DNA from: Alphaproteobacteria bacterium
GTDB taxonomy: Bacteria; Pseudomonadota; Alphaproteobacteria; JASGCL01
Direction: 5' to 3'
Length of the DNA: 64,000 nucleotides
Assembly (NCBI GenBank): GCA_965203915.1
Contig: OZ241918.1
Coordinates: 268,613-332,612 of the forward strand
The translations under genes were made by a program, and so were the position numbers. Below the pieces are notes generated by a model. The model had not been told where the DNA came from. It saw nothing but the letters and a program-made list of their open reading frames with translations, and made no database searches. Below, in pieces: positions 1 to 64,000 of the stretch. Numbering within the stretch: position 1 is the first letter of the stretch; every line of letters starts with the position of its first letter.

Positions 1-2161
1 AACCCATTTGAACTTGGCGATTGCTGTTGGTAAAGGTTCCCGTTTTTTCGGGATAGGCCGACGATGGCAAAATAACATCGGCGAAGAAGCAAGTCTCGGT
101 CAGGAAAATTTCTTGGCATAATAAAAAATCAAGTTTGGCCAAGGCTTGGCGCGCATGCTCGGCATCGGGGTCGCTCATCGCGGGGTTTTCACCCATGATA
201 TACATGGCGCGAATTTCACCCTTTAATATTTCGCCCAAAATTTCAACCACGGTGAAACCGCGTTTGGGGTCAAGTTTGGCGTGCCAGAAATCTTCGTAAA
301 ATTTCCTCACCGCGGCATTTTCAACCAACTTGTAATCAGGAAAAAACATGGGGATGAGCCCCGCGTCCGAAGCCCCCTGGACATTGTTTTGACCGCGTAA
401 TGGGTGCAGACCCGTGCCAACCTTACCAATTTGCCCCGTGATACCCGCCAAAGCAATCAAGCAACGGGCGTTGTCGGTGCCATGCACATGTTGAGAAACC
501 CCCATGCCCCAAAAAATAATCGCCCGCGGCGCGGTGGCGTAGGCACGTGCCACCTCGCGAATTTCTTCGGCGGAAATACCACAAACCTTTGCCATTTTTT
601 CGGGCGTGAAGCCTTTGTTTCGTTCTTTGACCGATGGGAAATGCTCAACATTGTTTTTGATATAATCGTGATTAACCAAATCTTCTTCGATGATGCAATT
701 TATCATGGCGGAGAGTAACGCAACATCCGTCCCCGATTTAAATTGCAAATGTTTCCAAGCATGGCGCGACAAACCACTGCGGCGGGGATCCATAACGATT
801 AATTTTTTGCCAAGTTTGGCGGCTTGTTTAAAAAAGGTAGCAGCCACAGGATGATTTTCGGTTGGCCGCGCGCCGATAACGATAATAAGGTCGGCCGCCA
901 AAGCATCGGTGAAGGGTGCCGATACCGCGCCCGATGCTATCCCCTCCATCAAGGCGGCGACCGATGACGCATGGCACAAACGGGTGCAATGGTCGATGTT
1001 GTTGTTATGAAATCCCGTCCGCACCAATTTTTGCAAAAGATAAGCCTCTTCGTTGGAACCCTTGGCCGAGCCAAAGGCGGCAAAACCTTTCGGCCCTTGG
1101 GTTGCCATGACCTTGGCAAATTCTTTGCCGATGATACCAATGGCTTCATCCCAACTGCCGCGGCGAAAATATTGGTCAATATTTTTTTGGTTTATTTGGT
1201 CATCCCACCTCTTCGCTGGGGCGTCGGCACGGCGGATAAGCGGGTATTTCAAACGGTCGCCATGGCGGGCGTAATCCATGCCAAATCGGCCTTTGACGCA
1301 TAATCGGTTGTGGTTGGCTGGGCCATCGCGGCCATCAACCTTAACAATAAAATCCATGCCCGTTTTTTTATCTTCGCTGGTGCTGATGGTGGTTTGGCAA
1401 CCAACCCCGCAAAATGGGCAACCGCTCTTGGTCTCGGTTAATTCCATATGTTTAAAATCGCCAACCTCCAAATTTTTATATGCTGGCACCAATTTATCTT
1501 CGGCCTTGACGATTTGCGTTTGTGGCAACAACGCCCCCGTGGGGCACGCCGCCACGCATTCGCCACAGGCAACGCATGTCGAATCGCCCATGGGGTTATG
1601 TTGGTCAAAAATAATTTCGCTATCAAAACCGCGTTGCGCCATGCCAATCACATCGTTGACTTGAACTTCGCGGCATGCACGCACGCACAAATTACATTGT
1701 ATGCAAGCATCCAACTGCACCGCCATGGCGGGGTGCGATAAATCCTCGGCCATCTCGGCGCGCGCGGCATTTTTTGGGAATCGGCTTTCGGTTGGGAATT
1801 GGTGGGTTGCGACCATTTTGGCAAATTGCCCGTCGGGATTTTTGAATTCGTTGTCTTTATCTTTTGGTTGGTCGGCCAACAACATTTCAAACACCAATTC
1901 GCGCGATTTTTTTGCACGCGCGCTGTTGGTGGTGACAACCATGCCTGGTTGCGCCTTGCGCAGGCATGATGCCGCCAAAACCCGCTCGCCCTTAACCTCC
2001 ACCATGCAGGCGCGGCAATTACCGTCGGCGCGATAACCAGGCTTGGGCAGGTAGCATAGATGCGGGATCTCCACCCCGCAACGTTGGGCGACTTGCCAAA
2101 TTGTTTCGTCCTTTTCAAAAGGAACAGTCTGGTCGTTTAAAGTTAGGGTATTATTGCTCAT
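1..2161 (-). CDS. Molybdopterin oxidoreductase large subunit, 5' portion of the gene only (runs off the window start). The N-terminus is NuoG-like with 2Fe-2S and 4Fe-4S cysteine clusters. Most likely the alpha subunit of an NAD-linked formate dehydrogenase (FdsA type).
   Basis: Minus-strand translation from the ATG at 2159-2161 reads MSNNTLTLNDQTVPFEKDETIWQVAQRCGVEIPHLCYLP...CRACMVEV..., followed by C-x2-C-x2-C-x3-CP ferredoxin motifs. A TRLCHASSVAAL motif matches the Cys/Sec-His-x-x-S-V-A signature of formate dehydrogenases. The plus-strand ORFs in the track here are spurious. Confidence 0.6.
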   Translation of the reverse strand, partial: MSNNTLTLNDQTVPFEKDETIWQVAQRCGVEIPHLCYLPKPGYRADGNCRACMVEVKGERVLAASCLRKAQPGMVVTTNSARAKKSRELVFEMLLADQPKDKDNEFKNPDGQFAKMVATHQFPTESRFPKNAARAEMAEDLSHPAMAVQLDACIQCNLCVRACREVQVNDVIGMAQRGFDSEIIFDQHNPMGDSTCVACGECVAACPTGALLPQTQIVKAEDKLVPAYKNLEVGDFKHMELTETKSGCPFCGVGCQTTISTSEDKKTGMDFIVKVDGRDGPANHNRLCVKGRFGMDYARHGDRLKYPLIRRADAPAKRWDDQINQKNIDQYFRRGSWDEAIGIIGKEFAKVMATQGPKGFAAFGSAKGSNEEAYLLQKLVRTGFHNNNIDHCTRLCHASSVAALMEGIASGAVSAPFTDALAADLIIVIGARPTENHPVAATFFKQAAKLGKKLIVMDPRRSGLSRHAWKHLQFKSGTDVALLSAMINCIIEEDLVNHDYIKNNVEHFPSVKERNKGFTPEKMAKVCGISAEEIREVARAYATAPRAIIFWGMGVSQHVHGTDNARCLIALAGITGQIGKVGTGLHPLRGQNNVQGASDAGLIPMFFPDYKLVENAAVRKFYEDFWHAKLDPKRGFTVVEILGEILKGEIRAMYIMGENPAMSDPDAEHARQALAKLDFLLCQEIFLTETCFFADVILPSSAYPEKTGTFTNSNRQVQMG

Positions 2162-2340
2162 GATGGGTGCTCGTGCCGATGGAAATTATCATAGACTTTT
2201 TTATTACTAAAGGGAAGTGGGCGATAAAACAAGCATAATGAATCGAAGTAACCTTGACCGATATGCCTGGACAGCCATAACAGATGCGTAAGGATGCAGC
2301 GCGGGGCTAGCAGTTGTTTTTTTTCTTATAATGGTCTAGA

Positions 2341-4020
2341 ATGAAGGTGGAAGAAGCAAGCATGACAGACGATAAACTCCCCCCCGATTCTGATATTACC
2401 TCAAAAAAATCAGTCGAAAAGCCCGATGGGACAAAGACACCCGAAGGTTCATCGTCCAGCGACGCTCCCCAACATAGCGGTAAAAATGCAAAAGGCAAGG
2501 GTAAGCAGGCTGGCGACACGGTTGATAAAAAAACCACCGATGTTAAAAATGCCGACGACAAAGATTCCAAAACCGATGATAAGCATGGTAGCGAGGCTGG
2601 CGAGGAAGCAACCCATGAAGCTGGCGATGATGTTAAAAAGATAAAGGCTATTTTATCCTGCTCCTTTTGCAGTAAGAAGCAACAGGATGTTCAAAAATTG
2701 ATAGCGGGACCTGGGGTTTATATTTGCAACGAATGTGTCGCCCTGTGCAATGACATTGTTGCCGAACAAAAACCGCAATTGCGTTCGGTGGATGGCGCGG
2801 GTTTTTCTGACCTGGTGGCCCTCACCCCGCAAAAAATTGCTGATTTCCTCAACCAATATATCATTGGTCAGGGTAAGGCCAAAACCATTTTGGCGGTGGC
2901 GGTTTACAACCATTACAAACGCCTGAAACATTTGGAACAATTAATCAGCAGCGGGGCTAAAAATAATAAATCATCCACAACCCCCGAATTGCAAAAATCA
3001 AATATCTTGCTGTTGGGCCCGACGGGCAGTGGTAAAACCCTGCTGGCGCAAACCCTGGCCAAATTGCTCGACGTGCCCTTTACCATTGCCGATGCCACCA
3101 CCCTGACCGAGGCTGGCTACGTGGGCGAGGATGTAGAAAATATTCTGGTCAGGTTGCTGCAAGCCGCCGATTACGACATGGCGCGGGCGGAGAAGGGGAT
3201 AGTCTATATCGATGAAATAGATAAAATCAGTCGCAAATCGGAACATCCATCCATCACCCGCGATGTTTCGGGCGAGGGGGTGCAGCAGGCTCTGCTCAAA
3301 ATTATTGAAGGCACCGTGGCGTCGGTCCCACCCCAAGGTGGGCGTAAGCACCCACAGCAAGATTTTTTAAAAATGGACACCAGCAATATTTTGTTTATTT
3401 GCGGTGGTTCCTTCGCGGGTATAGAAAAAATTATTGAGGCTCGCTCCACCAAGACCAGCATAGGTTTTCACGCCCAGCCGTTGGTGCGCGACAAAGACAT
3501 TGCCGACAGACACAATGAATTTTTGCAAAAGGTCGAGGCAGGGGATTTGATAAAATATGGGTTGATTCCCGAATTTGTTGGGCGGTTGCCCGTGGTGGCG
3601 GTGTTGCATGATTTGGATAAAAAAGCCTTGATAGAAATCCTCACCAAACCCAAAAATGCCCTGTTGCGGCAGTATCAAACATTGTTTGATTGGGATGGCG
3701 CGACATTGACCATGACCGATGAGGCGTTGGAAAAAATTGCCGACCTTGCCCTGAAGAAAAAAACGGGGGCGCGGGGTTTGCGATCTATCTTAGAAAGATT
3801 ATTAACCGACACCATGTTTCATTTGCCCAATTGGCAGCAGGCCGTGGTCGACGGTGGCAAAAAAGTTACCGAAGTTATTTTCAATGGCGAAACGGTGGAA
3901 TCCTTAAGCAAAGACATCATCGATGACAGCAAGGATAGCGAACAAAAAAACAATGACGCCATGAACAAGGCTGCTCGCCCGCTTATTATTTATGATAAGG
4001 GCGAAAAGAAGCCAGCTTAA
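2341..4020 (+). CDS. clpX: ATP-dependent Clp protease ATP-binding subunit ClpX, carrying a low-complexity N-terminal extension of about 100 aa that is rich in K, D, S and G.
   Basis: Zinc-finger motif [34 protein letters not shown], Walker [19 protein letters not shown], an IGF-like loop and the ClpX C-terminal domain. A typical ClpX is about 420 aa; this ORF is 559 aa. Confidence 0.9.
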
Positions 4021-4268
4021 AAAAAGACCCAAAAAACAAACGGCGGAATAACAACAAAAAACATAGTATTTTTATTTTTTGATGAGGGTGGCTTTATACC
4101 CCTTGTAATTTTTATATAGGATAACTATCTTAGGGTTGTTAAGGATGTGATACGGTGCTTGTTTGAGGCTTCTTTGGGCATGGTATTTGCAAATTAACAA
4201 AATGATAACCAAGTTAAGACAAATTATATTATAAAAAAAACGGAATAAAAATAATCAGGTATAAATAG

Positions 4269-6995
4269 ATGACCGATAGTTTAAACAACCCCAAAACCGC
4301 CGATTCGAGCGACCCCTTGGATAAAGGGATGCTGGCGATGAAGCGGCTTATCCCCGTTTTGCCATTGCGAAACCTGGTGGTGTTCCCTTCGATGGTGGTG
4401 CCGCTTTTTGTTGGGCGTGAAAAATCTATCGGCGCATTGGAAGAAGTGATGCGTTCTGACCGCGAAATTTTGTTACTAACCCAAAAGGCCGAGGATATCG
4501 AAGACCCCAAACCAGAAGAATTGTATGAAGTGGGAACATTGGGCAATGTGTTGCAATTGTTGCGCTTGCCCGACGGCACGGTGAAGGTTTTGGTCGAAGG
4601 CGGCAAACGGGTTAAAGTTAAAAAATTTTACCAGGGCGAACAATTTATATCGGCCGAGGTAAGCGAATTAAAAGAAGAAGTAAAAAATCAAGCCGAGATA
4701 ACGCCGCTGATGAAGGCGTTGGTCGAACAGTTCCAAGAATTTTTTCAATTGGGCAAACAAATGCCAAGCGAATTGGCTTCGTCGGTCGAGAAAATAACCG
4801 ACCCAGGAAAATTGGCCGATACGATTGCACAAAATTTAACCATCAAATTGTCTGAAAAACAGGCCTTGCTTGAAATGTTGGTGGTTGACCAAAGGTTAGA
4901 AAAAATATTGGGCTATTTGGAAGGCGAAATTTCGATGGTGCAGGTTGAGAAAAAAATTCGCAACCGCGTCAAACGCCAAATGGAAAAAACGCAACGCGAA
5001 TATTACCTTAATGAACAGATGAAGGCCATTCAAAAAGAATTGGGCTCGGGGGAGGAAGGCTCGCCCAAAAATGAAATAGAAGAATTGAAAGCCAAGGCAA
5101 AAAAATTAAAATTGCCCAAGGAAGCGCAAGAAAAATTTAATGCCGAATTAAAAAAATTATCCTTGATGGGTGCCATGTCGTCCGAGGCTACGGTGGTGCG
5201 CAATTACCTTGATTGGATACTCTCACTGCCCTGGCAAAACCCCAGCAAATTATTGACCAACCTTGACCAGGCCGAAAAAATCCTGAACGAAGACCATTAC
5301 GGTTTAGAAAAGGTTAAAGAACGTATCTTAGAATATTTATCGGTTCTGCAACGGGTAAAAAAAATGAAGGGGCCTATCCTTTGCTTGGTTGGGCCACCAG
5401 GGGTCGGCAAGACGTCGCTTGGTCAATCCATCGCCCGTGCCACCAATCGCCAATTCGTCCGTATGAGTTTGGGCGGGGTGCGGGATGAGGCCGAGATTCG
5501 CGGTCATCGCCGCACTTACATCGGTTCCTTGCCTGGGCGTATTTTGCAATCGATGAAGAAGGCAGGCACCAGCAACCCATTATTTTTATTAGACGAAATT
5601 GATAAATTGGGTGCCGATTGGCGCGGCGATCCCTCTTCGGCATTGTTGGAGGTTCTCGACCCCGAACAAAACAACCACTTCCATGACCATTATTTGGAAT
5701 TGGATTACGATTTGTCGCAAGTTATGTTTATTGCCACGGCGAACAGCCTGCGCATTCCGCCCGCCCTGTTGGACAGGATGGAGATTATTCGTTTGCCAGG
5801 TTATACCGAAGATGAAAAGGTTACGATTGCTGAAAAACATTTGATACCCAAAATCGCCAAGGACTATGGTTTTTACAATGGTGATGGCGATGAAGCCACC
5901 GATGCAAAATCGGGCAAAGCAAAGAACAATGCCAAATTGAGCGATGATGGTGCAGCCAAATTGGCGGGCGAACTTAAACTTGAAGATAAGGGCGAAGGTG
6001 GCACGGCGGATGCCGAGCTCGACCTGCTTGATGCTGACAAGGTTGAAGATAACAAACAAGATAATGAAAAAGCGGCCACCGCCAAACCCAAAGGCGTGAA
6101 GGGGCAAGAAGAATGGGTGGTGAAGGAAGATGCCGTGCGTGATTTGATAAGATACTACACGCGTGAAGCGGGGGTGCGTAATTTGGAACGCGAATTACAA
6201 AAATTGGCACGCAAAGCCATGCGCAAGATTCAACAAAACAAATTATCCAACATCGTTATCGATTCGCAATCGCTTGAGGATTATGCGGGCGTAAAACAAT
6301 TCCGTTTTGGTCTGGCCGAACAAAAAAGTTTGGTGGGGGTGGTGTCGGGCTTGGCCTGGACCGAGGTTGGCGGCGATATTTTGGTGATAGAATCTATTCT
6401 AAAACCAGGTAGCGGCAAGGTTAGCAAGACGGGTAACGTGGGCAAGGTCATGCAAGAATCGGTCGAGGCGGCAGAAAATTATATCAAATCGCGCGCCGCG
6501 TCCTTTGGCATTGACAAAAAAACCATGAGCAAAAATGACGTCCATGTGCACGTGCCCGAAGGGGCAACGCCCAAGGAAGGGCCATCGGCGGGTATTGCCA
6601 TGTTGACGTCGCTGGTTTCCAGCCTGACGGGCATTCCTGTGCGGCGCGACGTGGCGATGACGGGGGAGATAACCCTGCGCGGGCGGGTGTTGCCCATCGG
6701 CGGCTTGAAAGAAAAATTGTTGGCGGCGTTGCGCGGTGGCATTAAAACGGTGCTGATACCCAAAGAAAATGAAAAAGATTTGATAGAATTGCCGCAAGTA
6801 ATTAAGGACAATTTAAAAATCATTCCCGTGGAAACCGCGGACCAAGTTTTGGCCGAGGCCTTGACACAAAAAGTAACCCCCGTGGTATGGGATGATAAAG
6901 ATGAAGAGGTTGATAATAAAAAATCAGCTGGGCAATCCATAACCAAGGCGGTGGAAGAGGATGAAGAAAAATCGAAAGATATTATTCATCAATAA
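4269..6995 (+). CDS. lon: ATP-dependent protease Lon (908 aa), with a low-complexity insertion of about 80 aa between the AAA+ and protease domains and an acidic C-terminal tail.
   Basis: Lon N-terminal domain, Walker A GPPGVGKTSLGQSIA, protease-domain PKEGPSAGIAM with the catalytic Ser, and MTGEITLRGRVLPIGGLKEK. The insertion NGDGDEATDAKSGKAK...KGVKGQEEWVVKED is not present in canonical Lon. Confidence 0.92.
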   Translation: MTDSLNNPKTADSSDPLDKGMLAMKRLIPVLPLRNLVVFPSMVVPLFVGREKSIGALEEVMRSDREILLLTQKAEDIEDPKPEELYEVGTLGNVLQLLRLPDGTVKVLVEGGKRVKVKKFYQGEQFISAEVSELKEEVKNQAEITPLMKALVEQFQEFFQLGKQMPSELASSVEKITDPGKLADTIAQNLTIKLSEKQALLEMLVVDQRLEKILGYLEGEISMVQVEKKIRNRVKRQMEKTQREYYLNEQMKAIQKELGSGEEGSPKNEIEELKAKAKKLKLPKEAQEKFNAELKKLSLMGAMSSEATVVRNYLDWILSLPWQNPSKLLTNLDQAEKILNEDHYGLEKVKERILEYLSVLQRVKKMKGPILCLVGPPGVGKTSLGQSIARATNRQFVRMSLGGVRDEAEIRGHRRTYIGSLPGRILQSMKKAGTSNPLFLLDEIDKLGADWRGDPSSALLEVLDPEQNNHFHDHYLELDYDLSQVMFIATANSLRIPPALLDRMEIIRLPGYTEDEKVTIAEKHLIPKIAKDYGFYNGDGDEATDAKSGKAKNNAKLSDDGAAKLAGELKLEDKGEGGTADAELDLLDADKVEDNKQDNEKAATAKPKGVKGQEEWVVKEDAVRDLIRYYTREAGVRNLERELQKLARKAMRKIQQNKLSNIVIDSQSLEDYAGVKQFRFGLAEQKSLVGVVSGLAWTEVGGDILVIESILKPGSGKVSKTGNVGKVMQESVEAAENYIKSRAASFGIDKKTMSKNDVHVHVPEGATPKEGPSAGIAMLTSLVSSLTGIPVRRDVAMTGEITLRGRVLPIGGLKEKLLAALRGGIKTVLIPKENEKDLIELPQVIKDNLKIIPVETADQVLAEALTQKVTPVVWDDKDEEVDNKKSAGQSITKAVEEDEEKSKDIIHQ

Positions 6996-7047
6996 TGCTT
7001 GCCAAAATAAATAAAATTTAATAATAAAATATTAAGGAGAACAGGTA

Positions 7048-7365
7048 ATGAGCGAAAAACTGACCGACCAAGATTTTAAGCAAAAGGTTTTGGGAAACCC
7101 CTTGCCTGTGTTGGTGGATTTTTGGGCCGAATGGTGTGGCCCATGCAAAGTTGTAGGCCCCATTTTGGAAGAAATTGCCAGCGAACAAAAAGATAAATTG
7201 GTGGTCGCAAAATTAAATATTGACGATTACCCCGATGTGGCCGCCGAATATAAAATTCGTTCCATCCCCACCATGCTGTTATTTAAAGGCGGCAAAATGG
7301 TTGATATGCGCATTGGCGCCATGGCCAAAGGCCAAATCGAAACCTGGCTGGCTAGCCAGATATAA
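7048..7365 (+). CDS. trxA: Thioredoxin.
   Basis: WAEWCGPCK active site; 105 aa. Confidence 0.93.
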   Translation: MSEKLTDQDFKQKVLGNPLPVLVDFWAEWCGPCKVVGPILEEIASEQKDKLVVAKLNIDDYPDVAAEYKIRSIPTMLLFKGGKMVDMRIGAMAKGQIETWLASQI

Positions 7366-7367
7366 TT

Positions 7368-8333
7368 TTATTCGATTGATTTAAGAAAGCGGTCAGCATC
7401 AAGTGCCGCGATGCAACCCATGCCCGCCGATGTGACGGCTTGGCGGTAAACGCTGTCGGCTACATCGCCCGCGGCAAACACCCCTTTGACATTGGTGTCG
7501 GTTTTGCCGGGCGTAACCGTGATATAACCCGTCTTATCCATGTCTATTTGTCCTTTGAAAATCTCGGTGGCGGGGCTGTGACCAATGGCGATAAAGATGC
7601 CCTGCACTGCCAGGGTGGTTTGTTTTTTGTCTTGTACATTCTCAATCACGGCTTGCTCCACCACCGCGGGCTCGCCCGAACCCTTTATATCAACCAATTG
7701 GCTATTCCAAATGATCTTTATCTTGGGATTATTTTTGACGCGGTCTTGCAATATTTGTTCGGCTTTGAATCCTTGACCACGGTGCACCACGGTAACGGTT
7801 TTGCATAAACCCGCGAGGTATAAGGCTTCCTCCATCGCGGTGTTGCCGCCGCCAACCACCACGACATCTTGGTCTTTATAAAAAAATCCATCGCATGTCG
7901 CACAGCCCGAAACGCCAAAGCCTTTAAATTTTTCCTCGGCGGCTATGCCCAACCATTTGGCAACCGCGCCCGTGGCAATAATAACCACGCGCCCGTGGTA
8001 TGTTTTGCCGCTGTCGCCCACCAAAGCAAAGGGTGCGCCGTCCTTGGGCTTAAAATCCACCTTGGTGATGGTGTCGTTGATAATGGTGGCCCCCGCATGG
8101 ATGGTTTGCTCGCGCATCTCCTCCATCAGCCATGGACCCTGGATGGCGGCGCGAAAGCCAGGATAATTTTCAACATCGGTGGTTATCATCAATTGGCCAC
8201 CTGGCTGCAACCCGCTTATCACCAATGGTTTGCGTCCTGCCCTTGCCGCGTAAATGGCGGCGGTATAGCCCGCGGGACCACTGCCAATGATGATCATATC
8301 ATGGATGGTGCTGTCATTCGTCGATGAATTCAT
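7368..8333 (-). CDS. trxB: Thioredoxin-disulfide reductase.
   Basis: GSGPAGYTAAIYAARAG FAD-binding motif, CATCDG redox centre, GGGNTAMEEALYL NADPH-binding motif. Convergent with trxA across a 2-bp gap. Confidence 0.92.
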   Translation of the reverse strand: MNSSTNDSTIHDMIIIGSGPAGYTAAIYAARAGRKPLVISGLQPGGQLMITTDVENYPGFRAAIQGPWLMEEMREQTIHAGATIINDTITKVDFKPKDGAPFALVGDSGKTYHGRVVIIATGAVAKWLGIAAEEKFKGFGVSGCATCDGFFYKDQDVVVVGGGNTAMEEALYLAGLCKTVTVVHRGQGFKAEQILQDRVKNNPKIKIIWNSQLVDIKGSGEPAVVEQAVIENVQDKKQTTLAVQGIFIAIGHSPATEIFKGQIDMDKTGYITVTPGKTDTNVKGVFAAGDVADSVYRQAVTSAGMGCIAALDADRFLKSIE

Positions 8334-8348
8334 AGCAAATTATTTATT

Positions 8349-8669
8349 CTACTTGATAACTTTGTTCGATGGCGTCTTTTCTTTTAGACTATTCCTGATA
8401 AATGTTCCAGCTTTAAACAACACAACACGCCGCGCGGGTATTATAACAATTTGCTTGGTTTTCGGATTGCGTCCAGGTCGCGCATTTTTATCGCGTAAAA
8501 TAAAACTGCCAAAACCTGCCAACTTCACACCGCGTCCTTGCGCCAATTCGGCCGCGATGATAACCATCATGTCGTCCAGAATTTTTTTGCAACGCAAAAC
8601 CGAAAGATTATTTTTGGCCGCGATAGCATTTGCCAAATCTTTTTTAATGATGATTTTTTTATTTGCCAT
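8349..8669 (-). CDS. ihfA: HU/IHF-family DNA-binding protein, most similar to integration host factor alpha.
   Basis: GFGSFILRDKNARPGRNPKTKQIVIIPARRVVLFKAG matches the IHF-alpha arm motif RDKNxRPGRNPKTG...ARRVV.F.PG. Confidence 0.65.
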   Translation of the reverse strand: MANKKIIIKKDLANAIAAKNNLSVLRCKKILDDMMVIIAAELAQGRGVKLAGFGSFILRDKNARPGRNPKTKQIVIIPARRVVLFKAGTFIRNSLKEKTPSNKVIK

Positions 8670-8758
8670 GATGTGTAGAATAGAGTAAGATTTTTTGCAG
8701 TTATAAAAAATAATTTAAGCAAAAGAAAACCAAAAGTAAAGAAAAAACACAATTCCAA

Positions 8759-9229
8759 GTGAATAAAAAAATAAAAAAATATCGCCAAGCGGTTGCGGAA
8801 ACGAATCCGATAGGGCGAAGCAACCGTTGGCAAAGCAACGGATTGGCGCGTTTTCGCGCGTCCATCACCCATTCGTTGAACGGCTTGCGTGCGGTCTTCA
8901 TTTCGGAGCAAGCCTTTCGCTGGGGAGTCTACCTTGGAATAATATTCTTTGGTGCATTATTTTTTATTACGCATATTACGCGTTTGACTCTACATACAAA
9001 CGATTGGTTGTTCCTTATAGCCGCCTATTTAATTTTGTTAGCCTTTGAACTTATTAATTCGGCGATTGAGGTTTTGTGCGACCTGGTGCACCCAACCTAT
9101 CACCGCTTGATTAAGGCCAGCAAAGACATGGCGTCGGCGGCGGTGTTTTTGTCTTACCTGTTTAATGGGCTGGTTTGGTTGGTGTTGGTCGTATGGCCGC
9201 TGTTCAATATTATTTTCAGAAGAAGTTAG
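8759..9229 (+). CDS. dgkA: Diacylglycerol kinase (DgkA-type). The true start is probably internal to the ORF.
   Basis: GLRAVFISEQAFRW...LINSAIEVLCDLVHPTYHRLIKASKDMASAAVFLS matches the E. coli DgkA core. Confidence 0.75.
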   Translation: MNKKIKKYRQAVAETNPIGRSNRWQSNGLARFRASITHSLNGLRAVFISEQAFRWGVYLGIIFFGALFFITHITRLTLHTNDWLFLIAAYLILLAFELINSAIEVLCDLVHPTYHRLIKASKDMASAAVFLSYLFNGLVWLVLVVWPLFNIIFRRS

Positions 9230-9234
9230 CTTTT

Positions 9235-9543
9235 TTATTTTTTATTTTTTTGTTCTAACGTGGCAATATCGGACCGCAAAGCGTGGATGGTTGCCTCCAG
9301 CGATTTGTTTTTCAATTCCAACGATGTGACGGCGATGCCTTGCCGCTTGCTAAATTCTTTTAAGGCTTCAATATCTTCGACCCTCATGCCAGCCAACACT
9401 CCATTTTCAGGCGCGGACTTTATTCCGACCGACGCCTTTAATTTATCAAATATCATGATCATGGGGCGATGGTTAGGATAGAAAGTTTTATAAGAAAATA
9501 TCAGCAAATCAAACAAACGAGCTTTTATTTTATCTTTTAGCAT
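9235..9543 (-). CDS. Hypothetical small protein (102 aa); paralog of the ORF at 9611-9847.
   Basis: The N-terminus MLKDKIKARLFD... is shared with the neighbouring ORF, and the two genes sit in about 300-bp tandem units (shared flank motif cgcgRtataat...tccctaRgtta). Confidence 0.35.
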   Translation of the reverse strand: MLKDKIKARLFDLLIFSYKTFYPNHRPMIMIFDKLKASVGIKSAPENGVLAGMRVEDIEALKEFSKRQGIAVTSLELKNKSLEATIHALRSDIATLEQKNKK

Positions 9544-9610
9544 TTTTTTTCGCGGTATAATATTGGGTGATAGAATTCCCTAGGTTAAAAATAATCGACG
9601 TTGTGCAACC

Positions 9611-9847
9611 TTACGCATCTTTATTATTTTTCTTTTTCTTATCAACCTCTTGCTTCGTTTGTGGTGCGGCACGTCCTTTGCCAGCAAACAGGCTATGCCA
9701 TTTGTTGACCACGCTATCCTTCATGGCAACAGTACGTTCTTTTACCTTATCACAAACCAAGCCCAGGGGGTTCCGCTTGGGAGGGAAAATTTTATAAAAA
9801 AACCTTCCCGCATCAAACAAACAAGCTTTTATTTTATCTTTAAACAT
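9611..9847 (-). CDS. Hypothetical small protein (78 aa); paralog of 9235-9543. Its C-terminal motif (FAGKG) is shared with the UbiB C-terminal tail.
   Basis: MFKDKIKACLFD... N-terminus; ...WHSLFAGKGRAAPQ resembles the UbiB tail ...WRNFFAGKGHDNPRAK. Confidence 0.35.
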   Translation of the reverse strand: MFKDKIKACLFDAGRFFYKIFPPKRNPLGLVCDKVKERTVAMKDSVVNKWHSLFAGKGRAAPQTKQEVDKKKKNNKDA

Positions 9848-9890
9848 TTTTTCCTCGCGATATAATCATGGGTACATATAAATCCCTAAG

Positions 9891-11555
9891 TTACATCATC
9901 GGCGGCGACGTGTCCTCTCCCTGCTTATTTTTATTGGCATCATCATCTCGCTTTGCGCGGGGGTTGTCGTGTCCCTTGCCAGCAAAAAAATTTCGCCACA
10001 GATCCTGTATATCGGTTATTATAGACAGATAAGAAATATTTTGCCATAGGCTATTATTAATATTTATCTTGCTTTGCAACCAATCCATGATTTGCTGCAT
10101 AATGTCTGTTAATATCCGTTTGCGTGATTGCTCGCTTTCCCTATGCCAATGTTGCAACAGATAAATTAATCGCGCCTGCGGTGTATAATTTTTTCTTAAC
10201 CAATTTTTCATGAATGGTTCTGACAATTGCCAAATATTCTTCTTGGTCGATAATTGGCGCGACAACCCTTCGGCCATCATGATTGTTTTATGCAAAAGCA
10301 AAAGGTGGGTGCGTGGCCGCATGCCAAATTGCCGAAGGATCTGAAACAAATGTGGCAAAAATTTTGCCAAGGATATTTCGCTGGTATTTTTTATCAACCA
10401 AATTTCACCAATACCGCGCAACGCCGAAACGAATTCTTGGTGGATGTGACTGTTGTTTTTGTCGTTCGGCAACAAACCTATCTTTTCATGGGCGCGCGCC
10501 ACCTTTTCATAATCTCTTTCTAAAAAACCTGACATGGCTTCGGCCAAAAAAAATTGATAATCACGGTTGATACGCCCCATGATGCCGAAATCTATCGGAA
10601 TAATCTGCCCCGTTTTGGTAAAAAACAAATTACCAGGGTGCAGGTCGGCATGAAAAAAACCATCGCGAAAAACCTGTAAGAAAAAAACGTCTGAGGCTAT
10701 GGCCAATAATTTTTCTTTATCCAAATTGTAACGTTTAAAACTTGCCTCATCATCCAAACGGAAACCATCAACCCATTCCAAGGTTAGAACATTTTCTGAT
10801 ACCCCTTGCCAAAAAATCTGTGGCACATAAAATTTTTCGTGAATATCATTGCTGGTATATTCTTTATAATTTTCTTGCGCTTGAAAATTATCGCGCAATT
10901 CGGCGGCCGACGATGCTTCGTTTCTTAGGTTTAATTCTTTGGCGGTTATATCTTCGAACGTTTTAACCATCGACGCAACATTTATCAATTTTGCGAAGGA
11001 AGAAAATTTTTCTATCCATTCTGCAAAATTTTTTAAACGTCTGACATCGCGCAAAAACAATTGCCTAATACGTGGGCGCAGTATTTTAACCGCCACCTTC
11101 CTGCCTAAAAACTCGGCACTATAAACCCCCGCGATGGAGGCCGCGGCTATCGGCTGGCTGTTAAAACTGGTGAACATGGTTTCGACGGGCATGCCAAAAT
11201 CTTGTTTGATAGTCCTTTTGACATGGGCGAAGGAGAAGGCAGGCAACCTATCTTGTAAACTAGCCAGGGCGAGGGCGACATCGTGCCCGACAACATCGGC
11301 GCGCAAAGAAAGCCCCTGGCCAAATTTGATAGCAATCGGCCCAAGGGCGAGCAGGGCGCGATTCAAATTTTCGCCGCGGTCATGGCGCAAGCGAAAAAAA
11401 ATCGATAGCGGAAAAAACACCACCACCAGCCCATGGTAAAGGATAGGTTTTAAAAAAGGGCGAAACACCCACAAGGAATCAAACAAGCCAAAGACAAAAA
11501 TAATTTTGCCCAGGAAACCAATGGCGTCGAGCAACGAAAAGAATTTTCTTATCAT
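9891..11555 (-). CDS. ubiB: Ubiquinone biosynthesis protein kinase UbiB (ABC1/ADCK family), with a K/D-rich C-terminal tail.
   Basis: N-terminus LALGPIAIKFGQGLSLRADVVGHDV, AASIAGVYSAEF, and the kinase-like HADLHPGNLFF with IPIDFGIMG. Confidence 0.88.
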   Translation of the reverse strand: MIRKFFSLLDAIGFLGKIIFVFGLFDSLWVFRPFLKPILYHGLVVVFFPLSIFFRLRHDRGENLNRALLALGPIAIKFGQGLSLRADVVGHDVALALASLQDRLPAFSFAHVKRTIKQDFGMPVETMFTSFNSQPIAAASIAGVYSAEFLGRKVAVKILRPRIRQLFLRDVRRLKNFAEWIEKFSSFAKLINVASMVKTFEDITAKELNLRNEASSAAELRDNFQAQENYKEYTSNDIHEKFYVPQIFWQGVSENVLTLEWVDGFRLDDEASFKRYNLDKEKLLAIASDVFFLQVFRDGFFHADLHPGNLFFTKTGQIIPIDFGIMGRINRDYQFFLAEAMSGFLERDYEKVARAHEKIGLLPNDKNNSHIHQEFVSALRGIGEIWLIKNTSEISLAKFLPHLFQILRQFGMRPRTHLLLLHKTIMMAEGLSRQLSTKKNIWQLSEPFMKNWLRKNYTPQARLIYLLQHWHRESEQSRKRILTDIMQQIMDWLQSKININNSLWQNISYLSIITDIQDLWRNFFAGKGHDNPRAKRDDDANKNKQGEDTSPPMM

Positions 11556-13009
11556 ATTTTTTTTATGGTTTGGGTGGTTAACAGCGGCGCCAGCAGGTCC
11601 CTAGCATAACAGCCGCGGTCGCGAAATATAAACCATGGCTTCAAATCAAGCAACGGCTGCAAAACAAAGGCGCGTTCAAAAGCCAAGGCATGGGGAATGG
11701 TAAGGTTATCGGACGCAAGGGTTTGTTCGCCATAGGCAATAATATCCAAATCTATCGGGCGGGGTTGGTTGCGGGCGGTGGTTTCCTCCCGACCCAAAGA
11801 TTTTTCTATGGTTTTTAATTCGGCGAGCAATTGATGGGGTTCTTGCGGCCCATGATATAGCAACGCGCCGTTTAAAAAATCCTGTTGGTCTTGGTTATAT
11901 TGCGGCGCGGTTTGATAAAGCGGTGATATTTTTTGCACCTTACCAATTTTATTCAAGGCGGCAACGGCGCGCCGAATATTTTTTTTCCTATCGCCCATGT
12001 TGCTACCCACCGCAATAATATAGTCAGGTTTTTTTGTAAATTGCAGTGCGCCGATGATGTTGGCCATGTCAAAGTTGGCGGCTATATCGTGAACGCGGAT
12101 GATGGCACCAATATTTTTTTGGAACAATCTTTTATGGGTTATATGTTGCAGGGCGGCGGTTTGCAACGCAACGCCGCCCATCACCCGCTCGCCAACTTTG
12201 CGCCCCAACAATTTGCCGATAAAACTCTTGCGGCTTAATCCCAATAACAACGGCACGCCAAATTTTTTATAATCGGCCATATGATTGATAAGGTAGAGCG
12301 AATCCTCGATTGATTTGCCAAAACCAAAACCAACATCCAAAACAATCTTGCTTTTGGGTAAGCCCGCCGCGGTAAATGTTTTTATCGCGTGGCGAAAAAA
12401 ATTATTAATATCCTGTAAATTTTTTGACCGTGGTTGCCCCTGGTAACTATGGCCCAACTGATTATTTTTTTCTACCAACATCTTGTCGGCGGCATTGTGC
12501 ATAACGATGTAGGCTAAAAGTTTTTCTTTATATTGCTTCAACACCGTCAACATTTCTTTGTCGCGTTCAAGGTTCCGCCCAAACCCAACATCATTAATAA
12601 TGGTGGCGCCCATCGCCAACATGGTGGCGGCGACCGCGGGTTTTTGCGTGTCAACACTGATGGGCAGGGATGGAAAATTTTTTGTGATAATTTTTACAAT
12701 GGGCATAAGCCGCGCTATTTCTTCTTCCATCGCCACGGGGGTTGCCCCTGGGCGCGTGCTTTCGGCCCCGACATCGATAATATCCATACCCTGACGCAAA
12801 TTATCGGTGATAATTTTTACCATCATGCCTTCATTCCACTGATGGCTGGTGGGTTTATTGATGATGGGCGACGTAATATTTTTTTCGGCGGGCATGGGTG
12901 TGGTTAGGTTCTTAACAACGCCATCGCCCGAAAAACTGTCGGGCGTAGCATTAAGGATAGCCATCACCAAAGGGCGTTGTTGGGTAGACAATAATTGTTG
13001 CAAGGTCAT
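11552..13009 (-). CDS. folP: Bifunctional dihydropteroate synthase (N-terminal) / 6-hydroxymethyl-7,8-dihydropterin pyrophosphokinase (C-terminal) fusion (FolP-FolK).
   Basis: The N-terminal half has ILNATPDSFSGDG, IIDVGAESTRPGA, ISVDTQKP, VLDVGFGFGKS and RVHDI (DHPS). The C-terminal half has IIAVGSNMGDR, PIDLDIIAYG and a FVLQPL-type HPPK signature. A 4-bp overlap with ubiB indicates one operon. Confidence 0.85.
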   Translation of the reverse strand: MTLQQLLSTQQRPLVMAILNATPDSFSGDGVVKNLTTPMPAEKNITSPIINKPTSHQWNEGMMVKIITDNLRQGMDIIDVGAESTRPGATPVAMEEEIARLMPIVKIITKNFPSLPISVDTQKPAVAATMLAMGATIINDVGFGRNLERDKEMLTVLKQYKEKLLAYIVMHNAADKMLVEKNNQLGHSYQGQPRSKNLQDINNFFRHAIKTFTAAGLPKSKIVLDVGFGFGKSIEDSLYLINHMADYKKFGVPLLLGLSRKSFIGKLLGRKVGERVMGGVALQTAALQHITHKRLFQKNIGAIIRVHDIAANFDMANIIGALQFTKKPDYIIAVGSNMGDRKKNIRRAVAALNKIGKVQKISPLYQTAPQYNQDQQDFLNGALLYHGPQEPHQLLAELKTIEKSLGREETTARNQPRPIDLDIIAYGEQTLASDNLTIPHALAFERAFVLQPLLDLKPWFIFRDRGCYARDLLAPLLTTQTIKKI

Positions 13010-13034
13010 TAAATCTATGGTTTATTTCTATAGC

Positions 13035-13382
13035 ATGGCAGATTATAAAATTCATTTGAAAAACATACGGCTGATGATGTCGTTGGGTATTAATCCCGAA
13101 GAAAAAACGCGCCCCCAAGCGGTGCTGATGGATGTTGCATTGCATTGCGACCGACCACGCCAATTTGTTATCGACCAAGTGGTGGATTATGATTCCTTGT
13201 TGCAATCGATTACAAATTGTTGTGGCGCGCGGCATTATGATCTGGTGGAAGAATTGGCGGATGTCATCGCCGACCATTGTCTAAGTCTGCACGGCGTTCA
13301 ATCGGTCAAAATAAATATTACCAAACCCGAAGCCTTGCAAGGCAAAGCCATGCCCATGATAACCTGGAAAAAATCGATATAA
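13035..13382 (+). CDS. folB: Dihydroneopterin aldolase.
   Basis: MADYKIHLKNIRLMMSLGINPEEKTRPQAVLMDVAL... FolB fold. Divergent from folPK across about 25 bp. Confidence 0.8.
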   Translation: MADYKIHLKNIRLMMSLGINPEEKTRPQAVLMDVALHCDRPRQFVIDQVVDYDSLLQSITNCCGARHYDLVEELADVIADHCLSLHGVQSVKINITKPEALQGKAMPMITWKKSI

Positions 13383-13443
13383 TTGATGGGTTTGGCGCGG
13401 TATGGCAGGGATTACCCCGCGCCATGCAAATAACGAAGTGGCG

Positions 13444-14085
13444 TTAAGAAAGTTTTTTGACAAAATCTATCAAGCCTATTTGGCGGTCTAATTTTTGGCG
13501 TTCGGCATGCAAGATGGATTGCACTTGATGGATAGAATTTTCTAAATTATCGTTGATGATGCAATATTCATATTCTTGAAAATGCGCCATTTCTGCCGCC
13601 GAATCCTTCATGCGGCGTTGCACCACGGCTTCATCATCCTGGGCGCGTTTTTTTAACCGCGACAACAATTCTTGGCGTGACGGCGGCAAAATAAATATCC
13701 TGACGACATCCTTGGTCATTTTTTCGTGCAATTGTTGGGTGCCCTGCCAATCGATGTCGAATAACAAATCGCGACCATTTTCCAATTCTTCTTCGACCAC
13801 TTTTTTGGGGGTGCCATAATAATTATCAAACACTTTGGCCCATTCTAACAATTCGCCTTTATCGCGCATTGCGATAAAATCGGCTTCGTTGATGAAACGG
13901 TAATCAACGCCATCAACCTCACCCGCGCGTGGTTTGCGTGTGGTGACCGAAACCGACAAGGTTAAGTTTTCCTCGCGCCCAATCAACGCACGGGTGATGG
14001 ATGTTTTGCCCGCGCCCGACGGCGATGACAACACCAATAACAAACCACGGTATTTTATAAAATCTTGGGGCAATCTTGCGGACAT
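13444..14085 (-). CDS. gmk: Guanylate kinase. Start set at the internal Met MSARLP to avoid overlap with mltG.
   Basis: P-loop SSPSGAGKTS, and the guanylate kinase core TTRKPRAGEVDGVDYRF. Confidence 0.88.
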   Translation of the reverse strand: MSARLPQDFIKYRGLLLVLSSPSGAGKTSITRALIGREENLTLSVSVTTRKPRAGEVDGVDYRFINEADFIAMRDKGELLEWAKVFDNYYGTPKKVVEEELENGRDLLFDIDWQGTQQLHEKMTKDVVRIFILPPSRQELLSRLKKRAQDDEAVVQRRMKDSAAEMAHFQEYEYCIINDNLENSIHQVQSILHAERQKLDRQIGLIDFVKKLS

Positions 14086-14110
14086 TATCAATTCTTTCAC
14101 GATATAACAA

Positions 14111-15085
14111 TTAGGGTTTACCAATAATATATTTATTAATATTTTTTTGATGGTCAGCAAAATTGGTGGCAAACTCATGCCCGCCTTTGCCATTGGCAAC
14201 AAAATACAAATAGCTGTTTCGTTCGGGCCTGGCTATGGCGCGTAAGGTTTCTTTGCTAGGGCAGGCAATGGGCGTAATGGGCAAGCCGTAATTGGTGTAG
14301 GTGTTCCAAGGACTTTTTTTCTTGAGGTCTTTGATGTAAAGTTTGCGATTCAATTCGCCCAAACCATTGCTTAAACCATAAATCACGGTGGGGTCGGTTT
14401 CTAACCTCATTCCTTTTTTTAAACGGTTGATAAAAACGCCAGCCACCCGTGCTTTTTCGCTTTTGATAGCCGTTTCGCGTTCGACCAAACTGGCAAGGGT
14501 CAGGAACTCTTTTTGATTTTTGATGTAGAGACTGATGCTAGGATCCCGCAACGCCCAATTATTTTCCAATTCATCGTTCATCGCCTTGGCCATTTTATCA
14601 ATCAGGTCTTGTTTTTTTGTGCCGCGGCGATAGGCATAACTATTGGGTAGGAGGCTTCCCTCGGCTGGCAACTTGGCTATATTGCCAGTTAAATAGCGGG
14701 TGCGCTGCATTTCTTGCACAACTTTTTTGACCGTCCAACCTTCTATCAACACAAATACTTCTTCGATGGTGCGCCCCGCAACGATATTATCAAGCACCCG
14801 ATAGGCTGATACTTGACCATAAAATCGGTAGTCGCCCGTTTTCAGAAGATTCTGGTCGCCCTGCATATAAGCTAGGATCTTAAAACCGAGATTCGACCTG
14901 ATGACGCCATTGTTTTTTAAAATAGTCGCAACATTATCAAGCGTGGCACCGTTGGGGATAGAAACCTCTTTATCAACCCTTACATTGCCAAAAAAATAGC
15001 AGAGCAAAAAAACAAGCAGCGCGATGCTGGTTTGCAAAACAACCAACTTCCTAGAAAATAATGAAATTTTTTGCTTCATTGCCAA
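14111..15085 (-). CDS. mltG: Endolytic murein transglycosylase MltG (YceG family).
   Basis: N-terminal TM helix, YceG-like core, YLYFVANGKGGHEFATNFADHQKNI. Confidence 0.85.
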   Translation of the reverse strand: MAMKQKISLFSRKLVVLQTSIALLVFLLCYFFGNVRVDKEVSIPNGATLDNVATILKNNGVIRSNLGFKILAYMQGDQNLLKTGDYRFYGQVSAYRVLDNIVAGRTIEEVFVLIEGWTVKKVVQEMQRTRYLTGNIAKLPAEGSLLPNSYAYRRGTKKQDLIDKMAKAMNDELENNWALRDPSISLYIKNQKEFLTLASLVERETAIKSEKARVAGVFINRLKKGMRLETDPTVIYGLSNGLGELNRKLYIKDLKKKSPWNTYTNYGLPITPIACPSKETLRAIARPERNSYLYFVANGKGGHEFATNFADHQKNINKYIIGKP

Positions 15086-15132
15086 GCCATAGCAAGGATT
15101 CTTAACCTAAGCAATTTTTGCTTAATCCGTTA

Positions 15133-16395
15133 TTATACCCGCCCAAATATGACCGAGGCATTGGTGCCGCCAAAACCAAAGCTGTTCGACATGGCAAAAT
15201 TGACCTGCCTATCTTGGGCGACCTTGGCAACCAAATTTAAATCACAACCTTCGGATGGGTTATCCAAATTGATGGTTGGTGGCAAGGTGCCAGTTTCGAT
15301 AGCTTTCAAAGTGAAGATGGCCTCAATCGCGCCCGCCCCACCCAACAAATGCCCGGTGGCCGATTTGGTGGAAGACATGGCCAATTTGTAGGCATGGTCA
15401 GCAAATAATGACTTAACCGCCTTAAGCTCAATTTCGTCGCCCAAGGGGGTTGAGGTGCCATGGGCGTTGATGTAATCAATTTTTTCTTTGGCAAGGTTGC
15501 CCATGCTGAGGGCTTGGCGCATGGCGCGGAAACCACCGTTGCCATCGGGCGGTGGCGCGGTTAAATGGTGGGCGTCGCCCGACAAACCATAAGAAACCAC
15601 TTCGCCATAGATTTTGGCACCGCGTTTTTTGGCATGTTCATATTCTTCTAACACCATCATGCCCGAACCTTCACCCATGACAAAACCATCCCTATCTTTA
15701 TCCCACGGGCGCGATGCCTTTTCTGGGGTTTCGTTGTATTTGGTGGAAAGGGCGCGCGCCGAACAAAACCCCGCAATACCGATAGGGCAGATGGCGGCCT
15801 CCGCCCCGCCCGCCAACATAATATCGGCATAACCGTCGCGAATAAACCTCATCGAATCGCCAATGGCGTGGGTGCTGCTGGCGCAGGCGGTGGCAACCGC
15901 ATGGTTAGGCCCTTGCCAACCATATTTTATCGAAATAAAACCAGCCACCAAATTGACCAAATTGGCGGGAATAAAAAATGGGCTCAAACGCCGTGGACCT
16001 TTTTCTTTTACCTCTATCGAACCGCTTTCGATGCCTGGCAAACCACCGATGCCCGAACCAATCATCACCCCCGCCCGTTCGCGGGTGGCGGCGGGCAAAT
16101 CGAGCAAGCCAGCATCCTCCACCGCCATGCTGGCGGCGGCAAACCCATATTGGATGAAGGGGTCCATTTTTTTCTGTTCTTTGAATTCTATCCATTCGTT
16201 GGGGTCAAATTTGTTGTCGGCCTTGCCGCCGCGGGGAACCTCCCCCGCGATACGCGACGCCATGGATGAGGCGTCAAAACGGGTGATTTTACCAATACCC
16301 GATACGCCCTTTAATAATTTTTCCCACACATGGTCAACGCCAACCCCAAGTGGACTGACTATTCCCATACCTGTTACCACGACGCGTCTTGACAT
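15133..16395 (-). CDS. fabF: 3-oxoacyl-ACP synthase II.
   Basis: VVVTGMGIVSPLG; the active-site Cys in AVATACASSTHAIG; His-containing NAHGTSTPLGD and KSATGHLLGGAG motifs. Confidence 0.93.
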   Translation of the reverse strand: MSRRVVVTGMGIVSPLGVGVDHVWEKLLKGVSGIGKITRFDASSMASRIAGEVPRGGKADNKFDPNEWIEFKEQKKMDPFIQYGFAAASMAVEDAGLLDLPAATRERAGVMIGSGIGGLPGIESGSIEVKEKGPRRLSPFFIPANLVNLVAGFISIKYGWQGPNHAVATACASSTHAIGDSMRFIRDGYADIMLAGGAEAAICPIGIAGFCSARALSTKYNETPEKASRPWDKDRDGFVMGEGSGMMVLEEYEHAKKRGAKIYGEVVSYGLSGDAHHLTAPPPDGNGGFRAMRQALSMGNLAKEKIDYINAHGTSTPLGDEIELKAVKSLFADHAYKLAMSSTKSATGHLLGGAGAIEAIFTLKAIETGTLPPTINLDNPSEGCDLNLVAKVAQDRQVNFAMSNSFGFGGTNASVIFGRV

Positions 16396-16518
16396 AATAT
16401 TCTCTCAATCAATCATTCATTACTGGATGGTTATATTGTTGTTTTTAAATTTTTCGAACTATAATCTAAAACATGGCGAAAATCAATATAGTGGGGCAAT
16501 GCCCCTGATATAAAAAAA

Positions 16519-16556
16519 AACAACAACGGCACAAAATGCCGTTATTGTTTTTTTTT
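16519..16556 (-). terminator. Hairpin (aacggca...tgccgtt) flanked by A/T runs between acpP and fabF; an intrinsic terminator or attenuator downstream of acpP.
   Basis: Inverted repeat of about 7 bp followed by a T-run on the minus strand (an A-run on plus precedes it). Confidence 0.5.
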
Positions 16557-16576
16557 GAAAAAAATGAATAGCAGAA

Positions 16577-16813
16577 CTATTTAGCTTTTTCAGACAGCAA
16601 TGTAATTGCATCGCCAACCGTGGCAATTTTTTGCGCGGCTTCGTCAGGAATTTCGCAATTAAATTCTTCTTCAAAAGCGAAAACCAACTCAACAGTGTCA
16701 AGCGAATCGGCACCCAAATCGTCAATAAAGCGCGCGGTGGGAATCACCTTCGCTTCTTCGACGCCCAAATGATCGATAATAACTTTCTTAACACGACTTT
16801 CAATGTCACTCAT
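16577..16813 (-). CDS. acpP: Acyl carrier protein.
   Basis: [19 protein letters not shown] phosphopantetheine-attachment motif; 78 aa. Confidence 0.95.
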
Positions 16814-17077
16814 GATACGATACCTCTTGTGAAATAATAGTAATATGTTGGTTTGGCATGATAATAATTATTATAACAATTTATGTCATAACGACTATCA
16901 GTGGCCATTCTAAAAAAGCAACCAGCGATAGATTAGACCGCTTGCGGTGATTTTTCATAGAACACCTATTTAATACCCACCTTTAGGGCAAAAAGCAAGA
17001 AAAAAAACCTTATGAATTTTTGACGGTAATAAAAAAATATAATAAAAAAAAATTTTTCTATATTTTAATATTTTTTA

Positions 17078-18184
17078 TTAAGCAGGCAAACGACCATAAA
17101 GGCGTAGGCGCGACACCCCACCGTCGGGGAATATTTTTAACCTGATGTGCGACACGACATCGATATTTTTTATATTTTTTTTATCAAACATATGAATATG
17201 GTCGGCCTGTAATTTTTGGGGTGGTAACAGCAATTGCCAATCCAGCTTATCATTTTTTAATAATTCTTCGTCGCTTATATTGTTATTTAATCTGACGCCT
17301 TCCAAGGTGCAACTGTCGGGGTAATTGCCTTTGTAATGGGCGGTATCAACCATTACTTTTTCAATAATCCCTTCATGCGCCAGGGCCAGTATCAACCAAT
17401 CATGGCTGGGCAAATTGCGTTGGCGACGCGTTTCCCACCCGTCACCCATGTTGATGGCGCGCCGTTCCGCCAACAATGACGAAACATTGCCGTAATGGGC
17501 GTCGTTATAACCAACCACGCGCCCGCCATATTTTAACGCCGAAAGTTCAATATCGTGATGCCCCTTTTTTGCTTCCCAGTCGCATTTTGGTTCGCCATAA
17601 ACCCGAAACCGCGCCACACCCCCGTCGGGGAATATGGACAGGCGCAAAATATTAAATTCATGGGGGTTATTGATGGTAAAGAAATGATACGAATCGCCCT
17701 GCAAACTAACCTTCGCCAGCAACGGTTGCCATTTGATATTGTCCAGGGTTTTTTGGCAATCTTTTTTATTGGCTAATTTTTTGTCGTCAACAATGGCGGC
17801 CTCCACCATGGCTTCGGGTGGAAAATTGCCCGTGAAGAAATGGGTATGGATTCCCAAACCGTGAATAACCCCGCGCGCGCCCAAACGCACAATCGCGTGG
17901 TCGTGCCCGCCGTGGCGGCGGCGGCGGGTTTCCCACCCGTCCATCCATTTGCCATGGTCGTCATATTTATCGGGGAAAAACAATGGTTCGTGGTCTTGAA
18001 TCATGCGCGCGCCGTTGGCAAAAAATTCGTCGCTGACCGCCATGACCGCGGCCCCCATGACGGGGCTGGCCAAATTGTGATGGCGCGTGGTGAATGACGG
18101 CGGATTTTTGGCGGGCGGCGGGGTTAGGGCGGGGCGTTGCGGCGCGGTTGATAATTCGGGTTGGTTATTTTTTTTATTGGTCAT
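17078..18184 (-). CDS. alc: Allantoicase-like protein (two allantoicase repeats), with a Pro-rich N-terminal extension.
   Basis: Internally duplicated motifs DGWETRRRRHGGHD / DGWETRRQRNLPSHD and IFPDGGVARFRVYG / IFPDGGVSRLRLYG, as in the two-repeat allantoicase family. Confidence 0.65.
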   Translation of the reverse strand: MTNKKNNQPELSTAPQRPALTPPPAKNPPSFTTRHHNLASPVMGAAVMAVSDEFFANGARMIQDHEPLFFPDKYDDHGKWMDGWETRRRRHGGHDHAIVRLGARGVIHGLGIHTHFFTGNFPPEAMVEAAIVDDKKLANKKDCQKTLDNIKWQPLLAKVSLQGDSYHFFTINNPHEFNILRLSIFPDGGVARFRVYGEPKCDWEAKKGHHDIELSALKYGGRVVGYNDAHYGNVSSLLAERRAINMGDGWETRRQRNLPSHDWLILALAHEGIIEKVMVDTAHYKGNYPDSCTLEGVRLNNNISDEELLKNDKLDWQLLLPPQKLQADHIHMFDKKNIKNIDVVSHIRLKIFPDGGVSRLRLYGRLPA

Positions 18185-18348
18185 GGGTGTTGTGTCGCCA
18201 GATGCTTTATAGCCAGTTTTGTTGATATTCCGTGGTTTGTAATATATTTATTTCATTCCCCTAACAAAAATTTACCTTGAAAGCAATCACCAGAAAAACT
18301 ATAAATCAAACCATAGATAAAACCTTAAGCTTAAAACAAGCAAAAACC

Positions 18349-19221
18349 ATGAGTAACAAATTAGCCGAAATTTTTGCCAGCAAAGAAAAGCAGGTGATGA
18401 ACGCCATGCAACAAACCCCCATGGCCACCATGATGGAGCAAGCCCATGCCCGCCCGCGTGCCGATGGCACGGCGCATGTTGATACCATGGCGCATGGCCC
18501 ACGAAAAATCGGTCGGAAATTTCATTCTTTGCACCATGCGTTGCGCGACGCCGCGGCGGCGCAAACCATGCCGTTGATAGCCGAATTAAAAAAATCATCG
18601 CCATCGCGCGGGGTGATAAGGCAGGATTTTTCGGTGATTAATTTGGCGCAAGATTATTTGTCGGCGGGGGCAACCGCCCTGAGCATTTTAACCGAAACCG
18701 AACAATTCCATGGGTCGATGCAATATTTGAAAGATGTTGCCAGCATGACCCAAAAACCCATTTTACAAAAAGATTTTATTTTTTGCGATTACCAAATTTA
18801 CCAGGCGGCGGCGCATGGCGCCGATGCTATTTTGCTTATCCTGTCGCACCTTGACGATAAAACCGCGCGCCAGTTAGAAAAAACCGCCCTGACCCTAGGG
18901 CTGGATGTTTTGTTGGAAACCCATTCGCCCGACGAAATTGCCCGCGCCAACGACATGGAATCAAGATTGGTTGGGGTGAATAATCGCAATTTAAAAGATT
19001 TGACGGTATCGCTAAACGATGGCGAAAAAATGTTGGCGATGATAGGCAAAGAAAAATTGCCGATAGCCGAAAGTGGTTTGTCATCCCCCGCCGATATAAA
19101 AAAAATGTGGGCGGCGGGGGCGCGCGGTTTTTTAATCGGCGAATATTTTATGAAACAGCCCGATGTGTTTGTTGCCTGTCACGCCATGATTCATTCGTCA
19201 AACCCATTGTTATTTACATAA
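18349..19221 (+). CDS. trpC: Indole-3-glycerol phosphate synthase. The annotated ORF starts at 18277; the start was set at the internal Met. The N-terminal region is about 30 aa longer than usual (GC-rich insert).
   Basis: IAELKKSSPSRGVIRQDF, the (beta/alpha)8 motifs FIFCDYQIYQA, ADAILLIL and LLETHS. Confidence 0.85.
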   Translation: MSNKLAEIFASKEKQVMNAMQQTPMATMMEQAHARPRADGTAHVDTMAHGPRKIGRKFHSLHHALRDAAAAQTMPLIAELKKSSPSRGVIRQDFSVINLAQDYLSAGATALSILTETEQFHGSMQYLKDVASMTQKPILQKDFIFCDYQIYQAAAHGADAILLILSHLDDKTARQLEKTALTLGLDVLLETHSPDEIARANDMESRLVGVNNRNLKDLTVSLNDGEKMLAMIGKEKLPIAESGLSSPADIKKMWAAGARGFLIGEYFMKQPDVFVACHAMIHSSNPLLFT

Positions 19222-19239
19222 AACCACGCGCCCAAAATC

Positions 19240-19758
19240 ATGACCGATAAAAAATTACCCGCCGAAGCATCACCACCATCATCGCCCCAGTTGTCGCATG
19301 TAACCCCAAGCGGGAAGGCGGCGATGGTCGACGTATCGCAAAAACCCGAAACCGCCCGCATGGCGCGCGCCATGGCACGGGTGGTGATGAAACCCGAAAC
19401 CATTATCGCCATCAAAAATAATAATATAAAAAAGGGCGATGTTTTAACCGTTGCCAAATTGGCGGGCATCAACGGTGCCAAAAAAACATTCGACCTTATT
19501 CCATTGTGCCACCCTTTGGCTTTATCCTACATCGATGTTGATGCAATAATTGACGGCGACCAAGCGGTGGTGATTACCGCCATAACCAAAACATTTGGCC
19601 GCACGGGGGTAGAGATGGAGGCCATGACCGCGGTTAGCGTGGCCGCCCTCACCCTTTACGACATGGTAAAAGCCATCGACAAAACCGCCACCATCACCGA
19701 CATAAAATTGTTGGAAAAATCGGGCGGCAAGTCGGGGCATTCATTATATGAGCCCTAA
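19240..19758 (+). CDS. moaC: Cyclic pyranopterin monophosphate synthase MoaC.
   Basis: LSHVTPSGKAAMVDVSQKPETAR...KGDVLTVAKLAGINGAKKTFDLIPLCHPL...GVEMEAMTAVSVAALTLYDM. Confidence 0.9.
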   Translation: MTDKKLPAEASPPSSPQLSHVTPSGKAAMVDVSQKPETARMARAMARVVMKPETIIAIKNNNIKKGDVLTVAKLAGINGAKKTFDLIPLCHPLALSYIDVDAIIDGDQAVVITAITKTFGRTGVEMEAMTAVSVAALTLYDMVKAIDKTATITDIKLLEKSGGKSGHSLYEP

Positions 19759-19885
19759 CGCTGACGCTACTTGAGGGCGGGTTCTGCCCTAACGCTTCGT
19801 TGCTTCAGGGCGCATTATATTAAGCCCTATCGCTGACGCTACTTGCTAGGCGTTGCCTAGAACCAAGCTTTTACCGCTTCTGGGC
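19750..19885. repeat. Mosaic palindromic repeat element (module A, gccctaacgctgacgctacttgagggc-like, x3, plus module B, ctaggcgttgcctagaaccaagcttttaccgcttctgggctt). The moaC stop codon lies inside the element.
   Basis: Shares modules with the copies at 22655-22810, 24885-24990, 41497-41665, 45362-45400 and 56402-56720. Confidence 0.8.
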
Positions 19886-19940
19886 TTCGGGGGTAATTAT
19901 TTTATTGCTATCCTAGGACGAATCTTTTTATGGTTGGGGA

Positions 19941-20624
19941 ATGACGGGACAAAAACCACAAGCGGAAACAAAACCACAAGGGGAAGTGCAAACCAAGGCG
20001 CAAGGGGCGGGGGCGACCATCATCACCAGCTTGGATGGTTATCTTAGCTGGCTAAAGAAAATTCGTAGTGAAACCCCTTGGACAAAATCTGCATATCGTG
20101 GGGTGGGGTGGGGGGAAGACACCATAGAAAAATTTAAAAACCTGCCAAAATGTTTGTGGAATGGCAAGGGATATGAAGAAAAATATAACTTGCTACAGAT
20201 GCAAAAAGATTTGTTGGCGGAATTTCGTATGGCGGGTCATAGCAAAGACAAAAAACCTGATTTAGAATTATTGGCGGATATTCAACATGTCGAACCCCGC
20301 ACCTGCTTTATTGATTATAGCTTAAATCCCTTGGTGGCGTTGTATTTTGCCTGCCTTGATGATAAAACCAATGGCTTGGTGATAGCTAATGATATTGATG
20401 CAGAATATTTTCGTAATGTGACTATAGATGATATTGATAAAAAAATAGATGATTTTTTTATTGAGAAAGCAAAAGTAGCAGACAATATCGTGTCGCCAGA
20501 ATATCAAAGCAATAAAAAATATTCTTTAGTGAAAGCTTTGCCATGGGTTTGGCAATTACCCACCGCCGACCACCCACCACCCACGCATGATAGCGCAACA
20601 GGCGATAGTGTTGTTTGGTCATAA
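19941..20624 (+). CDS. FRG-domain protein (hypothetical).
   Basis: LADIQHVEPRTCFIDYSLNPLVALYFAC resembles the FRG-domain core (QHyGlPTrLLDwT...AlyFA). The ORF starts just after the repeat element. Confidence 0.5.
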   Translation: MTGQKPQAETKPQGEVQTKAQGAGATIITSLDGYLSWLKKIRSETPWTKSAYRGVGWGEDTIEKFKNLPKCLWNGKGYEEKYNLLQMQKDLLAEFRMAGHSKDKKPDLELLADIQHVEPRTCFIDYSLNPLVALYFACLDDKTNGLVIANDIDAEYFRNVTIDDIDKKIDDFFIEKAKVADNIVSPEYQSNKKYSLVKALPWVWQLPTADHPPPTHDSATGDSVVWS

Positions 20625-21639
20625 CATACCAGATTATGATGAATATTGTTTTATTAACCAAGATAAGAAAAAAGTAATAAGCAATCAATTGGAAGAATTA
20701 TTTGCTATCGATGGCAATAGGCTATTTCCTGATTTTGATGGTCGTGCTAAATATATTGTTGTTATCAAAGACGCCAAATATTATTTTAAACAGGCTAATA
20801 AATTTCTTGAACAAATGGCTTATGAAGAAGCCATCAAGGATTATGATAGGGCGATAGAATTGAACCCGCAATCTGCCAATATCTATAGCAATCGTGGCGT
20901 GGCAAAGAGAAACCTTGGTCATTATGAAGAAGCCATCAAGGATTATGACAAGGCGATAGAATTGAACCCGCAATCTACCGCTGTCTATGTTGTTAATCGT
21001 GGTGATGCGAAGGGCAAACTTGGTCGTCACAAAGAAGCCATCAAGGATTTTGAAGAAGCAATAAGAATAGACCCGCAATATGCCGACGCTTATATTAATC
21101 GTGGCGTGGCGAAGGGCAACCTTGGTCATCACGCAGAAGCCATCAAGGATTATGATGAGGCGATAGAATTAAACCCGCAATATGCCGAAGTCTATGTTAA
21201 TCGTGGCAATATGAAGGACGAACTTGGTAGTTATGACCAAGCCATCAAAGATTATGATAGGGCGATAGAAATAAATCCGCAATATGCCGAAGCCTATATT
21301 AATCGTGCCACTGTGAAGGGTAAACTTGGTCATTATGAAGAAGTCCTCAAAGACTTGGATAAGGCAATAGAAATAAACCCGCAAGATGCCGAAGCTCATT
21401 ATAATCGTGGCTTGGCGAAGGTTGGTCTTAAGCTATATGAAGAAGCCATCAAAGATTATGATAGGGCGATAGAATCGAACCCGCAATTTGCCATGGCCTA
21501 TAATAATCGTGGCTTGCTAAAACAGGATTTGGCGAAGCAGGAAAGGGCGAAGGGTAATGAAGAGCGGGCGCAGGAATTAGGAATATCCGCCGAAGAGGAT
21601 CTTAAAAAACATCGCGAATTGCTCAATGAGCAAAGATAA
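20587..21639 (+). CDS. Tetratricopeptide-repeat protein. About 8 TPR units are encoded by near-identical 102-bp tandem repeats.
   Basis: Repeated AIKDYDRAIELNPQYAEAYINRGVAKGNLGHYEE units; the nucleotide-level repeats are almost identical. Confidence 0.8.
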   Translation: MIAQQAIVLFGHNIPDYDEYCFINQDKKKVISNQLEELFAIDGNRLFPDFDGRAKYIVVIKDAKYYFKQANKFLEQMAYEEAIKDYDRAIELNPQSANIYSNRGVAKRNLGHYEEAIKDYDKAIELNPQSTAVYVVNRGDAKGKLGRHKEAIKDFEEAIRIDPQYADAYINRGVAKGNLGHHAEAIKDYDEAIELNPQYAEVYVNRGNMKDELGSYDQAIKDYDRAIEINPQYAEAYINRATVKGKLGHYEEVLKDLDKAIEINPQDAEAHYNRGLAKVGLKLYEEAIKDYDRAIESNPQFAMAYNNRGLLKQDLAKQERAKGNEERAQELGISAEEDLKKHRELLNEQR

Positions 21640-21659
21640 AAATGCACCGCTTGCAAAAA

Positions 21660-22165
21660 AAACAAAACCAACTTCCCTTGTGTACAAGGGAGGAAGAAAA
21701 TTAACGACACGAAGTGGAGTATAATTTTCAGGTAGGTTAGCGGGGGTTGGCGATGTAAAATATGGCAGGTGAATTTATCAAACGCGTGTTGGCTTACGGC
21801 AAAAATATGGTTGGGTTTGTTCCATTTTTTCTTTTTGCGGGCGGGGAAGGAAGCTAAGCATACTTCCCTTGTGTTACAAGGGAGGAAGAAAATTAACGAC
21901 ACGAAGTGGAGTATAATTTTCAGGTAGGTTAGCGGGGGTTGGCGATGTTAAATATGGCAGGTGAATTTATCAAACGGGGGTTGGCTTACGGCAAAAATAT
22001 GGTTGGGTTTGTTTCACCAAACGGTGTCTAACCTACCCGAAAAATATGGTCGGCTTTGCCTCCCTATTTTTCTCCCTCCCTTGTATCACAAGGGAGGCTG
22101 GCTAGCCCCTCCCTGTTTTTCTTCTTCCCTTATGTCGCAAGGGAGGCTTGACATAAATCCACTCC
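21660..22165. repeat. Non-coding repeat block: a 194-bp direct tandem duplication (about 21664-21857 and 21858-22050) plus four copies of the hairpin motif TCCCTTGTnnnACAAGGGAGG.
   Basis: cttcccttgtgtacaagggaggaagaaaattaacgacacgaagtggagtataattttcaggtaggttagcgggggttggcgatgt... occurs twice. The palindrome also recurs at about 22072 and about 22122. It lies between the convergent TPR gene and mfd. Confidence 0.85.
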
Positions 22166-22196
22166 ATCGGATCATAAATTGGCAAACCTGCTGGCT

Positions 22197-25100
22197 CTAG
22201 CAGAAAGCCTTAAGCAGGGTTTTGCTGGTGGCGACCATTTGGTCGCGGTTGCGGTTGGCGAAATGAAAAATAATTTTTTCGGTGGTGGTTTTGCCGTTTG
22301 TTTCTTTTATCATGCGTGCCTTTTTTTCTTTTAACAATGTTAACAATTTATCGGGGTTTTTGACTTGGTTGTTGTAAAACATGACGCTGGTGCTGTGGGG
22401 CGATATTTTCAATTCGGTCACCCCCGCGGCGTAACATAATTGTTTTAATTCAATCACCGCCAACAGGTTTTTTGTTTCGGGTGGTATAACGCCAAAACGG
22501 TCGGTCAATGATTCCTCGATATTTTTTAAATTTTTTTCATCCACCGATTCCGACAATTCTTTGTATAATGCCAACCGCACCATGTCGTCGGGAATATAAT
22601 CTTCGGGTATGGCAACCGCCAAGGGCAAAACAATATGCGGCGACCAATCACGCAAGATGTTTGTCCTATCGCTGACGCTACTTGAGGGCAAAATATTGGC
22701 CCTATCGCTAACGCTGCTTGCTAGGCTTCGCCTAGAACCAGACTTTACAGCTTCTAGGCTTGAGGGGACATTATCATTCGCCCCACCTTTTTCCCCTACC
22801 GCTTCGCTGCTCGAGGGCGCGCGGGTGATTTCCAAATCTTTGGCGGATAATTTGGCAATTTCTGCCATCACCATTTTTTGGTATAGTTCAATGCCGACCT
22901 CCCTCACATGGCCCGATTGTTCTTCGCCCAACAAATTGCCCGCCCCCCGCATATCCAGGTCGTGGCTGGCAAGCAAAAACCCCGCCCCCAAGTGGCTTAA
23001 ATCATCCAACAATTCTAATCTTTTTTTGGCATTTTTTGTTATGACTTTATCTTTGGGGTAAGTGATAAAACAATAACCCTGGCGGTTGCCACGCCCCACC
23101 CGCCCGCGTAATTGATACAATTGCGCCAACCCAAATTGGTCGCCGTGAAAAATAATCATGGTGTTGACATTGGGCAAATCCAAACCGCTTTCAATGATAT
23201 TGGTCGACAACAACCCATGATATTTCCCGTCGGCAAAATCGGTCATGGCTTGGTCAATATCCTCGCTCGGCATTTGGCCATGGGCCATGGTGATATTCAT
23301 ATCGGGAATAAGTTCGTGCAATGTTTTGTGAATGGTCGCCAATTGGTTAACCCGCGGTGCCACCAAAAAAATTTGCCCGCCGCGCGCCATTTCGTTGGCG
23401 ATAACCCGTTTCAAATCAAACGGGTTTAAATGCGCCACCATGGTTTTAATCGGCAACCGCCCAGGCGGCGGCGTGGCGATAAGCGACAGATCCTTGATAC
23501 CATGCAACGACAATTGCAAACTGCGCGGTATGGGGGTGGCACTCATCGATAACAAATGAACATTTTTTGCCAATTCGCGGGCGCGTTCTTTTTGTTTAAC
23601 GCCGAAGTGATGTTCCTCATCCACCACCACCAGTCCCAAATTTTTTGGCGCGATGGAACGGTGCAACAAACCATGGGTGCCGATAACAATATCAACCCCC
23701 CCCCGCGACAATTCTTCTTTGGTTTTTTTAATATCGCTGGTGGTAACAAAACGCGACATTTGTTTAATACGCACCGCAAAATTTTTAAAACGTTTCACAA
23801 AATGTTGATAATGTTGCCGCGCCAACAATGTCGTGGGAGTGATAACCAAAACCTGTTTGCCCGCCATCACCGCGCAAAAACTGGCGCGCAACGCAACCTC
23901 GGTCTTGCCAAAACCAACATCGCCGCAAATCAATCGGTCCATCGGGCGTTCCTGCGCCAAATCATTTTTGACGATATTGATGGCTTGCTCCTGGTCGCGC
24001 GTTTCGGGGTATGGAAACAATGACGCAAATTCTAAATAATCGCTGTCTTTGGGTATTAAAGATTCCGCCTTAATCGTTTGGCGCAAAGCGGCGTTGCGCG
24101 CCAACTTGGCCGCCAATTCTTTTATCCGCGCGCGGGTTTTGGCCACGCGGGCTTGCCAATCGGCCGAACCCAATTTATCCAATATATTATCCAACGGCGG
24201 CGCGGGGTCGGGCAAATCGCCGTAACGCTGTAACCTATCCAAATTTTCTATCGGCAAATATAATTTGTCGCCACCGCGATAACTTAACGACACGCAATCG
24301 TGAATTTGCCCGCCCGCGGTAATGGGTTTTAACCCCAAAAATTGTCCAATGCCATAATCCAAATGGGTAATCAAATCGCCTTTTTTTAAAGTGGTAATAT
24401 CCTTGATTAATTTTTCGATGGTCGATTTGCTGTTTTTGCCAGTAAGGGGCGGCGCCCATTGAAATTCCACCTGAAAAATATCGTGGTCGGTAATAATATC
24501 AATATTATTATTTTCGCCGCGCCAACTTTCGCCATGTTGCAATGGCAACACCGCCAGCAAAATTTTTTTTACGCCATCTTCTATTACCTCATCTATATTT
24601 TTTTTGTTTTCTGGGGTCGACCTATTGGCTTCCAAAACAATCACGGGCGGCAATGTATCATCGGTCAATAATTTTTGCCAACGGTGCAGGCTGGCGATGT
24701 TATGCGCGGCTATCAAAATACTATGCGGTGATTTTTTTATCATCGCCAACAATTTTTCTTGGAATGTTTCGTCGGGCGCGTCGGCGTTATTTTTTGCACC
24801 CAACACGGCGTTGTTCACCGCCCGTCGCGCCTGAACCACGTGGGTGGTAATAAATTCTTGCCAATTGGGCATGTTATTTTCTCCCATCGCTTCGCCGCTT
24901 GCTAGGCTTCGCCTAGAACCAGACTTTACAGCTTCTAGGCTTGGGGGCATGTTATTTCCCCCCATCGCTTCACTGCTTAAGGGTGCGGTATGGGACGAGG
25001 CAAGGCGACCAGCGGGCAGGGGAACGACGGGCATTGAGGTAGCGGATGTAAGATGGGCAGCCTCATTCATTTTTTCATGGATGCAAAAAAAATCTTTTAT

Positions 25101-26237
25101 TTTTTGTTGCCAGGATTCGACCGACAAAGAAGATTTTTCAGGCGGCAACGGCGGATAAATAAAATGGTTGGGATTTTTTTTATGTTCTTGTTTTTTAATG
25201 GCAAATTCTTCTTGTCGCTCCTCATAATCCTTTTGCTTGATGGCAAATTGTTGGCTTATTTCGGTGGCGGCGCGCCCGTGAAAAAAGAACAAAAAGTCGT
25301 CATGCAAATAATCAAAAAAATAACAACATGAATCAAAAAACAAAGGATAATAATATTGCAGATCGTTTTGGGTTAATACATTGTTAGAAAAAATTTCGCC
25401 AGGCAAAGACAAAGAAAATTCTTCGCGCATGTTGTTTAAAAATTTTTTCTGGCTTGCGGTATCAAGCGGTATTTCCGATATAGGCAAAATATTAACCACC
25501 TCTATTTTTTCCAAATTTTTTAACCGCCGTTGGTCCAGCGGCGAAAAATAATTTATCTGTTCTATTTTATCGCCAAAGAAATCTATCCGAATGGGCATGG
25601 CTTGCCCTTGGTTGGACGATAAATTCATGATGGGGAAAATATCAATAATCCCGCCGTGGCGCACCATGTCGCCGAATGTTCGAACCTCCGCCGTGGTTTC
25701 ATAACCCATTGTTATTAAATTTTTTAACAATGCTGCCATGTTGTAATCCTCACCCGTTTTTATTGACAATATTTTTTGTGCAAAAAAGGAAGGCGGCGCA
25801 ATAGGGGCCAGCAACGCAGCGTAGCAAGTGACAACCGCGAAGTTAGCGTGGTTTTGTTGTAATGCGAATAAAGTCAGGGCGCGTTCGCGGATAATATCGG
25901 GGTTGTCGTCAAACGGCAGGAAAGAAAAAATTGTTAGATGCGGGCGATGAAACAACAACCATTGTTTTTGCATCAACATTTCCTGTTGGTCGCGACAAAC
26001 AATGACCAATTTTTTTTTATTTGTTTCGTTGCTGGCCAAACGCGCCAACAACCCCGCCATGGCCAACGGTGGGGGAGATGCCCCGCCAAGCGTTTGATTA
26101 TGAGCGTCCCCAAATTCCTCCACCAACCCCGAAACCAAAGTAATGTCATGCGAATTATCTTTGCCAATTTTTTTTCTAAAATCTTGGAAATGCTGGTCGA
26201 TGATATTTTCAGCCGTGAAAAAAATATTGCGGGTCAT
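22197..26237 (-). CDS. mfd: Transcription-repair coupling factor Mfd (1346 aa), carrying two in-frame insertions of the palindromic repeat element.
   Basis: UvrB-homology N-terminus, RecG-like helicase motifs (GDVGFGKTEVALRA, DEEHHFGV, SATPIPRSL), TRG motif and a C-terminal TRCF domain. The inserts encode ...PSLEAVKSGSRRSLASGEAMG... and ...SSLEAVKSGSRRSLASSVSDR.... Confidence 0.92.
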   Translation of the reverse strand: MTRNIFFTAENIIDQHFQDFRKKIGKDNSHDITLVSGLVEEFGDAHNQTLGGASPPPLAMAGLLARLASNETNKKKLVIVCRDQQEMLMQKQWLLFHRPHLTIFSFLPFDDNPDIIRERALTLFALQQNHANFAVVTCYAALLAPIAPPSFFAQKILSIKTGEDYNMAALLKNLITMGYETTAEVRTFGDMVRHGGIIDIFPIMNLSSNQGQAMPIRIDFFGDKIEQINYFSPLDQRRLKNLEKIEVVNILPISEIPLDTASQKKFLNNMREEFSLSLPGEIFSNNVLTQNDLQYYYPLFFDSCCYFFDYLHDDFLFFFHGRAATEISQQFAIKQKDYEERQEEFAIKKQEHKKNPNHFIYPPLPPEKSSLSVESWQQKIKDFFCIHEKMNEAAHLTSATSMPVVPLPAGRLASSHTAPLSSEAMGGNNMPPSLEAVKSGSRRSLASGEAMGENNMPNWQEFITTHVVQARRAVNNAVLGAKNNADAPDETFQEKLLAMIKKSPHSILIAAHNIASLHRWQKLLTDDTLPPVIVLEANRSTPENKKNIDEVIEDGVKKILLAVLPLQHGESWRGENNNIDIITDHDIFQVEFQWAPPLTGKNSKSTIEKLIKDITTLKKGDLITHLDYGIGQFLGLKPITAGGQIHDCVSLSYRGGDKLYLPIENLDRLQRYGDLPDPAPPLDNILDKLGSADWQARVAKTRARIKELAAKLARNAALRQTIKAESLIPKDSDYLEFASLFPYPETRDQEQAINIVKNDLAQERPMDRLICGDVGFGKTEVALRASFCAVMAGKQVLVITPTTLLARQHYQHFVKRFKNFAVRIKQMSRFVTTSDIKKTKEELSRGGVDIVIGTHGLLHRSIAPKNLGLVVVDEEHHFGVKQKERARELAKNVHLLSMSATPIPRSLQLSLHGIKDLSLIATPPPGRLPIKTMVAHLNPFDLKRVIANEMARGGQIFLVAPRVNQLATIHKTLHELIPDMNITMAHGQMPSEDIDQAMTDFADGKYHGLLSTNIIESGLDLPNVNTMIIFHGDQFGLAQLYQLRGRVGRGNRQGYCFITYPKDKVITKNAKKRLELLDDLSHLGAGFLLASHDLDMRGAGNLLGEEQSGHVREVGIELYQKMVMAEIAKLSAKDLEITRAPSSSEAVGEKGGANDNVPSSLEAVKSGSRRSLASSVSDRANILPSSSVSDRTNILRDWSPHIVLPLAVAIPEDYIPDDMVRLALYKELSESVDEKNLKNIEESLTDRFGVIPPETKNLLAVIELKQLCYAAGVTELKISPHSTSVMFYNNQVKNPDKLLTLLKEKKARMIKETNGKTTTEKIIFHFANRNRDQMVATSKTLLKAFC
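22655..22810. repeat. Palindromic repeat element copy (module A x2 + module B) inserted in-frame in the mfd CDS.
   Basis: cctatcgctgacgctacttgagggc...ccctatcgctaacgctgcttgctaggcttcgcctagaaccagactttacagcttctaggcttgagggg. The plus-strand ORF 22609-23061 is the opposite-strand reading of this element. Confidence 0.85.
24885..24990. repeat. Second palindromic repeat element copy (module B + partial module A) in-frame in the mfd CDS.
   Basis: ccgcttgctaggcttcgcctagaaccagactttacagcttctaggcttggggg...atcgcttcactgcttaagggtgc. Confidence 0.85.
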
Positions 26238-26494
26238 GTTTTGTATCGATGAAGCATGTTGCGCAATGTTTGCTTGGTGGGGGCGGCGATAAAAAAATCC
26301 AGCAAATCTTCTTCATCTTGTTTTAAAAAATTAATAAGCATGTGCAATTGGTCTTCTTGCCAACCATCAAAATTGGTTTCAATCTCTTCCGCAAAAAAAT
26401 TGGTTAATTGCATGGTTAATTCCTTGGTGCCGCGTTGTTTACAGCGCCAAACAATTTCTGCAACCAATTGACCATGCAATGGGGAAGGGGTCAT
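26234..26494 (-). CDS. sdhE: SdhE-family FAD assembly factor (DUF339 / succinate dehydrogenase flavinylation factor).
   Basis: 86 aa; WRCKQRGTKELTMQL contains the conserved RG-x-x-E motif. Classic alphaproteobacterial synteny directly upstream of mfd (4-bp overlap). Confidence 0.7.
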   Translation of the reverse strand: MTPSPLHGQLVAEIVWRCKQRGTKELTMQLTNFFAEEIETNFDGWQEDQLHMLINFLKQDEEDLLDFFIAAPTKQTLRNMLHRYKT

Positions 26495-26558
26495 GACATA
26501 ATGCCAAATGGTTTTTTATGAATAAACATGCCAGCTAGTCATTTTTTCAAAATAAAAA

Positions 26559-26634
26559 TGGTAGGCCTGGCAGGAATCGAACCTGCGACCAAACCGTTAT
26601 GAGCGGTCCGCTCTGACCCCTGAGCTACAGGCCT
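26559..26634 (-). tRNA. tRNA-Met (anticodon CAT). Elongator-type acceptor stem; tRNA-Ile2 (lysidine) cannot be excluded.
   Basis: Reverse complement AGGCCTGTAGCTCAGGGGTCAGAGCGGACCGCTCATAACGGTTTGGTCGCAGGTTCGATTCCTGCCAGGCCTACCA: 7-bp acceptor, D-arm GCTC/GAGC, anticodon loop CTCATAA, GTTCGATTC T-loop, encoded CCA. Confidence 0.85.
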
Positions 26635-26694
26635 ATCAAGAAAATGATTAGAGCATGCCGCTTAAAAATTCAAGCGGCAATACGATTGAAAGGA

Positions 26695-27000
26695 TTATTT
26701 TATAATATAAAATATTTCATCGAATTCTATCGGGTCGAAAAGCCCCAGGTAACGCCGACCATCTGTTTTGCCGCTGGCTAAATAACAATTGCCTGGGGTT
26801 AACTGCACGCGTTTTACATTGATACGATTGCTCAAAACATTAATAAGGTCGCGCATCGATTGACGTTCGGACGCCTTGCCCTTGCATAGGTAGGATAACA
26901 TTTTGCCTTCTTGGCCAGCCTCCAACTGTTCGCGAGCGGACAGGTTATGCCCGAGGGTGAGGGAAAGGATAAGGGCGAGGCAAATAAAATATTTTTTCAT
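26695..27000 (-). CDS. Small secreted hypothetical protein (101 aa, signal peptide, 3 Cys).
   Basis: MKKYFICLALILSLTLGHNLSA signal-peptide-like N-terminus; good SD context; adjacent to tRNA-Met and the peptide array. Confidence 0.5.
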   Translation of the reverse strand: MKKYFICLALILSLTLGHNLSAREQLEAGQEGKMLSYLCKGKASERQSMRDLINVLSNRINVKRVQLTPGNCYLASGKTDGRRYLGLFDPIEFDEIFYIIK

Positions 27001-27244
27001 GGGTGATTAAGGTTAAGCTAGTCGATAGGTTTTTTTGAGTGGTAAGCCATGATAATGGCATGGGTAAATTGCCTTACGGCATATTGTCAAACCCTGTTAT
27101 TTATAATTTTTATATTATCAAAAATAGCCGCGCGAGTCAAAAGAAAAATCCCTGGCTGCGTAGGATGAAAGGTAATAAAAAAGGCACCTGTTTAAACAAC
27201 AGATGCCTACAAAAAATAAATTTTTTGTTAATGAAAAAAATGAA

Positions 27245-27421
27245 TTACATTTTCATCATTTTTTCGCATTTTTTCATCATTTTTTGGTCAGCGGCACTCA
27301 TGGATGCTTTATCCATTTTCATCATTTTGTCGCAATTTGCTTTGTTGACTTCGCCTTCGCTCGCCATAACAGCCGAGGTAAGAAGCAAGCCAGTGATCAT
27401 GGCGAAAGATAATTTTTTCAT
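27245..27421 (-). CDS. Small secreted Met/Lys-rich two-cysteine peptide, array copy 1 (58 aa: signal peptide + about 38-aa mature peptide).
   Basis: MKKLSFAMITGLLLTSAVMA|SEGEVNKANCDKMMKMDKASMSAADQKMMKKCEKMMKM; AAGGA SD 7 nt upstream; own hairpin terminator downstream. Confidence 0.65.
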   Translation of the reverse strand: MKKLSFAMITGLLLTSAVMASEGEVNKANCDKMMKMDKASMSAADQKMMKKCEKMMKM

Positions 27422-27630
27422 GATTGTTTCCTTTTCTATATATAAATTAGGATGTTGCGATAGGCGAAATTGCCAATCAATCCCCCTATAGGCTAATTTT
27501 AATTTTTTTGCAATATAATTTTGAATCGTTTGCTTGTTTTCCTATAGTATATTTTTGGTTCATAGTATTGGCGAATCTTGCGGTGGTTTGTTCGGGGCAA
27601 GGTTGGTCGGCGCGCCAAAAAATGGAGCAA

Positions 27631-27664
27631 TAAAAAAGGCATCTGTTTAGAAAAACAGATGCCT
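27631..27664 (-). terminator. Rho-independent terminator of peptide-gene copy 2 (perfect 12-bp stem aggcatctgttt/aaacagatgcct followed by a T-run on the minus strand).
   Basis: Identical copies at about 28088-28121 and 28545-28578. Variants at about 27176-27208 (copy 1), 28911-28947 and 29378-29413. Confidence 0.75.
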
Positions 27665-27701
27665 TCAAAAAATAAACTTTTTTGTTAATCAAAAAAACGA
27701 A

Positions 27702-27878
27702 TTACATTTTCATCATTTTTTCGCATTTTTTCATCATTTTTTGGTCAGCGGCACTCATGGATGCTTTATCCATTTTCATCATTTTGTCGCAATTTGCTTT
27801 GTTGACTTCGCCTTCGCTCGCCATAACAGCCGAGGTAAGAAGCAAGCCAGTGATCATGGCGAAAGATAATTTTTTCAT
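27702..27878 (-). CDS. Small secreted Met/Lys-rich two-cysteine peptide, array copy 2 (identical to copy 1; the 457-bp unit is repeated).
   Basis: Identical 457-bp unit (ORF-track duplicates 27682-27948 and 27943-28149 match copies 1 and 3). Confidence 0.65.
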   Translation of the reverse strand: MKKLSFAMITGLLLTSAVMASEGEVNKANCDKMMKMDKASMSAADQKMMKKCEKMMKM

Positions 27879-28158
27879 GATTGTTTCCTTTTCTATATAT
27901 AAATTAGGATGTTGCGATAGGCGAAATTGCCAATCAATCCCCCTATAGGCTAATTTTAATTTTTTTGCAATATAATTTTGAATCGTTTGCTTGTTTTCCT
28001 ATAGTATATTTTTGGTTCATAGTATTGGCGAATCTTGCGGTGGTTTGTTCGGGGCAAGGTTGGTCGGCGCGCCAAAAAATGGAGCAATAAAAAAGGCATC
28101 TGTTTAGAAAAACAGATGCCTTCAAAAAATAAACTTTTTTGTTAATCAAAAAAACGAA

Positions 28159-28335
28159 TTACATTTTCATCATTTTTTCGCATTTTTTCATCATTTTTTG
28201 GTCAGCGGCACTCATGGATGCTTTATCCATTTTCATCATTTTGTCGCAATTTGCTTTGTTGACTTCGCCTTCGCTCGCCATAACAGCCGAGGTAAGAAGC
28301 AAGCCAGTGATCATGGCGAAAGATAATTTTTTCAT
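28159..28335 (-). CDS. Small secreted Met/Lys-rich two-cysteine peptide, array copy 3 (identical).
   Basis: Identical 457-bp unit. Confidence 0.65.
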   Translation of the reverse strand: MKKLSFAMITGLLLTSAVMASEGEVNKANCDKMMKMDKASMSAADQKMMKKCEKMMKM

Positions 28336-28615
28336 GATTGTTTCCTTTTCTATATATAAATTAGGATGTTGCGATAGGCGAAATTGCCAATCAATCCCCC
28401 TATAGGCTAATTTTAATTTTTTTGCAATATAATTTTGAATCGTTTGCTTGTTTTCCTATAGTATATTTTTGGTTCATAGTATTGGCGAATCTTGCGGTGG
28501 TTTGTTCGGGGCAAGGTTGGTCGGCGCGCCAAAAAATGGAGCAATAAAAAAGGCATCTGTTTAGAAAAACAGATGCCTTCAAAAAATAAACTTTTTTGTT
28601 AATCAAAAAAACGAA

Positions 28616-28774
28616 TTACATTTTTTGGCATTTTGCCATTGTTTTTTGTTGCGCAGGAGTCAATGAGGCTTTGTCCATTTTCATCAACTTATCGCATTTG
28701 GCGTTCATGTTGCCAGCAGAAGCGCTAGCGGCAAGAACCAAAGCAATAGCGATCATGAGAGATATTTTTTTCAT
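28616..28774 (-). CDS. Small secreted two-cysteine peptide, diverged array copy 4 (52 aa).
   Basis: MKKISLMIAIALVLAASASA|GNMNAKCDKLMKMDKASLTPAQQKTMAKCQKM; own terminator hairpin at about 28911-28947 downstream of copy 5. Confidence 0.6.
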   Translation of the reverse strand: MKKISLMIAIALVLAASASAGNMNAKCDKLMKMDKASLTPAQQKTMAKCQKM

Positions 28775-29007
28775 GAGGTATACTCCTTAGTTTTGTTAAG
28801 ATTGTTACGACCGACGGGATTGCCAGGCGTAGGAATGATGTAAAGCAATTGTTGAGGCGTAGCAACTTGTATTATCGCTAACTTGCTACCAATTATAAAA
28901 AATGGCTAAATAAAAAAGACATCTGTTTTAATAAAAAACAGATGTCTTTAAAAATAAATTTTTTTTATTGTGCGGGCGTCAATAGTGTCTTACCCATTTG
29001 TGTCAGT

Positions 29008-29238
29008 CTATTGCATGTGATGTCGATGTCGATGTTGGTGTCGCCAGCGGCAAGAATCATGGCAACAACAATCACGGTCAATCATTTCTTCGCATTTTTC
29101 TATTGTTTTTTGTTGTGCGGGCGTTAATAAATCTTCGTCCATTTTCATTAACCTATCGCATTGGGCTTTCATGTTGTCAGCCGAAGCATTGGCGACAAGA
29201 ACCAAAGCAATAGCTGGCATGAGAGATAATTTTTTCAT
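29008..29238 (-). CDS. Small secreted two-cysteine peptide, diverged copy 5. The C-terminus reads through into a degenerate remnant of another copy (Cys/His-rich tail).
   Basis: MKKLSLMPAIALVLVANASA|DNMKAQCDRLMKMDEDLLTPAQQKTIEKCEEM followed by IDRDCCCHDSCRWRHQHRHRHHMQ; the 28960-29100 region is a decayed copy. Confidence 0.5.
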   Translation of the reverse strand: MKKLSLMPAIALVLVANASADNMKAQCDRLMKMDEDLLTPAQQKTIEKCEEMIDRDCCCHDSCRWRHQHRHRHHMQ

Positions 29239-29445
29239 GAGGTATATTTCTTATAGTTTTGCTAAGATTATGACGAATGACAAGTTTATCATTCGGATAA
29301 GTTATGCAAGTTAATTTTTGAAGCACAGCAAGTTATGCTATCACTGATTTACTAACCATTATAAAATATTGGAAAATAAAAAAGGCATCTGTTTTAAGAA
29401 AAAACAGATGCCTTCAAAAATAAACTTTTTGCTAGAAGTTAAATA

Positions 29446-29631
29446 TTATAGTTTTGCTTTTTTGCAATCTTCTAAATATTTTTTATCTTCTGGAGTCATG
29501 GTGGTTGTGCCAGCAGTATCCAATAGTTTCAATTGGTCGCACTTGGCTTTGTCAACCTTGGCAGCTTGGGCAGCAACCGCGGATGAAGTGATAATAAAGG
29601 TCAGAGCTAAAAGAGCAAAGATTTTTTTCAT
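29446..29631 (-). CDS. Small secreted two-cysteine peptide, diverged copy 6 (61 aa).
   Basis: MKKIFALLALTFIITSSAVA|AQAAKVDKAKCDQLKLLDTAGTTTMTPEDKKYLEDCKKAKL; same C-D-K/Q-L-x-x-x-D ... K/D-C-K/E-K architecture. Confidence 0.55.
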   Translation of the reverse strand: MKKIFALLALTFIITSSAVAAQAAKVDKAKCDQLKLLDTAGTTTMTPEDKKYLEDCKKAKL

Positions 29632-30065
29632 GTTCGTTTCTCCTTTCATGAGTAAAAACGATTGTAAATAAAAAATGTTCCAAACATTATTGTCTGGAAC
29701 ATTTTCGAATATAAACTCTTTTCTTTTTAAGGTCAAGCAAAGTAGGAAATTTTTTTTATTAAATCGAAATTTTAAAAAAATTTTGCATTTTTAGACAAAA
29801 AATAGATATTTATTCTTGAATTTCCTCGATTCGCTACTTTCTATTTACTTAATTACTATTTGCGCTGTATTTTGCATTTTATTTCTGTTTTTGCTAGGTT
29901 TTTTATCGGTTTTTTATTGGTGATATTACGCGTTTGGATTACGCTTATGGGTGGCGCGCGAAGACAAATTTATGTAGCGAATGGCAAAATGGTGCGGGTT
30001 GGCAACCATGAAAGGGTGGGCGTTGGAAAAAGCCACGCACACAATATTTTTATAGTGTAAAAAAA

Positions 30066-30776
30066 TTAGCCCTTGGTGCGGGGATAGGCGTAAGAATTTA
30101 TTTTGCTGGTGCTAAGCCCAGCGCCGATGATGGCTTCGCACATCTTCACCGCGGTTGCCACACCGTCGATGACGGGCAAGCCGCAGGCCTTGCTCAAATC
30201 CTTGGTCAGGTCGGCCATGCCCGCGCAACCCAATATAATGGCTTCGCAATTATCTTCGCGCACCGCGCGCATGATTTCATCTTTAATTTTTTGTCGGGCT
30301 TCGTCGCCCTTGCGTCCTTCTTCTTCTAATTGTAACACGGGAATATCGGCGGCGCGCACCTTGCGGCAAAAATGCGCCATGCCGTATTTGTGTGCCAATT
30401 CTTCGATAATCGGCACCGACCGTTGCAAAGTTGTCACCACCGAAAAAGACGTTGCCAACATGGAAGCAGCGTGCATCGCCGCTTCGCAAATGCCCAGCAC
30501 GGGCCCCGCAACAATTTCGCGGCAAGCACCAAGCCCAGGATCATCGAAACAGGCCAAGACAAAACCGTTCGCCCCCGCGGCTTCGGCTTTTTTCATTTCG
30601 CGTAACAGGGATGGCAGGCTCATGGCCTCGTCATAATGCCCCTCGATAGAGGCAGGGGTGTCGGTGGGGTTGCTGGCAATAATTTCGGTGCCAGGGTTTT
30701 TTATTTTTTCTGCCACCAAGCGACATTTTTCTGTCATGCTGGCGGTTGAATTGGGGTTGATAATGGCGATTTTCAT
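30066..30776 (-). CDS. Asp/Glu/hydantoin racemase family protein (hydantoin/allantoin racemase-like).
   Basis: MKIAIINPNSTASMTE...GFVLACFDDPGLGACREIVAGPVLGICEAAMH...AIILGCAGMADL closely parallels HyuE-type hydantoin racemases, including the two catalytic-Cys regions. Confidence 0.7.
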   Translation of the reverse strand: MKIAIINPNSTASMTEKCRLVAEKIKNPGTEIIASNPTDTPASIEGHYDEAMSLPSLLREMKKAEAAGANGFVLACFDDPGLGACREIVAGPVLGICEAAMHAASMLATSFSVVTTLQRSVPIIEELAHKYGMAHFCRKVRAADIPVLQLEEEGRKGDEARQKIKDEIMRAVREDNCEAIILGCAGMADLTKDLSKACGLPVIDGVATAVKMCEAIIGAGLSTSKINSYAYPRTKG

Positions 30777-30785
30777 TGTTGAATG

Positions 30786-31505
30786 CTATCCGCCCAAATA
30801 CATTTTTTTGATTTGCGGGTTGTTGCGTAATTTTTTTGATTCGCCGCTCATGGCTATTTCGCCCGTGCTGATAAGGTAAGTGTAGTGGGAAATACTCATG
30901 GCCAATTGCGAATTTTGTTCGACCAACACCACCGACACATTGTCATCGCGATTAATGCTGATGATGGAGCGTGCGATGTCTTGCACCAATTTCGGGGCAA
31001 TGCCCAGTGATGGTTCGTCCAGCAACAATAGTTTGGGACGCGCCATCAGGGCACGGCCAATCACCAACATCTGTTGTTCGCCACCGCTCATGGTCGAGGC
31101 CTGCTGGTTAAAACGTTCTTTGAGGCGCGGAAACTTCACCAACATTTTTTCCAAATCATCGGCAATTCCTTTTTTATCATGCCTTGTGAAAGCGCCCATC
31201 AACAAATTGTCCTTCACCGACATGAATGGAAAAACATGGCGACCCTCGGGCACCATGACGATGCCTTTTTTAACCAAAGTTTCCGCCGCCAGGCCGTTTA
31301 TTTTTTCACCTTGAAAATAAATTTCACCGCTGGCAATGGGGCGAAGCCCCGTGATGGCGCGTAAGGTGGATGATTTCCCCGCGCCGTTTGTTCCTATCAA
31401 GGCGACGGTTTCGCCCGCCTTCACCTCCAGCGATACGCTTTTCAAAGCCCTCACCTTGCCATAATTAAGGATGATATTTTTGATTTCTAAAATATTTTTT
31501 GTCAT
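30786..31505 (-). CDS. ABC transporter ATP-binding protein, LivF-like.
   Basis: Walker A GTNGAGKSST, signature MSGGEQQML, Walker B LLLLDEPS. Confidence 0.85.
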   Translation of the reverse strand: MTKNILEIKNIILNYGKVRALKSVSLEVKAGETVALIGTNGAGKSSTLRAITGLRPIASGEIYFQGEKINGLAAETLVKKGIVMVPEGRHVFPFMSVKDNLLMGAFTRHDKKGIADDLEKMLVKFPRLKERFNQQASTMSGGEQQMLVIGRALMARPKLLLLDEPSLGIAPKLVQDIARSIISINRDDNVSVVLVEQNSQLAMSISHYTYLISTGEIAMSGESKKLRNNPQIKKMYLGG

Positions 31506-31522
31506 GTCTTTGTATTCCTTTT

Positions 31523-32305
31523 TTATATGCCGATGCTATCGTCCTTGACGCCCAGGTAAGCCTCAACAACCCTCTCATTATTTTGAATATCGCGCGGCGA
31601 ACCTTCGGCGATTTTTTCACCAAAGTTTAAAACCACAATACGGTCAGAAATTTGCATCACCGCGTGCATGTCATGCTCGACCAACAAAACCGTGATGCCT
31701 TTTTTTCTAATGGCATAAACCATTTTGACGGCGGCGGCGGTTTCTTCCATATTCATGCCAGCAAATGGTTCATCCAACAGCAAAACTTTTGGCGCGGCCG
31801 ATAACCCAATGGCAATACCCAGGGCGCGTAAATAACCATGGGGCAGGTTAAGGGCAAATTCGTTCGCGACCTTTTCTAACCCGACCAGTTTTAATATCTC
31901 CATCGCCGAATCTTGGAATCGTTTGTTATCCAACCTGGCATTTTTTGAATTGATAAAAAATCCAAACAAATTGGCTTTGGCTTGCAAATGGTGCGCGGTG
32001 ATAACATTATCCAACACCGACATGTTGCGGAATATGGTGGTTTCTTGGAAAGTTCTAATCACGCCGCGCCGCGCCGCCAAATGGGGTGCCAGGCCCGATA
32101 TGCGTTTGCCTTCAAAAATAACCTGGCCCGAGGTTGGCAATAAAAATGAAGAAATAAGTTTAAACAATGTCGATTTCCCCGCCCCGTTGGGACCAATCAC
32201 CGACAGGATTTCGTTCTTTTTCACATCGAACGAAATTTTATTGACCGCGGTCAAACCACCAAATTTTTTGGTAATTTCTTTAACGCTAAAAAATTCGCCG
32301 CTCAT
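31523..32305 (-). CDS. ABC transporter ATP-binding protein, LivG-like.
   Basis: GPNGAGKSTLF, LLLDEPFAGMN, C-terminal LivG-type extension. Confidence 0.85.
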   Translation of the reverse strand: MSGEFFSVKEITKKFGGLTAVNKISFDVKKNEILSVIGPNGAGKSTLFKLISSFLLPTSGQVIFEGKRISGLAPHLAARRGVIRTFQETTIFRNMSVLDNVITAHHLQAKANLFGFFINSKNARLDNKRFQDSAMEILKLVGLEKVANEFALNLPHGYLRALGIAIGLSAAPKVLLLDEPFAGMNMEETAAAVKMVYAIRKKGITVLLVEHDMHAVMQISDRIVVLNFGEKIAEGSPRDIQNNERVVEAYLGVKDDSIGI

Positions 32306-33415
32306 TTATTTTTTCCCCCTTGTCGATGTTGTCGATGTTTTTTTGGATTTTTTATTCTTACTCTTCGCGCCCGACAGCCCTGTATTACTTTGCATCATCT
32401 CGGTGCTTTCTTTACGTTCGCGGCGCGCGTTTAATAATTCAGACCAACTAATTGACAACAAGCCATTGGGTAAAAATAACATCAGCGATATCATCATGGT
32501 GGCGTAGATAAACAATTGATAATCACCCATGACCGACAACCAATCCCATGCAAAATAAAGCGCGCTGGCCCCGATGATGGGACCAAACACATTGCCCAAA
32601 CCACCCACGAAGCAATAGAGCATGAAATCAACCGAATCCTTCACCACGAAGGCGGAGGGAGAAATGGATTGCAAATGAGCAATGAATATCGCCCCGCCAA
32701 CCCCGCCAAGGAATGACGAAATAGCATAAGAAATAAGGCGGAGGCGCGCCACATCAACCCCGATGGAACTTGCCAATTCTTCGTTTTGCTGTAACGACCG
32801 CGACAAAATGCCTTGGCGCGAATGCACCAAGCGATACATCAATAAAATAGCAATAAGCAGCACGATAACCGCCAAATAATAAAACCCAACCTTAACATCG
32901 GGCAGGGTGGCAAAATCAGGAAACAATGTCACACCAAAAATGGTAAGGGCACTGGGGGTGGGCAAACCCGTGATGCCTTGCGATGAACCGGTAAAACGCT
33001 GCATGGTTTGCGATAAAGCCAACAGGGTGGTGACCTGGGTCAGGGTGAGGGACACCATGGCAAAATAAACCCCGCGCAAACGCAAAATGGGAAAGCCAAT
33101 CAGCAGGCTGATAAAACTGGCGCCCAAACCCGCAAGGGGTAGCGATGCCCAAAAGGAAAAACCCATTTTCGAAACACAATAGGCCGAAATGTAACCGCCC
33201 ATCAAGGCAAATGCCCCTTGGCCAATATTGATACGCCCCATGTAAAAAGTCAACCACACGCCCAGGCTGATAAAACTAAGCAAGGCAATATCTATCAAAT
33301 TGCCCATGACATACCAATTTTTGTCGGCAATCAAAATACTGGGAACGACGAACAAAAACAAAACCACCGTCACAAGGAAGGTAATAAATTTTACATTAAA
33401 AAATATTTTTTTCAT
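32306..33415 (-). CDS. Branched-chain amino acid-type ABC permease, LivM-like, with a K/S/T-rich C-terminal tail.
   Basis: Multi-TM permease; the tail reads KESTEMMQSNTGLSGAKSKNKKSKKTSTTSTRGKK. Confidence 0.8.
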   Translation of the reverse strand: MKKIFFNVKFITFLVTVVLFLFVVPSILIADKNWYVMGNLIDIALLSFISLGVWLTFYMGRINIGQGAFALMGGYISAYCVSKMGFSFWASLPLAGLGASFISLLIGFPILRLRGVYFAMVSLTLTQVTTLLALSQTMQRFTGSSQGITGLPTPSALTIFGVTLFPDFATLPDVKVGFYYLAVIVLLIAILLMYRLVHSRQGILSRSLQQNEELASSIGVDVARLRLISYAISSFLGGVGGAIFIAHLQSISPSAFVVKDSVDFMLYCFVGGLGNVFGPIIGASALYFAWDWLSVMGDYQLFIYATMMISLMLFLPNGLLSISWSELLNARRERKESTEMMQSNTGLSGAKSKNKKSKKTSTTSTRGKK

Positions 33416-33480
33416 GATGATGCTTTGTTGTTAGATAATAATGAATAGATGATGGTGTGGTTGCGTTCAACCCCCCTAGT

Positions 33481-34422
33481 TTAACCCCATGGTTTGCCCA
33501 TCAAACCCTGGGGCCTGATGGATAAAAACACCATCAGGGAAGCAAAAATAATAAAATGGGTTAGGTCGCCAAGCCCAATCAGCGGCAACAATGATAACAA
33601 AACCGATTCCAACATTCCCAAAATAAACCCGCCCCAAATCGCGCCCGATACCACGCCCGCGCCACCAAGCATAACCATGGTGAAGGCCTTGATAGATGTT
33701 GGGTCGCCCAAGCCAGAATTGATACCCGTTACCAAAAACAATAACCCCCCGACCACACCCGCCAAGGCGGCACCAAAGGCAAAACCCAGCATGGTATAAT
33801 GGTCGACATTAACGCCCATTAAGGTGGCGGCCATTTTGTCTTGGGCCAAGGCGCGCATGGCGCGGCCCGTCTTGCTCCATTGCATATACAAAATAAAAGT
33901 AACAATCATTAATATAGAAATACCAGCTATCAACAACCTGTCATAGGCGATGCTAACATTATGGAAATGGAAAATGCCTTCTATCAGGTTTTTGCCGTCG
34001 GGCATCCCCTTTTGCTGTTGGCCAAACATAATCAAAATGACGCTATCAAGCAAAAACGCGGTGCCCGCCGCTAACAACATGGTGCTTTCGTCGCGTTTGG
34101 AACGTTTCATCACGGTGCGGAATAATAATCTTTCGAACAGTGCCCCCACCACCATAAGGACAACAACCGCGCTGAGCAGACCCACCGCAAAAGCCACGGC
34201 AAGCGGCAATTGAAAGGCGGCAAACAAATTTTTCGTTACGGTGTAGGTTACAAAGCCACCCAACACAAACATTTGCCCGTGGGCAAAGTTAAGCACATTC
34301 ATCAAACCAAAGATAAGGGTCAGCCCCAGGGCGATGAGCGCGTATTGCGCCCCCAAATAAAAACCATTGACGATAATTAATTCCATCGCTCGCTGTCTCC
34401 CTCCCTTAATATAGCCCCACAC
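33481..34422 (-). CDS. Branched-chain amino acid-type ABC permease, LivH-like.
   Basis: Hydrophobic 313-aa protein with LivH-like N-terminus MELIIVNGFYLGAQYALIALGLTLIFGLMNVLNFAHG. Confidence 0.8.
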   Translation of the reverse strand: MWGYIKGGRQRAMELIIVNGFYLGAQYALIALGLTLIFGLMNVLNFAHGQMFVLGGFVTYTVTKNLFAAFQLPLAVAFAVGLLSAVVVLMVVGALFERLLFRTVMKRSKRDESTMLLAAGTAFLLDSVILIMFGQQQKGMPDGKNLIEGIFHFHNVSIAYDRLLIAGISILMIVTFILYMQWSKTGRAMRALAQDKMAATLMGVNVDHYTMLGFAFGAALAGVVGGLLFLVTGINSGLGDPTSIKAFTMVMLGGAGVVSGAIWGGFILGMLESVLLSLLPLIGLGDLTHFIIFASLMVFLSIRPQGLMGKPWG

Positions 34423-34582
34423 GTCAAAAATTATTTTGCCTATTCGTGTAAAGCGGCGCGATTGTGCTATATTTTTTTTGATTTGTAAACAATTTTATTT
34501 ATTTTACATAAAATATCCCCCACCATTTCTAAACAAAGTGGTGGGGGATACACATCTTCAAATAAATGTAAGATGATTTTGA

Positions 34583-35782
34583 TTAGTCAACTTTACCAAT
34601 GAAGAGGGTTTTGAAAGACCCGTTTTCATATTGGTTAACCACCATGGGAACAAAAATTTGTTGTTTTTTCCCAAAATACGCTTTGCCGACAAAGGTCATG
34701 GGCGCATTGGTTTTGACAAAGGGATTTTTAACGCTAAATGTTTGAGCAGTTTTTTTGAACTCTGCAACATCGTCAACCGCTTTAGGATTGGCTTTTAAGA
34801 CTTCAACGATATATTCCAAAGCATAGACTTTGGTATTTGATTCGTCGTCATACACGCCAAATTTCTTTTTGTAACGGACAGCAAATTCCTTCATGGTGTC
34901 TGATGCCAATTCGGGGGTGGAAGCACCGCCCAAAGAAATAAAGCCATTCGCCGCTGCGCCCGCGCTTTTTAATTCGTCGGCGTTTTGTGCGGTTTCGGTG
35001 GATAACAATCCTTTGTAGCCCAATTCACGTGCTGATTTGATCAACAATGGGGCGGCCGCGGGGGCAACACCAGAAAGAACAATCAAGTCAGGTTTTTTTT
35101 GCAAGACAGGGCTGATGATAGGATTGAAGTCCGTGGTGCCCGATTTATAAGTCGTTGAACCATCAACCACTTCTAAGCCGAGGCTTTTTGCTGCCGCAAC
35201 ACCACTATCACGTTGTGAAATGGGGTCAGAATCGTTGGCAGCAACAAAAGCGACTTTTTTGACGCCTTTGTTTTTGCTTAACCATTTGTAAATGGTTGGG
35301 CCAGATTCATAATTAGCTATCATAGCTAAATATGCGTTGGAGTCACCCTTGGTGTAAAGTTGTTTGGCAAAAGCGTATGGAAAATACACAATACCGCGTT
35401 TTACAGCCACATCGTAAGCGGGGATAGCACCTTCGTCGGTGTTAGGACCCACAACATAGCGAACGCCTTGGCTCGCCATTTTTTCAAAACCAGCAACAGC
35501 CAATTTTGGATCTTTTTTGTCGTCAAAGGTAACGATGTTGATTTTGTAAGTATCGGCACCAATTTTGACGCCGCCTTTTTCATTTAACCAATCAGCGCGG
35601 GTTTGCATCGAACGAACGTTCGACGTGCCCCATGCCGCGGCAGGACCCGACGTAACGCCGACAAAGCCAATTTTTAGGACTTTATCTGCGGCGGCGGCCA
35701 CCGAGGTCATTGATAAAAGACCGAAAGACAGGGCAAAAGCACTGACCCCCAAACCTTTTACAAAGTTTTTTCTATTTAGCAT
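34583..35782 (-). CDS. Periplasmic substrate-binding protein of the Liv/amide/urea-binding family (Peripla_BP_6).
   Basis: Signal peptide MLNRKNFVKGLGVSAFALSFGLLSMTSVAAA, then KIGFVGVTSGPAAAWG and the type-I PBP fold. It is the first gene of a minus-strand operon: SBP-permease-permease-ATPase-ATPase-racemase. Confidence 0.8.
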   Translation of the reverse strand: MLNRKNFVKGLGVSAFALSFGLLSMTSVAAAADKVLKIGFVGVTSGPAAAWGTSNVRSMQTRADWLNEKGGVKIGADTYKINIVTFDDKKDPKLAVAGFEKMASQGVRYVVGPNTDEGAIPAYDVAVKRGIVYFPYAFAKQLYTKGDSNAYLAMIANYESGPTIYKWLSKNKGVKKVAFVAANDSDPISQRDSGVAAAKSLGLEVVDGSTTYKSGTTDFNPIISPVLQKKPDLIVLSGVAPAAAPLLIKSARELGYKGLLSTETAQNADELKSAGAAANGFISLGGASTPELASDTMKEFAVRYKKKFGVYDDESNTKVYALEYIVEVLKANPKAVDDVAEFKKTAQTFSVKNPFVKTNAPMTFVGKAYFGKKQQIFVPMVVNQYENGSFKTLFIGKVD

Positions 35783-36431
35783 TTTTTTTCTCCTTATATT
35801 GTGAAAGATAATTGCTATTTGTTATCATCGAGAAATTCGAAGTGCCATGTCTTGTAACATTTTTCTCATTTTCTATGTTGTTGCTAGCATGGTGGTTTAT
35901 GCCGCTAATATTTCTATTAGTTTTTCGGAATGACCTACAAATACTATTATAACACGGACTAAGGAAAAGTTTTAGAAAAAGCCTCCCACAACTCTCAATT
36001 TTACTATATCTTAGACTGGATAATATTTTCTTGTCAATATTATTTATTATTATCTAGGGGGGTAAATTTTTGCACATTTTAGTTGCGCAGGCTGTTTTTA
36101 GGCTGTTGCCACTGTTTATAGAAGGTTGATATATATTACAAATCAGCAATAAATAGATAAAATATAGATGATAGGTATCAAGGACAGCATCAACAATCCA
36201 TCACCAAGATAGAATGATGGATAAGATGCCTAGAAACAACATCTACCAACCCTGGATTCTGGCTTGATAGTTTGACTTTTATATGGCTAACTTTTATAGA
36301 CAGGACTGTTGATATTTTATCAGGAGTGTTTATTCTTGCCTTATTTTTTGCCCTTTTCCTCTTCATCCTCCGCTGCTGCGCCAGCCGATGCCTTATCTTC
36401 GACGGGCGTTGAGGCAAATAAAACACAAAAA

Positions 36432-39014
36432 ATGGGTAGTCGCCGCGCCCGTTTGTTGGGGTTATCTTTGTTGCATAGTTTGATAAACCCGCAAGGCGGA
36501 TGGCATGTTGTTAATGGTTTGTTTATAGGTGCCGCAAGCGTGGCGGCGGTGGCGGGCATGATGGCGAGCGAGGCCCATGCCCAAATTGGTGCGCCCGCTG
36601 TGCAAAAACCAGCCATTGACTCCATTCAACCTAATGCGCAACCCAAAAAAGACGATAAAGGCCAGGGTGCGCCGTCAACCCTTCCCATGGGGACGCAAAA
36701 TGTTGCCCCGCCAAGTTTTGGTAACGATGGCGCGCGTAATAATCAAAACACCACGGGCAATATCATCAAAACCGTTCGCGTTCTTGGGGCGCAAAAAATA
36801 GAACCCGCAACCGTGCTGGCTTATTTACCATTTAAAATCGGCGACCGTTGGTCGGATACGCTTGGCAATGATGCGTTGCGTATCCTTAATAACACAGGGT
36901 TGTTTGCTTTGATAACCTTGGAAGAAAACAATGGCGTGGTGACGGTAAAAATTATGGAAAGCCCCGTGATTGACGAAGTTGCCTTCGAAGGTAACAGCGA
37001 AGTGGAAGATAAAGATTTTTTGATGGTGTTGGCGCAGAACAGCAACATCAAACGCCGCGCCATTTATTCGCGCGCCGCGGTGAAAAAGGCGGTTAATATT
37101 ATCCAGCAAGTTTATTTGCAACGCGGTTTTTTCCAAGCCAATGTGTCGCCCAAATTAATAGATATTGGCAACAACCGCGTGCAATTGGTTTTTGAAATCA
37201 ATGAAGGCAGGGCACCAAGGGTTGGCGCGTTTGAATTTTATGGCAACAATAGTTTTTCTGATGGAGCATTGCGCAACAATTTGCTTTCAAGCGTTTATAA
37301 CCCCTTGCGTTTTTTCAGCACCACCGACCGTTATGACCCCAACCGTATCAAGACTGACCAAGATAACTTGCTACGTTTTTATCGCGAAAATGGCTTTGTT
37401 GATGCCGCGGTGACATCCGCCACCACGCAATTAAATAAATCGCGCGAAGATTTCACCATCACCTATTCTATCAAAGAAGGGCCACGTTATCGGGTGGATA
37501 AGATAAACCTAACCAGCAACATCAAACGCATACCGATTGATAAAATGAAAAGTTATATCGCGGTGCGCAAGGGAAATTATTATAAAATATCTTCGGTCGA
37601 AAAAACCGAACGCGATATTGTTCAGGCGTTGCGCGATGATTATAATTACCCATTCATGAGGGTGGTAACCAAAACCGTCACCCACCCCGACACCCAAACG
37701 GTCGATGTATCGTTTGAAGTAGTCCAGGGGCAAAGGCAATATATCAACCGCATTGTTATTCAGGGTAATGGTCGAACGTTGGATAGTATTATTAGGCGCA
37801 AATTATCATTCGCGGAGGGCGACCCGTTGGATGAAGATGCCGTGCGCCGCGGTTTCCAAGCCATTCAAAATACTGGATATTTTAGCAGTGTTGAGCCAAA
37901 ATTGGTCCCCGTGCCTGGCCGCCCCGATAGGGTTGATGTTATCTTGAAGGTGCAGGAAACCTCCACGGGTGCGCTTAATTTCAGCGCGGGTTATTCGACA
38001 AAGGATGGGATTATTTTCGGCGTGACCTTTGGTGAAAATAATTTGCTGGGCACGGCGCGGATATTAAATATCTCGGGACAATTTGCCATTCCTATTACCT
38101 CGGGACAGGGTAAAACCTTTGGACAATCTTACACCATTGCCTACACCGAACCATTTTTGGCGGATAAAGACCTGGCGATGACGACCAGCCTTTATCGCAC
38201 CGTTAACACCAACACCGCCAACTTACTTACGCAAACCCGCACGGGGGGTTCGGTTGGTTTCCGCTTCAATTATAATCGCTACTTCTCGCAATATTTTTAT
38301 TATAATATTTATTATAATCAATTAAGGAACGCGGCGGGCGGTTCGAATGCTGAAGGCAATTTTTTAAACTCTATATTTGGTCAACAGATATCTTATGATA
38401 CGCGCGACAACCCCAACAACCCGCGGTCGGGGTTGTATGCTACCTTTGGCAATGACTTGGCGGGGCTTGGCGGCGACATTTATTACCTGCGCACTTCGGC
38501 CACGGCGGCGGGTTACATGCCTATTGCTATCGGTTTGACCAACGACCCTGTTTTGGCGGTTGGTATCGATGCGGGTTATATTTTCCCCTTTAATAGCAAA
38601 ACAGTTTCGGTTGCCGACCGTTTTTACCTTGGCGGGCAAAACCTACGCGGGTTCCAAGACAATGCCGCAGGCCCCAGCTACACGGGCTTTAATGCCGCGG
38701 GCAATACCGCCCGGGTTTTCGTTGGTGGACGGCAATATTTCACACAAAGCACCGAATTGCGCATCCCGATAGATTTCCTATCCGACCTTGGTGCTAAATT
38801 TATTGTTTTTAATGACATTGGTATTTTGTCCTTGCCCGATGAAAAGGGTTTGGCTGGTATTGCCGACGACGGTGGGTTGCGGGCTTCTTGGGGTCTTGGC
38901 GGCAGTTTTATCACCCCCATTGGTCCTATCGTTATTTCTTGGGCATTTCCTTATAAAAAAGGTCCGAGCGACGTTGTGCAAAATTTCCGTATAGATTTCA
39001 AAAGTAAATTCTAA
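36432..39014 (+). CDS. bamA: Outer membrane protein assembly factor BamA (Omp85). Start set at the internal Met; the N-terminus carries a Gly/Asn/Gln-rich low-complexity segment.
   Basis: POTRA repeats (IIKTVRVLGAQKIEPATVLAYLPFKIGDRW, INRIVIQGNGRTLDSIIRRKL) and a C-terminal 16-strand barrel ending ...RIDFKSKF. Confidence 0.85.
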   Translation: MGSRRARLLGLSLLHSLINPQGGWHVVNGLFIGAASVAAVAGMMASEAHAQIGAPAVQKPAIDSIQPNAQPKKDDKGQGAPSTLPMGTQNVAPPSFGNDGARNNQNTTGNIIKTVRVLGAQKIEPATVLAYLPFKIGDRWSDTLGNDALRILNNTGLFALITLEENNGVVTVKIMESPVIDEVAFEGNSEVEDKDFLMVLAQNSNIKRRAIYSRAAVKKAVNIIQQVYLQRGFFQANVSPKLIDIGNNRVQLVFEINEGRAPRVGAFEFYGNNSFSDGALRNNLLSSVYNPLRFFSTTDRYDPNRIKTDQDNLLRFYRENGFVDAAVTSATTQLNKSREDFTITYSIKEGPRYRVDKINLTSNIKRIPIDKMKSYIAVRKGNYYKISSVEKTERDIVQALRDDYNYPFMRVVTKTVTHPDTQTVDVSFEVVQGQRQYINRIVIQGNGRTLDSIIRRKLSFAEGDPLDEDAVRRGFQAIQNTGYFSSVEPKLVPVPGRPDRVDVILKVQETSTGALNFSAGYSTKDGIIFGVTFGENNLLGTARILNISGQFAIPITSGQGKTFGQSYTIAYTEPFLADKDLAMTTSLYRTVNTNTANLLTQTRTGGSVGFRFNYNRYFSQYFYYNIYYNQLRNAAGGSNAEGNFLNSIFGQQISYDTRDNPNNPRSGLYATFGNDLAGLGGDIYYLRTSATAAGYMPIAIGLTNDPVLAVGIDAGYIFPFNSKTVSVADRFYLGGQNLRGFQDNAAGPSYTGFNAAGNTARVFVGGRQYFTQSTELRIPIDFLSDLGAKFIVFNDIGILSLPDEKGLAGIADDGGLRASWGLGGSFITPIGPIVISWAFPYKKGPSDVVQNFRIDFKSKF

Positions 39015-39087
39015 GTCATTTTATTTTTTATAATTTATCAAAAATAAAAAATTGCATCGGCAAAAAAAATATATTACATAATAACTT

Positions 39088-41505
39088 ATGAGCGCCGATA
39101 AAAAATCACCCGATAAAAAAATGCGCGACGCCAGCGGTCATAACCCCGCTCACAATCCTGCTTATAACCATGGGCGCGGGCAAGCGGTGGAGGGCGACAT
39201 GGACGCGCCCAAAAATGCCACCGAACAATTACGGATGGAGGCCATAGCCTATCACAAGCAAAAACCAGCGGGAAAATTGCGGGTGGTGGCGTCGAAACCA
39301 TTGAACAGCCAGCGCGATCTGTCCTTGGCCTATTCGCCAGGGGTCGCCGCCGCTTGCGAGGAAATTGTGAAAGATCCCCTGAATGTTTCTGACATGACGG
39401 CGCGTGGTAATTTGGTGGCGGTTATATCGAACGGCACGGCGGTGTTGGGTTTGGGCGATATTGGCCCCCTGGCCAGCAAACCCGTGATGGAGGGGAAGGC
39501 GGTGTTGTTTAAAAAATTTGCCGACCTTGATGTTTTTGATATTGAGATAGAAGAGAAAGACCCAGAAAAATTAATCACAATTATCAAAAGCCTAGAGCCA
39601 ACATTTGGCGGCATCAACCTGGAGGATATCAAGGCCCCCGAATGTTTTGTTATCGAACAACGGTTAAAAAAGGAAATGAAAATTCCGGTGTTCCATGACG
39701 ACCAACATGGCACCGCCATCATCGCGGGGGCGGCGATAAAAAATGGTCTGGAAGTAATGAAGAAAGATATAGGGTCGGTGAAAATTGTGGCGTCGGGCGC
39801 GGGGGCGGCGGCGTTATCTTGTTTGCATTTTTTGATAAGCCTGGGGGCGAAGAAAGAAAATATTTGGGTATGCGATAAAGAAGGTTTGGTTTGGGCGGGG
39901 CGTAACAAGGGGATGGATGAGTTCAAACAACAATTTGCCCGCGCCGATGTGAAGGAAGATAGAAACTTGGCATCGGTTATCAAGGACGCCGATATTTTCT
40001 TGGGGTTGTCTTCAGGCAAGGTGGTAACGGGCGATATGGTGAAATCGATGGCGAAAAACCCGATGATATTGGCGTTGGCCAATCCCGAACCCGAAATTCG
40101 CCCCGAAGAAATAGAAAAAGTTCGCCAAGACGCCATTATCTGCACGGGGCGGTCGGATTATCCCAACCAGGTCAATAATGTTCTCTGTTTTCCATTTTTG
40201 TTTCGCGGCGCGTTGGATGTTGGGGCGACAGAAATTAACGAACCCATGAAGCAAGCCGCGTCGATGGCCATTGCCGAATTGGCCAAGCAAGCGGTCGAAG
40301 AAAAAACATTACGCGCCTATGGCTTGACCGAATTATCTTTCGGTAAAAATTATATCATTCCCAAACCGTTGGATGAGAGGTTGATTGTTGCGGTTTCGTC
40401 GGCAGTGGCGGAGGCGGCCATGAAGACGGGCGTTGCGACCCGCCCCATCGCCGACATAAAACAATATCGCGAACAATTGGCGGGCATGACCACCCGCACC
40501 CACCAAATTATGCGCCCCATCAATGTTGCGGCACGCCAGTCGGACAAGCGGATAGTTTACGCCGAGGGGGAAAACCCACGGATATTATCCGCCCTGCCGA
40601 TTATTATTCAAGAAAATTTTGCGCGCCCGATATTGGTGGGCCGCCCCAAGGTGATAGAAGATCGGATCAAAAAATTAAATTTGAATTTAACCTTGGGCAA
40701 AGACGTAGAGATTTGCGACCCCGAGCAAGACGATAGGTTCCATGCCTATTGGACGGAATATCATCAGCATTTGGGGCGGTCAGGCGTGTCGCCCGAATAT
40801 GCCAAAACGATGGTGCGGACGTCGAACACCGTTATTGGGTCGTTGATGGTTAAACGCGGCGAAGCCGATGGTTTGATATGCGGCACCATTGGGGTTTTTC
40901 ATCGCCATTTAAAACATGTTCGCAATATTTTGGGGGTGAATGAAAAATACAAAGACATGCACAGTCTTTATATGTTGGTGCTGGAAACATTTGGTCAACC
41001 CACCCTGCCGCTGTTTTTTACCGACACCCATGTTTCGCACAACCCATGCGAAGAGGAATTGGAAGAAATGACATTGATGGCGACCGATGTGATGAAATTG
41101 TTTGGCATAACGCCAAAGGTTGCGTTGCTTTCCCATTCTAACTTTGGTTCGTCTGAATCGGATTCGGCGAAAAAAATGCGCCGTGCGGTGGCGCGTTTGA
41201 AAAAATCTTGCCAATTTGAGGTCGAGGGCGAAATGCACCCCGACACCGCGCTTGATGAAACCATTCGCGCCAATTTTTTGATGGATAATCGATTAAAGGG
41301 CGCGGCGAATTTGATGGTTTTCCCCAACCTGGATGCTGCCAATATTTGCTACAACATGGTGAAGATGGTGGCGGCCGAGGGGATTTCGACAGGACCAATT
41401 TTGATGGGTTGTAACCATGTGGCGCATATCATGACGCCCGCCGCCACCACCCGCGGCATCATCAACATGACGGCCTTCACCGCCGCCGAAGCGGCCAACC
41501 GCTAG
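39088..41505 (+). CDS. maeB: NADP-dependent malic enzyme (malic enzyme + phosphotransacetylase-like domain; MaeB type). The stop codon lies inside a palindromic repeat element.
   Basis: Malic enzyme motifs (VISNGTAVLGLGDIGPLASKPVMEGK, VASGAGAAALSC) followed by the PTA-like C-terminal half; 805 aa. Confidence 0.88.
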   Translation: MSADKKSPDKKMRDASGHNPAHNPAYNHGRGQAVEGDMDAPKNATEQLRMEAIAYHKQKPAGKLRVVASKPLNSQRDLSLAYSPGVAAACEEIVKDPLNVSDMTARGNLVAVISNGTAVLGLGDIGPLASKPVMEGKAVLFKKFADLDVFDIEIEEKDPEKLITIIKSLEPTFGGINLEDIKAPECFVIEQRLKKEMKIPVFHDDQHGTAIIAGAAIKNGLEVMKKDIGSVKIVASGAGAAALSCLHFLISLGAKKENIWVCDKEGLVWAGRNKGMDEFKQQFARADVKEDRNLASVIKDADIFLGLSSGKVVTGDMVKSMAKNPMILALANPEPEIRPEEIEKVRQDAIICTGRSDYPNQVNNVLCFPFLFRGALDVGATEINEPMKQAASMAIAELAKQAVEEKTLRAYGLTELSFGKNYIIPKPLDERLIVAVSSAVAEAAMKTGVATRPIADIKQYREQLAGMTTRTHQIMRPINVAARQSDKRIVYAEGENPRILSALPIIIQENFARPILVGRPKVIEDRIKKLNLNLTLGKDVEICDPEQDDRFHAYWTEYHQHLGRSGVSPEYAKTMVRTSNTVIGSLMVKRGEADGLICGTIGVFHRHLKHVRNILGVNEKYKDMHSLYMLVLETFGQPTLPLFFTDTHVSHNPCEEELEEMTLMATDVMKLFGITPKVALLSHSNFGSSESDSAKKMRRAVARLKKSCQFEVEGEMHPDTALDETIRANFLMDNRLKGAANLMVFPNLDAANICYNMVKMVAAEGISTGPILMGCNHVAHIMTPAATTRGIINMTAFTAAEAANR

Positions 41506-41665
41506 GCTTCGCCTAGGTGCTGCGCACCGCAACTTTCTAGGCTGCGCCTAGAACCAAGCTTGTTATTTTGGAGTCGAGGGCGAAATGCACCCCGACACCG
41601 TGCTTGATGAAAGGCTTTTTCTCTCTCCATCGCCAAACAGTTCGGTTCTAGGGCTTGCCCTAGCT
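41497..41665. repeat. Repeat cluster at the maeB 3' end. Forward module B (ctaggcttcgcctag...ctaggctgcgcctagaaccaagcttg) and an inverted module copy (ggttctagggcttgccctag) flank a duplicated 45-bp fragment of maeB.
   Basis: 41568-41612 (ggagtcgagggcgaaatgcaccccgacaccgtgcttgatgaaa) is near-identical to maeB 41216-41260. Confidence 0.8.
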
Positions 41666-42326
41666 AGCGTGTGCCAAAAACGCCCGTGCCGATGCGCACC
41701 ATGGTGGCGCCAAGTTCGATGGCTTGGGGGTAATCGTGGGTCATGCCCATTGATGCTTGGGGCAATTGATATTTTTCTGTTAGTTGTTTTAACAAAACGA
41801 AAAAGGGGCTGGGCGGTAAGTCGAGCGGCAAAATCGCCATCAAGCCAACAATGGGTAGCGCAAGTTGGTCGCGGCAGTAATAAAAAAATTTTTCAAGGTC
41901 TTCGGGCATCACGCCGCTTTTTTGTGGTTCCTTACCCACGTTAACTTCGATAAGCAATTGGGGAAAGGGTTTGGCTTCTTGCCAATTTTCTTTTTCCTTG
42001 GCAAGGGCTTCGGCAACCGATGGTCGGTCGACACTGTGGATGACATCAAAAAACCTGACAATTTTTTTGACCTTGTTGCTTTGCATATGACCGATAAAAT
42101 GCAAAGTTATTTTTTGGCGCAAATCGGCGTCGGTAAATTTATCCATCGCTTCTTGCAATTTGTTTTCGCCAAAATGCACCAAGCCCTGTTGGTGGGCGAT
42201 GCGTACTTTATCCAACCCATGGTTTTTGCTGACCGCGATGAAGGTTATATCCTGCGCGGTGCGCCCCGACGCTGTTGCGGCCTGGGCTATGTTTTTTTTT
42301 ATCTGGGTTATGTTTTCTTCTATCAC
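41664..42326 (-). CDS. yggS: YggS-family pyridoxal-phosphate homeostasis protein.
   Basis: IAVSKNHG...HFGENKLQEA...HFIGHMQSNK...IHSVDR...IEVNVGKEPQKSG... alanine-racemase-N-like fold. Confidence 0.85.
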   Translation of the reverse strand: MIEENITQIKKNIAQAATASGRTAQDITFIAVSKNHGLDKVRIAHQQGLVHFGENKLQEAMDKFTDADLRQKITLHFIGHMQSNKVKKIVRFFDVIHSVDRPSVAEALAKEKENWQEAKPFPQLLIEVNVGKEPQKSGVMPEDLEKFFYYCRDQLALPIVGLMAILPLDLPPSPFFVLLKQLTEKYQLPQASMGMTHDYPQAIELGATMVRIGTGVFGTR

Positions 42327-42557
42327 GTTTTCTATGCTTTAAAAAAATCTGATGCCTGTGGTTGGTTGTGGTAATGGATGGTGCGTGGCGCGCCCTAATA
42401 TTTTTTCTATGAGGTTTATCTTAATATCATCTTAACATGAAGGCAAGATGATGAAGGCGCATGAAGCCCCATGCTACATCATTGGCTACATCATTTACAA
42501 TCAGGGTTTTGGCAATTATTTTTGGCGCGCCCCATGAATGGCACGATGATTTTTTTT

Positions 42558-43040
42558 CTAGAATGGAATATCGTCATCCATATCGGGTTTGCCCTTGGCG
42601 CCGCCGCTGTCCATACCGCCGCCCATGCCACCACCTGATGATCCCCCGCCACCGTTGTCGCGGCCACCCTCGGCCATGCCGCCCGCACTGCCACGGCCGT
42701 CAAGCAAATGTAATTGCCCGTTGAAGGCACTTACCACAACCTCGGTAATGAATTTATCTTGGCCAGATGTTTGGTCTTGCCATTTGCGGTGGCGCAATTG
42801 GCCTTCTATCATGACGCGGCTACCTTTGTTTAGAAAACGTTCGGCGATGTTGGCGGCCTTGCCAAATATAACAATATTGTGCCATTCGGTGCGTTCTTGC
42901 ACATTGCCTTCTTGGTCTTTCCATCGGTCGGATGTGGCGATGCGGAAACTGGCAACTTTTTCACCCTTTTGCGTGTTGCGGATAACGGGGTCGGCACCCA
43001 AATTACCCAATAAAAATACTTTATTTAATGCGGTCGTCAT
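42558..43040 (-). CDS. ssb: Single-stranded DNA-binding protein.
   Basis: OB-fold N-terminus NKVFLLGNLGADPVIRNTQKGEKVASFRIATSDRW, Gly-rich linker, acidic tip DDDIPF. Confidence 0.92.
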   Translation of the reverse strand: MTTALNKVFLLGNLGADPVIRNTQKGEKVASFRIATSDRWKDQEGNVQERTEWHNIVIFGKAANIAERFLNKGSRVMIEGQLRHRKWQDQTSGQDKFITEVVVSAFNGQLHLLDGRGSAGGMAEGGRDNGGGGSSGGGMGGGMDSGGAKGKPDMDDDIPF

Positions 43041-43184
43041 TGCTATTTCTCCTATAATAATAATTTTATATAAAATCAGTAAATATAACCAATAGGCTTA
43101 TTCTGTCTTAAACCATTGTTATAAAATAGCAAGCAATAAAGTATAGATTTTTTGATAAATGCAAAAACCGTTTGCGGGGTGATT

Positions 43185-43427
43185 TTAGCGCGGGGTGTGA
43201 ACAAAACCTGGCTTTTCGCGAAATACAATACGCCCTTTGGTCAAGTCATAGGGGGTCATTTCCACCGTAACCTTATCCCCCACCAAAATACGAATACGGT
43301 GTTTGCGCATTTTGCCCGCGGTATGGCCAATGATTAAATGACCATTTTCCAAGGTGACGCGAAACATTGCGTTGGGTAATTTTTCGGTTACCGTGCCTTT
43401 AAATTCTATCAATTCTTCTTTGGACAT
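43185..43427 (-). CDS. infA: Translation initiation factor IF-1.
   Basis: [70 protein letters not shown]. Confidence 0.9.
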
Positions 43428-43507
43428 AAGTTTTTTTTCCTTCATTCTTCTATAACAAGTAAACAGCGGGCTTGACAAGCGAAAGATTCTATCTTCTATC
43501 TATTTTT

Positions 43508-44617
43508 ATGAGTTTTCATTGCGGTATAGTCGGTTTGCCCAACGTGGGTAAATCGACCCTTTTTAACGCCCTTACCCAAACCCAATCGGCGGAGGCTGCC
43601 AATTACCCATTCTGCACCATCGAACCCAATGTTGGGCGGGTGGCGGTGCCCGATGATAGGCTGACCGCCCTGGCGCAACTTTACCCATCGCAAAAAACCA
43701 TCCCCGCCCAGATGGAATTTGTTGATATTGCGGGGTTGGTGAAGGGTGCTTCGAAAGGCGAAGGACTTGGCAATCAATTTTTGGGTCATATTCGCGCGGT
43801 CGATGCCATTGCCCAGGTGGTGCGGTGCTTCACCGACGGTAACATAACCCATGTCGCGGGTAAGATAGATCCCTTAAGCGATTTTGAAACCATTCGCATC
43901 GAATTGCTTTTGTCGGATTTGGAAGCCTTGCTCAAACGCAAAGACAACATGGAAAAAAAAGCCAGGGCGCAGGATAAGGATACCCTGGCGCAAATGCCCT
44001 TGCTACATAAATTGTTGGCGTTGGCCGAGGCGGGGGATGATATGTTGAAGGGGGTCAAGGCCATGAACCTTTCGCCCGAGCAGATGGCGGTGTTGCAAAC
44101 TTGGCAATTGCTGTCGTTAAAACCCACCATGTTGATATGCAACGTGGCCGAGGATGAAGTGACGCAAGGCAACGCATTAAGCAAGCAAGTGCAAGATTAT
44201 GGCAAGCAACATAACATACCCGTTGCTATCATATCGGCTAAAATTGAATCAGAAATTGCCATGTTGCCCACCGCCGACCGTATAGAATTTTTGCAAACCC
44301 TGGGTTTAGAAGAAACAGGCCTTAGCCAAATTATCCGCCTTGGTTATCAATTGTTGGATCGCTTGTCTTTCTTCACCGTTGGGCCAAAGGAAGCCCGTGG
44401 GTGGAGCATTCAAAAAGGTTCAACGGCGCAAGAAGCGGCGGGCACCATCCATACCGATTTTGCCCGTGGTTTCATTGCCGCCGAAACCATCAATTATCGT
44501 GAATTGCTTGATTTGGGTTCCGAAGCCGTGGCCAAGGAGCAAGGAAAAATAAGGTTAGAAGGAAAAAATTATTTGGTTCAAGATGGTGATGTCTTTCATT
44601 TCCGATTTGCTGTATAA
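43508..44617 (+). CDS. ychF: Redox-regulated ribosome-binding ATPase YchF.
   Basis: [18 protein letters not shown], NxxD, TGS C-terminal domain ...[19 protein letters not shown]. Confidence 0.9.
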
Positions 44618-44664
44618 TCAACATGAAGATACATCATGTTGAGGGAGCGGGAAAAAAAATAATC

Positions 44665-45366
44665 ATGACGCAAAAATTAATCATTGCCAATTGGAAAATG
44701 AATTTGCCAATCGGTGGCATAGCGGCGTTTGCAGAAAAAATAACCAAGCCGCGGCCTAGCAACCTTATCATTGCGCCGCCTTACCCTTTTTTATCGCAAG
44801 TACGTGGCCAGGGTTTTCGCATCGCCGCCCAAGATGTTTCGGCCAACGATAACAAAAATGGCAAGGGGGCATTCACGGGGGAAGTTGCCGCCGACATGTT
44901 GATGCAACTTGGCGTTCAGCATTGCATCGTGGGGCATTCGGAACGGCGGCAATATTATCATGAAGACCATGAATTGTTGGCAAAAAAAATAATTCAATTG
45001 CTTAATCACCACATCATTCCCGTTTTTTGTGTGGGCGAACAACGCGCCGATTATAAAGACAAAAAAACCAACGAAGTTTTATCGGCGCAGTTAAAAGCCC
45101 TCAACGGGTTTAAAGGAAAAGAAATTATCATTGCTTATGAACCCGTGTGGGCGATTGGCACGGGGGCGGTGGCGACCACCGACGATATGGTGCGGGTGCA
45201 TGATTATATAAAGGGGCGTTTGGGCGGCGAGGTAAAGGTTTTGTATGGCGGGTCGGTTAATGCCAGCAACGCCGCGGCAATTTTATCGTTACGCGAGGTT
45301 GATGGATTATTAATCGGCGGCGCCAGTTTAAAGGCGGATGAGATGATGAAGATATTGGCGGGATAG
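44665..45366 (+). CDS. tpiA: Triosephosphate isomerase. The stop codon TAG falls within a partial repeat module.
   Basis: IANWKMN, GHSERR, IAYEPVWAIGTG, GGASLK. Confidence 0.9.
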   Translation: MTQKLIIANWKMNLPIGGIAAFAEKITKPRPSNLIIAPPYPFLSQVRGQGFRIAAQDVSANDNKNGKGAFTGEVAADMLMQLGVQHCIVGHSERRQYYHEDHELLAKKIIQLLNHHIIPVFCVGEQRADYKDKKTNEVLSAQLKALNGFKGKEIIIAYEPVWAIGTGAVATTDDMVRVHDYIKGRLGGEVKVLYGGSVNASNAAAILSLREVDGLLIGGASLKADEMMKILAG

Positions 45367-45400
45367 AAAACCTGACTTTACCTCTTCTAGGCTTGTGCCT
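45362..45400. repeat. Partial module-B repeat (atagaaaacctgactttacctcttctaggcttg) overlapping the tpiA stop codon.
   Basis: Aligns to cctagaaccagactttacagcttctaggcttg from the mfd copies. Confidence 0.6.
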
Positions 45401-45524
45401 TTTTTATAAAAAATAGGCATGGCAATTTTAGAGATTTAAATAAAAGAATTGACAAATAACTAAGAATTGGATAGGGTTAAGAGGATATACCCATCCCTGC
45501 GGTTTAGAGCAATCTAAACGAGGG

Positions 45525-46472
45525 GTGGGGTTTTTTATATGGTGGCTGTATTTTATCATGGGACAAGGTTATAACAACTCTTCAAAACTAGATTACACCA
45601 AACCTTTTTTATCAGTTGATGGCCAGCTCGCGCTTATAAAATCAAGGGGACTTGTGGTAGGTGATGACAATGAAGCAAAACATTATCTTAAAACTATAGG
45701 TTATTATCGTTTAAGCGGTTATTGGTATCCTTTCCGTAAAGAAGCTAGCGAATATTTTATAAATGGCACAAAATTTTCTGATATTGTTGAATTGTATGCT
45801 TTTGATAAAAAATTAAGGCTGATTGTTTTAGATGCGATTGAAAGAATAGAGGTTGCTGTTAGGGTAGCTATGGTTTTGTCTTTAGGCAAAGATAATCCTT
45901 TTATACATTTAAGTAGTAATATATTTTTTAATGAAAATAATTACAAAGAATGGAAAGAACATTTTGATAAAAAATATAAATCTTCTAAGCAACCATGGTT
46001 TATGACCGCAAATAAAAAATATAAAGAATTGCCAATTTGGATGGTGATAGAAACATGGGATTTTGGGTTGTTATCTTATTTCTTTTCGGGTTTAAATTCT
46101 AAATATAAAGATATTATAAGTGGCAATTATGGTGTGGATCCTACTGTATTAAAAAATTGGTTAGCAAGTATCAATGAGATAAGAAACATATGCGCTCATC
46201 ATCAACGATTATGGAATTTTTCATTAAACAACGTAGTAAAAACACCAAAAAACTTACCTGATATGGATAATATTAGAACCAATCAAGCGGCAAGAGTCAA
46301 AATATACGCTACATTAATCATCATACAATTTTTATTAAAAAAAATTAATCCCACCACAAAATGGCATCAAAGATTAAAAGAACATATGAATCAATTTCCT
46401 AATAATCCTAACATTCATATTCAGCAAGCTGGCTTTCCTCAAGCTTGGCATAAAGAAAAAATTTGGCAATAA
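45525..46472 (+). CDS. Abortive-infection phage-resistance protein, AbiD/AbiF family (Abi_2).
   Basis: YRLSGYWYPFR and IRNICAHHQRLWN hallmark motifs. The gene is markedly AT-rich with Asn/Lys/Ile-rich codon usage, unlike its flanking genes. Confidence 0.8.
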   Translation: MGFFIWWLYFIMGQGYNNSSKLDYTKPFLSVDGQLALIKSRGLVVGDDNEAKHYLKTIGYYRLSGYWYPFRKEASEYFINGTKFSDIVELYAFDKKLRLIVLDAIERIEVAVRVAMVLSLGKDNPFIHLSSNIFFNENNYKEWKEHFDKKYKSSKQPWFMTANKKYKELPIWMVIETWDFGLLSYFFSGLNSKYKDIISGNYGVDPTVLKNWLASINEIRNICAHHQRLWNFSLNNVVKTPKNLPDMDNIRTNQAARVKIYATLIIIQFLLKKINPTTKWHQRLKEHMNQFPNNPNIHIQQAGFPQAWHKEKIWQ

Positions 46473-46528
46473 ATAAGCAAATTAATTTTTTCTTGCCGCG
46501 TCATGGATAGATTTTATCATGATGAAAT

Positions 46529-46984
46529 CTATCTTTTCCCCGCAAAAAAATCCTTCATCAATTGTTCGCAATCGTGGCGCAAAATACCGTCTATAACCTC
46601 TGGCCTGTGGTGGCAATGGGGGTTGGCAAAAACCCGGGCGCCCGATAATACCCCGCCCGATTTTTCGTCATAACCGCCAAATACCAATGTTTTTATCCGC
46701 ACGGTCGATATCGCCGCCGCGCATAGGGCGCAAGGTTCAAGCGTCACCAACAATGTATGGTCCGATAAAAACTTCTCACCGCATTGCTTGATGGCTTTAT
46801 CAATAACCAACATTTCGGCATGGGCCAGGGCATTGCTTGTTTCTTCAACACGGTTATGGTCAACCGCCACCACCGCGCCATTTTTATCAATCATCATGGC
46901 GGCCACGGGCACCTCGCCGCGCTCCGCCGCGGATTGGGCGTGGGGCAACAATTGGCGCATCAAATGGATGTAATCAATAACCAT
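46529..46984 (-). CDS. tadA: tRNA-specific adenosine deaminase.
   Basis: HAEMLVIDKA and LVTLEPCALCAAAI CMP/dCMP-deaminase zinc motifs. Confidence 0.88.
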   Translation of the reverse strand: MVIDYIHLMRQLLPHAQSAAERGEVPVAAMMIDKNGAVVAVDHNRVEETSNALAHAEMLVIDKAIKQCGEKFLSDHTLLVTLEPCALCAAAISTVRIKTLVFGGYDEKSGGVLSGARVFANPHCHHRPEVIDGILRHDCEQLMKDFFAGKR

Positions 46985-47012
46985 GGTGTGATGGCGTTAC
47001 TGTTTTTTATCG

Positions 47013-47726
47013 CTACATATTAACAATACTGGCGAGGAACGGGGTAATGTCGTCGATAACCGCATCGATATAATCGGGGGTGGAAGTAGCCAGGTGAGGC
47101 AAGGATGGCGGGTTGTTGGGGTGGCTGTCAACCCGCAACCAAATTGTTTGCATGGCGAAGGATTTGGCGGTTTTTAAATTATCGGCAATATCGTCTATCA
47201 ACACCGATCTTTCCTTGATTATTTTGGGGCATTGCGCAAAAAAACTTTCGTAGGCTACATGCTGCGGCTTGGGTATGTAATTGGTATCTTTGATAGAAAC
47301 TATCTTGGTAAAAATATTGTTGGCAATGCCAAGTTGGTTCAGCGTTTGGTGGGCATGGTCGGTATCGCCGTTGGTAAAAATATATTTGTCGCCCGGCAAT
47401 TTTTGTAAATGCTGAGCCAATATTTCATTACGCGGCAAAACAGTATAATCAATATCATGCACATTGCGTAAAAATTCGGTGGGGTCAATATCATGGTTTT
47501 CCATCAAACCGCGCAATGTTGTGCCGTAATGAAAAAAATAATTTTTTTGTAAGGTTCGGGCGTCATCAAACGGCAAAGACAATTTTTCCATAACAAATTT
47601 TGTCATTAATTTATCAACCTGGGAAAACAAATTGAATGAATGGTGATACAATGTATTGTCCAGATCAAAAACCCAATTGTCGATGGTTTGATGGTTGATG
47701 CGGTTGGGATTTATGCTGTTGCTCAT
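47013..47726 (-). CDS. HAD-superfamily hydrolase (pyrimidine 5'-nucleotidase-like, subfamily IA).
   Basis: WVFDLDNTLY motif I, conserved K, DD motif (VLIDDIADN). 4-bp overlap with mutS. Confidence 0.7.
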   Translation of the reverse strand: MSNSINPNRINHQTIDNWVFDLDNTLYHHSFNLFSQVDKLMTKFVMEKLSLPFDDARTLQKNYFFHYGTTLRGLMENHDIDPTEFLRNVHDIDYTVLPRNEILAQHLQKLPGDKYIFTNGDTDHAHQTLNQLGIANNIFTKIVSIKDTNYIPKPQHVAYESFFAQCPKIIKERSVLIDDIADNLKTAKSFAMQTIWLRVDSHPNNPPSLPHLATSTPDYIDAVIDDITPFLASIVNM

Positions 47727-50398
47727 GTTTTCTTTTCTAATTCCTCTAGCACATTTTTGGCGCGCGCCACCACCGTGGCGGGCACGCCCGCCATGGCGGC
47801 AACTTGAATACCATAAGAATGGTTGGCTTGGCCTGCTATCAATTCATGAAAAAATACCAATTTTTTATCCCATTCTTCAACCTTCATCGTGAAGCAATCC
47901 ATCGCGGATAGGCTCGCCGCCAATTTGGTCAATTCGTGATAATGGGTTGCGAACAGGGTGCGGGCCGCAATTTGATTATGCAAATATTCGGTGATGGCGA
48001 TGGCCAAAGACAACCCGTCAAAGGTGGCGGTGCCACGACCAATTTCATCCATAATGATTAACGATTCCGCGGTGGCATTTTGTAAAATATTGGCGGTTTC
48101 CAACATCTCAATCATGAATGTCGATTGCCCCCGCGCCAAATCATCGGCCGCGCCAACCCGTGAAAAAATTTTATCCACCACCGATATAACGGCCTCATCG
48201 GCGGGAACATAAAAACCCGATTGCGCCATGATAACAACAATCGCCACCATACGTAAAAAAGTACTCTTACCCGCCATGTTGGGGGCGGTTAGCAACATAA
48301 AAAATTTGTCACTATCCAAAGAAACATCATTGGCGGTAAAATGCTCGGCCGATGCCGACAATGCTTGCTCGACCACGGGGTGGCGCGCACGTCGCAATAA
48401 TAATTTTTTGTCGCCCGCCGCAGTGATGGTTGGCCTGACAAAATGTTGTTCGCGCGCAATACGCCCCATGGTTTGGTTAAGGTCAATCACCGCCAACAAA
48501 TCAGACAACAACAACAACGGCGCATGTTGCGCCATCACGCTGGCGACCAATTCATCAAAAATTTGCACCTCCACCGCTACGGCATGGTTCGCGCCCCGTT
48601 CAATATCACCGCCCAGGGTGATTAATGCCGCGCTGTTATAACGCACCAAGGCTGATAAGGTTTGGCGATGTTGAAAAATACTATGGGCGGTCATTTTATC
48701 GGCATGGCGCGCAGAAACCTCGATATAAAAACCCCAAATATTATTTTGTTTTATTTTCAAATTATCAATATGGGTCAATTGCCGATATGTATGTTCCAGC
48801 AAATTCAATTGCCGCCATTTTTCTTTTTGCCCCGTGGTAATATCATCAAGGTCAGCCCGAAAGCCAGGACGGATAAAACCCCCATGCCGCGCCAAAAGGG
48901 GCAGGTTGTCATGAAGCAAAGCATTGCCAAGCAGTTGGCTTAAAGGGGCAACATCGAGAAATTTGTCAACCAGCATGACGATAGGATGTTGCGGGTTGGC
49001 GGCTGACCCGTCGGGCAAAAATTTTCGCAATGTTTTTTTGATGGCAGGGATTTTTTCCAAAACCTGGGCAATGGCCGCCAAATCGCGTGGCCCGCCCTTC
49101 TTTGCCGACAGGCGCGATAAAGCCCGCGACAGGTCAGGCATGGCGGTAAGCAAGCCGCGCAATTCTTCGCTTATAGTTTTGTTGTCGACAAAAAATTGCA
49201 ACCCATCAAGCCGCCCATTGATTTTGGTAATATTTTTTAATGGCTGTTGCAAACGACTGCGCAATAACCGTGCCCCCGCCGCCGTTTCGGTTTGGTCCAA
49301 CAGGGCAAGCAAGCACCCTTCGCGCCCGCCGCGGTGGCTGTTGCTTAAAATATCCAGCGATTGGAAACTCGCCCTATCGATACTCATGTTATCAGATTGG
49401 TCTATTTTTTTGGGTGGTAATAATTTGGGCAAGGCATTGATTTGCGTGCGCTTGAGGTAAGATAAAAGCCCGCCCAAGGCCGACAATTCATCAGACGAAA
49501 AATCACCAAAGCCTTCCAAACTTTTTACCTGGAATTGCTCCTGCAATATTTGCACGCCGCGTTGTTTGTTAAATACCGTGATGGATTCGGGGGTAATTTT
49601 TTCGTAAAAATCGCGCAATTCGCTGGCGACCGTTTCATCTTTTAACAAAACATCGGGGGTTAGAATTTCGGCGGGTGATATTCTGCCGATAAAATTGCTC
49701 AACGCGCTTAGGGGCATAACCTCCACCGCAAGGAATCCCGTCGACACATCGGCGATGGCAACCGCCAATTTTTTCTCATTGTTGTTTTTTATGGCGGGGT
49801 TGTTGCTTGCAGGGCTCGAACTTGCGAAGGTCAGGGCAGGAGAGAGGGCTAATAAAAAATTATGTTGTTTTTCGGGCAACAAATTTTGTTCAACCACCGT
49901 GCCGCGGGTGATGATACGCACCACCTGGCGCGTCATCAAATTTTTGCCTGGTGCCTTGGCGGGGGTTTGCTGCATATCGCCCACTTGTTCGCTTGCTTGT
50001 TCGCTCACCTGCTCGGCCAGGGCAATTTTTTTGCCCATGGTGATAAGTTTGGCAATGTAATTATCGGCGGCATGGTGCGGCACACCGCACATCGGAATAT
50101 CTTTATCGCCCTGTTTACCGCGCCGCGTCAGGGTAAGGTTTAACAATTGCGCGGCCTCCACCGCGTCTTCAAAAAACAATTCATAAAAATCGCCGAGGCG
50201 AAAAAATAATAGGCTGTCAGGATGTTGGTCCTTCAATGACCGATATTGCGCCATCAGCGGGGTAAGGGTCGCATCGCTCAAGTTGCCAACCTTGCCATCA
50301 ACCTGCCCATCGCTTGGGCCAGGGGCTTGATTGTCAGAATGCACGTTCGCACCATCAAGCTCAGACAAAAGGTCGGGTGGGGTAGGCTTTGAATTCAT
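47723..50398 (-). CDS. mutS: DNA mismatch repair protein MutS.
   Basis: TPLMAQYRSLK N-terminus, mismatch-binding domain, Walker A LTAPNMAGKSTFLR, DEIGRGTATFDG, HTH C-terminus. Confidence 0.93.
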   Translation of the reverse strand: MNSKPTPPDLLSELDGANVHSDNQAPGPSDGQVDGKVGNLSDATLTPLMAQYRSLKDQHPDSLLFFRLGDFYELFFEDAVEAAQLLNLTLTRRGKQGDKDIPMCGVPHHAADNYIAKLITMGKKIALAEQVSEQASEQVGDMQQTPAKAPGKNLMTRQVVRIITRGTVVEQNLLPEKQHNFLLALSPALTFASSSPASNNPAIKNNNEKKLAVAIADVSTGFLAVEVMPLSALSNFIGRISPAEILTPDVLLKDETVASELRDFYEKITPESITVFNKQRGVQILQEQFQVKSLEGFGDFSSDELSALGGLLSYLKRTQINALPKLLPPKKIDQSDNMSIDRASFQSLDILSNSHRGGREGCLLALLDQTETAAGARLLRSRLQQPLKNITKINGRLDGLQFFVDNKTISEELRGLLTAMPDLSRALSRLSAKKGGPRDLAAIAQVLEKIPAIKKTLRKFLPDGSAANPQHPIVMLVDKFLDVAPLSQLLGNALLHDNLPLLARHGGFIRPGFRADLDDITTGQKEKWRQLNLLEHTYRQLTHIDNLKIKQNNIWGFYIEVSARHADKMTAHSIFQHRQTLSALVRYNSAALITLGGDIERGANHAVAVEVQIFDELVASVMAQHAPLLLLSDLLAVIDLNQTMGRIAREQHFVRPTITAAGDKKLLLRRARHPVVEQALSASAEHFTANDVSLDSDKFFMLLTAPNMAGKSTFLRMVAIVVIMAQSGFYVPADEAVISVVDKIFSRVGAADDLARGQSTFMIEMLETANILQNATAESLIIMDEIGRGTATFDGLSLAIAITEYLHNQIAARTLFATHYHELTKLAASLSAMDCFTMKVEEWDKKLVFFHELIAGQANHSYGIQVAAMAGVPATVVARAKNVLEELEKKT

Positions 50399-50616
50399 AT
50401 AGTTTTGTATGATGTTTTTTATGATGTTTAAGCAAAACTAGCAAGGCTCCACAAGCCCATATTTTGACGCTATATTTTGGTTTTTTTTATAATTAAGGGA
50501 AGGAATGATGATGTCAGGGGCAAGGCGTATCATGAGAAAAATCTTGCCTTTTGTAAAAAAAAATGACAAAAGGGAAAATAACCATTTATCAATATAGAAT
50601 AATAACAAAAATAATG

Positions 50617-50700
50617 GCGGGCGTGGCGAAATGGCAGACGCGCCAGATTTAGGTTCTGGTGAGGTAACTCGTGGGGGTTCAAGTCCCTCCGCCCGCACCA
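50617..50700 (+). tRNA. tRNA-Leu (anticodon TAG), class II with long variable arm.
   Basis: GCGGGCGTGGCGAAATGGCAGACGCGCCAGATTTAGGTTCTGGTGAGGTAACTCGTGGGGGTTCAAGTCCCTCCGCCCGCACCA: anticodon loop TTTAGGT, long variable arm, GTTCAAGTC T-loop, encoded CCA. Confidence 0.85.
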
Positions 50701-50797
50701 AGCATAAATCAAGAAACAAGAAATAAAACAGTAACAATGAATTACTTCAAGTTTTTTACAACATTTCATTTTTATAACATCTTAAGGAAAAAACATC

Positions 50798-52171
50798 ATG
50801 ATTAATATTAAAGAAATCAGCAAAGAAAAATTGGCGCGTCAATATCAAATCCATGTCAAAAAATCTGACATGGCAAAAAAATTGGATGCCGAATTGGCGT
50901 TGGCGCAACCCACCGCGCAAATGCCTGGCTTCCGCGCGGGTAAGGTGCCGCTTGATATTTTGAAAAAAAATTATAGCGATAAGATTATGGCCGATGTTAT
51001 CCAAAAATTATTGCAAGAGGCCTTAGAAAAAATTCAATCAGATTTTTCAATCAAAATTGCCGACAGGCCCGATATTGTCAAAATTAATCACGAGGAAGCC
51101 ATCAAATTGACCCAAGATTTGGAAGCCGTGGTCGCGCTTAATTTGTTGCCGCCTATCCCCAATTTGCCCATCGATAAAATTTCCGTCACCCGTTATCGCC
51201 TGGTGATGGACGACAAACAAAAGAAAGAAAAAATTAAAACCAACCTGGAAGAAATTGCCAAGGGGCATCGCGAAACCAAAAAGGTCGAAGGCCGCAACCA
51301 AACCAAAAAAGGTGATGTGGTCGTGATGGATTTTGAAGGATTCGTCGACGATAAAGCCTTCAGCGGTGGCAAGGGCGAGGATTTTGAATTGGAATTGGGT
51401 TCGGGGCAATTTATTGCTGGGTTCGAAGATCAATTGATAGGCAAAAACCTGAACGAAGAATTGTCGGTCAAGGTGACATTCCCCAAACATTATCATGAAG
51501 AATCGCTGTCAGAAAAACCAGCGGTGTTTAAAACAACCATGAAGGCCATCAAAGAATATGTGCCCGTGACAATCGACGATGATTTTGCAAAAAAACTTGG
51601 TTTAAAAAGCCTGCAAGAATTGGAAGAGATGATGGGCAAACAGCTTGATAATTCTTCTGACCAACAAAGCAACGACCTGTTAAAACGTCAATTGCTCGAC
51701 CAATTGCATCAATTGATGCAATTTGAATTGCCCGAACAAATGGTGGAAAATGATTTTCAATCGGTGTTCCATGATGTCAAACATGCCTTCGAACATGAAC
51801 ATTTGGACGAAGAAGACAAGGGCAAGGATTTAAAAACCTTGGAAAAGGAATATCGTGCCATTGCCGCGCGCCGTGTGAAGTTGGGCTTAATCCTGAATGA
51901 TGTGGGCGAGAAAGCCGCCGTCAAGGTTTCAGAAAATGAAATGCGCCAGGTGATTATGAATCGCGCCATGCAATACCCACCCAAAGAACGCGAACAATTT
52001 TTGAAAGCCATCGGGCAGAATCAAAACCTGCAGGTGCAATTATCCCTGCCGATTTTTGAACAAAAGGTGGTGGAACATTTGCTTACCCAAGTGACCATCA
52101 AGGACAAAGATTTGTCGCCCGAAGAATTTGTTAAAAAATCAGAATCAATCCATAATGCGGCAAGTTTTTAA
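50798..52171 (+). CDS. tig: Trigger factor.
   Basis: N-terminal ribosome-binding GFRAGKVP motif, FKBP-type PPIase domain ([41 protein letters not shown]), C-terminal arm domain. Confidence 0.92.
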
Positions 52172-52206
52172 TAAAACGCGCTAAGAAAGATACAACGATT
52201 GGCAAC

Positions 52207-52830
52207 ATGACAGATAGAGCCGAAGCTATTTACAACAACCTTATCCCGATGGTGATAGAACAATCGGGGCGCGGTGAACGGGCTTATGATATTTATTCGC
52301 GTTTGTTGCGCGAACGGGTTATTTTTATCACGGGCGGGGTGGAAGATAACATGGCGTCGGTGGTGATAGCACAATTGTTATTTTTGGAAGCCGAAAATCC
52401 GAAAAAAGATATTTTCCTTTATATCAATTCGCCAGGCGGTTCGGTGACGGCGGGGCTTTCCATCTACGACACCATGCAATTTATTCAGCCCGAGGTTTCG
52501 ACCATTTGCGTGGGCCAGGCGGCTTCGATGGGGGCGATGTTGTTAACCGCGGGGGCGAAGGGGAAGCGATTCGCCCTGCCCAATGCGCGTATCATGGTGC
52601 ATCAACCATCGGGCGGCACGCGCGGGGTGGCGGCCGATATTGCCATTCACGCCCAAGAAATTTTGCGCATTCGCGAAATTTTGAATCAGTTGATGGTGAA
52701 GCACACGGGTAATGATTTGGCGACGATTGAAAAAGCCGTCGACCGCGATAATTTTATGTCAGCAACGGAAGCAAAAAAATTTGGCTTGATAGATGACATC
52801 ATGCCCAAACGCCTCACCCCCAAGGAATAA
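52207..52830 (+). CDS. clpP: ATP-dependent Clp protease proteolytic subunit.
   Basis: [12 protein letters not shown], catalytic Ser in [11 protein letters not shown], His in MVHQPSGG. Confidence 0.95.
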
Positions 52831-52848
52831 TTTCAAGAAAAAAAAATC

Positions 52849-54752
52849 ATGTTGCACGCCGTTCGCGCCCTTGCCCGCAATCGCCCCTTTCAAATTGTGT
52901 TGGGCATATTGTTGGGCGTTGGTTTTATTTCCTTTGGTGCCAGCAATTTTTCGCCAGGCGGCAAACCATTGGTTAAGATGGCGGGCCAGGATATATCGGC
53001 AAGGCAATTCCAAGTTTATTACCAAAACAAATTGGCTGAAAACAATTTACAAAATCTTAGCCCCGCCGACCAAAAAAATTTGCAACTGCCCCAAAAATTT
53101 TTGCAAAGCCTAGTCTTGGAAACATTATTATTAAAAATGGCGCAAGATATGAATTTGCAAATCGCCGATTCGGTGGTGGCGCGCGCTATCAAGGATAACC
53201 CAATATTCAAAGACCCAACAACAGGGCAATTTTCAAAAGATCGTTATTTGGCGACCATCAAACAAAATGGTATCAGCGAAGGAGTCATTATCGAGCAGGT
53301 GAAAAAAAACCTAACCTTGGCTTGGTTAAAAAATTATTTTGCGGGCTTATCGTTCGATGTTCCCGCCCTACAACCCATGTGGCAGGGCGACAAGGCCCAA
53401 GTGCTGTTGGATTATCTAACCCTTGATGTTGCTCATGTCGGGGGTAAGGTTGCCGCGCCGAGCGAGGACGACCTTAAAAAATATTATGGCGCGCATGTGG
53501 CGCAATATCAATTGCCCAATTATCGGCGATTCCAGGTGCTGACCTTATCGGGCGATATGTTGAAAACCATGGCGAGCAAAAAAGCCAGCGTCAGCGACAA
53601 AGAAATAAAGGAAGCCTACGAAGCGCGCCGCGATGAATTTCAAACCCAGCCAGGGTATCAATTTGAACAATTGTTATTTGCCGACAAAAAATCGGCCGAT
53701 GATTTTTATGCCCGCCAAGCTAGCGCATCAACCGCCGCGTGGGACAAACAAAAACCAGCGGGGGCAAAATATAACCTTATCAATTTAAACCAAAGCGATT
53801 TGGCGGCCTATGGTTTTGAAGCCAACGATGCGGTGGGCAAGCAATCAAATGTGGTGGAAACGCCGTTTGGTTTTGCCATGGTGCGGTTGGTAAAAAAAAT
53901 GGGTGGCGGGGTCAGGCCATTGGCCGATGTTGCCCCAACCCTGCGCGCGCAATTGTTGGGGCAAAAAACCAACCAAATTTTTAACGATACCTATCGCGCG
54001 GTCAGCGACCAATTGGCAAGCGGCAAAAATTTTAACACCGTGCTAAAAGAAAATAATTTGAATGGCGCGATTGTGACCACCAATTTTATGGATAATCAGG
54101 GGCGTGATAAAAATGGCCAAAAAATAAAAGGCCAATTATATTTGGATAAAATGTTGGAGCAAGGTTTTGCCGAAAATATTAAACATAGCCCCCTATTGTT
54201 GACCGACAATAACAATGGACAGTCCAATATTGTCGCGATTGGCATGATAGCCGACGAAGCCACGGTGTTGCCGCCATTTGATAAGATAAAAAACAAAGTA
54301 GCCCAAGATTGGCGACAAGGCGAAGAAGAAAAAATATTGTCGGCGGAAAAACAAAAGATAGACGAACAAATTACCAATGGTAAATTCGATTTTGCAGCCT
54401 ATCAAGCAAGCAAGCAATTGCCCGTCGCCCGCAGCATATTTTTACAAAAACAAATTCTGGCCGAACAGCCATATTTAAACAAATTGATAACAGCAACCTG
54501 TTGCAGGTTTTATTTACCCCCGCCGTGACGGTGTTGACCAACGAAGCAGGCGAGAAAAAATTGTTGGTGATAAAACACAGTGCGCCACCCAGCAAGCAAA
54601 CCAAATTATCAGCCAAGGTATCAGTCAAGGACGCCGCCGATTTTACCAAACAATTTCAAACCGCGATGGGTGAAGGTTGGTTGCTAGACCTTTATCGGAC
54701 CAATCGCGTCGATATCAATTGGTCGCAGTTGGATGTTATCTTTAGCCAATAA
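52849..54752 (+). pseudogene. ppiD: PpiD-like membrane-anchored periplasmic chaperone (SurA-N / peptidylprolyl isomerase family) interrupted by a single-base frameshift near 54480-54500 (ORFs 52849-54528 and 54501-54752).
   Basis: N-terminal TM anchor plus SurA-N-like region. The frame-1 tail ...LITATCCRFYLPPP* is nonsensical, while the overlapping frame continues ...QIDNSNLLQVLFTPAVTVLTNEAGEKK... to 54752. Conserved position between clpP and trpE. Confidence 0.6.
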
Positions 54753-54847
54753 TGTTTTACAGGCAATTTTTTATAGGAAATTTTTTTATAGGGGATGAAG
54801 CATAAAAAATGGCATGACTTGCCCCAGTTTTTTGCTATAAAAAAATA

Positions 54848-56401
54848 ATGTTACATACCATTACCAATCAAGAAGAATTTTTGAACCATTACAACAATGG
54901 GCAAGATGCCTTGTTGTGTTGTCAATTATCTATCGACACCATCACCCCCGTGGCGGCGGTGATGAAATTGCAACATGCTTCGCGCCATTTGTTTTTGCTG
55001 GAATCGGTTGAACAGGGCAAAACCCGCGCCCGTTATTCTTTTTTGGGATGGCAACCGATATTGTTGTGGGAAGCCCGCGGCGGCGAAGTGTTTCATCGCG
55101 ATGGTGACGAAGCCCCATGGCAAAAAATGGCAAGCAAAGAAAAAACCAACCCGCTGGATGACCTGCATGATATTCTCAATCGTCATGCTATCCATTTTCC
55201 TGCGGGGTTGCCCGCGGCGGCCTCGGGGTTTTTTGGTTTTTTAAGTTACGACGCGGTGCAGATGATTGAAAAAATCCCACCGCATCGCGAAGACCCACAT
55301 CATTTGCCCGATGGTCGGTATTTTTTGCCCAAGCAAATATTGATATTTGATAATGCCACGGACAAGGCTTCCTTGGTCGTGCGTTGCCAATATAAAAAAG
55401 ACACCACGGCGCAGGATGCTTTGCTTGCCACCCAAAAAACCATCAATGACACGCTGGAAACCTTGCGCCAATCATTGCCCGCCAACACGGCGCGCGCCCA
55501 CGCGGCGGTTGCCGCTCCGCAACAACCCAAACACCTAACGCCTGAGGGCGACTACCTAACCGCCGTGAAAAAAACCATCGACTATATCAAGGCGGGGGAT
55601 ATTTTCCAAGCAGTCATCAGCCAAGTTTTTGAATATGATAACCCGCATGGTTCGCCCCTTAATTTTTATCGCGCCTTACGCGCCACCAACCCCGCGCCCT
55701 ACATGTTTTTCTTTCAATGGGAAGATTTTGCCTTCGCGGGGGCCAGCCCCGAAACCCTGGTCAAGGTTGAAGATAAAAAAATGTCAGTCTACCCCATTGC
55801 GGGCACGCGCCGCCGTGGCACCACCGAGGATGAAGATAAAAAATTGGCAGAAGAATTGTTGGCCGACCCGAAAGAACGCGCCGAACATTTGATGTTGCTC
55901 GACCTGGGGCGGAATGATGTCGGCAGGGTAGCCGAAATAGGAACGGTCAAGGTTGTTCAAGAATTTCAAGTCGAGCGTTATGCGTTTGTTATGCATTTGG
56001 TGTCGGAAGTCATGGGGCAATTGGCAAAAGATAAAAGCAGTTTGCAAGCATTATGCGCGGGCATGCCCGCGGGCACCGTGTCGGGCGCGCCAAAAATTCG
56101 CGCCATGGAAATTATTGCCGAATTGGAAAAAACCCGCCGCGGATTATACGCGGGGGCGGTGGGATATTTTTCCAGCAAATTAAACAGCGACAAAACAAAA
56201 GAAGATTTTGTCAACCAAGCCGACATGGACCATTGCATTGCCTTGCGCTGCGCCTTGCTCAAAGCCGACAAAGTCACCATTCAAACGGGGGCGGGTATTG
56301 TTTACGATTCGGTGCCCGAAAAAGAACAGGAAGAATGTTTGAACAAAGCGCGTGCATTATTCAAAGCCTTCGACCGTGCTCACGAATTCTCAGGCAATTA
56401 A
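54848..56401 (+). CDS. trpE: Anthranilate synthase component I.
   Basis: LLESVEQGKTRARYSFLG, chorismate-binding core GAVGYFS..., ...IQTGAGIVYDSVPEKEQEECLNKA. Confidence 0.92.
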   Translation: MLHTITNQEEFLNHYNNGQDALLCCQLSIDTITPVAAVMKLQHASRHLFLLESVEQGKTRARYSFLGWQPILLWEARGGEVFHRDGDEAPWQKMASKEKTNPLDDLHDILNRHAIHFPAGLPAAASGFFGFLSYDAVQMIEKIPPHREDPHHLPDGRYFLPKQILIFDNATDKASLVVRCQYKKDTTAQDALLATQKTINDTLETLRQSLPANTARAHAAVAAPQQPKHLTPEGDYLTAVKKTIDYIKAGDIFQAVISQVFEYDNPHGSPLNFYRALRATNPAPYMFFFQWEDFAFAGASPETLVKVEDKKMSVYPIAGTRRRGTTEDEDKKLAEELLADPKERAEHLMLLDLGRNDVGRVAEIGTVKVVQEFQVERYAFVMHLVSEVMGQLAKDKSSLQALCAGMPAGTVSGAPKIRAMEIIAELEKTRRGLYAGAVGYFSSKLNSDKTKEDFVNQADMDHCIALRCALLKADKVTIQTGAGIVYDSVPEKEQEECLNKARALFKAFDRAHEFSGN

Positions 56402-56720
56402 TTCGCCCTACCGCTGACGCTACTTGAGGGCAACTAGGGCAAGCCCTAGAACCAGGCTTGTTGCCACCAGTGGTAAAAAAGTATATTTTAACTTATTAAG
56501 AATTTTTTTGGTAATTCATTTGCCCATTTTTATTGCGCTATCACTTCGTTGCTTGAGGGCGATAGGTTTCGCCCTAGAAACGAGATTTTCAGCTTTGAGA
56601 ATAAAGCCCTGAAGAAATTGTAAGTTGCGGTGCGCAGCACCCAGGATTTTCCGCTTTGAGAATAAAGCCCTGAAGAAATTGTAAGTTGCGGTGCGCAGCA
56701 CCTAGGCAAAGCCTAGTTGC
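56402..56720. repeat. Repeat cluster immediately after the trpE stop. Module A + ctagggcaagccctagaacc (56405-56462); a second composite copy (56536-56720) containing a 61-bp tandem duplication (56584-56644 / 56645-56705) and the ctaggcaaagcctag palindrome followed by a T-run.
   Basis: gttgcggtgcgcagcacc is the reverse complement of ggtgctgcgcaccgcaac in the maeB-end copy. ctagggcaagccctagaacc is the reverse complement of 41643-41662. Confidence 0.8.
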
Positions 56721-56771
56721 TTTTTTGTTTTTTTTAGGATAGATAGGCACAATTATTTTATAAATAAAAAA

Positions 56772-58151
56772 ATGCCTCAAAGTAATTCAGCCAAAGAACG
56801 GGATATTGCTAATATTTTGCATCCCTACACCAACCTTGCGGTGCATGAAACGCGAGGCCCCACCATCATCGAACAGGGTAAGGGCGTTTATGTCAAGGAT
56901 AGCGAAGGCAAAGAATATATCGAAGGATTATCAGGATTATGGTGCGCCTCGCTCGGCTATGGCCAAGAACGATTGATAAAGGCCGCCGAAAAACAATTAC
57001 GCATTTTGCCCTATGGTCATTTGTTTGCCCACAAAAGTCACGACCCCGCCATTGATTTGGCTGAAAAATTGGTCAACCTTGCCCCCAAAACACCCAACCG
57101 CATGGCGAAGGTTTTTTTTGCTTCCTCGGGTTCGGAAGCCGTCGACAGCGCCATCAAAATAGTTTGGTATTATCACAATGCTATCGGCAAACCAAAGAAG
57201 AAACTTATTTTGTCGCGTCATCATGGTTACCACGGGGTGACGGTGGCGGGGGCTTCGCTGACGGGTTTACCCGCCCTGCATAAGGGTTTTGACCTGCCGA
57301 TTATTCCCGTGAAGCACCTCACCGTGCCGCATTTCCCACGTTTGGGCAAGGACGGCGAAACCGAAGAACAATTCACCGACCGATTGATGGATGAGGTCAA
57401 GGCGGTGATTAAAGAAGTTGGCGCGGAAAATATCGGCGCGATGATAGCCGAACCGTTGCAAGGCGCGGGCGGGGTGATATTGCCACCCAAAGATTATTTC
57501 AAAAAGCTGCAGCCTATCTTGCAAGAAAATGATATTTTGTTGATAGCCGATGAAGTCATCACGGGTTTTTGTCGCACCGGCAATTTTTGGGGGTCGGAAA
57601 CCTACGGCATTAACCCCGACATCATGACCATGGCGAAGGCCTTGTCGGCGGCTTACCTACCCATTTCGGCGGTGATGATAAATGAAAAATTGGCGGCGCC
57701 GATTATTAAATTGGCGGGCGAATTGGCAACCTTTGGCACGGGCTTTACTTACGGTGGGCATCCCGTGGCTTGCGCTGTCGCCTTGGAAACATTAAAAATT
57801 TATGAAGAAGAAAAGGTGTTAGACCATGTAAGGAAGCTAGCCCCACGGGTGCAACAACATTTGGCAACATTGCGCGACCACCCGTTGGTTGGCAACACGC
57901 GCGGCGTTGGTTTAATCGGCGCGGTAGAATTATGGCAAGATAAAACATCCAGGAAATTTTTTGCCCCCGAGCTAGCGGCGGCGGCGAAGGTTGCTGCCTT
58001 GGGTGAAAAACATGGGGTGATATTGCGCCCCTTGGTGTTTGATTCGGTGGCTTTCTGCCCGCCGTTAATTATTTCTGAAAAAGACCTCGACGAATTATTT
58101 AAACGTTTCACCGCGGCGTTGGACGAAGCCGTTTCTGTCCTTAAACCTTAA
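56772..58151 (+). CDS. Class III PLP-dependent aminotransferase (omega-transaminase family).
   Basis: ILHPYTNL...GLWCASLGYG..., SGSEAVDSAIK, ADEVITGFCRTG and the PLP-Lys region MTMAKALSAAY. It does not fit HemL or BioA signatures. Confidence 0.7.
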   Translation: MPQSNSAKERDIANILHPYTNLAVHETRGPTIIEQGKGVYVKDSEGKEYIEGLSGLWCASLGYGQERLIKAAEKQLRILPYGHLFAHKSHDPAIDLAEKLVNLAPKTPNRMAKVFFASSGSEAVDSAIKIVWYYHNAIGKPKKKLILSRHHGYHGVTVAGASLTGLPALHKGFDLPIIPVKHLTVPHFPRLGKDGETEEQFTDRLMDEVKAVIKEVGAENIGAMIAEPLQGAGGVILPPKDYFKKLQPILQENDILLIADEVITGFCRTGNFWGSETYGINPDIMTMAKALSAAYLPISAVMINEKLAAPIIKLAGELATFGTGFTYGGHPVACAVALETLKIYEEEKVLDHVRKLAPRVQQHLATLRDHPLVGNTRGVGLIGAVELWQDKTSRKFFAPELAAAAKVAALGEKHGVILRPLVFDSVAFCPPLIISEKDLDELFKRFTAALDEAVSVLKP

Positions 58152-58157
58152 ACCAAC

Positions 58158-59384
58158 ATGAGCATTGATTTCTTCGAGAATTCAATAAAAGAAACCCTCG
58201 TTAAAATAAAGAACGAGGGGCGTTATCGCGTGTTCGCCGATCTGCAACGCATCCCCAGCAAATTCCCGAAGGCCCTTTATCATAACAAACAGGGCGTGGA
58301 ACGCGAAATAACAATATGGTGTTCCAACGATTATTTGGGCTTGGGGCAGGACCCGCGGGTTATCGAAACCATGAAAGAGGCATTAGAAAAATATGGCACC
58401 GGGGCGGGCGGCACGCGCAACATCGCGGGTTCGCACCAATTGCATCAGGCTTTGGAAGAAAAATTGGCGCAGCATCATCACAAGCAACAGGCGTTGCTTT
58501 TTACCTCGGGCTATGTTGCCAACTTAACCGCCCTGTCGGCCTTATCGGCCTTGAATCCTATTATTTATTCTGACGCCTTAAACCATAATTCGATGATAGC
58601 TGGCATGCGCTATGGCAAGGCAACCAAAAAAATATTTCCCCATAATGACATGGTGGCGTTGGAAAAATTTTTGGCGGCCGACCATAAGGCCAACCCCGAC
58701 CGCCCCAAAATCATCGCCTTTGAATCGGTTTATTCGATGGAGGCAACCTTTGGCAAAATAAAAGAGATAGTTGCCCTGGCAAAAAAATATTCGGCGATAA
58801 CGTACCTTGATGAAGTTCATGCCGTTGGGTTGTATGGCGAAACGGGCGGTGGTTTGGCCGAACAATTGGGGGTGATGGATGAAATAGATATTATCCAAGG
58901 CACGCTGGGCAAGGCCTTGGGGCAAATTGGTGGTTATGTTGCGGGCAAGAAAGAAGTGATAGATTACATTCGGTCGATAGGTCATGGGTTTATTTTTACC
59001 ACGTCCTTACCGCCGCATGTTGTGGCGGGGGCGATGGTGGCACTTGATATTATTCGCACCACGCCATTGTTGCGCCAACAATTATCAACCCAAGCCAAAT
59101 ATTTACAAAATACTTTGGAAAAATTTAAAATCCCCAGCATGCCATCGCAATGCCATATTGTGCCCGTGGTGATAGGTTCGGCAAATCAATGCAAGGTCAT
59201 AACCGACAGAATGTTGACACGCCACGATATTTACATTCAACCCATTAATTTCCCCACCGTGCCACGCGGGTCCGAACGTTTACGCTTAACCGCCAGTCCG
59301 TTGCATCATGATTCATTGATAGACGACATGGTTGTTGCCTTGGACAAAGAATGGCAAGATTTCCAATTGCCGCGCTTGGCATAG
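58158..59384 (+). CDS. hemA: 5-aminolevulinate synthase (alpha-proteobacterial type).
   Basis: [78 protein letters not shown]-Lys in [31 protein letters not shown]. It matches ALAS far better than BioF/KBL. Confidence 0.88.
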
Positions 59385-59478
59385 CAACCCCAATGTGATA
59401 ATGTGGTGGGTGTTGGCACGATAAGATAACGGCCACATAGCAAACCCGCCTGTCGCCTTTTGTTTTTCGGGCAAAACC

Positions 59479-60744
59479 TTGATAAAAAAAACCATGGTAA
59501 AAAATATTGATGTTATTATTTCGGGCGGCGGCTTGGCGGGGCAAACCCTGGCCTTGGCTTTGGCACAACATCATTTATCGGTTGCCTTGATAGAACGGGG
59601 CAAGATAGAAAAAACCTTGCAACCAAATTTTGACGGGCGGGCATCGGCACTGTCGTTGGCGCCATTACAATTTTTGGCGCAATTGGGTTTGTGGCAAGAA
59701 TTAAAAAATCACGCCACGCCCATCCATGATATTCGCATTGTCGACGGCGATGTGTTGCGCGGCGCGTCGTCGCTGACCGCCCATTTTAACCACCGCGACA
59801 TTGGTGCGGGGGCGGGGGGGAACGGTACCCCTAGCTTTCAACTTTACCCCGATGCCGCCCAACAACCATTTGGCGCGTTGGTGGAAAATCGTTTTTTGCG
59901 CCACGCGCTGATGGCTGGCATCAAGCAACAGCAAAATAACATCGCCCTGTATGAAGAGGATTCGATGGTGCGCAAAACAATCAACCCCGATAAGGTCGAG
60001 GTTGAATTAGCATCGGGTGAGGTATTGACCGCCAAATTGTTGGTGATAGCCGAAGGAAAATTTTCGGCGGAGGCAAAAAACATCACCACTTTTTATGAAA
60101 ACCAATATATGCAAACCGCCGTGGTGTTGTCGGTCAAGGCCGAGCGTCATCATCACGGGGTGGCGGTAGAATTTTTTTATCCCGCGGGGCCATTTGCCAT
60201 GTTGCCATTGCAAGACAACAAAATGAATGTGGTGTGGACCGAACACCCGCGGATGGCCGAAAAATTATTAAAATTATCACCCCAAGATTTTCATTCCCAA
60301 TTGCAACAACGTTTTACCGATTGGCTGGGCAAGATAGAAATAGCGAGCGATATTTTTTCCTACCCCCTTACCGTGCGGCACGCCCGCCAGTATGGCAAAG
60401 ACCGCCAATTGTTGGTGGCCGATTCGGCCCACACCATTCACCCCATCGCGGGCCAGGGTTTTAATTTGGGAATAAAAGATATCATGGCATTAACCGAAAT
60501 ATTGGCGCAGGCCAAACGCGCGGGACAAGATTGGGGCAGCGACAGCGTTATCAAAAATTATGAACGGGCAAGGTTTTATGACAACCAAAAAATGTTGATG
60601 GCGACCGACGCCCTGAACAAATTATTTGCCACCAGCCATGACATGGTGACCGCGGTGCGGCGTTTGGGGTTATTTGGTTTTGACCAATTGGATTTTTTAA
60701 AAAAACAAACCGTGCGTTATGCCATGGGGTTGAATAAACCTTAA
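59479..60744 (+). CDS. ubiH: FAD-dependent ubiquinone biosynthesis hydroxylase (UbiH/UbiF/Coq6 family).
   Basis: DVIISGGGLAGQTLALALAQ (GxGxxG), ADSAHTIHPIAGQGFNLGIKD, with a Gly-rich insertion DIGAGAGGNGTPSF. Confidence 0.8.
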   Translation: MIKKTMVKNIDVIISGGGLAGQTLALALAQHHLSVALIERGKIEKTLQPNFDGRASALSLAPLQFLAQLGLWQELKNHATPIHDIRIVDGDVLRGASSLTAHFNHRDIGAGAGGNGTPSFQLYPDAAQQPFGALVENRFLRHALMAGIKQQQNNIALYEEDSMVRKTINPDKVEVELASGEVLTAKLLVIAEGKFSAEAKNITTFYENQYMQTAVVLSVKAERHHHGVAVEFFYPAGPFAMLPLQDNKMNVVWTEHPRMAEKLLKLSPQDFHSQLQQRFTDWLGKIEIASDIFSYPLTVRHARQYGKDRQLLVADSAHTIHPIAGQGFNLGIKDIMALTEILAQAKRAGQDWGSDSVIKNYERARFYDNQKMLMATDALNKLFATSHDMVTAVRRLGLFGFDQLDFLKKQTVRYAMGLNKP

Positions 60745-60763
60745 GGCAACGCCAACAACAAAC

Positions 60764-61459
60764 ATGCCTGTTACTTCGCCTCGCCGCAAATTTATTAATT
60801 TGCCCACGCCCGTGACGGCATGGGCCATGGTGCAGGTTGCTATCTTCATTGTCTTATATTTTGTGCACCATATTTATCAAGAAAAAATAATCCAGCAATT
60901 TATTTTTGTGCCGTTGCGCGACATGGGGTTTTTATATGGCGCGCCCATCAACCTGCCATGGCTATTATCATGGGATGGTTTGTTGCACGGCGGTGTGCCC
61001 TATCAACTTATTACCTATGGTTTTTTGCATCATGACATGAATCATTTGGCATTTAATGTGGTGATAGGTTTGGTATTTTCAAAAATGATATATCCGCAAT
61101 TGGGCGGTGCACGGTGGTTTGCCGTTTTTATTATCGGCCTGTTGGGCGGCGCGGCGTTGCATATCATGACTATTGGTGCCGCGGGGGGGGGGGTTGGTCT
61201 GATGGGTGCCTCGGGCGGGGTGGCGGCGTGGTTGGGCGCGGCCCTTTGGTTGGTGTTATTTAACAAATCCTTGCCGCCGCCATTCCAACAACGACGTTAT
61301 GCTTTATTTTTTATTATATTTTTTATTGCCGTCAATTTTTTGGGGGCATTGCTTGAAAATAATTTTGGCAACCAGGTTATTTCCAACGCGGGGCACCTTG
61401 GCGGTTTGTTATTTGGTTTTATTGGCACATGGTTGCTGATGTTAAAAAAATTTAGATAA
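60764..61459 (+). CDS. Rhomboid-family intramembrane serine protease.
   Basis: Polytopic membrane protein with GLMGASGGVAAW (catalytic Ser in GxSG) and AGHLGGLLFG (catalytic His). Confidence 0.75.
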   Translation: MPVTSPRRKFINLPTPVTAWAMVQVAIFIVLYFVHHIYQEKIIQQFIFVPLRDMGFLYGAPINLPWLLSWDGLLHGGVPYQLITYGFLHHDMNHLAFNVVIGLVFSKMIYPQLGGARWFAVFIIGLLGGAALHIMTIGAAGGGVGLMGASGGVAAWLGAALWLVLFNKSLPPPFQQRRYALFFIIFFIAVNFLGALLENNFGNQVISNAGHLGGLLFGFIGTWLLMLKKFR

Positions 61460-61744
61460 CTATCGCGCAGGGCGGGTGCCATCGCCCCTGTTGCTATCTT
61501 TGGCAATGGAAGACAGATTCAAAAAATTTATATATTGAATAGGCGTTTGGCAACACCACTATCGAGGCGCGAATCAGCGTTGGCTATATATTCTAAATTT
61601 TTTTATCGCCATCAATTTTTTTAAGCTCGCGGCTGACATTTTTTGGCTTGGTTGTTGTGCATCATTGCCCGCGCGTGTTATGATGCTGTATAATTTTATG
61701 ACAATACTCAGAGAAAAAAGCAAAATATCTGAGGCAATTTCTTT

Positions 61745-62689
61745 TTGCGGGGGTTTAGCATGCAAAACACTTTAGGCTTGCTCTTTTCGTTCCTCGTGTC
61801 AACCATGCCGAATGATGTTCCAATTAGCTATTATAAACAAAATATTTCATTCATATTGGGTTATTATAATTATAGCCAGGTTGGAAAGGATGATGGTTAT
61901 TTTACATCGATGGGTGCCGTCACCCCAGGGATCAATTACACGGGGCAATATCATTTTGGTTTGAGCAATGTGGGATCTTTTTTTATAGGGCCAGATCTTA
62001 GTATTTATGGTGGCGCATTACGCTATAGTTCAAAAGTTGCGGGTGGTAATGATGGTGGCGTCTTTGTGGCGGATATAAGAATTTTGGGTGGTTATGGTTT
62101 TAAGCTTGCCGAAGGGCATCGTCTTGATATAATGACTGGTGGTGCTTACCGATTTGCAAGCCACAGCAGCGAAGATAAAATAACCGACACGGGACATCGT
62201 GGTTTGAATCATGCTAATCATTTGGGCTATATTCCATTGGGGATTGGCTATACATATAATAATGGAGAAGTTATGTTTGGGTTGTTTGGTGAATATGATA
62301 TTTTTTTACGCGCGTTGCAGTTGCAATATCGTCGCACCACGGGCGTGGTCTATGGTAGCGTGGATGGCAGTTTCAGTCGTGTTAGCCATTACGAACCTAA
62401 TAATCCTAAAAAATATAATCAGACAAAGGGTTATGGATTCAGAACGCGCATGATAGCGGTTTATAAAAATTGGTTGGTGGAACCATTTTTCAATTATTGG
62501 GATATTGCGGCCAGCGACGCGGTTGAAAACGCCGTGGCCTGTTACACAGCTAACCCGACCGAACGGACGCCCTGTATCGGCAACCTATTGGTGGGTGATG
62601 GCAGCCTTGAGCAAAAACAAAATATTTCTGAAATAGAACCTGCTAACAAAACTATCGAGACAGGGGTTAGGATTGGTTATGTCTTCTAA
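61745..62689 (+). CDS. Hypothetical outer-membrane beta-barrel protein (Tyr/Gly-rich, C-terminal ...GYVF).
   Basis: N-terminal hydrophobic leader, alternating amphipathic strands rich in Y/G, terminal aromatic residue typical of OMPs. Confidence 0.45.
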   Translation: MRGFSMQNTLGLLFSFLVSTMPNDVPISYYKQNISFILGYYNYSQVGKDDGYFTSMGAVTPGINYTGQYHFGLSNVGSFFIGPDLSIYGGALRYSSKVAGGNDGGVFVADIRILGGYGFKLAEGHRLDIMTGGAYRFASHSSEDKITDTGHRGLNHANHLGYIPLGIGYTYNNGEVMFGLFGEYDIFLRALQLQYRRTTGVVYGSVDGSFSRVSHYEPNNPKKYNQTKGYGFRTRMIAVYKNWLVEPFFNYWDIAASDAVENAVACYTANPTERTPCIGNLLVGDGSLEQKQNISEIEPANKTIETGVRIGYVF

Positions 62690-62783
62690 TTTTTTTACCA
62701 ACATCACCAGCAATCGTAAAGATTTCATTGGCCGCCTGCCCACCGCGCCAGGCTTGGGCGCGCGGCCCAGGGTGGGGCGCGTT

Positions 62784-63236
62784 ATGGCACTTGACCTTGG
62801 GCTTAAACGCACGGGCGTTGCCTTGTCCGACCCATCGTGCAAAATTGCCAGTCAATTTGGTATTTTGCAAAAATTTATTCCCGCCAATCAAAAAAATAAT
62901 TTTTCTCACCAGGCTGATATTATTTTGGCCTTAATAAAAAAAGAAGGGATCGTTGGGTTGGTGGTCGGCTTGCCATTAAACATGGATGGTGGCGAAAACA
63001 AACAAACCCAACGGGCGCGGCAATATGCTCAAAATTTGGTGAAACATGGCGTGACCATACCATTGTTGATGATGGACGAGCGTTTGACCAGCCAAGCCGT
63101 GGATAAATTATTGGCCGATGAAAAAAGAAAAGACGATGCAAAAATATCAACGCGCCAAAAAAACAAAGTTCGCGACCAGATGGCAGCAAGTTTTTTATTA
63201 CAGGGATTGTTAGATGAAATAAATAATTTTATTTAA
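62784..63236 (+). CDS. ruvX: Putative pre-16S rRNA nuclease / Holliday-junction resolvase-like protein YqgF (RuvX). Start set at the internal Met MALDLG.
   Basis: MALDLGLKRTGVALSD, GLVVGLPLNMDGGENKQTQRARQYAQNL. Confidence 0.85.
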   Translation: MALDLGLKRTGVALSDPSCKIASQFGILQKFIPANQKNNFSHQADIILALIKKEGIVGLVVGLPLNMDGGENKQTQRARQYAQNLVKHGVTIPLLMMDERLTSQAVDKLLADEKRKDDAKISTRQKNKVRDQMAASFLLQGLLDEINNFI

Positions 63237-64000
63237 TGACCAACATATCAACAATATTTTTTCTTTTGATAATGGGTTGGTTGCTTCAGCCTGGCGCGGG
63301 TGCGGCGCAACAATTGGTGCCCGATCTCCCGCTGGTGGGCGATGGGGTGATATCGCATCTGCAACCACTTTATCCTGTCTCGCCAGCAGGCATAGCAAAA
63401 CATACCGAAATTATTTTGCCAAAGAAAATTGCCAAAAATAGTTTTAAAAAAATAAAAGACAGCATGTATGCCGCCGATAAAAAAAATGGCAAGATCCCTT
63501 TCGTTATTATTTTGGAAAGCAGCGGCGGCGGCGACAATGCCTTGAATAAGCAAGGCAAGTATGACAGGAATACGGATAGCTTCACCCCCTGGTCGGAATG
63601 GTTTTTGGAAAATGGGGTCGCGGTGATTCAGGTGCATAGCGCCAAGGCGCGTGGTTTCACCAATTGGGAAGGGGATGAGGACGTGGGTTGCGATGCTTAT
63701 CGCCAAGATGCTGCCATGGCTTATCAATTTGCTATCAAGAAAGAACAGAAATTAGACCCCGATAGATTTGCCCTGGTTGGTTTTTCAATGGGGGGAAGGC
63801 AGGCCCTTAATAGTTATCCATTTTTTAAAGACAAAAAACCAAGCGCGATATTTTCTTTTTATAATGCTTGCGTGCGTTTTCAACCCGAGGAAGACCAAAA
63901 GATGGTGGATTGGTGTCCCATCACTTACCCGCCAAGGAGCACAATGCAAATTCATATATTATATGGCGATGAGGACGCGTTTGGTAAGGTTGCCAATGGG
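63236..64000 (+). CDS. Secreted alpha/beta-hydrolase-fold protein (dienelactone-hydrolase-like), 5' portion only (runs off the window end).
   Basis: Signal-like MTNISTIFFLLIMGWLLQPGAGAA; nucleophile elbow GFSMGG; the ORF is not in the track because it is open at the window end. Confidence 0.55.
   Translation, partial: MTNISTIFFLLIMGWLLQPGAGAAQQLVPDLPLVGDGVISHLQPLYPVSPAGIAKHTEIILPKKIAKNSFKKIKDSMYAADKKNGKIPFVIILESSGGGDNALNKQGKYDRNTDSFTPWSEWFLENGVAVIQVHSAKARGFTNWEGDEDVGCDAYRQDAAMAYQFAIKKEQKLDPDRFALVGFSMGGRQALNSYPFFKDKKPSAIFSFYNACVRFQPEEDQKMVDWCPITYPPRSTMQIHILYGDEDAFGKVANG

What the first reader, a model, noticed from the sequence alone, without database searches (positions are those of the whole stretch)
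26650..29740. Tandem array of small secreted Met/Lys-rich two-cysteine peptide genes, each with its own terminator, adjacent to tRNA-Met
Six minus-strand genes encode 52-61-aa precursors (20-aa signal peptide plus a mature peptide of about 32-41 aa). Copies 1-3 sit in three 100% identical 457-bp units. Copies 4-6 are diverged but keep the architecture signal|...K-A-x-C-D-K-L/M-M-K-M-D...(T/S)P-A-Q-Q-K-T-M-x-K-C-x-K-M. A seventh decayed copy is fused to copy 5. The mature peptide of copies 1-3 is 11/38 Met (MMKM, KMMKK, KMMKM motifs) with exactly two Cys about 22 residues apart. This resembles Met-rich periplasmic Cu(I)/Ag(I)-binding motifs, or a secreted effector or bacteriocin-like family. 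Every copy has a perfect 12-bp-stem hairpin terminator (AGGCATCTGTTT-loop-AAACAGATGCCT + T-run). The block, together with a 101-aa secreted protein, lies directly beside tRNA-Met(CAT), a classic insertion hotspot. I do not recognise this family as described. Identical units imply recent amplification or gene conversion, and possibly variable copy number.
Basis: seen in the sequence. Interest (0 to 1): 0.8.

Follow-up and report, generated by a model that had tools for sequence, protein, structure and literature searches.

The report
Amplified array of small methionine-rich periplasmic peptides
A small-genome, uncultured alphaproteobacterium carries a real, fast-changing tandem array of genes for tiny exported two-cysteine peptides, many very rich in methionine and lysine; the family has not been described, occurs only in this narrow lineage, and most likely supplies bulk periplasmic protection, though its function is untested.

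Summary
Six intact minus-strand genes of 52-76 aa plus one decayed copy sit between an Asp/Glu racemase gene and a 101-aa secreted protein. A stretch of 1383 nt (27242-28624) is exactly periodic at 457 nt. Each unit has its own terminator, and these terminators show compensatory changes across lineages.

Corrections:
- The mature copy 1-3 peptide has 9/38 Met, not 11/38.
- The tRNA(CAT) looks like tRNA-Ile2, not tRNA-Met.
- The block is not an island. The same gene order (Liv transporter, racemase, 1-6 peptide genes, roughly 100-aa partner, tRNA, SdhE, Mfd) appears in every relative found.

The family is tiny. About 13 protein clusters turned up among billions of proteins, and it matches no Pfam, NCBIfam or PDB entry. 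The peptides are predicted helix-turn-helix hairpins with two invariant Cys 22-25 residues apart. Met-rich (16-31% Met) and Met-poor (0-8%) paralogs occur together.

Copy number differs between close relatives: 3 identical units here, 1 in a strain about 99% identical, and a chimeric fusion in a sister species.

A new finding is that nearly every unit (5 of 6 here) carries a covarying stem-loop at the start of its 5' leader. The partner protein has a PepSY-like fold.

The closest functional analogue is the MrpX/MXKDX methionine-rich periplasmic oxidant sink, but homology tests failed. The proposed function, a stoichiometric thioether buffer, is inferred and not shown.

The parts
26559..26634 (-). 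tRNA with anticodon CAT, probably tRNA-Ile2 (lysidine) rather than tRNA-Met. It is a conserved neighbour, not an insertion site.
   Evidence: ARAGORN and Rfam tRNA at 69 bits. The best E. coli matches are the three tRNA-Ile(GAU) genes at 79-80% identity, with no tRNA-Met match. The tRNA sits at the same position in L006.
26695..27000 (-). 101-aa secreted partner protein with a PepSY-like fold and two invariant Cys (C39, C72). It lies immediately downstream of the array in every lineage.
27182..27208 (-). Terminator of copy 1 (diverged version S', with one G.U pair)
   Evidence: covariation
27245..27421 (-). Copy 1: 58-aa precursor, Met-rich type A
27454..27483 (-). 5'-leader stem-loop of copy 1
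   Evidence: CM R1 hit, 22.6 bits; covariation
27242..28624 (-). Stretch that is exactly 457-nt periodic (3.03 units). Each unit holds terminator S, a promoter-like region, the leader stem-loop and the type-A gene. The junction lies in AAAATGTAATTC, a sequence shared by the 3' ends of copy 4 and copies 1-3.
   Evidence: single-unit allele in L001
27635..27666 (-). Terminator of copy 2
27702..27878 (-). Copy 2, identical to copy 1
27911..27940 (-). 5'-leader stem-loop of copy 2
28092..28123 (-). Terminator of copy 3
28159..28335 (-). Copy 3, identical to copy 1
28368..28397 (-). 5'-leader stem-loop of copy 3
28549..28580 (-). Terminator of copy 4 (version S)
28616..28774 (-). Copy 4: 52-aa precursor, type B, with a strong AAGGAG ribosome-binding site
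28804..28833 (-). 5'-leader stem-loop of copy 4
   Evidence: CM R1 hit, 23.3 bits
28915..28949 (-). Terminator after the decayed copy 7. Its stem carries a compensated G-C to A-U change.
28965..29081 (-). Decayed copy 7: a signal-peptide-like stretch plus CNRLTQMGKTLLTPAQ*, truncated
   Evidence: profile hit; DNA repeats D3 and D12
29008..29238 (-). Copy 5: 76 aa, type B. It has lost its own stop codon and terminator and reads out of frame into copy 7. Its ribosome-binding site is degraded, so it is probably decaying.
   Evidence: the same arrangement is present in L001
29274..29295 (-). Leader hairpin of copy 5 (CGAATGA...TCATTCG), at the position homologous to the L008 hairpin but with different stem bases
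   Evidence: read
29381..29415 (-). Terminator of copy 6
29446..29631 (-). Copy 6: 61-aa precursor, Met-poor type C (1 Met in 38)
   Evidence: the L008 orthologue gives dN/dS 0.47
29674..29703 (-). 5'-leader stem-loop of copy 6: a 10-bp stem with loop AAUAAU, followed by a U-run
   Evidence: CM R1 hit, 29.7 bits. In L008 the stem is conserved and the loop has changed.
29708..29736 (-). Sigma-70-like promoter of copy 6 (TTGACC-17-TATATT), identical in L008

Best explanation
What is shown. The locus encodes a lineage-restricted family of Sec-exported mini-proteins. Each has a signal peptide of about 20 aa and a mature part of 30-45 aa. Each gene is a self-contained expression unit, in this order: sigma-70-like promoter, a stem-loop at the very 5' end of the transcript, a ribosome-binding site, the ORF, and an A-tract/hairpin/U-tract terminator. 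The mature peptide is predicted to be a helix-turn-helix hairpin. Its two invariant Cys lie on facing helices, so a periplasmic disulfide staple is likely. One face is hydrophobic and the rest is Lys/Asp/Glu-rich. The array expands and contracts by unequal homologous recombination between the conserved 3' ends and terminators of neighbouring paralogs.

What is inferred. The Met-rich paralogs (types A and B, 16-31% Met, 29-50% charged) act stoichiometrically in the periplasm as a thioether-rich buffer. The most likely role is a sacrificial sink for oxidants (HOCl, peroxides) that would otherwise oxidise envelope proteins. This would be functionally analogous to, but not homologous with, MrpX/BcrX. 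Because such a sink is consumed one molecule at a time, dosage matters. That would explain the stabilising 5' stem-loops, the separate strong terminators, and the recent 1-to-3 amplification of the most Met-rich gene. The Met-poor type-C paralog and the PepSY-like partner probably serve a different or accessory role on the same scaffold; that role is unknown.
For: Anatomy:
- ORFs, signal peptides and the exact repeat.
- Terminators: 12-bp stem, 5 pairs with compensatory changes across lineages.
- 5'-leader stem-loop: 86% of cells paired, 7 of 9 pairs with double changes, 0 of 500 shuffles reach this, and slid controls give about 40%. The model finds it only in the array units across 115 kb. 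It starts within about 10 nt of the predicted -10 box.
- Helical hairpin model, pLDDT 78.
- Invariant C, D and C columns across 15 sequences.

Real genes:
- Homologues at E = 1e-10 in other lineages.
- dN/dS of 0.31-0.47.

Dynamics:
- Single-unit allele in L001.
- Chimeric gene in L008.
- An assembly gap inside the L002 array.

Functional analogy:
- MrpX is described as a small signal-peptide protein with 20% Met and 44% charged residues that is sacrificially oxidised in the periplasm (PMC4436054).
- UPEC c3568 has 17% Met, 40% charged residues and two Cys.
- The members here have 16-31% Met and 29-50% charged residues, against a 2.7% Met background.
Against: - No msrPQ, sigF/nrsF or any redox or copper gene lies within 64 kb. 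mrpX-type genes are operonic with msrPQ (PMC4436054, PMC8315932).
- There is no ECF16-type promoter in the array.
- There is no sequence relationship to MXKDX proteins.
- Every well-sampled array (7 of 8 lineages recovered; L006 has only Met-rich members) also keeps a Met-poor paralog (0-8% Met) with the same scaffold. In it, the Met positions hold Leu, Val, Ile or Ala. Methionine may therefore be just the hydrophobic residue of the hairpin interface.
- No expression, localisation or chemistry data exist.
Confidence: 0.3

Rival explanations
1. Periplasmic Cu(I)/Ag(I) sponge or chaperone. The MMxM and MxxM thioether clusters on the two helices, possibly with the two Cys and the invariant Asp, would bind soft metal ions. 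Amplification would then raise buffering capacity, as SilE/PcoE do.
For: - Met-rich composition with MMKM and KMMKM motifs and two conserved Cys.
- Thioether-only Met motifs bind Cu(I)/Ag(I) in Ctr1, CusF and CopK (own knowledge).
- SilE is a periplasmic 'molecular sponge' (PMC5008109).
- Gene-dosage changes are typical of metal stress (own knowledge).
Against: - No cop, cus, pco or sil genes, P-type ATPase or multicopper oxidase lie in the window or in related loci.
- The peptides almost completely lack His and Trp, which SilE, PcoE and CusF use.
- Met-poor paralogs are conserved.
- In an oxidising periplasm the Cys pair is more likely a disulfide.
Confidence: 0.2
2. The scaffold matters, not the methionine. 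These would be small cationic amphipathic hairpins that bind an envelope component or a partner protein through a flexible hydrophobic face, acting as a periplasmic holdase, adaptor or envelope stabiliser. The partner could be the adjacent PepSY-like protein. Met would be one acceptable hydrophobic residue among several.
For: - Met, Leu, Val, Ile and Ala interchange at the same alignment columns, and Met-poor members are always present.
- The PepSY-like gene is invariably adjacent in 9 of 9 loci, and both families are confined to the same clade.
- Net charge is 0 to +6.
Against: - Adjacency within a narrow clade where the whole neighbourhood is syntenic is weak evidence for a functional link.
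- This reading does not explain 24-31% Met, which is 10-fold above background.
- It does not explain why the most Met-rich paralog is the one amplified.
Confidence: 0.2
3. Exported antimicrobial, killer or host-directed effector peptides (bacteriocin-like). The roughly 100-aa neighbour would act as an immunity or helper protein.
For: - The peptides are small, cationic, amphipathic and disulfide-containing, with rapid diversification and copy-number change.
- The genome is small and carries in-frame repeat insertions, which hints at a host-associated lifestyle.
Against: - A Sec signal alone leaves the peptide in the periplasm of a diderm (BamA is present).
- No dedicated exporter, double-glycine leader, modification enzyme or typical immunity gene is present.
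- No PHROG or PADLOC similarity.
- The neighbour is itself secreted and PepSY-like.
Confidence: 0.1
4. The three identical units are an assembly artefact, or the ORFs are non-functional remnants.
For: - Perfect identity over 1383 nt.
- A related short-read contig shows one unit.
- Copy 5 and copy 7 are clearly decaying.
Against: - The source contig is a 1.63-Mb single piece.
- The single-unit contig differs by about 1% and carries a Ser-to-Thr change, so it comes from a different strain rather than the same DNA collapsed.
- The family is conserved, with intact ORFs, ribosome-binding sites, Cys residues and cis-elements, across lineages whose peptides are about 50% identical.
Confidence: 0.05

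Closest known systems
MrpX / BcrX / UPEC C3568: methionine-rich periplasmic peptides (NCBIfam TIGR02953, pentapeptide MXKDX repeat protein)
   Same: Both are small and carry a Sec signal peptide. Both are about 17-30% Met and about 40-50% charged residues, and C3568 also has two Cys. Both reside in the periplasm, where a stoichiometric, sacrificial role is plausible (PMC4436054, PMC8315932, PMC8550376).
   Different: - No detectable homology: hhalign probability 0.4-1.3%, and TIGR02953 is not hit except once at E = 0.016.
- No MXKDX repeats.
- Here the peptide is a structured two-helix hairpin with Cys spaced 22 residues, against a 5-residue spacing in C3568.
- The genes are not in an msrPQ operon and have no ECF16 (SigF/BcrS) promoter.
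- The genes form a tandem multi-copy array of monocistronic units, with Met-poor paralogs alongside.
SilE / PcoE periplasmic metal 'sponges' and Met-motif Cu(I) binders (CusF, CopK, Ctr1 Mets motifs)
   Same: They are exported, Met-rich and helical when loaded, and buffer metal stoichiometrically (PMC5008109; the rest is own knowledge).
   Different: SilE and PcoE are about 140 aa, His-rich and disordered, and sit inside sil/pco operons. The peptides here are 30-45 aa with almost no His, a conserved Cys pair, and no metal-resistance genes nearby. No homology.
PsiF repeat (Pfam PF07769; E. coli PsiF, function unknown)
   Same: Both are periplasmic units of about 34 aa with two Cys about 21-23 residues apart. 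Both are Lys/Gln-rich and share an S-L-T-P-x-Q-Q-K-M-x-x-C motif, as in copies 4 and 5.
   Different: The Pfam PsiF_repeat model hits PsiF at 8.7e-34 but none of the peptides here. hhalign gives 3.8% probability over 14 columns. The register is ambiguous. PsiF is not Met-rich and not arrayed.
PepSY domain proteins (YpmB, YpeB, FoxB periplasmic domain, UipA), for the 101-aa partner
   Different: No Pfam PepSY hit. It has a conserved disulfide pair and its own N-terminal AREQLxxGxEGK motif. It is confined to this clade. Its function is unknown.

Membership tests
MXKDX-repeat Met-rich peptide (MrpX/BcrX, TIGR02953) | Match to the TIGR02953 profile, or detectable homology to a bona fide member | tested here: not met
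   UPEC C3568 hits TIGR02953 at 8.8e-9. The window peptides give no hit at E <= 10, and the best relative reaches only 0.016. hhalign against C3568 gives probability 1.3% and 0.4%.
MXKDX-repeat Met-rich peptide (MrpX/BcrX, TIGR02953) | Encoded in an operon with msrP/msrQ (yedYZ) and controlled by an oxidant-responsive regulator (ECF16 SigF/BcrS or OrhKR) | tested here: not met
   No molybdopterin oxidoreductase, cytochrome b or ECF sigma genes lie in the 64-kb window or in related loci. The one GTAAC-N-CGAA match in the window is at chance level and lies far from the array. The rest of the genome could not be searched.
MXKDX-repeat Met-rich peptide (MrpX/BcrX, TIGR02953) | Signal peptide, about 20% Met and about 40% charged residues | tested here: met
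   Types A and B have 16-31% Met and 29-50% charged residues, with an AxA cleavage site. The type-C paralogs do not meet this (0-8% Met).
MXKDX-repeat Met-rich peptide (MrpX/BcrX, TIGR02953) | Met residues oxidised in vivo by HOCl and re-reduced by MsrP | not testable with these tools
   Needs experiments.
Periplasmic Cu(I)/Ag(I) binders (SilE/PcoE, CusF, CopK) | Homology to a known family, or location in a cop/cus/pco/sil locus | tested here: not met
   No Pfam, NCBIfam or PDB sequence hits. No metal genes nearby.
Periplasmic Cu(I)/Ag(I) binders (SilE/PcoE, CusF, CopK) | Measured Cu(I)/Ag(I) binding | not testable with these tools
   Needs ITC or competition assays on the mature peptide.
PsiF repeat (PF07769) | Match to the PsiF_repeat HMM | tested here: not met
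Genomic island at a tRNA gene | Presence/absence polymorphism at the tRNA between relatives, an integrase, and direct repeats of the tRNA 3' end | tested here: not met
   The same gene order appears in all relatives. No integrase ORF is present. No tRNA-end repeat was found. The low GC (34-36%) is explained by AT-rich spacers and Lys/Met codons.
Integron-like cassette array | IntI integrase and attC sites with an RYYYAAC/GTTRRRY core | tested here: not met
   No integrase. The 3' palindromes are canonical terminators with U-tracts, and each unit has its own promoter.
PepSY domain (partner protein) | PepSY fold | tested here: met
PepSY domain (partner protein) | Match to Pfam PF03413 | tested here: not met
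   No Pfam family at E <= 10.

The most novel reading that the evidence does not exclude
This is a previously unknown periplasmic stress module confined to one lineage of small-genome Alphaproteobacteria. It would consist of disulfide-stapled Met-lined helical hairpins (the Met-rich types), a Met-poor paralog, and a dedicated PepSY-like protein. A family-specific 5'-leader RNA stem-loop (loop AAUAAC) would control or stabilise all the units together. Dosage would be tuned on short evolutionary timescales by recombination between the conserved terminators. In this reading it is a new, structured solution to the same problem that MrpX or SilE solve, evolved independently.
Probability: 0.2. Interest if true: 0.65.

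Novelty: new variant of a known kind. Interest (0 to 1): 0.5.

Why it matters
If the Met-rich hairpins are sacrificial oxidant or soft-metal buffers, they would be an independent, structurally distinct reinvention of the MrpX or SilE idea. They would work without a linked repair or efflux operon, and their protective capacity would be visibly tuned by copy-number change between near-identical strains. That would give a compact system, 38-aa peptides that can be synthesised, for studying how thioether-rich surfaces protect the bacterial envelope.

It also adds a clean natural example of array expansion and contraction through terminator-mediated unequal recombination, and a new covarying 5'-leader RNA element.

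If methionine turns out to be merely structural, the finding is a lineage-specific orphan family of modest general interest.

Tried and rejected
1. Curated libraries. Pfam, NCBIfam, PHROGs, PADLOC and PDB sequence searches on the precursors, the mature peptides and the partner gave only signal-peptide-level noise.
2. Rfam at gathering and at permissive thresholds found only the tRNAs.
3. Two JGI metagenome scans (the partner profile and the CDKxMKMD DNA pattern) found no relatives, only chance matches.
The partner alignment found one sister MAG.
6. An ECF16/SigF promoter search was at chance level.
7. PsiF and MrpX homology was tested by hhalign and rejected.
8. I tried to learn the organism name and sample origin from cluster names, contig look-ups and accession searches in the literature. 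All gave nothing. Only 'MAG: Alphaproteobacteria bacterium' is known, plus a mislabelled 'Hydrotalea sp.' MAG.
9. A sigma-54 reading of the TGGCAAT leader motif was rejected by inspection because the GG/GC spacing is wrong.
10. An integron-cassette reading of the 3' palindromes was rejected: there is no integrase, the hairpins are canonical terminators, and each unit has its own promoter.
11. P0006 (364 aa), which shares a cluster with the 51-aa peptide, is an unrelated high-GC protein and a clustering artefact.

Full report

Yes. On the minus strand between 26.6 and 29.8 kb the ORF list shows three identical 58-aa ORFs (27245-27421, 27702-27878, 28159-28335). It also shows a 52-aa ORF (28616-28774), a 76-aa ORF (29008-29238) and a 61-aa ORF whose ATG at 29631 follows AAAGGAG (29446-29631). 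A 101-aa ORF lies at 26695-27000. ARAGORN and Rfam place a tRNA with anticodon CAT at 26559-26634.

Tandem Repeats Finder gives a 457-nt period, 3.2 copies and 99% matches. A direct comparison shows the sequence is exactly periodic at shift 457 from 27242 to 28624, which is 3.03 perfect units.

Six terminator-like hairpins lie on the minus strand, one after each unit, against 3.9 expected in shuffles.

A decayed seventh copy at about 28965-29081 shows up as a profile hit and as DNA repeats. Copy 5 has lost its stop codon and terminator and reads into it out of frame.

All precursors have an MKK n-region, a hydrophobic core and an AxA-type cleavage site. The intact mature peptides have exactly two Cys, 22 residues apart (25 in copy 6).

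- The mature copy 1-3 peptide has 9 Met in 38 residues (24%), not 11.
- Copy 5, at 76 aa, falls outside the stated size range.
- Copy 1's terminator has a G.U pair.
- Copy 5 has no terminator of its own.

Nine Met in 38 is still extreme against the 2.7% Met of 24 neighbouring proteins (P = 7e-7).

**2. Are these real genes, and how widespread is the family?**

No Pfam or NCBIfam model matches. A word-indexed search of 5.8 billion clusters found only the window's own proteins and one variant.

An exhaustive HMMER search of 1.84 billion representatives found six further proteins of 57-65 aa. All have the same architecture: a signal peptide, then K-A-x-C-D-x-x-M-K-M-D...M-M-K-K-C-x-K-M-M-K-M. Their E-values run from 1e-11 to 3e-6. 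A second search with the enlarged alignment brought the total to 13 clusters. JGI metagenomes held none.

The invariant columns across 15 mature sequences are Cys, Asp and Cys.

Between the window and a sister MAG (L008; dS about 0.2), copy 6 has dN/dS 0.47. Copy 4 against copy 5 gives 0.31. For comparison, the partner gives 0.14 and the racemase 0.03. The counts are small.

So the genes are under purifying selection but evolve faster than their neighbours.

**3. Genomic context: a conserved locus, not an island**

Every contig that carries a family member shows the same order: LivK-H-M-G-F-type ABC transporter, Asp/Glu/hydantoin racemase, one to six peptide genes, a 101-117-aa secreted protein, the tRNA, SdhE, Mfd. 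All are on one strand.

There is no integrase, and there is no presence/absence polymorphism at the tRNA. The 34-36% GC of the block, against about 46% around it, fits AT-rich spacers plus Lys/Met codons.

The tRNA's best E. coli matches are the three tRNA-Ile(GAU) genes at 79-80% identity. No tRNA-Met gene matches. It is therefore probably tRNA-Ile2, read as Ile after lysidine modification. ARAGORN cannot make that distinction.

The surrounding 64 kb is ordinary core genome: ClpX, Lon, TrxB, FolP/K, Gmk, MltG, FabF, allantoicase, TrpC, MoaC, BamA, malic enzyme, SSB, YchF, TIM, MutS.

**4. Array dynamics**

- A Logan contig from run SRR13639655 (L001) is 98.7-99.0% identical to the window. It runs uninterrupted from copy 5/7 through copy 4, a single 58-aa gene (with a Ser-to-Thr change) and into the 101-aa gene. 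This is a one-unit allele.
- The sister MAG L008 (partner protein 96% identical) has only two genes. One is the copy-6 orthologue. The other is a 55-aa chimera whose 5' half matches copy 4/5 and whose 3' half matches copy 1.
- A more distant MAG (L002) has at least four genes, with an assembly gap inside a duplicated one.
- In the window, the perfect repeat begins and ends in AAAATGTAATTC. This sequence is shared by the 3' ends of copy 4 and copies 1-3. The terminator region after copy 4 is identical to that after copies 2 and 3, while the one after copy 1 is the diverged version.

This is what unequal crossing-over between the homologous 3' end and terminator segments of neighbouring paralogs would leave, followed by further slippage on the 457-nt repeat. 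The recombination mechanism is inferred from sequence. The polymorphism itself is observed.

**5. Anatomy of one unit**

*Terminator.* The 3' module is conserved across lineages: TAA, a T-run, AACAAAAA, TTATTTTT, a hairpin, then a U-run. Of the 12 stem pairs, five show changes on both sides that keep pairing. These are genuine intrinsic terminators.

Almost every unit, in all three paralog types and in most lineages, carries a stem-loop 40-60 nt upstream of the ATG. The stem is 7-11 bp, the closing pairs are often GGC/GCC, and the hexaloop is close to AAUAAC.

On a 12-sequence alignment, 86% of cells pair and 7 of 9 pairs show double changes. None of 500 shuffles reaches the observed values, and sliding the partner column drops pairing to 31-43%. 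One caveat applies: I set the register by the loop motif, which favours the structure somewhat.

A covariance model finds the element only in the array units across 115 kb.

Where a good sigma-70-like promoter is visible, the stem starts within a few nucleotides of the expected transcription start. Examples are TTGACC-17-TATATT before copy 6, identical in L008, and TTGACA-16-TATAGT in L002. The likeliest role is a 5'-terminal stabiliser or a shared regulatory handle. This is an inference.

**6. The peptides**

AlphaFold2 on the mature type-A peptide, with 13 aligned sequences, gives helices at 7-14 and 23-35 with a short turn between them (pLDDT 78). Fold search with so small a hairpin is uninformative.

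Cys10 and Cys32 lie on the two helices. The residues 3-4 positions from them (M13/M14, M28/M29, M35/M36) fall on the same faces. In the Met-poor paralogs these columns hold Leu, Val, Ile, Tyr or Ala.

So part of the methionine is simply the hydrophobic seam of a hairpin that is probably stapled by a disulfide in the periplasm. The disulfide is inferred.

Three old paralog types recur:
- Type A: ...EG-VN..KAxCD..MKMD...MMKKCEKMMKM.
- Type B: G-D/N-M-x-AKCDK..., with a short C-terminus.
- Type C: Met-poor, CDQ-L/V-KQ-x-D...CKKAGM or CKKAKL.

Arrays usually hold at least one Met-rich and one Met-poor member. L006 is the exception, with only Met-rich members.

**7. The partner**

The co-occurrence holds in 9 of 9 loci. 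However, the whole neighbourhood is syntenic, so a functional link is only suggested.

**8. What does it do?**

Nothing here measures function.

The nearest described concept is the methionine-rich periplasmic peptide MrpX of Azospira. It is described as a signal-peptide protein with 20% Met and 44% charged residues that is oxidised sacrificially by hypochlorite and re-reduced by MsrP (PMC4436054). Homologues are BcrX in Brucella (an 'MXKDX repeat protein', PMC8315932) and C3568 in UPEC (PMC8550376).

I retrieved C3568 from the CFT073 record. It has 17% Met, 40% charged residues and two Cys, and it hits TIGR02953 at 8.8e-9. The peptides here do not hit that model, and hhalign finds no relationship. 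Nor is there an msrPQ operon or an ECF16 promoter nearby.

So this is not an MrpX family member. Its composition, compartment and size do fit a stoichiometric thioether buffer. A consumable or titratable product would make sense of the dosage changes and of the units built for high expression.

I rank the readings as follows:
- Oxidant sink: 0.3.
- Cu(I)/Ag(I) sponge: 0.2. The peptides almost completely lack His and no metal genes are nearby.
- 'Scaffold, not methionine' partner- or envelope-binding hairpin: 0.2. It is favoured by the Met-poor paralogs and disfavoured by the tenfold Met excess and by amplification of the most Met-rich gene.
- Exported toxin or effector: 0.1.
- Artefact or junk: 0.05.

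A local look-alike, the PsiF repeat (S-L-T-P-Q-Q-Q-K-M-x-x-C, two Cys 21-23 residues apart), failed both HMM and profile tests.

**9. Verdict**

It is partly wrong: the block is not a tRNA-Met-linked island.

The thing is a lineage-restricted, rapidly rearranging array of monocistronic units for exported two-Cys helical-hairpin mini-proteins. It comes with a new covarying leader stem-loop and a PepSY-like neighbour. It is a new sequence family within a known kind, the small Met-rich periplasmic peptides. Its function remains to be shown.

Noticed in passing
window 22648-22774, 24867-24978 (inside the Mfd ORF 22197-26237); also 19737-19899, 41528-41590, 56390-56433: Dispersed 44-63-nt repeat elements are present. 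Two copies sit in frame inside the mfd gene and encode 'SLEAVKSGSRRSLAS' twice. One of these insertions is missing from the Mfd orthologue of the sister MAG L008. They therefore behave like mobile in-frame elements, reminiscent of Rickettsia palindromic elements.
   Followed up: partly
window 26559-26634: The tRNA that ARAGORN calls tRNA-Met(CAT) matches the E. coli tRNA-Ile(GAU) genes best (79-80% identity) and matches no tRNA-Met gene. It is probably the lysidine-dependent tRNA-Ile2.
   Followed up: partly
window 19941-21639 and 21683-22016: An FRG-domain gene and a TPR-repeat gene (GC 38-43%, with internal 102-nt repeats) lie between moaC and mfd, along with a 142-nt direct repeat. In the related contig L002, moaC directly follows mfd. 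This looks like a lineage-specific insertion.
   Followed up: no
window about 29771-29897 (upstream of the copy-6 promoter); + strand ORF 29816-29923: A non-coding block is nearly 100% identical to the sister MAG, while flanking DNA is about 83% identical. It overlaps a 35-aa very hydrophobic ORF on the opposite strand. It could be a small membrane protein, an sRNA or a regulatory region.
   Followed up: no
window 29008-29081 (3' part of copy 5): The read-through tail of copy 5 (DRDCCCHDSCRWRHQHRHRHHMQ) is Cys- and His-rich. It arises from reading the decayed copy-7 signal-peptide region out of frame. The identical arrangement is present in the strain about 99% identical (L001), so it is not a sequencing error.
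   Followed up: partly
L002 (GCA_030054115.1, contig JASGCL010000023.1): A MAG labelled 'Hydrotalea sp.' (Bacteroidota) carries a 20-kb contig that is syntenic gene for gene with this alphaproteobacterial window. The contig or the MAG is misbinned or mislabelled.
   Followed up: no
L006 1163-1408: In one lineage an extra 81-aa lipoprotein gene (lipobox ISGC) sits between the peptide genes and the PepSY-like gene.
   Followed up: no
window 45525-46472: An Abi_2 (abortive-infection-like) gene lies in a 38% GC patch between tpiA and a deaminase gene.
   Followed up: no
window 56584-56705: A perfect-looking tandem duplication of a 61-nt unit (97% identity) lies in an intergenic region.
   Followed up: no

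Follow-up and report, generated by a model that had tools for sequence, protein, structure and literature searches.

The window, by which we mean the whole stretch of 64,000 nucleotides that was analysed, carries at 45558..46472 of the plus strand (stop codon included) a gene, here called abi, encoding a 304-residue protein of the Abi_2/AbiD/AbiF family, a predicted HEPN RNase-type toxin. It is the lone gene between tpiA (44623-45366; PF00121, and TIGR00419 over its cutoff) and a convergent gene for a TadA-like deaminase, tadA, on the minus strand at 46529-46984, whose top NCBIfam match was TadA (E 5e-30, under the curated cutoff). The original prediction had described an AT-rich gene of this family, heavy in Asn, Lys and Ile, standing alone between tpiA and tadA, and both parts of it were borne out, the position by the open reading frame list and the TpiA and TadA profile matches, and the composition by comparison with the rest of the window. 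The GC content of abi was 0.299, GC3 0.223 and the fraction of Asn, Lys and Ile 0.27, against means of 0.475 ± 0.035, 0.528 ± 0.055 and 0.186 in the 31 other genes (z of −5.0, −5.6 and +3.3, respectively). This composition is a strong outlier and is consistent with horizontal acquisition.

The repeat module that had been noted at the left boundary was also recovered. Immediately 3′ of the tpiA stop codon there is, on the plus strand, a 27-nt partial copy of a dispersed host repeat (45369..45395, with 24 of 27 positions matching), full copies of which occur at 22736-22762 and 24917-24943; a 27-nt match of this kind arose in none of 100 shuffles. The partial copy, missing at the corresponding locus of the close relative L001, is context and lies outside the abi system. 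At the other end, a terminator-like hairpin 3′ of abi (46505..46537, plus strand), formed by a 13-bp AT-rich stem followed by TTTT, overlaps the 3′ end of tadA (dG −17 kcal/mol, z −3.2); it was not kept in L001, whose 3′ intergenic region shows only 79% identity, with indels. No integrase or transposase was found in the tpiA-tadA interval, and the sole candidate for an att site or a target-site duplication was an imperfect direct repeat of 18 nt, at 45543-45560 and 46504-46521, which L001 does not share.

The length of the protein, first proposed as 315 residues, had to be corrected. An open reading frame of 315 residues starts at a GTG (45525..46472, plus strand) and holds the family hallmarks YRLSGYWYPFR and CAHHQRLWN. 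We preferred the ATG at 45558 because a 2-nt indel in L001 disrupts the frame 5′ of this codon and because the alignments with the AbiD/F family models and with PDB 8VZ6 begin around residue 8 of the 304-residue form; this ATG is likely the true start of abi, the GTG start being non-conserved. The membership of the family was confirmed by the match to Pfam Abi_2 (PF07751), which covered profile positions 1-184 of 184 with E 5.5e-54 and 183.7 bits against a cutoff of 25.6, and it was accompanied by matches to PADLOC AbiD (E 3.5e-69, 231.6 bits, profile positions 3-273 of 277) and to a PHROG abortive-infection family (E 1.5e-63). PDB 8VZ6, the "PbAbiF dimer bound to ncRNA", aligned with residues 8-304 of the abi protein (E 2.8e-43). 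In a search for homologues of the abi protein nothing exceeded 91% identity, and an exact look-up of the 315-residue GTG form gave no match.

An AlphaFold model of the abi protein was obtained with a pLDDT of 94.1 and was compared by Foldseek with 8vz6_A, giving TM scores of 0.84 and 0.85, an rmsd of 2.9 Å and E 1.1e-17, with no further significant match. As modelled, the 304-residue protein was shown to be a full-length structural homologue of PbAbiF, an HEPN-domain RNase toxin. The predicted catalytic motif R-N-I-C-A-H (R209...H214; 46182..46199, plus strand) was aligned to R210...H215 of PbAbiF. The HEPN Rx4-6H signature (R-N-x-x-x-H) is intact, and its R, N, A and H are invariant across 40 homologues. 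The R210A+H215A variant of PbAbiF is reported to be inactive (PMC12373285). Toxicity, RNase activity and anti-phage activity of the abi product are predicted by analogy with its family.

Upstream of abi, both the TTGACA-containing stretch and the perfect 7-bp hairpin of the original prediction were located, at 45449-45454 and 45502-45519. The hexamer TTGACA would be the −35 box of a promoter-like site (45449..45477, plus strand) with a 17-nt spacer and a weak −10 box, TAGGGT (45472-45477), which matches the consensus at just three of six positions; TTGACA-N17-TAGGGT ends 12 nt before the stem of the hairpin. A promoter function of this site is suggested by its sequence, and TTGACA-N17-TAnnnT was found at equal distance before the hairpin of two homologous loci, L161 and L163, and at many other homologue loci as well. 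The perfect hairpin, GTTTAGA-GCAA-TCTAAAC, turned out to be the core of an interrupted stem of 17 bp, which belongs to a candidate abiF-type small RNA with intrinsic terminator or attenuator (45482..45538, plus strand). Its outer helix, P1, is formed by CCCAUCCCU/AGGGGUGGG, with 45490-45498 paired with 45521-45529; beyond it there are a G-CG-G junction with two bulged G and an inner stem, UUUAGA/UCUAAA, with the loop GCAA (45503-45518). For the stem at 45490-45529 a dG of −24.5 kcal/mol was calculated (z −5.0, reached by none of 200 shuffles). A U6 tract (45531-45536) follows the stem directly, leaving 21 nt before the ATG. A consensus promoter and terminator scan, whose rules exclude bulged stems and weak −10 boxes, missed both the TTGACA site and the hairpin. 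No tandem repeat array was found in 45340-45560.

From the promoter-like site through the U-run, 87 of 88 nt are identical between the window and L001, against 90-96% in other intergenic regions; the stem-loop is identical and the U-tract of L001 is 2 nt longer. The reading of the hairpin as a terminator of tpiA was rejected as the main one, since the hairpin moves with abi and TTGACA lies between tpiA and the hairpin; an AT-rich palindrome at 45398-45425 is a possible terminator of tpiA, weak and not significant (z −1.5). In L161, where a homologue of 57% protein identity is found in another genomic context, the same hairpin architecture is present with compensatory changes, and in L163 (46%, again in another context) an analogous GC-rich hairpin precedes the abi gene. 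Considering that the upstream gene is divergent in L163 and in a further locus, L165, the hairpin there cannot be the terminator of a neighbour. We also considered that the leader might be more conserved than the coding sequence at a distance; this holds against L001 alone and fails against L161, in which the leader is 66-76% and the coding sequence 68% identical.

The relatives also inform the history of the gene. In L001 (about 95% nucleotide identity; dS 0.08-0.27), abi occupies the same site and is still AT-rich, with a GC3 of 0.223 in both genomes, so the same-site relative does not have the host-like composition that would speak against a transfer. The two proteins are 91% identical and dN/dS is 0.315. 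Taking into account the same gene at the same site together with this ratio, abi was acquired before the split from L001 and maintained since; judging from the substitutions, it is under purifying selection and its acquisition is not recent. In the next relative, L002 (TpiA 61%), tpiA is followed by udg, gshB, pgi and mutL and synteny is lost. No empty site, with tpiA directly beside tadA, was found in the relatives compared (L001 and L002). The nearest relatives of abi are likewise AT-rich lone genes among housekeeping genes, lying between dapF and leuA (L161) and between rpoZ and rseP (L163), and more distant ones are common on alphaproteobacterial plasmids. A foreign origin is supported by the GC and GC3 z values of about −5, these AT-rich sister islets and the plasmid-borne relatives. 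In our judgement, the interval between tpiA and tadA probably holds a compact, AT-rich cassette of foreign origin, about 1.03 kb in length (45449-46472), which is an AbiD/AbiF-type toxin-antitoxin or abortive-infection module. Of the horizontally acquired single-gene island originally proposed, the acquisition is consistent with the composition, while "single-gene" is probably wrong, a hairpin lying at the position of the small upstream RNA described for the AbiD/F group. The possibility of an obligate intracellular or symbiotic host found no support in the window, which encodes trpC/trpE, folP-folK, ubiB/ubiH, allantoicase, a Liv-type ABC transporter, bamA and maeB. The Lon protein, used to place the host, matched only MAGs labelled "Alphaproteobacteria bacterium" and, distantly, Stellaceae and Dongia.

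It might be argued that abi has no current function and is what an old transfer left behind, an inactive relic. Its dN/dS is indeed weakly more relaxed than that of its neighbours (0.03-0.18), and no obvious Shine-Dalgarno sequence precedes the ATG. However, two genomes have the frame intact and at full length, the catalytic motif is preserved, dN/dS is well under 1, the leader is nearly invariant and the structural model is highly confident, and we regard a relic as very improbable.

The AbiD/F group is described as a two-component system of an HEPN RNase and a small upstream RNA (PMC12373285, PMC13064643, PDB 8VZ6). Three reports (PMC12373285, PMC12737573, PMC13064643) describe an RNA antitoxin, encoded upstream of abiF, that has a terminator at its end, works in cis as well as in trans and blocks the HEPN site. 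We compared the window hairpin with the RNA models of the family. RF03085, the abiF family of Rfam, had no match in 45300-45650 at E ≤ 10, nor was it found over the whole window at the gathering threshold, where the Rfam runs gave only tRNAs and noise. Positive controls were matched by RF03085 in phiC2 (37.6 bits) and at the PbAbiF locus (58.5 bits), and also in L145, L147, L137 and L154. A covariance model, R1, whose seed included L161 and L163 and excluded the window, gave the window hairpin as the unique top match in 64 kb (23.2 bits, E about 1e-3), a significance that depended on L161 and L163 being in the seed. With R2, a stricter model built from 30 canonical RNAs of the commonest variant, the hairpin ranked second with 13.1 bits and E about 0.5. 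RF03085 misses the group-1 variant and R2 misses PbAbiFr; as short covariance models fail across accepted subclasses in this way, the negative model results are weak evidence.

Across the wider family the association with abi is tight: 56 of the 58 hits of R1, from 88 sources, directly adjoin an abi gene. When all upstream hairpins were aligned together by MAFFT (A3), RNAalifold predicted no structure, owing to a one-column register shift between subclasses, and the subclass alignments A4 and A6 were used in its place. In the wider family P1 was paired at 97-98%, with double changes in six to eight of its nine pairs; none of 500 shuffles reached the observed values and slid controls gave 31-53% pairing. 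The subtype of the window is known from three independent examples, and its specific covariation is thin, amounting to two double changes with respect to L161. A search for the window-type hairpin pattern in viral contigs gave more than 120 matches, none of them beside an abi gene (tblastn), and they were discarded as chance matches.

By comparison with the validated system, the layout is similar and the details of the RNA differ. PbAbiF and AbiFr, with PDB 8VZ6, reportedly originate from the work of Zilberzwige-Tal et al. (Cell, 2025). The PbAbiF protein, from Prevotellaceae, is homologous to that of the window over its full length (about 29-35% identity) and keeps the catalytic R and H. Its locus (L292) has a small G/C-based hairpin (RNA 1063-1099), a U-run and the ATG at 1118, the RF03085 match of 58.5 bits lying 18 nt before this ATG. 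The Pb RNA is a canonical RF03085 member, with a 6-bp P1, a 3-bp P2, a CUCUCAACGAU loop and a CAAAUGU bulge, whereas the window RNA would have a 9-bp P1, the G-CG-G junction and an inner stem of 6-7 bp, and would lack both the CUCU loop and the 3′ bulge; the hosts differ as well, Bacteroidota against Alphaproteobacteria. The RNAs of RF03085 and group 1 (R1/R2) share with that of the window their position and orientation to abi, a G/C-rich P1 of the type CCC...GGG, a U-run and TTGACA a few nt upstream, but the internal loops differ and the window stays below significance with RF03085 and R2. The comparison of loci showed that the predicted hairpin before abi belongs to a conserved layout shared with the validated PbAbiF locus and with most homologues; the hairpin, for which we propose an antitoxin role, does not match Rfam abiF.

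A second system, AbiFCd-RCd22 of the Clostridioides difficile prophage phi027/phiC2, has an Abi_2/AbiF toxin with the RNxxAH motif and an upstream ncRNA with its own promoter and a Rho-independent terminator, read-through of which yields the abi mRNA (PMC12373285). RCd22 acts in cis by attenuation and in trans by binding (PMC12373285). Its protein is only about 27% identical to that of the window; RCd22 comprises two abiF motifs and a separate terminator over about 100-130 nt, while in the window one hairpin of about 50 nt would itself be the terminator, and the C. difficile gene belongs to a prophage lysis module rather than lying between chromosomal housekeeping genes. The lactococcal AbiD, AbiD1 and AbiF are of the same family (PADLOC AbiD, E 3.5e-69) and are likewise AT-rich lone genes with an essential upstream region, but are distant in sequence and plasmid-borne in Firmicutes; for this family an anti-phage function is proven (PMC13064643). 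The classical type III toxin-antitoxin systems (ToxIN, AbiQ, CptIN, TenpIN) have the same order of RNA antitoxin gene, terminator and toxin RNase gene, and in them an excess of labile RNA neutralises a stable toxin. Their toxins, however, have the unrelated ToxN/AbiQ fold and not that of HEPN/AbiF, and their antitoxins are tandem repeats of 34-50 nt processed by the toxin, an array that the window leader does not have.

Alternatively, abi could be a lone toxin-like defence gene without an RNA partner, its hairpin and U-tract serving as a cis terminator or insulator against read-through from tpiA, or simply attenuating a toxic gene to low expression. The hairpin is shaped like an intrinsic terminator, it fails with RF03085 and R2 and it is without the single-stranded CUCU and CAAAU of the known abiF RNAs; moreover, lactococcal abiD1 is controlled through weak transcription and translation (PMC13064643). 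Against this, the hairpin moves with the gene to unrelated contexts, including those with a divergent upstream gene, TTGACA is placed between tpiA and the hairpin so that the latter would terminate the cassette's own transcript, and at this position the validated PbAbiF system has just such a terminator hairpin as its antitoxin. Furthermore, for 27 hits at homologue loci the related RNA has a promoter of its own and forms a separate, convergent transcription unit; such a unit cannot attenuate and argues for action in trans. We consider a gene without an RNA partner unlikely.

In the proposed working of the cassette, transcription from its promoter would end mostly at the hairpin and U-tract, so that an RNA of about 50 nt would be abundant and read-through abi mRNA scarce. 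The small RNA would bind the AbiF dimer and block its RNase site, in the fashion of a type III antitoxin. When phage infection or stress stops host transcription or degrades the RNA, free AbiF would cut cellular RNA, so that growth is arrested and the infection aborted. Through the same properties the cassette would also act as an addiction module and so be stabilised in the chromosome. It seems improbable to us that the cassette serves mainly as a selfish addiction element or as a stress-response RNase, kept because its loss kills the cell and with little or no phage defence here. Such a role would agree with its stable maintenance at a single site from before the divergence from L001, with the finding of no other defence genes adjacent to abi, and with the C. 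difficile AbiF, for which no anti-phage activity could be shown and a role in prophage maintenance was discussed (PMC12373285). On the other hand, lactococcal AbiD, AbiD1 and AbiF are experimentally anti-phage (PMC13064643) and both PADLOC and PHROGs put the protein in abortive-infection families; the two roles are compatible.

The abi cassette is an ordinary member of the known AbiF-type system, and it extends the hosts of such modules to an uncultured alphaproteobacterial lineage. Evidently a cassette of about 1 kb can stay for a long time at a convergent junction of core genes with its foreign composition kept. Genes annotated as "Abi family protein" are to be read together with their leader of about 100 nt, since the two probably make up one functional unit of RNA and protein, in which the hairpin would be more than a generic terminator. 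The results suggest that the curated abiF family of Rfam covers only part of the RNAs linked to the AbiF toxin family, which bears on the proposed evolutionary path from AbiF to Cas13. Tentatively, the proteins of the window, L161 and L163 may represent a small subclade of AT-rich, lone-gene AbiF whose partner RNAs would make up a third class linked to abi, so far undescribed, although we hold this to be rather less than probable. Such a class would be defined by a near-continuous 17-bp stem, a conserved G-CG-G junction and the lack of both the CUCU loop, nearly invariant elsewhere, and the CAAAU-type 3′ bulge, and would be invisible to RF03085 and to the model of the commoner variant. If the RNA of this subclade is an antitoxin, the HEPN site would be inhibited by a geometry other than that of PbAbiFr; if it is not, an HEPN toxin would be controlled by attenuation alone.

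The interval between tpiA (44623-45366, plus strand; PF00121, with TIGR00419 above cutoff) and a convergent gene for a TadA-like deaminase (46529-46984, minus strand) contained one ORF, 45525-46472, listed as 315 aa with a GTG start. Its product matched the full length of the Pfam Abi_2 profile (E 5.5e-54), PADLOC AbiD (E 3.5e-69) and a PHROG abortive-infection family (E 1.5e-63), which confirmed the original prediction of an Abi-family protein alone between these genes. The predicted 315-aa ORF exists, but its GTG start was not upheld. Considering that in L001, the locus of a close relative, a 2-nt indel within a T-run disrupts the frame 5′ of the ATG at 45558, and that alignments to the family profiles and to the solved homologue do not begin before about residue 8 of the 304-aa form, this ATG is most likely the true start.

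One solved structure matched the abi sequence, over the whole length: 8VZ6, deposited as "Abi family protein" (E 2.8e-43). An AlphaFold model was built from 40 homologues (pLDDT 94.1), and its sole significant PDB neighbour was 8vz6_A, "PbAbiF dimer bound to ncRNA", the AbiF of a Prevotellaceae (TM 0.84/0.85, rmsd 2.9 Å, E 1e-17). The catalytic motif of the HEPN RNase domain, R209-N-I-C-A-H214 (46182-46199), was aligned with R210/H215 of PbAbiF, and its R, N, A and H were invariant in the 40 homologues. The double mutant of these two PbAbiF residues is reported to be inactive (PMC12373285). Taken alone, the assignment of the abi protein as an AbiF-type HEPN protein is almost certain.

The gene was, as predicted, far more AT-rich than its neighbours, and strongly so: GC was 0.299, GC3 0.223 and N+K+I 27%, against means of 0.475±0.035, 0.528±0.055 and 18.6% in the 31 other genes of the window (z -5.0, -5.6 and +3.3). 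An AbiD/F-family module of foreign origin is real and well supported. The best genome match was L001, on a 525-kb contig of an Alphaproteobacteria MAG, which carries abi at the same site with 91% amino acid identity; its composition there is not host-like, GC3 being 0.223 in both, so that the refuting case named in the original prediction, a host-like copy at this place in a relative, did not arise. Between window and L001, abi had dS 0.12 and dN/dS 0.315, and its flanking genes had dS 0.08-0.27. Since L001 has the gene at the same place, abi was acquired before the two lineages split, with no amelioration since and under purifying selection. That abi is a dead relic is very improbable, the AbiF-type protein being intact and under selection by this dN/dS. 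In the next relative, L002 (TpiA 61% identical), yggS-ssb-infA-ychF-tpiA is kept and followed by udg, gshB, pgi and mutL, so that synteny breaks precisely at the tpiA 3′ junction; no empty tpiA-tadA site was found in L001 or L002.

The partial repeat module predicted at the left boundary is real, with 24/27 positions of 45369-45395 matching a dispersed repeat of the host at two of its copies and none expected by chance. It is missing at the corresponding site of L001 and is therefore not part of the inserted unit. The fragment belongs to a REP/MITE-like intergenic family of about 40-65 nt, with CTAGGC...GCCTAG palindromes and the motif CGCTGACGCTACTTG, found also at 19737-19899, 22648-22774, 24893-24955, 41502-41590, 56390-56433 and 56622-56716. 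The ORF is also flanked by a direct repeat of 18 nt, imperfect at 15/18 but exact over ATTTTATCATG, at 45543-45560, across the start codon, and at 46504-46521, 32 nt past the stop. Its downstream copy is absent from L001, and the repeat is probably due to chance in AT-rich DNA.

Other regions of the window were also unusual. An FRG domain (E 1.6e-8) was recognised in the 227-aa product of the ORF at 19941-20624, which also matched PDC-S15, a candidate defence family of PADLOC (E 5.5e-12). The next ORF, 20587-21639, overlaps it; there, tandem DNA repeats of 102 nt underlie seven TPR repeats, and the N-terminus of this second product corresponds to the C-terminal end of PDC-S15. With a GC3 of 0.37-0.38 the region ranks second in the window for atypical GC3, and dispersed repeats lie on its flanks; it may represent another acquired gene of defence-like type, perhaps a single gene split over two frames. 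Adjoining tRNA-Met (26559-26634) is a tandem array (27160-29430; GC 0.34-0.36) with a unit length of about 457 nt and five to six units, three of them 98-100% identical. Every unit holds the near-palindrome AAGGCATCTGTTTAGAAAAACAGATGCCTT, which is 30 nt long and 87% self-complementary. Near the array, small ORFs on the minus strand (26695-27000, 29008-29238 and 29446-29736) have signal-peptide-like N-termini, and PADLOC gave no match for those tested.

The obligate intracellular or symbiotic host considered in the original prediction found no indication in the genes of the 64 kb, which serve proteolysis, folding and repair (clpX, lon, clpP, tig, mfd and mutS), biosynthesis (trpC, trpE, folP-folK, ubiB, ubiH and fabF) and other metabolism, transport and the envelope (trxB, bamA, maeB, allantoicase and an ABC transporter of the Liv type); this content shows no sign of a reduced obligate symbiont and is compatible with host association. 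As Rickettsiales were without abiF/abi_2 in a published survey (PMC12373285), the presence of abi would be notable only if a lifestyle of this kind were shown. Lon was 97% identical to that of the L001 MAG, 82-83% to other MAGs and 57-67% to Stellaceae and Dongia. It is 908 aa long (4269-6995), against about 800 aa for the majority of homologues, and with many of these no more than about 57% of it is covered by the best local alignment, suggesting an insertion specific to the lineage.

The predicted promoter-like stretch and perfect hairpin 5′ of abi were both located. A spacer of 17 nt separates a -35-like TTGACA (45449-45454) from a weak -10-like TAGGGT (45472-45477). Twelve nucleotides farther begins the outer stem P1, CCCAUCCCU/AGGGGUGGG (45490-45498 with 45521-45529), then a G-CG-G junction with two bulged G and a perfect inner stem with the loop GCAA; a U6 tract (45531-45536) comes next, 21 nt before the ATG. 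The fold had dG -24.5 kcal/mol (z -5.0), equalled by 0/200 shuffles. From promoter to U-run, 87/88 positions were identical in L001, against 90-96% in other intergenic DNA, 94.8% in the abi CDS and 79% in its 3′ spacer. Promoter-like site, hairpin and U-tract are thus all conserved in this leader.

Outside this lineage, the three nearest homologues likewise stand alone among housekeeping genes, but elsewhere than between tpiA and tadA: P0002 in L161, between dapF and leuA (57% identity), P0010 in L163, between a divergent rpoZ and rseP (46%), and P0006 in L162, between a cca/pcnB-like gene and hemF (46%). Those of L161 and L163 are AT-rich like that of the window (GC 0.33 and 0.30, flanks about 0.50), and each has TTGACA, a G/C-based hairpin and a U-run shortly 5′ of the ATG. 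The L161 hairpin has the same architecture, CCCACCCCC-G-CG-G-stem-loop-stem-CG-GGGGGUGG-U7; its inner stem differs in sequence and P1 has one U-A to C-G exchange. By comparison of these loci, the hairpin goes with abi and not with tpiA.

The AbiD/F group is now seen as two-component, a protein with a short upstream RNA (PMC13064643), and Rfam abiF (RF03085) is a conserved RNA element of AbiF systems. For AbiF of Prevotellaceae and of C. difficile, the upstream ncRNA is described as an antitoxin which, by binding the toxin, obstructs its HEPN site; it ends at a Rho-independent terminator with little read-through into abiF, and the system is classed as type III TA-like (PMC12373285, PMC12737573). 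Considering the conserved leader and this two-component family, the single-gene reading of the original prediction probably needs correction, the hairpin being the probable second component.

In 80 metagenomic loci with 33-41% identical homologues, most had a recognisable hairpin, of two classes. The first, canonical RF03085 (CCCGCC-A-AGC-CUCU...-GCU-CAAAUC-GGCGGG), was matched in L137, L145, L147, L154, phage phiC2 and the exact PbAbiF locus (58.5 bits; RNA 1063-1099, U-run, ATG 1118). L137 carries two tandem motifs (2555-2603 and about 2665-2712) 5′ of one abi gene, resembling the two-motif abiF RNA RCd22 of C. difficile. The second, common variant (group 1) reads AACAC-GGCCNNCCC-CUCU-hairpin-AC-GGGNNGGCC-UUUUC and was present in L081-L112, L162, L165, L168 (Microvirga plasmid, 2435-2489) and L169 (gut phage-like contig, 724-777), with no RF03085 match at the gathering threshold or E<=0.1. 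Its covariation was strong, with P1 97-98% paired and double changes at 6-8/9 pairs; 0/500 shuffles were as high, and slid controls gave 31-53% pairing.

Membership of the window hairpin in this RNA family is only partly shown. The covariance model R1 (15 seeds, including L161 and L163, excluding window and L001) gave it as the sole significant match in the 64 kb (23.2 bits, E ~1e-3; next 13.3 bits). With the stricter R2, from 30 canonical group-1 RNAs, it scored 13.1 bits (E ~0.5, rank 2), L161 doing no better, and RF03085 did not match it; neither the 3′ bulge nor the almost invariant CUCU loop is present in it. These short RNA models also fail between accepted classes, RF03085 missing group 1 and R2 missing the PbAbiF RNA, so non-detection is weak evidence. 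The case for it is made by where the hairpin lies, by the shared layout, by its conservation next to the closest homologues and by precedent, the validated PbAbiF antitoxin being just such a terminator hairpin.

R1 also matched directly 5′ of abi on the Microvirga plasmid (46 bits) and the gut phage-like contig (48 bits). Of its 58 matches (88 sources), 29 were just upstream of abi in sense orientation, whereas 27 were antisense to abi and just past its stop codon, at loci L090-L131 (such as L100:1985-2035, L124:3992-4044 and L116:3990-4040, minus strand). The convergent RNAs had their own TTGACA-type promoter in 17/17 examined, and their U-run abuts or overlaps the abi stop codon; several such abi genes sit after an hsdS-like coding sequence. 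There the RNA is therefore an independent gene, not able to attenuate abi, and this arrangement supports action in trans. That the window hairpin is a terminator or attenuator acting only in cis is unlikely.

By analogy with the characterised members, most transcripts would stop at the U-tract and give a small RNA in excess, which would bind the AbiF dimer and block R209/H214; loss of the RNA supply in infection would free the RNase and arrest the cell. We regard this whole toxin and RNA mechanism as fairly probable; that the cassette is chiefly an addiction or stress module is quite improbable. The family is widespread, with over 2400 homologues at E<=1e-10, 491 plasmid records and 86 phage records, and the abi system is an ordinary member of it. 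The sequence class of the window hairpin lies outside the coverage of current models, and RF03085 seems to take in no more than some of the RNAs linked to Abi_2 genes.
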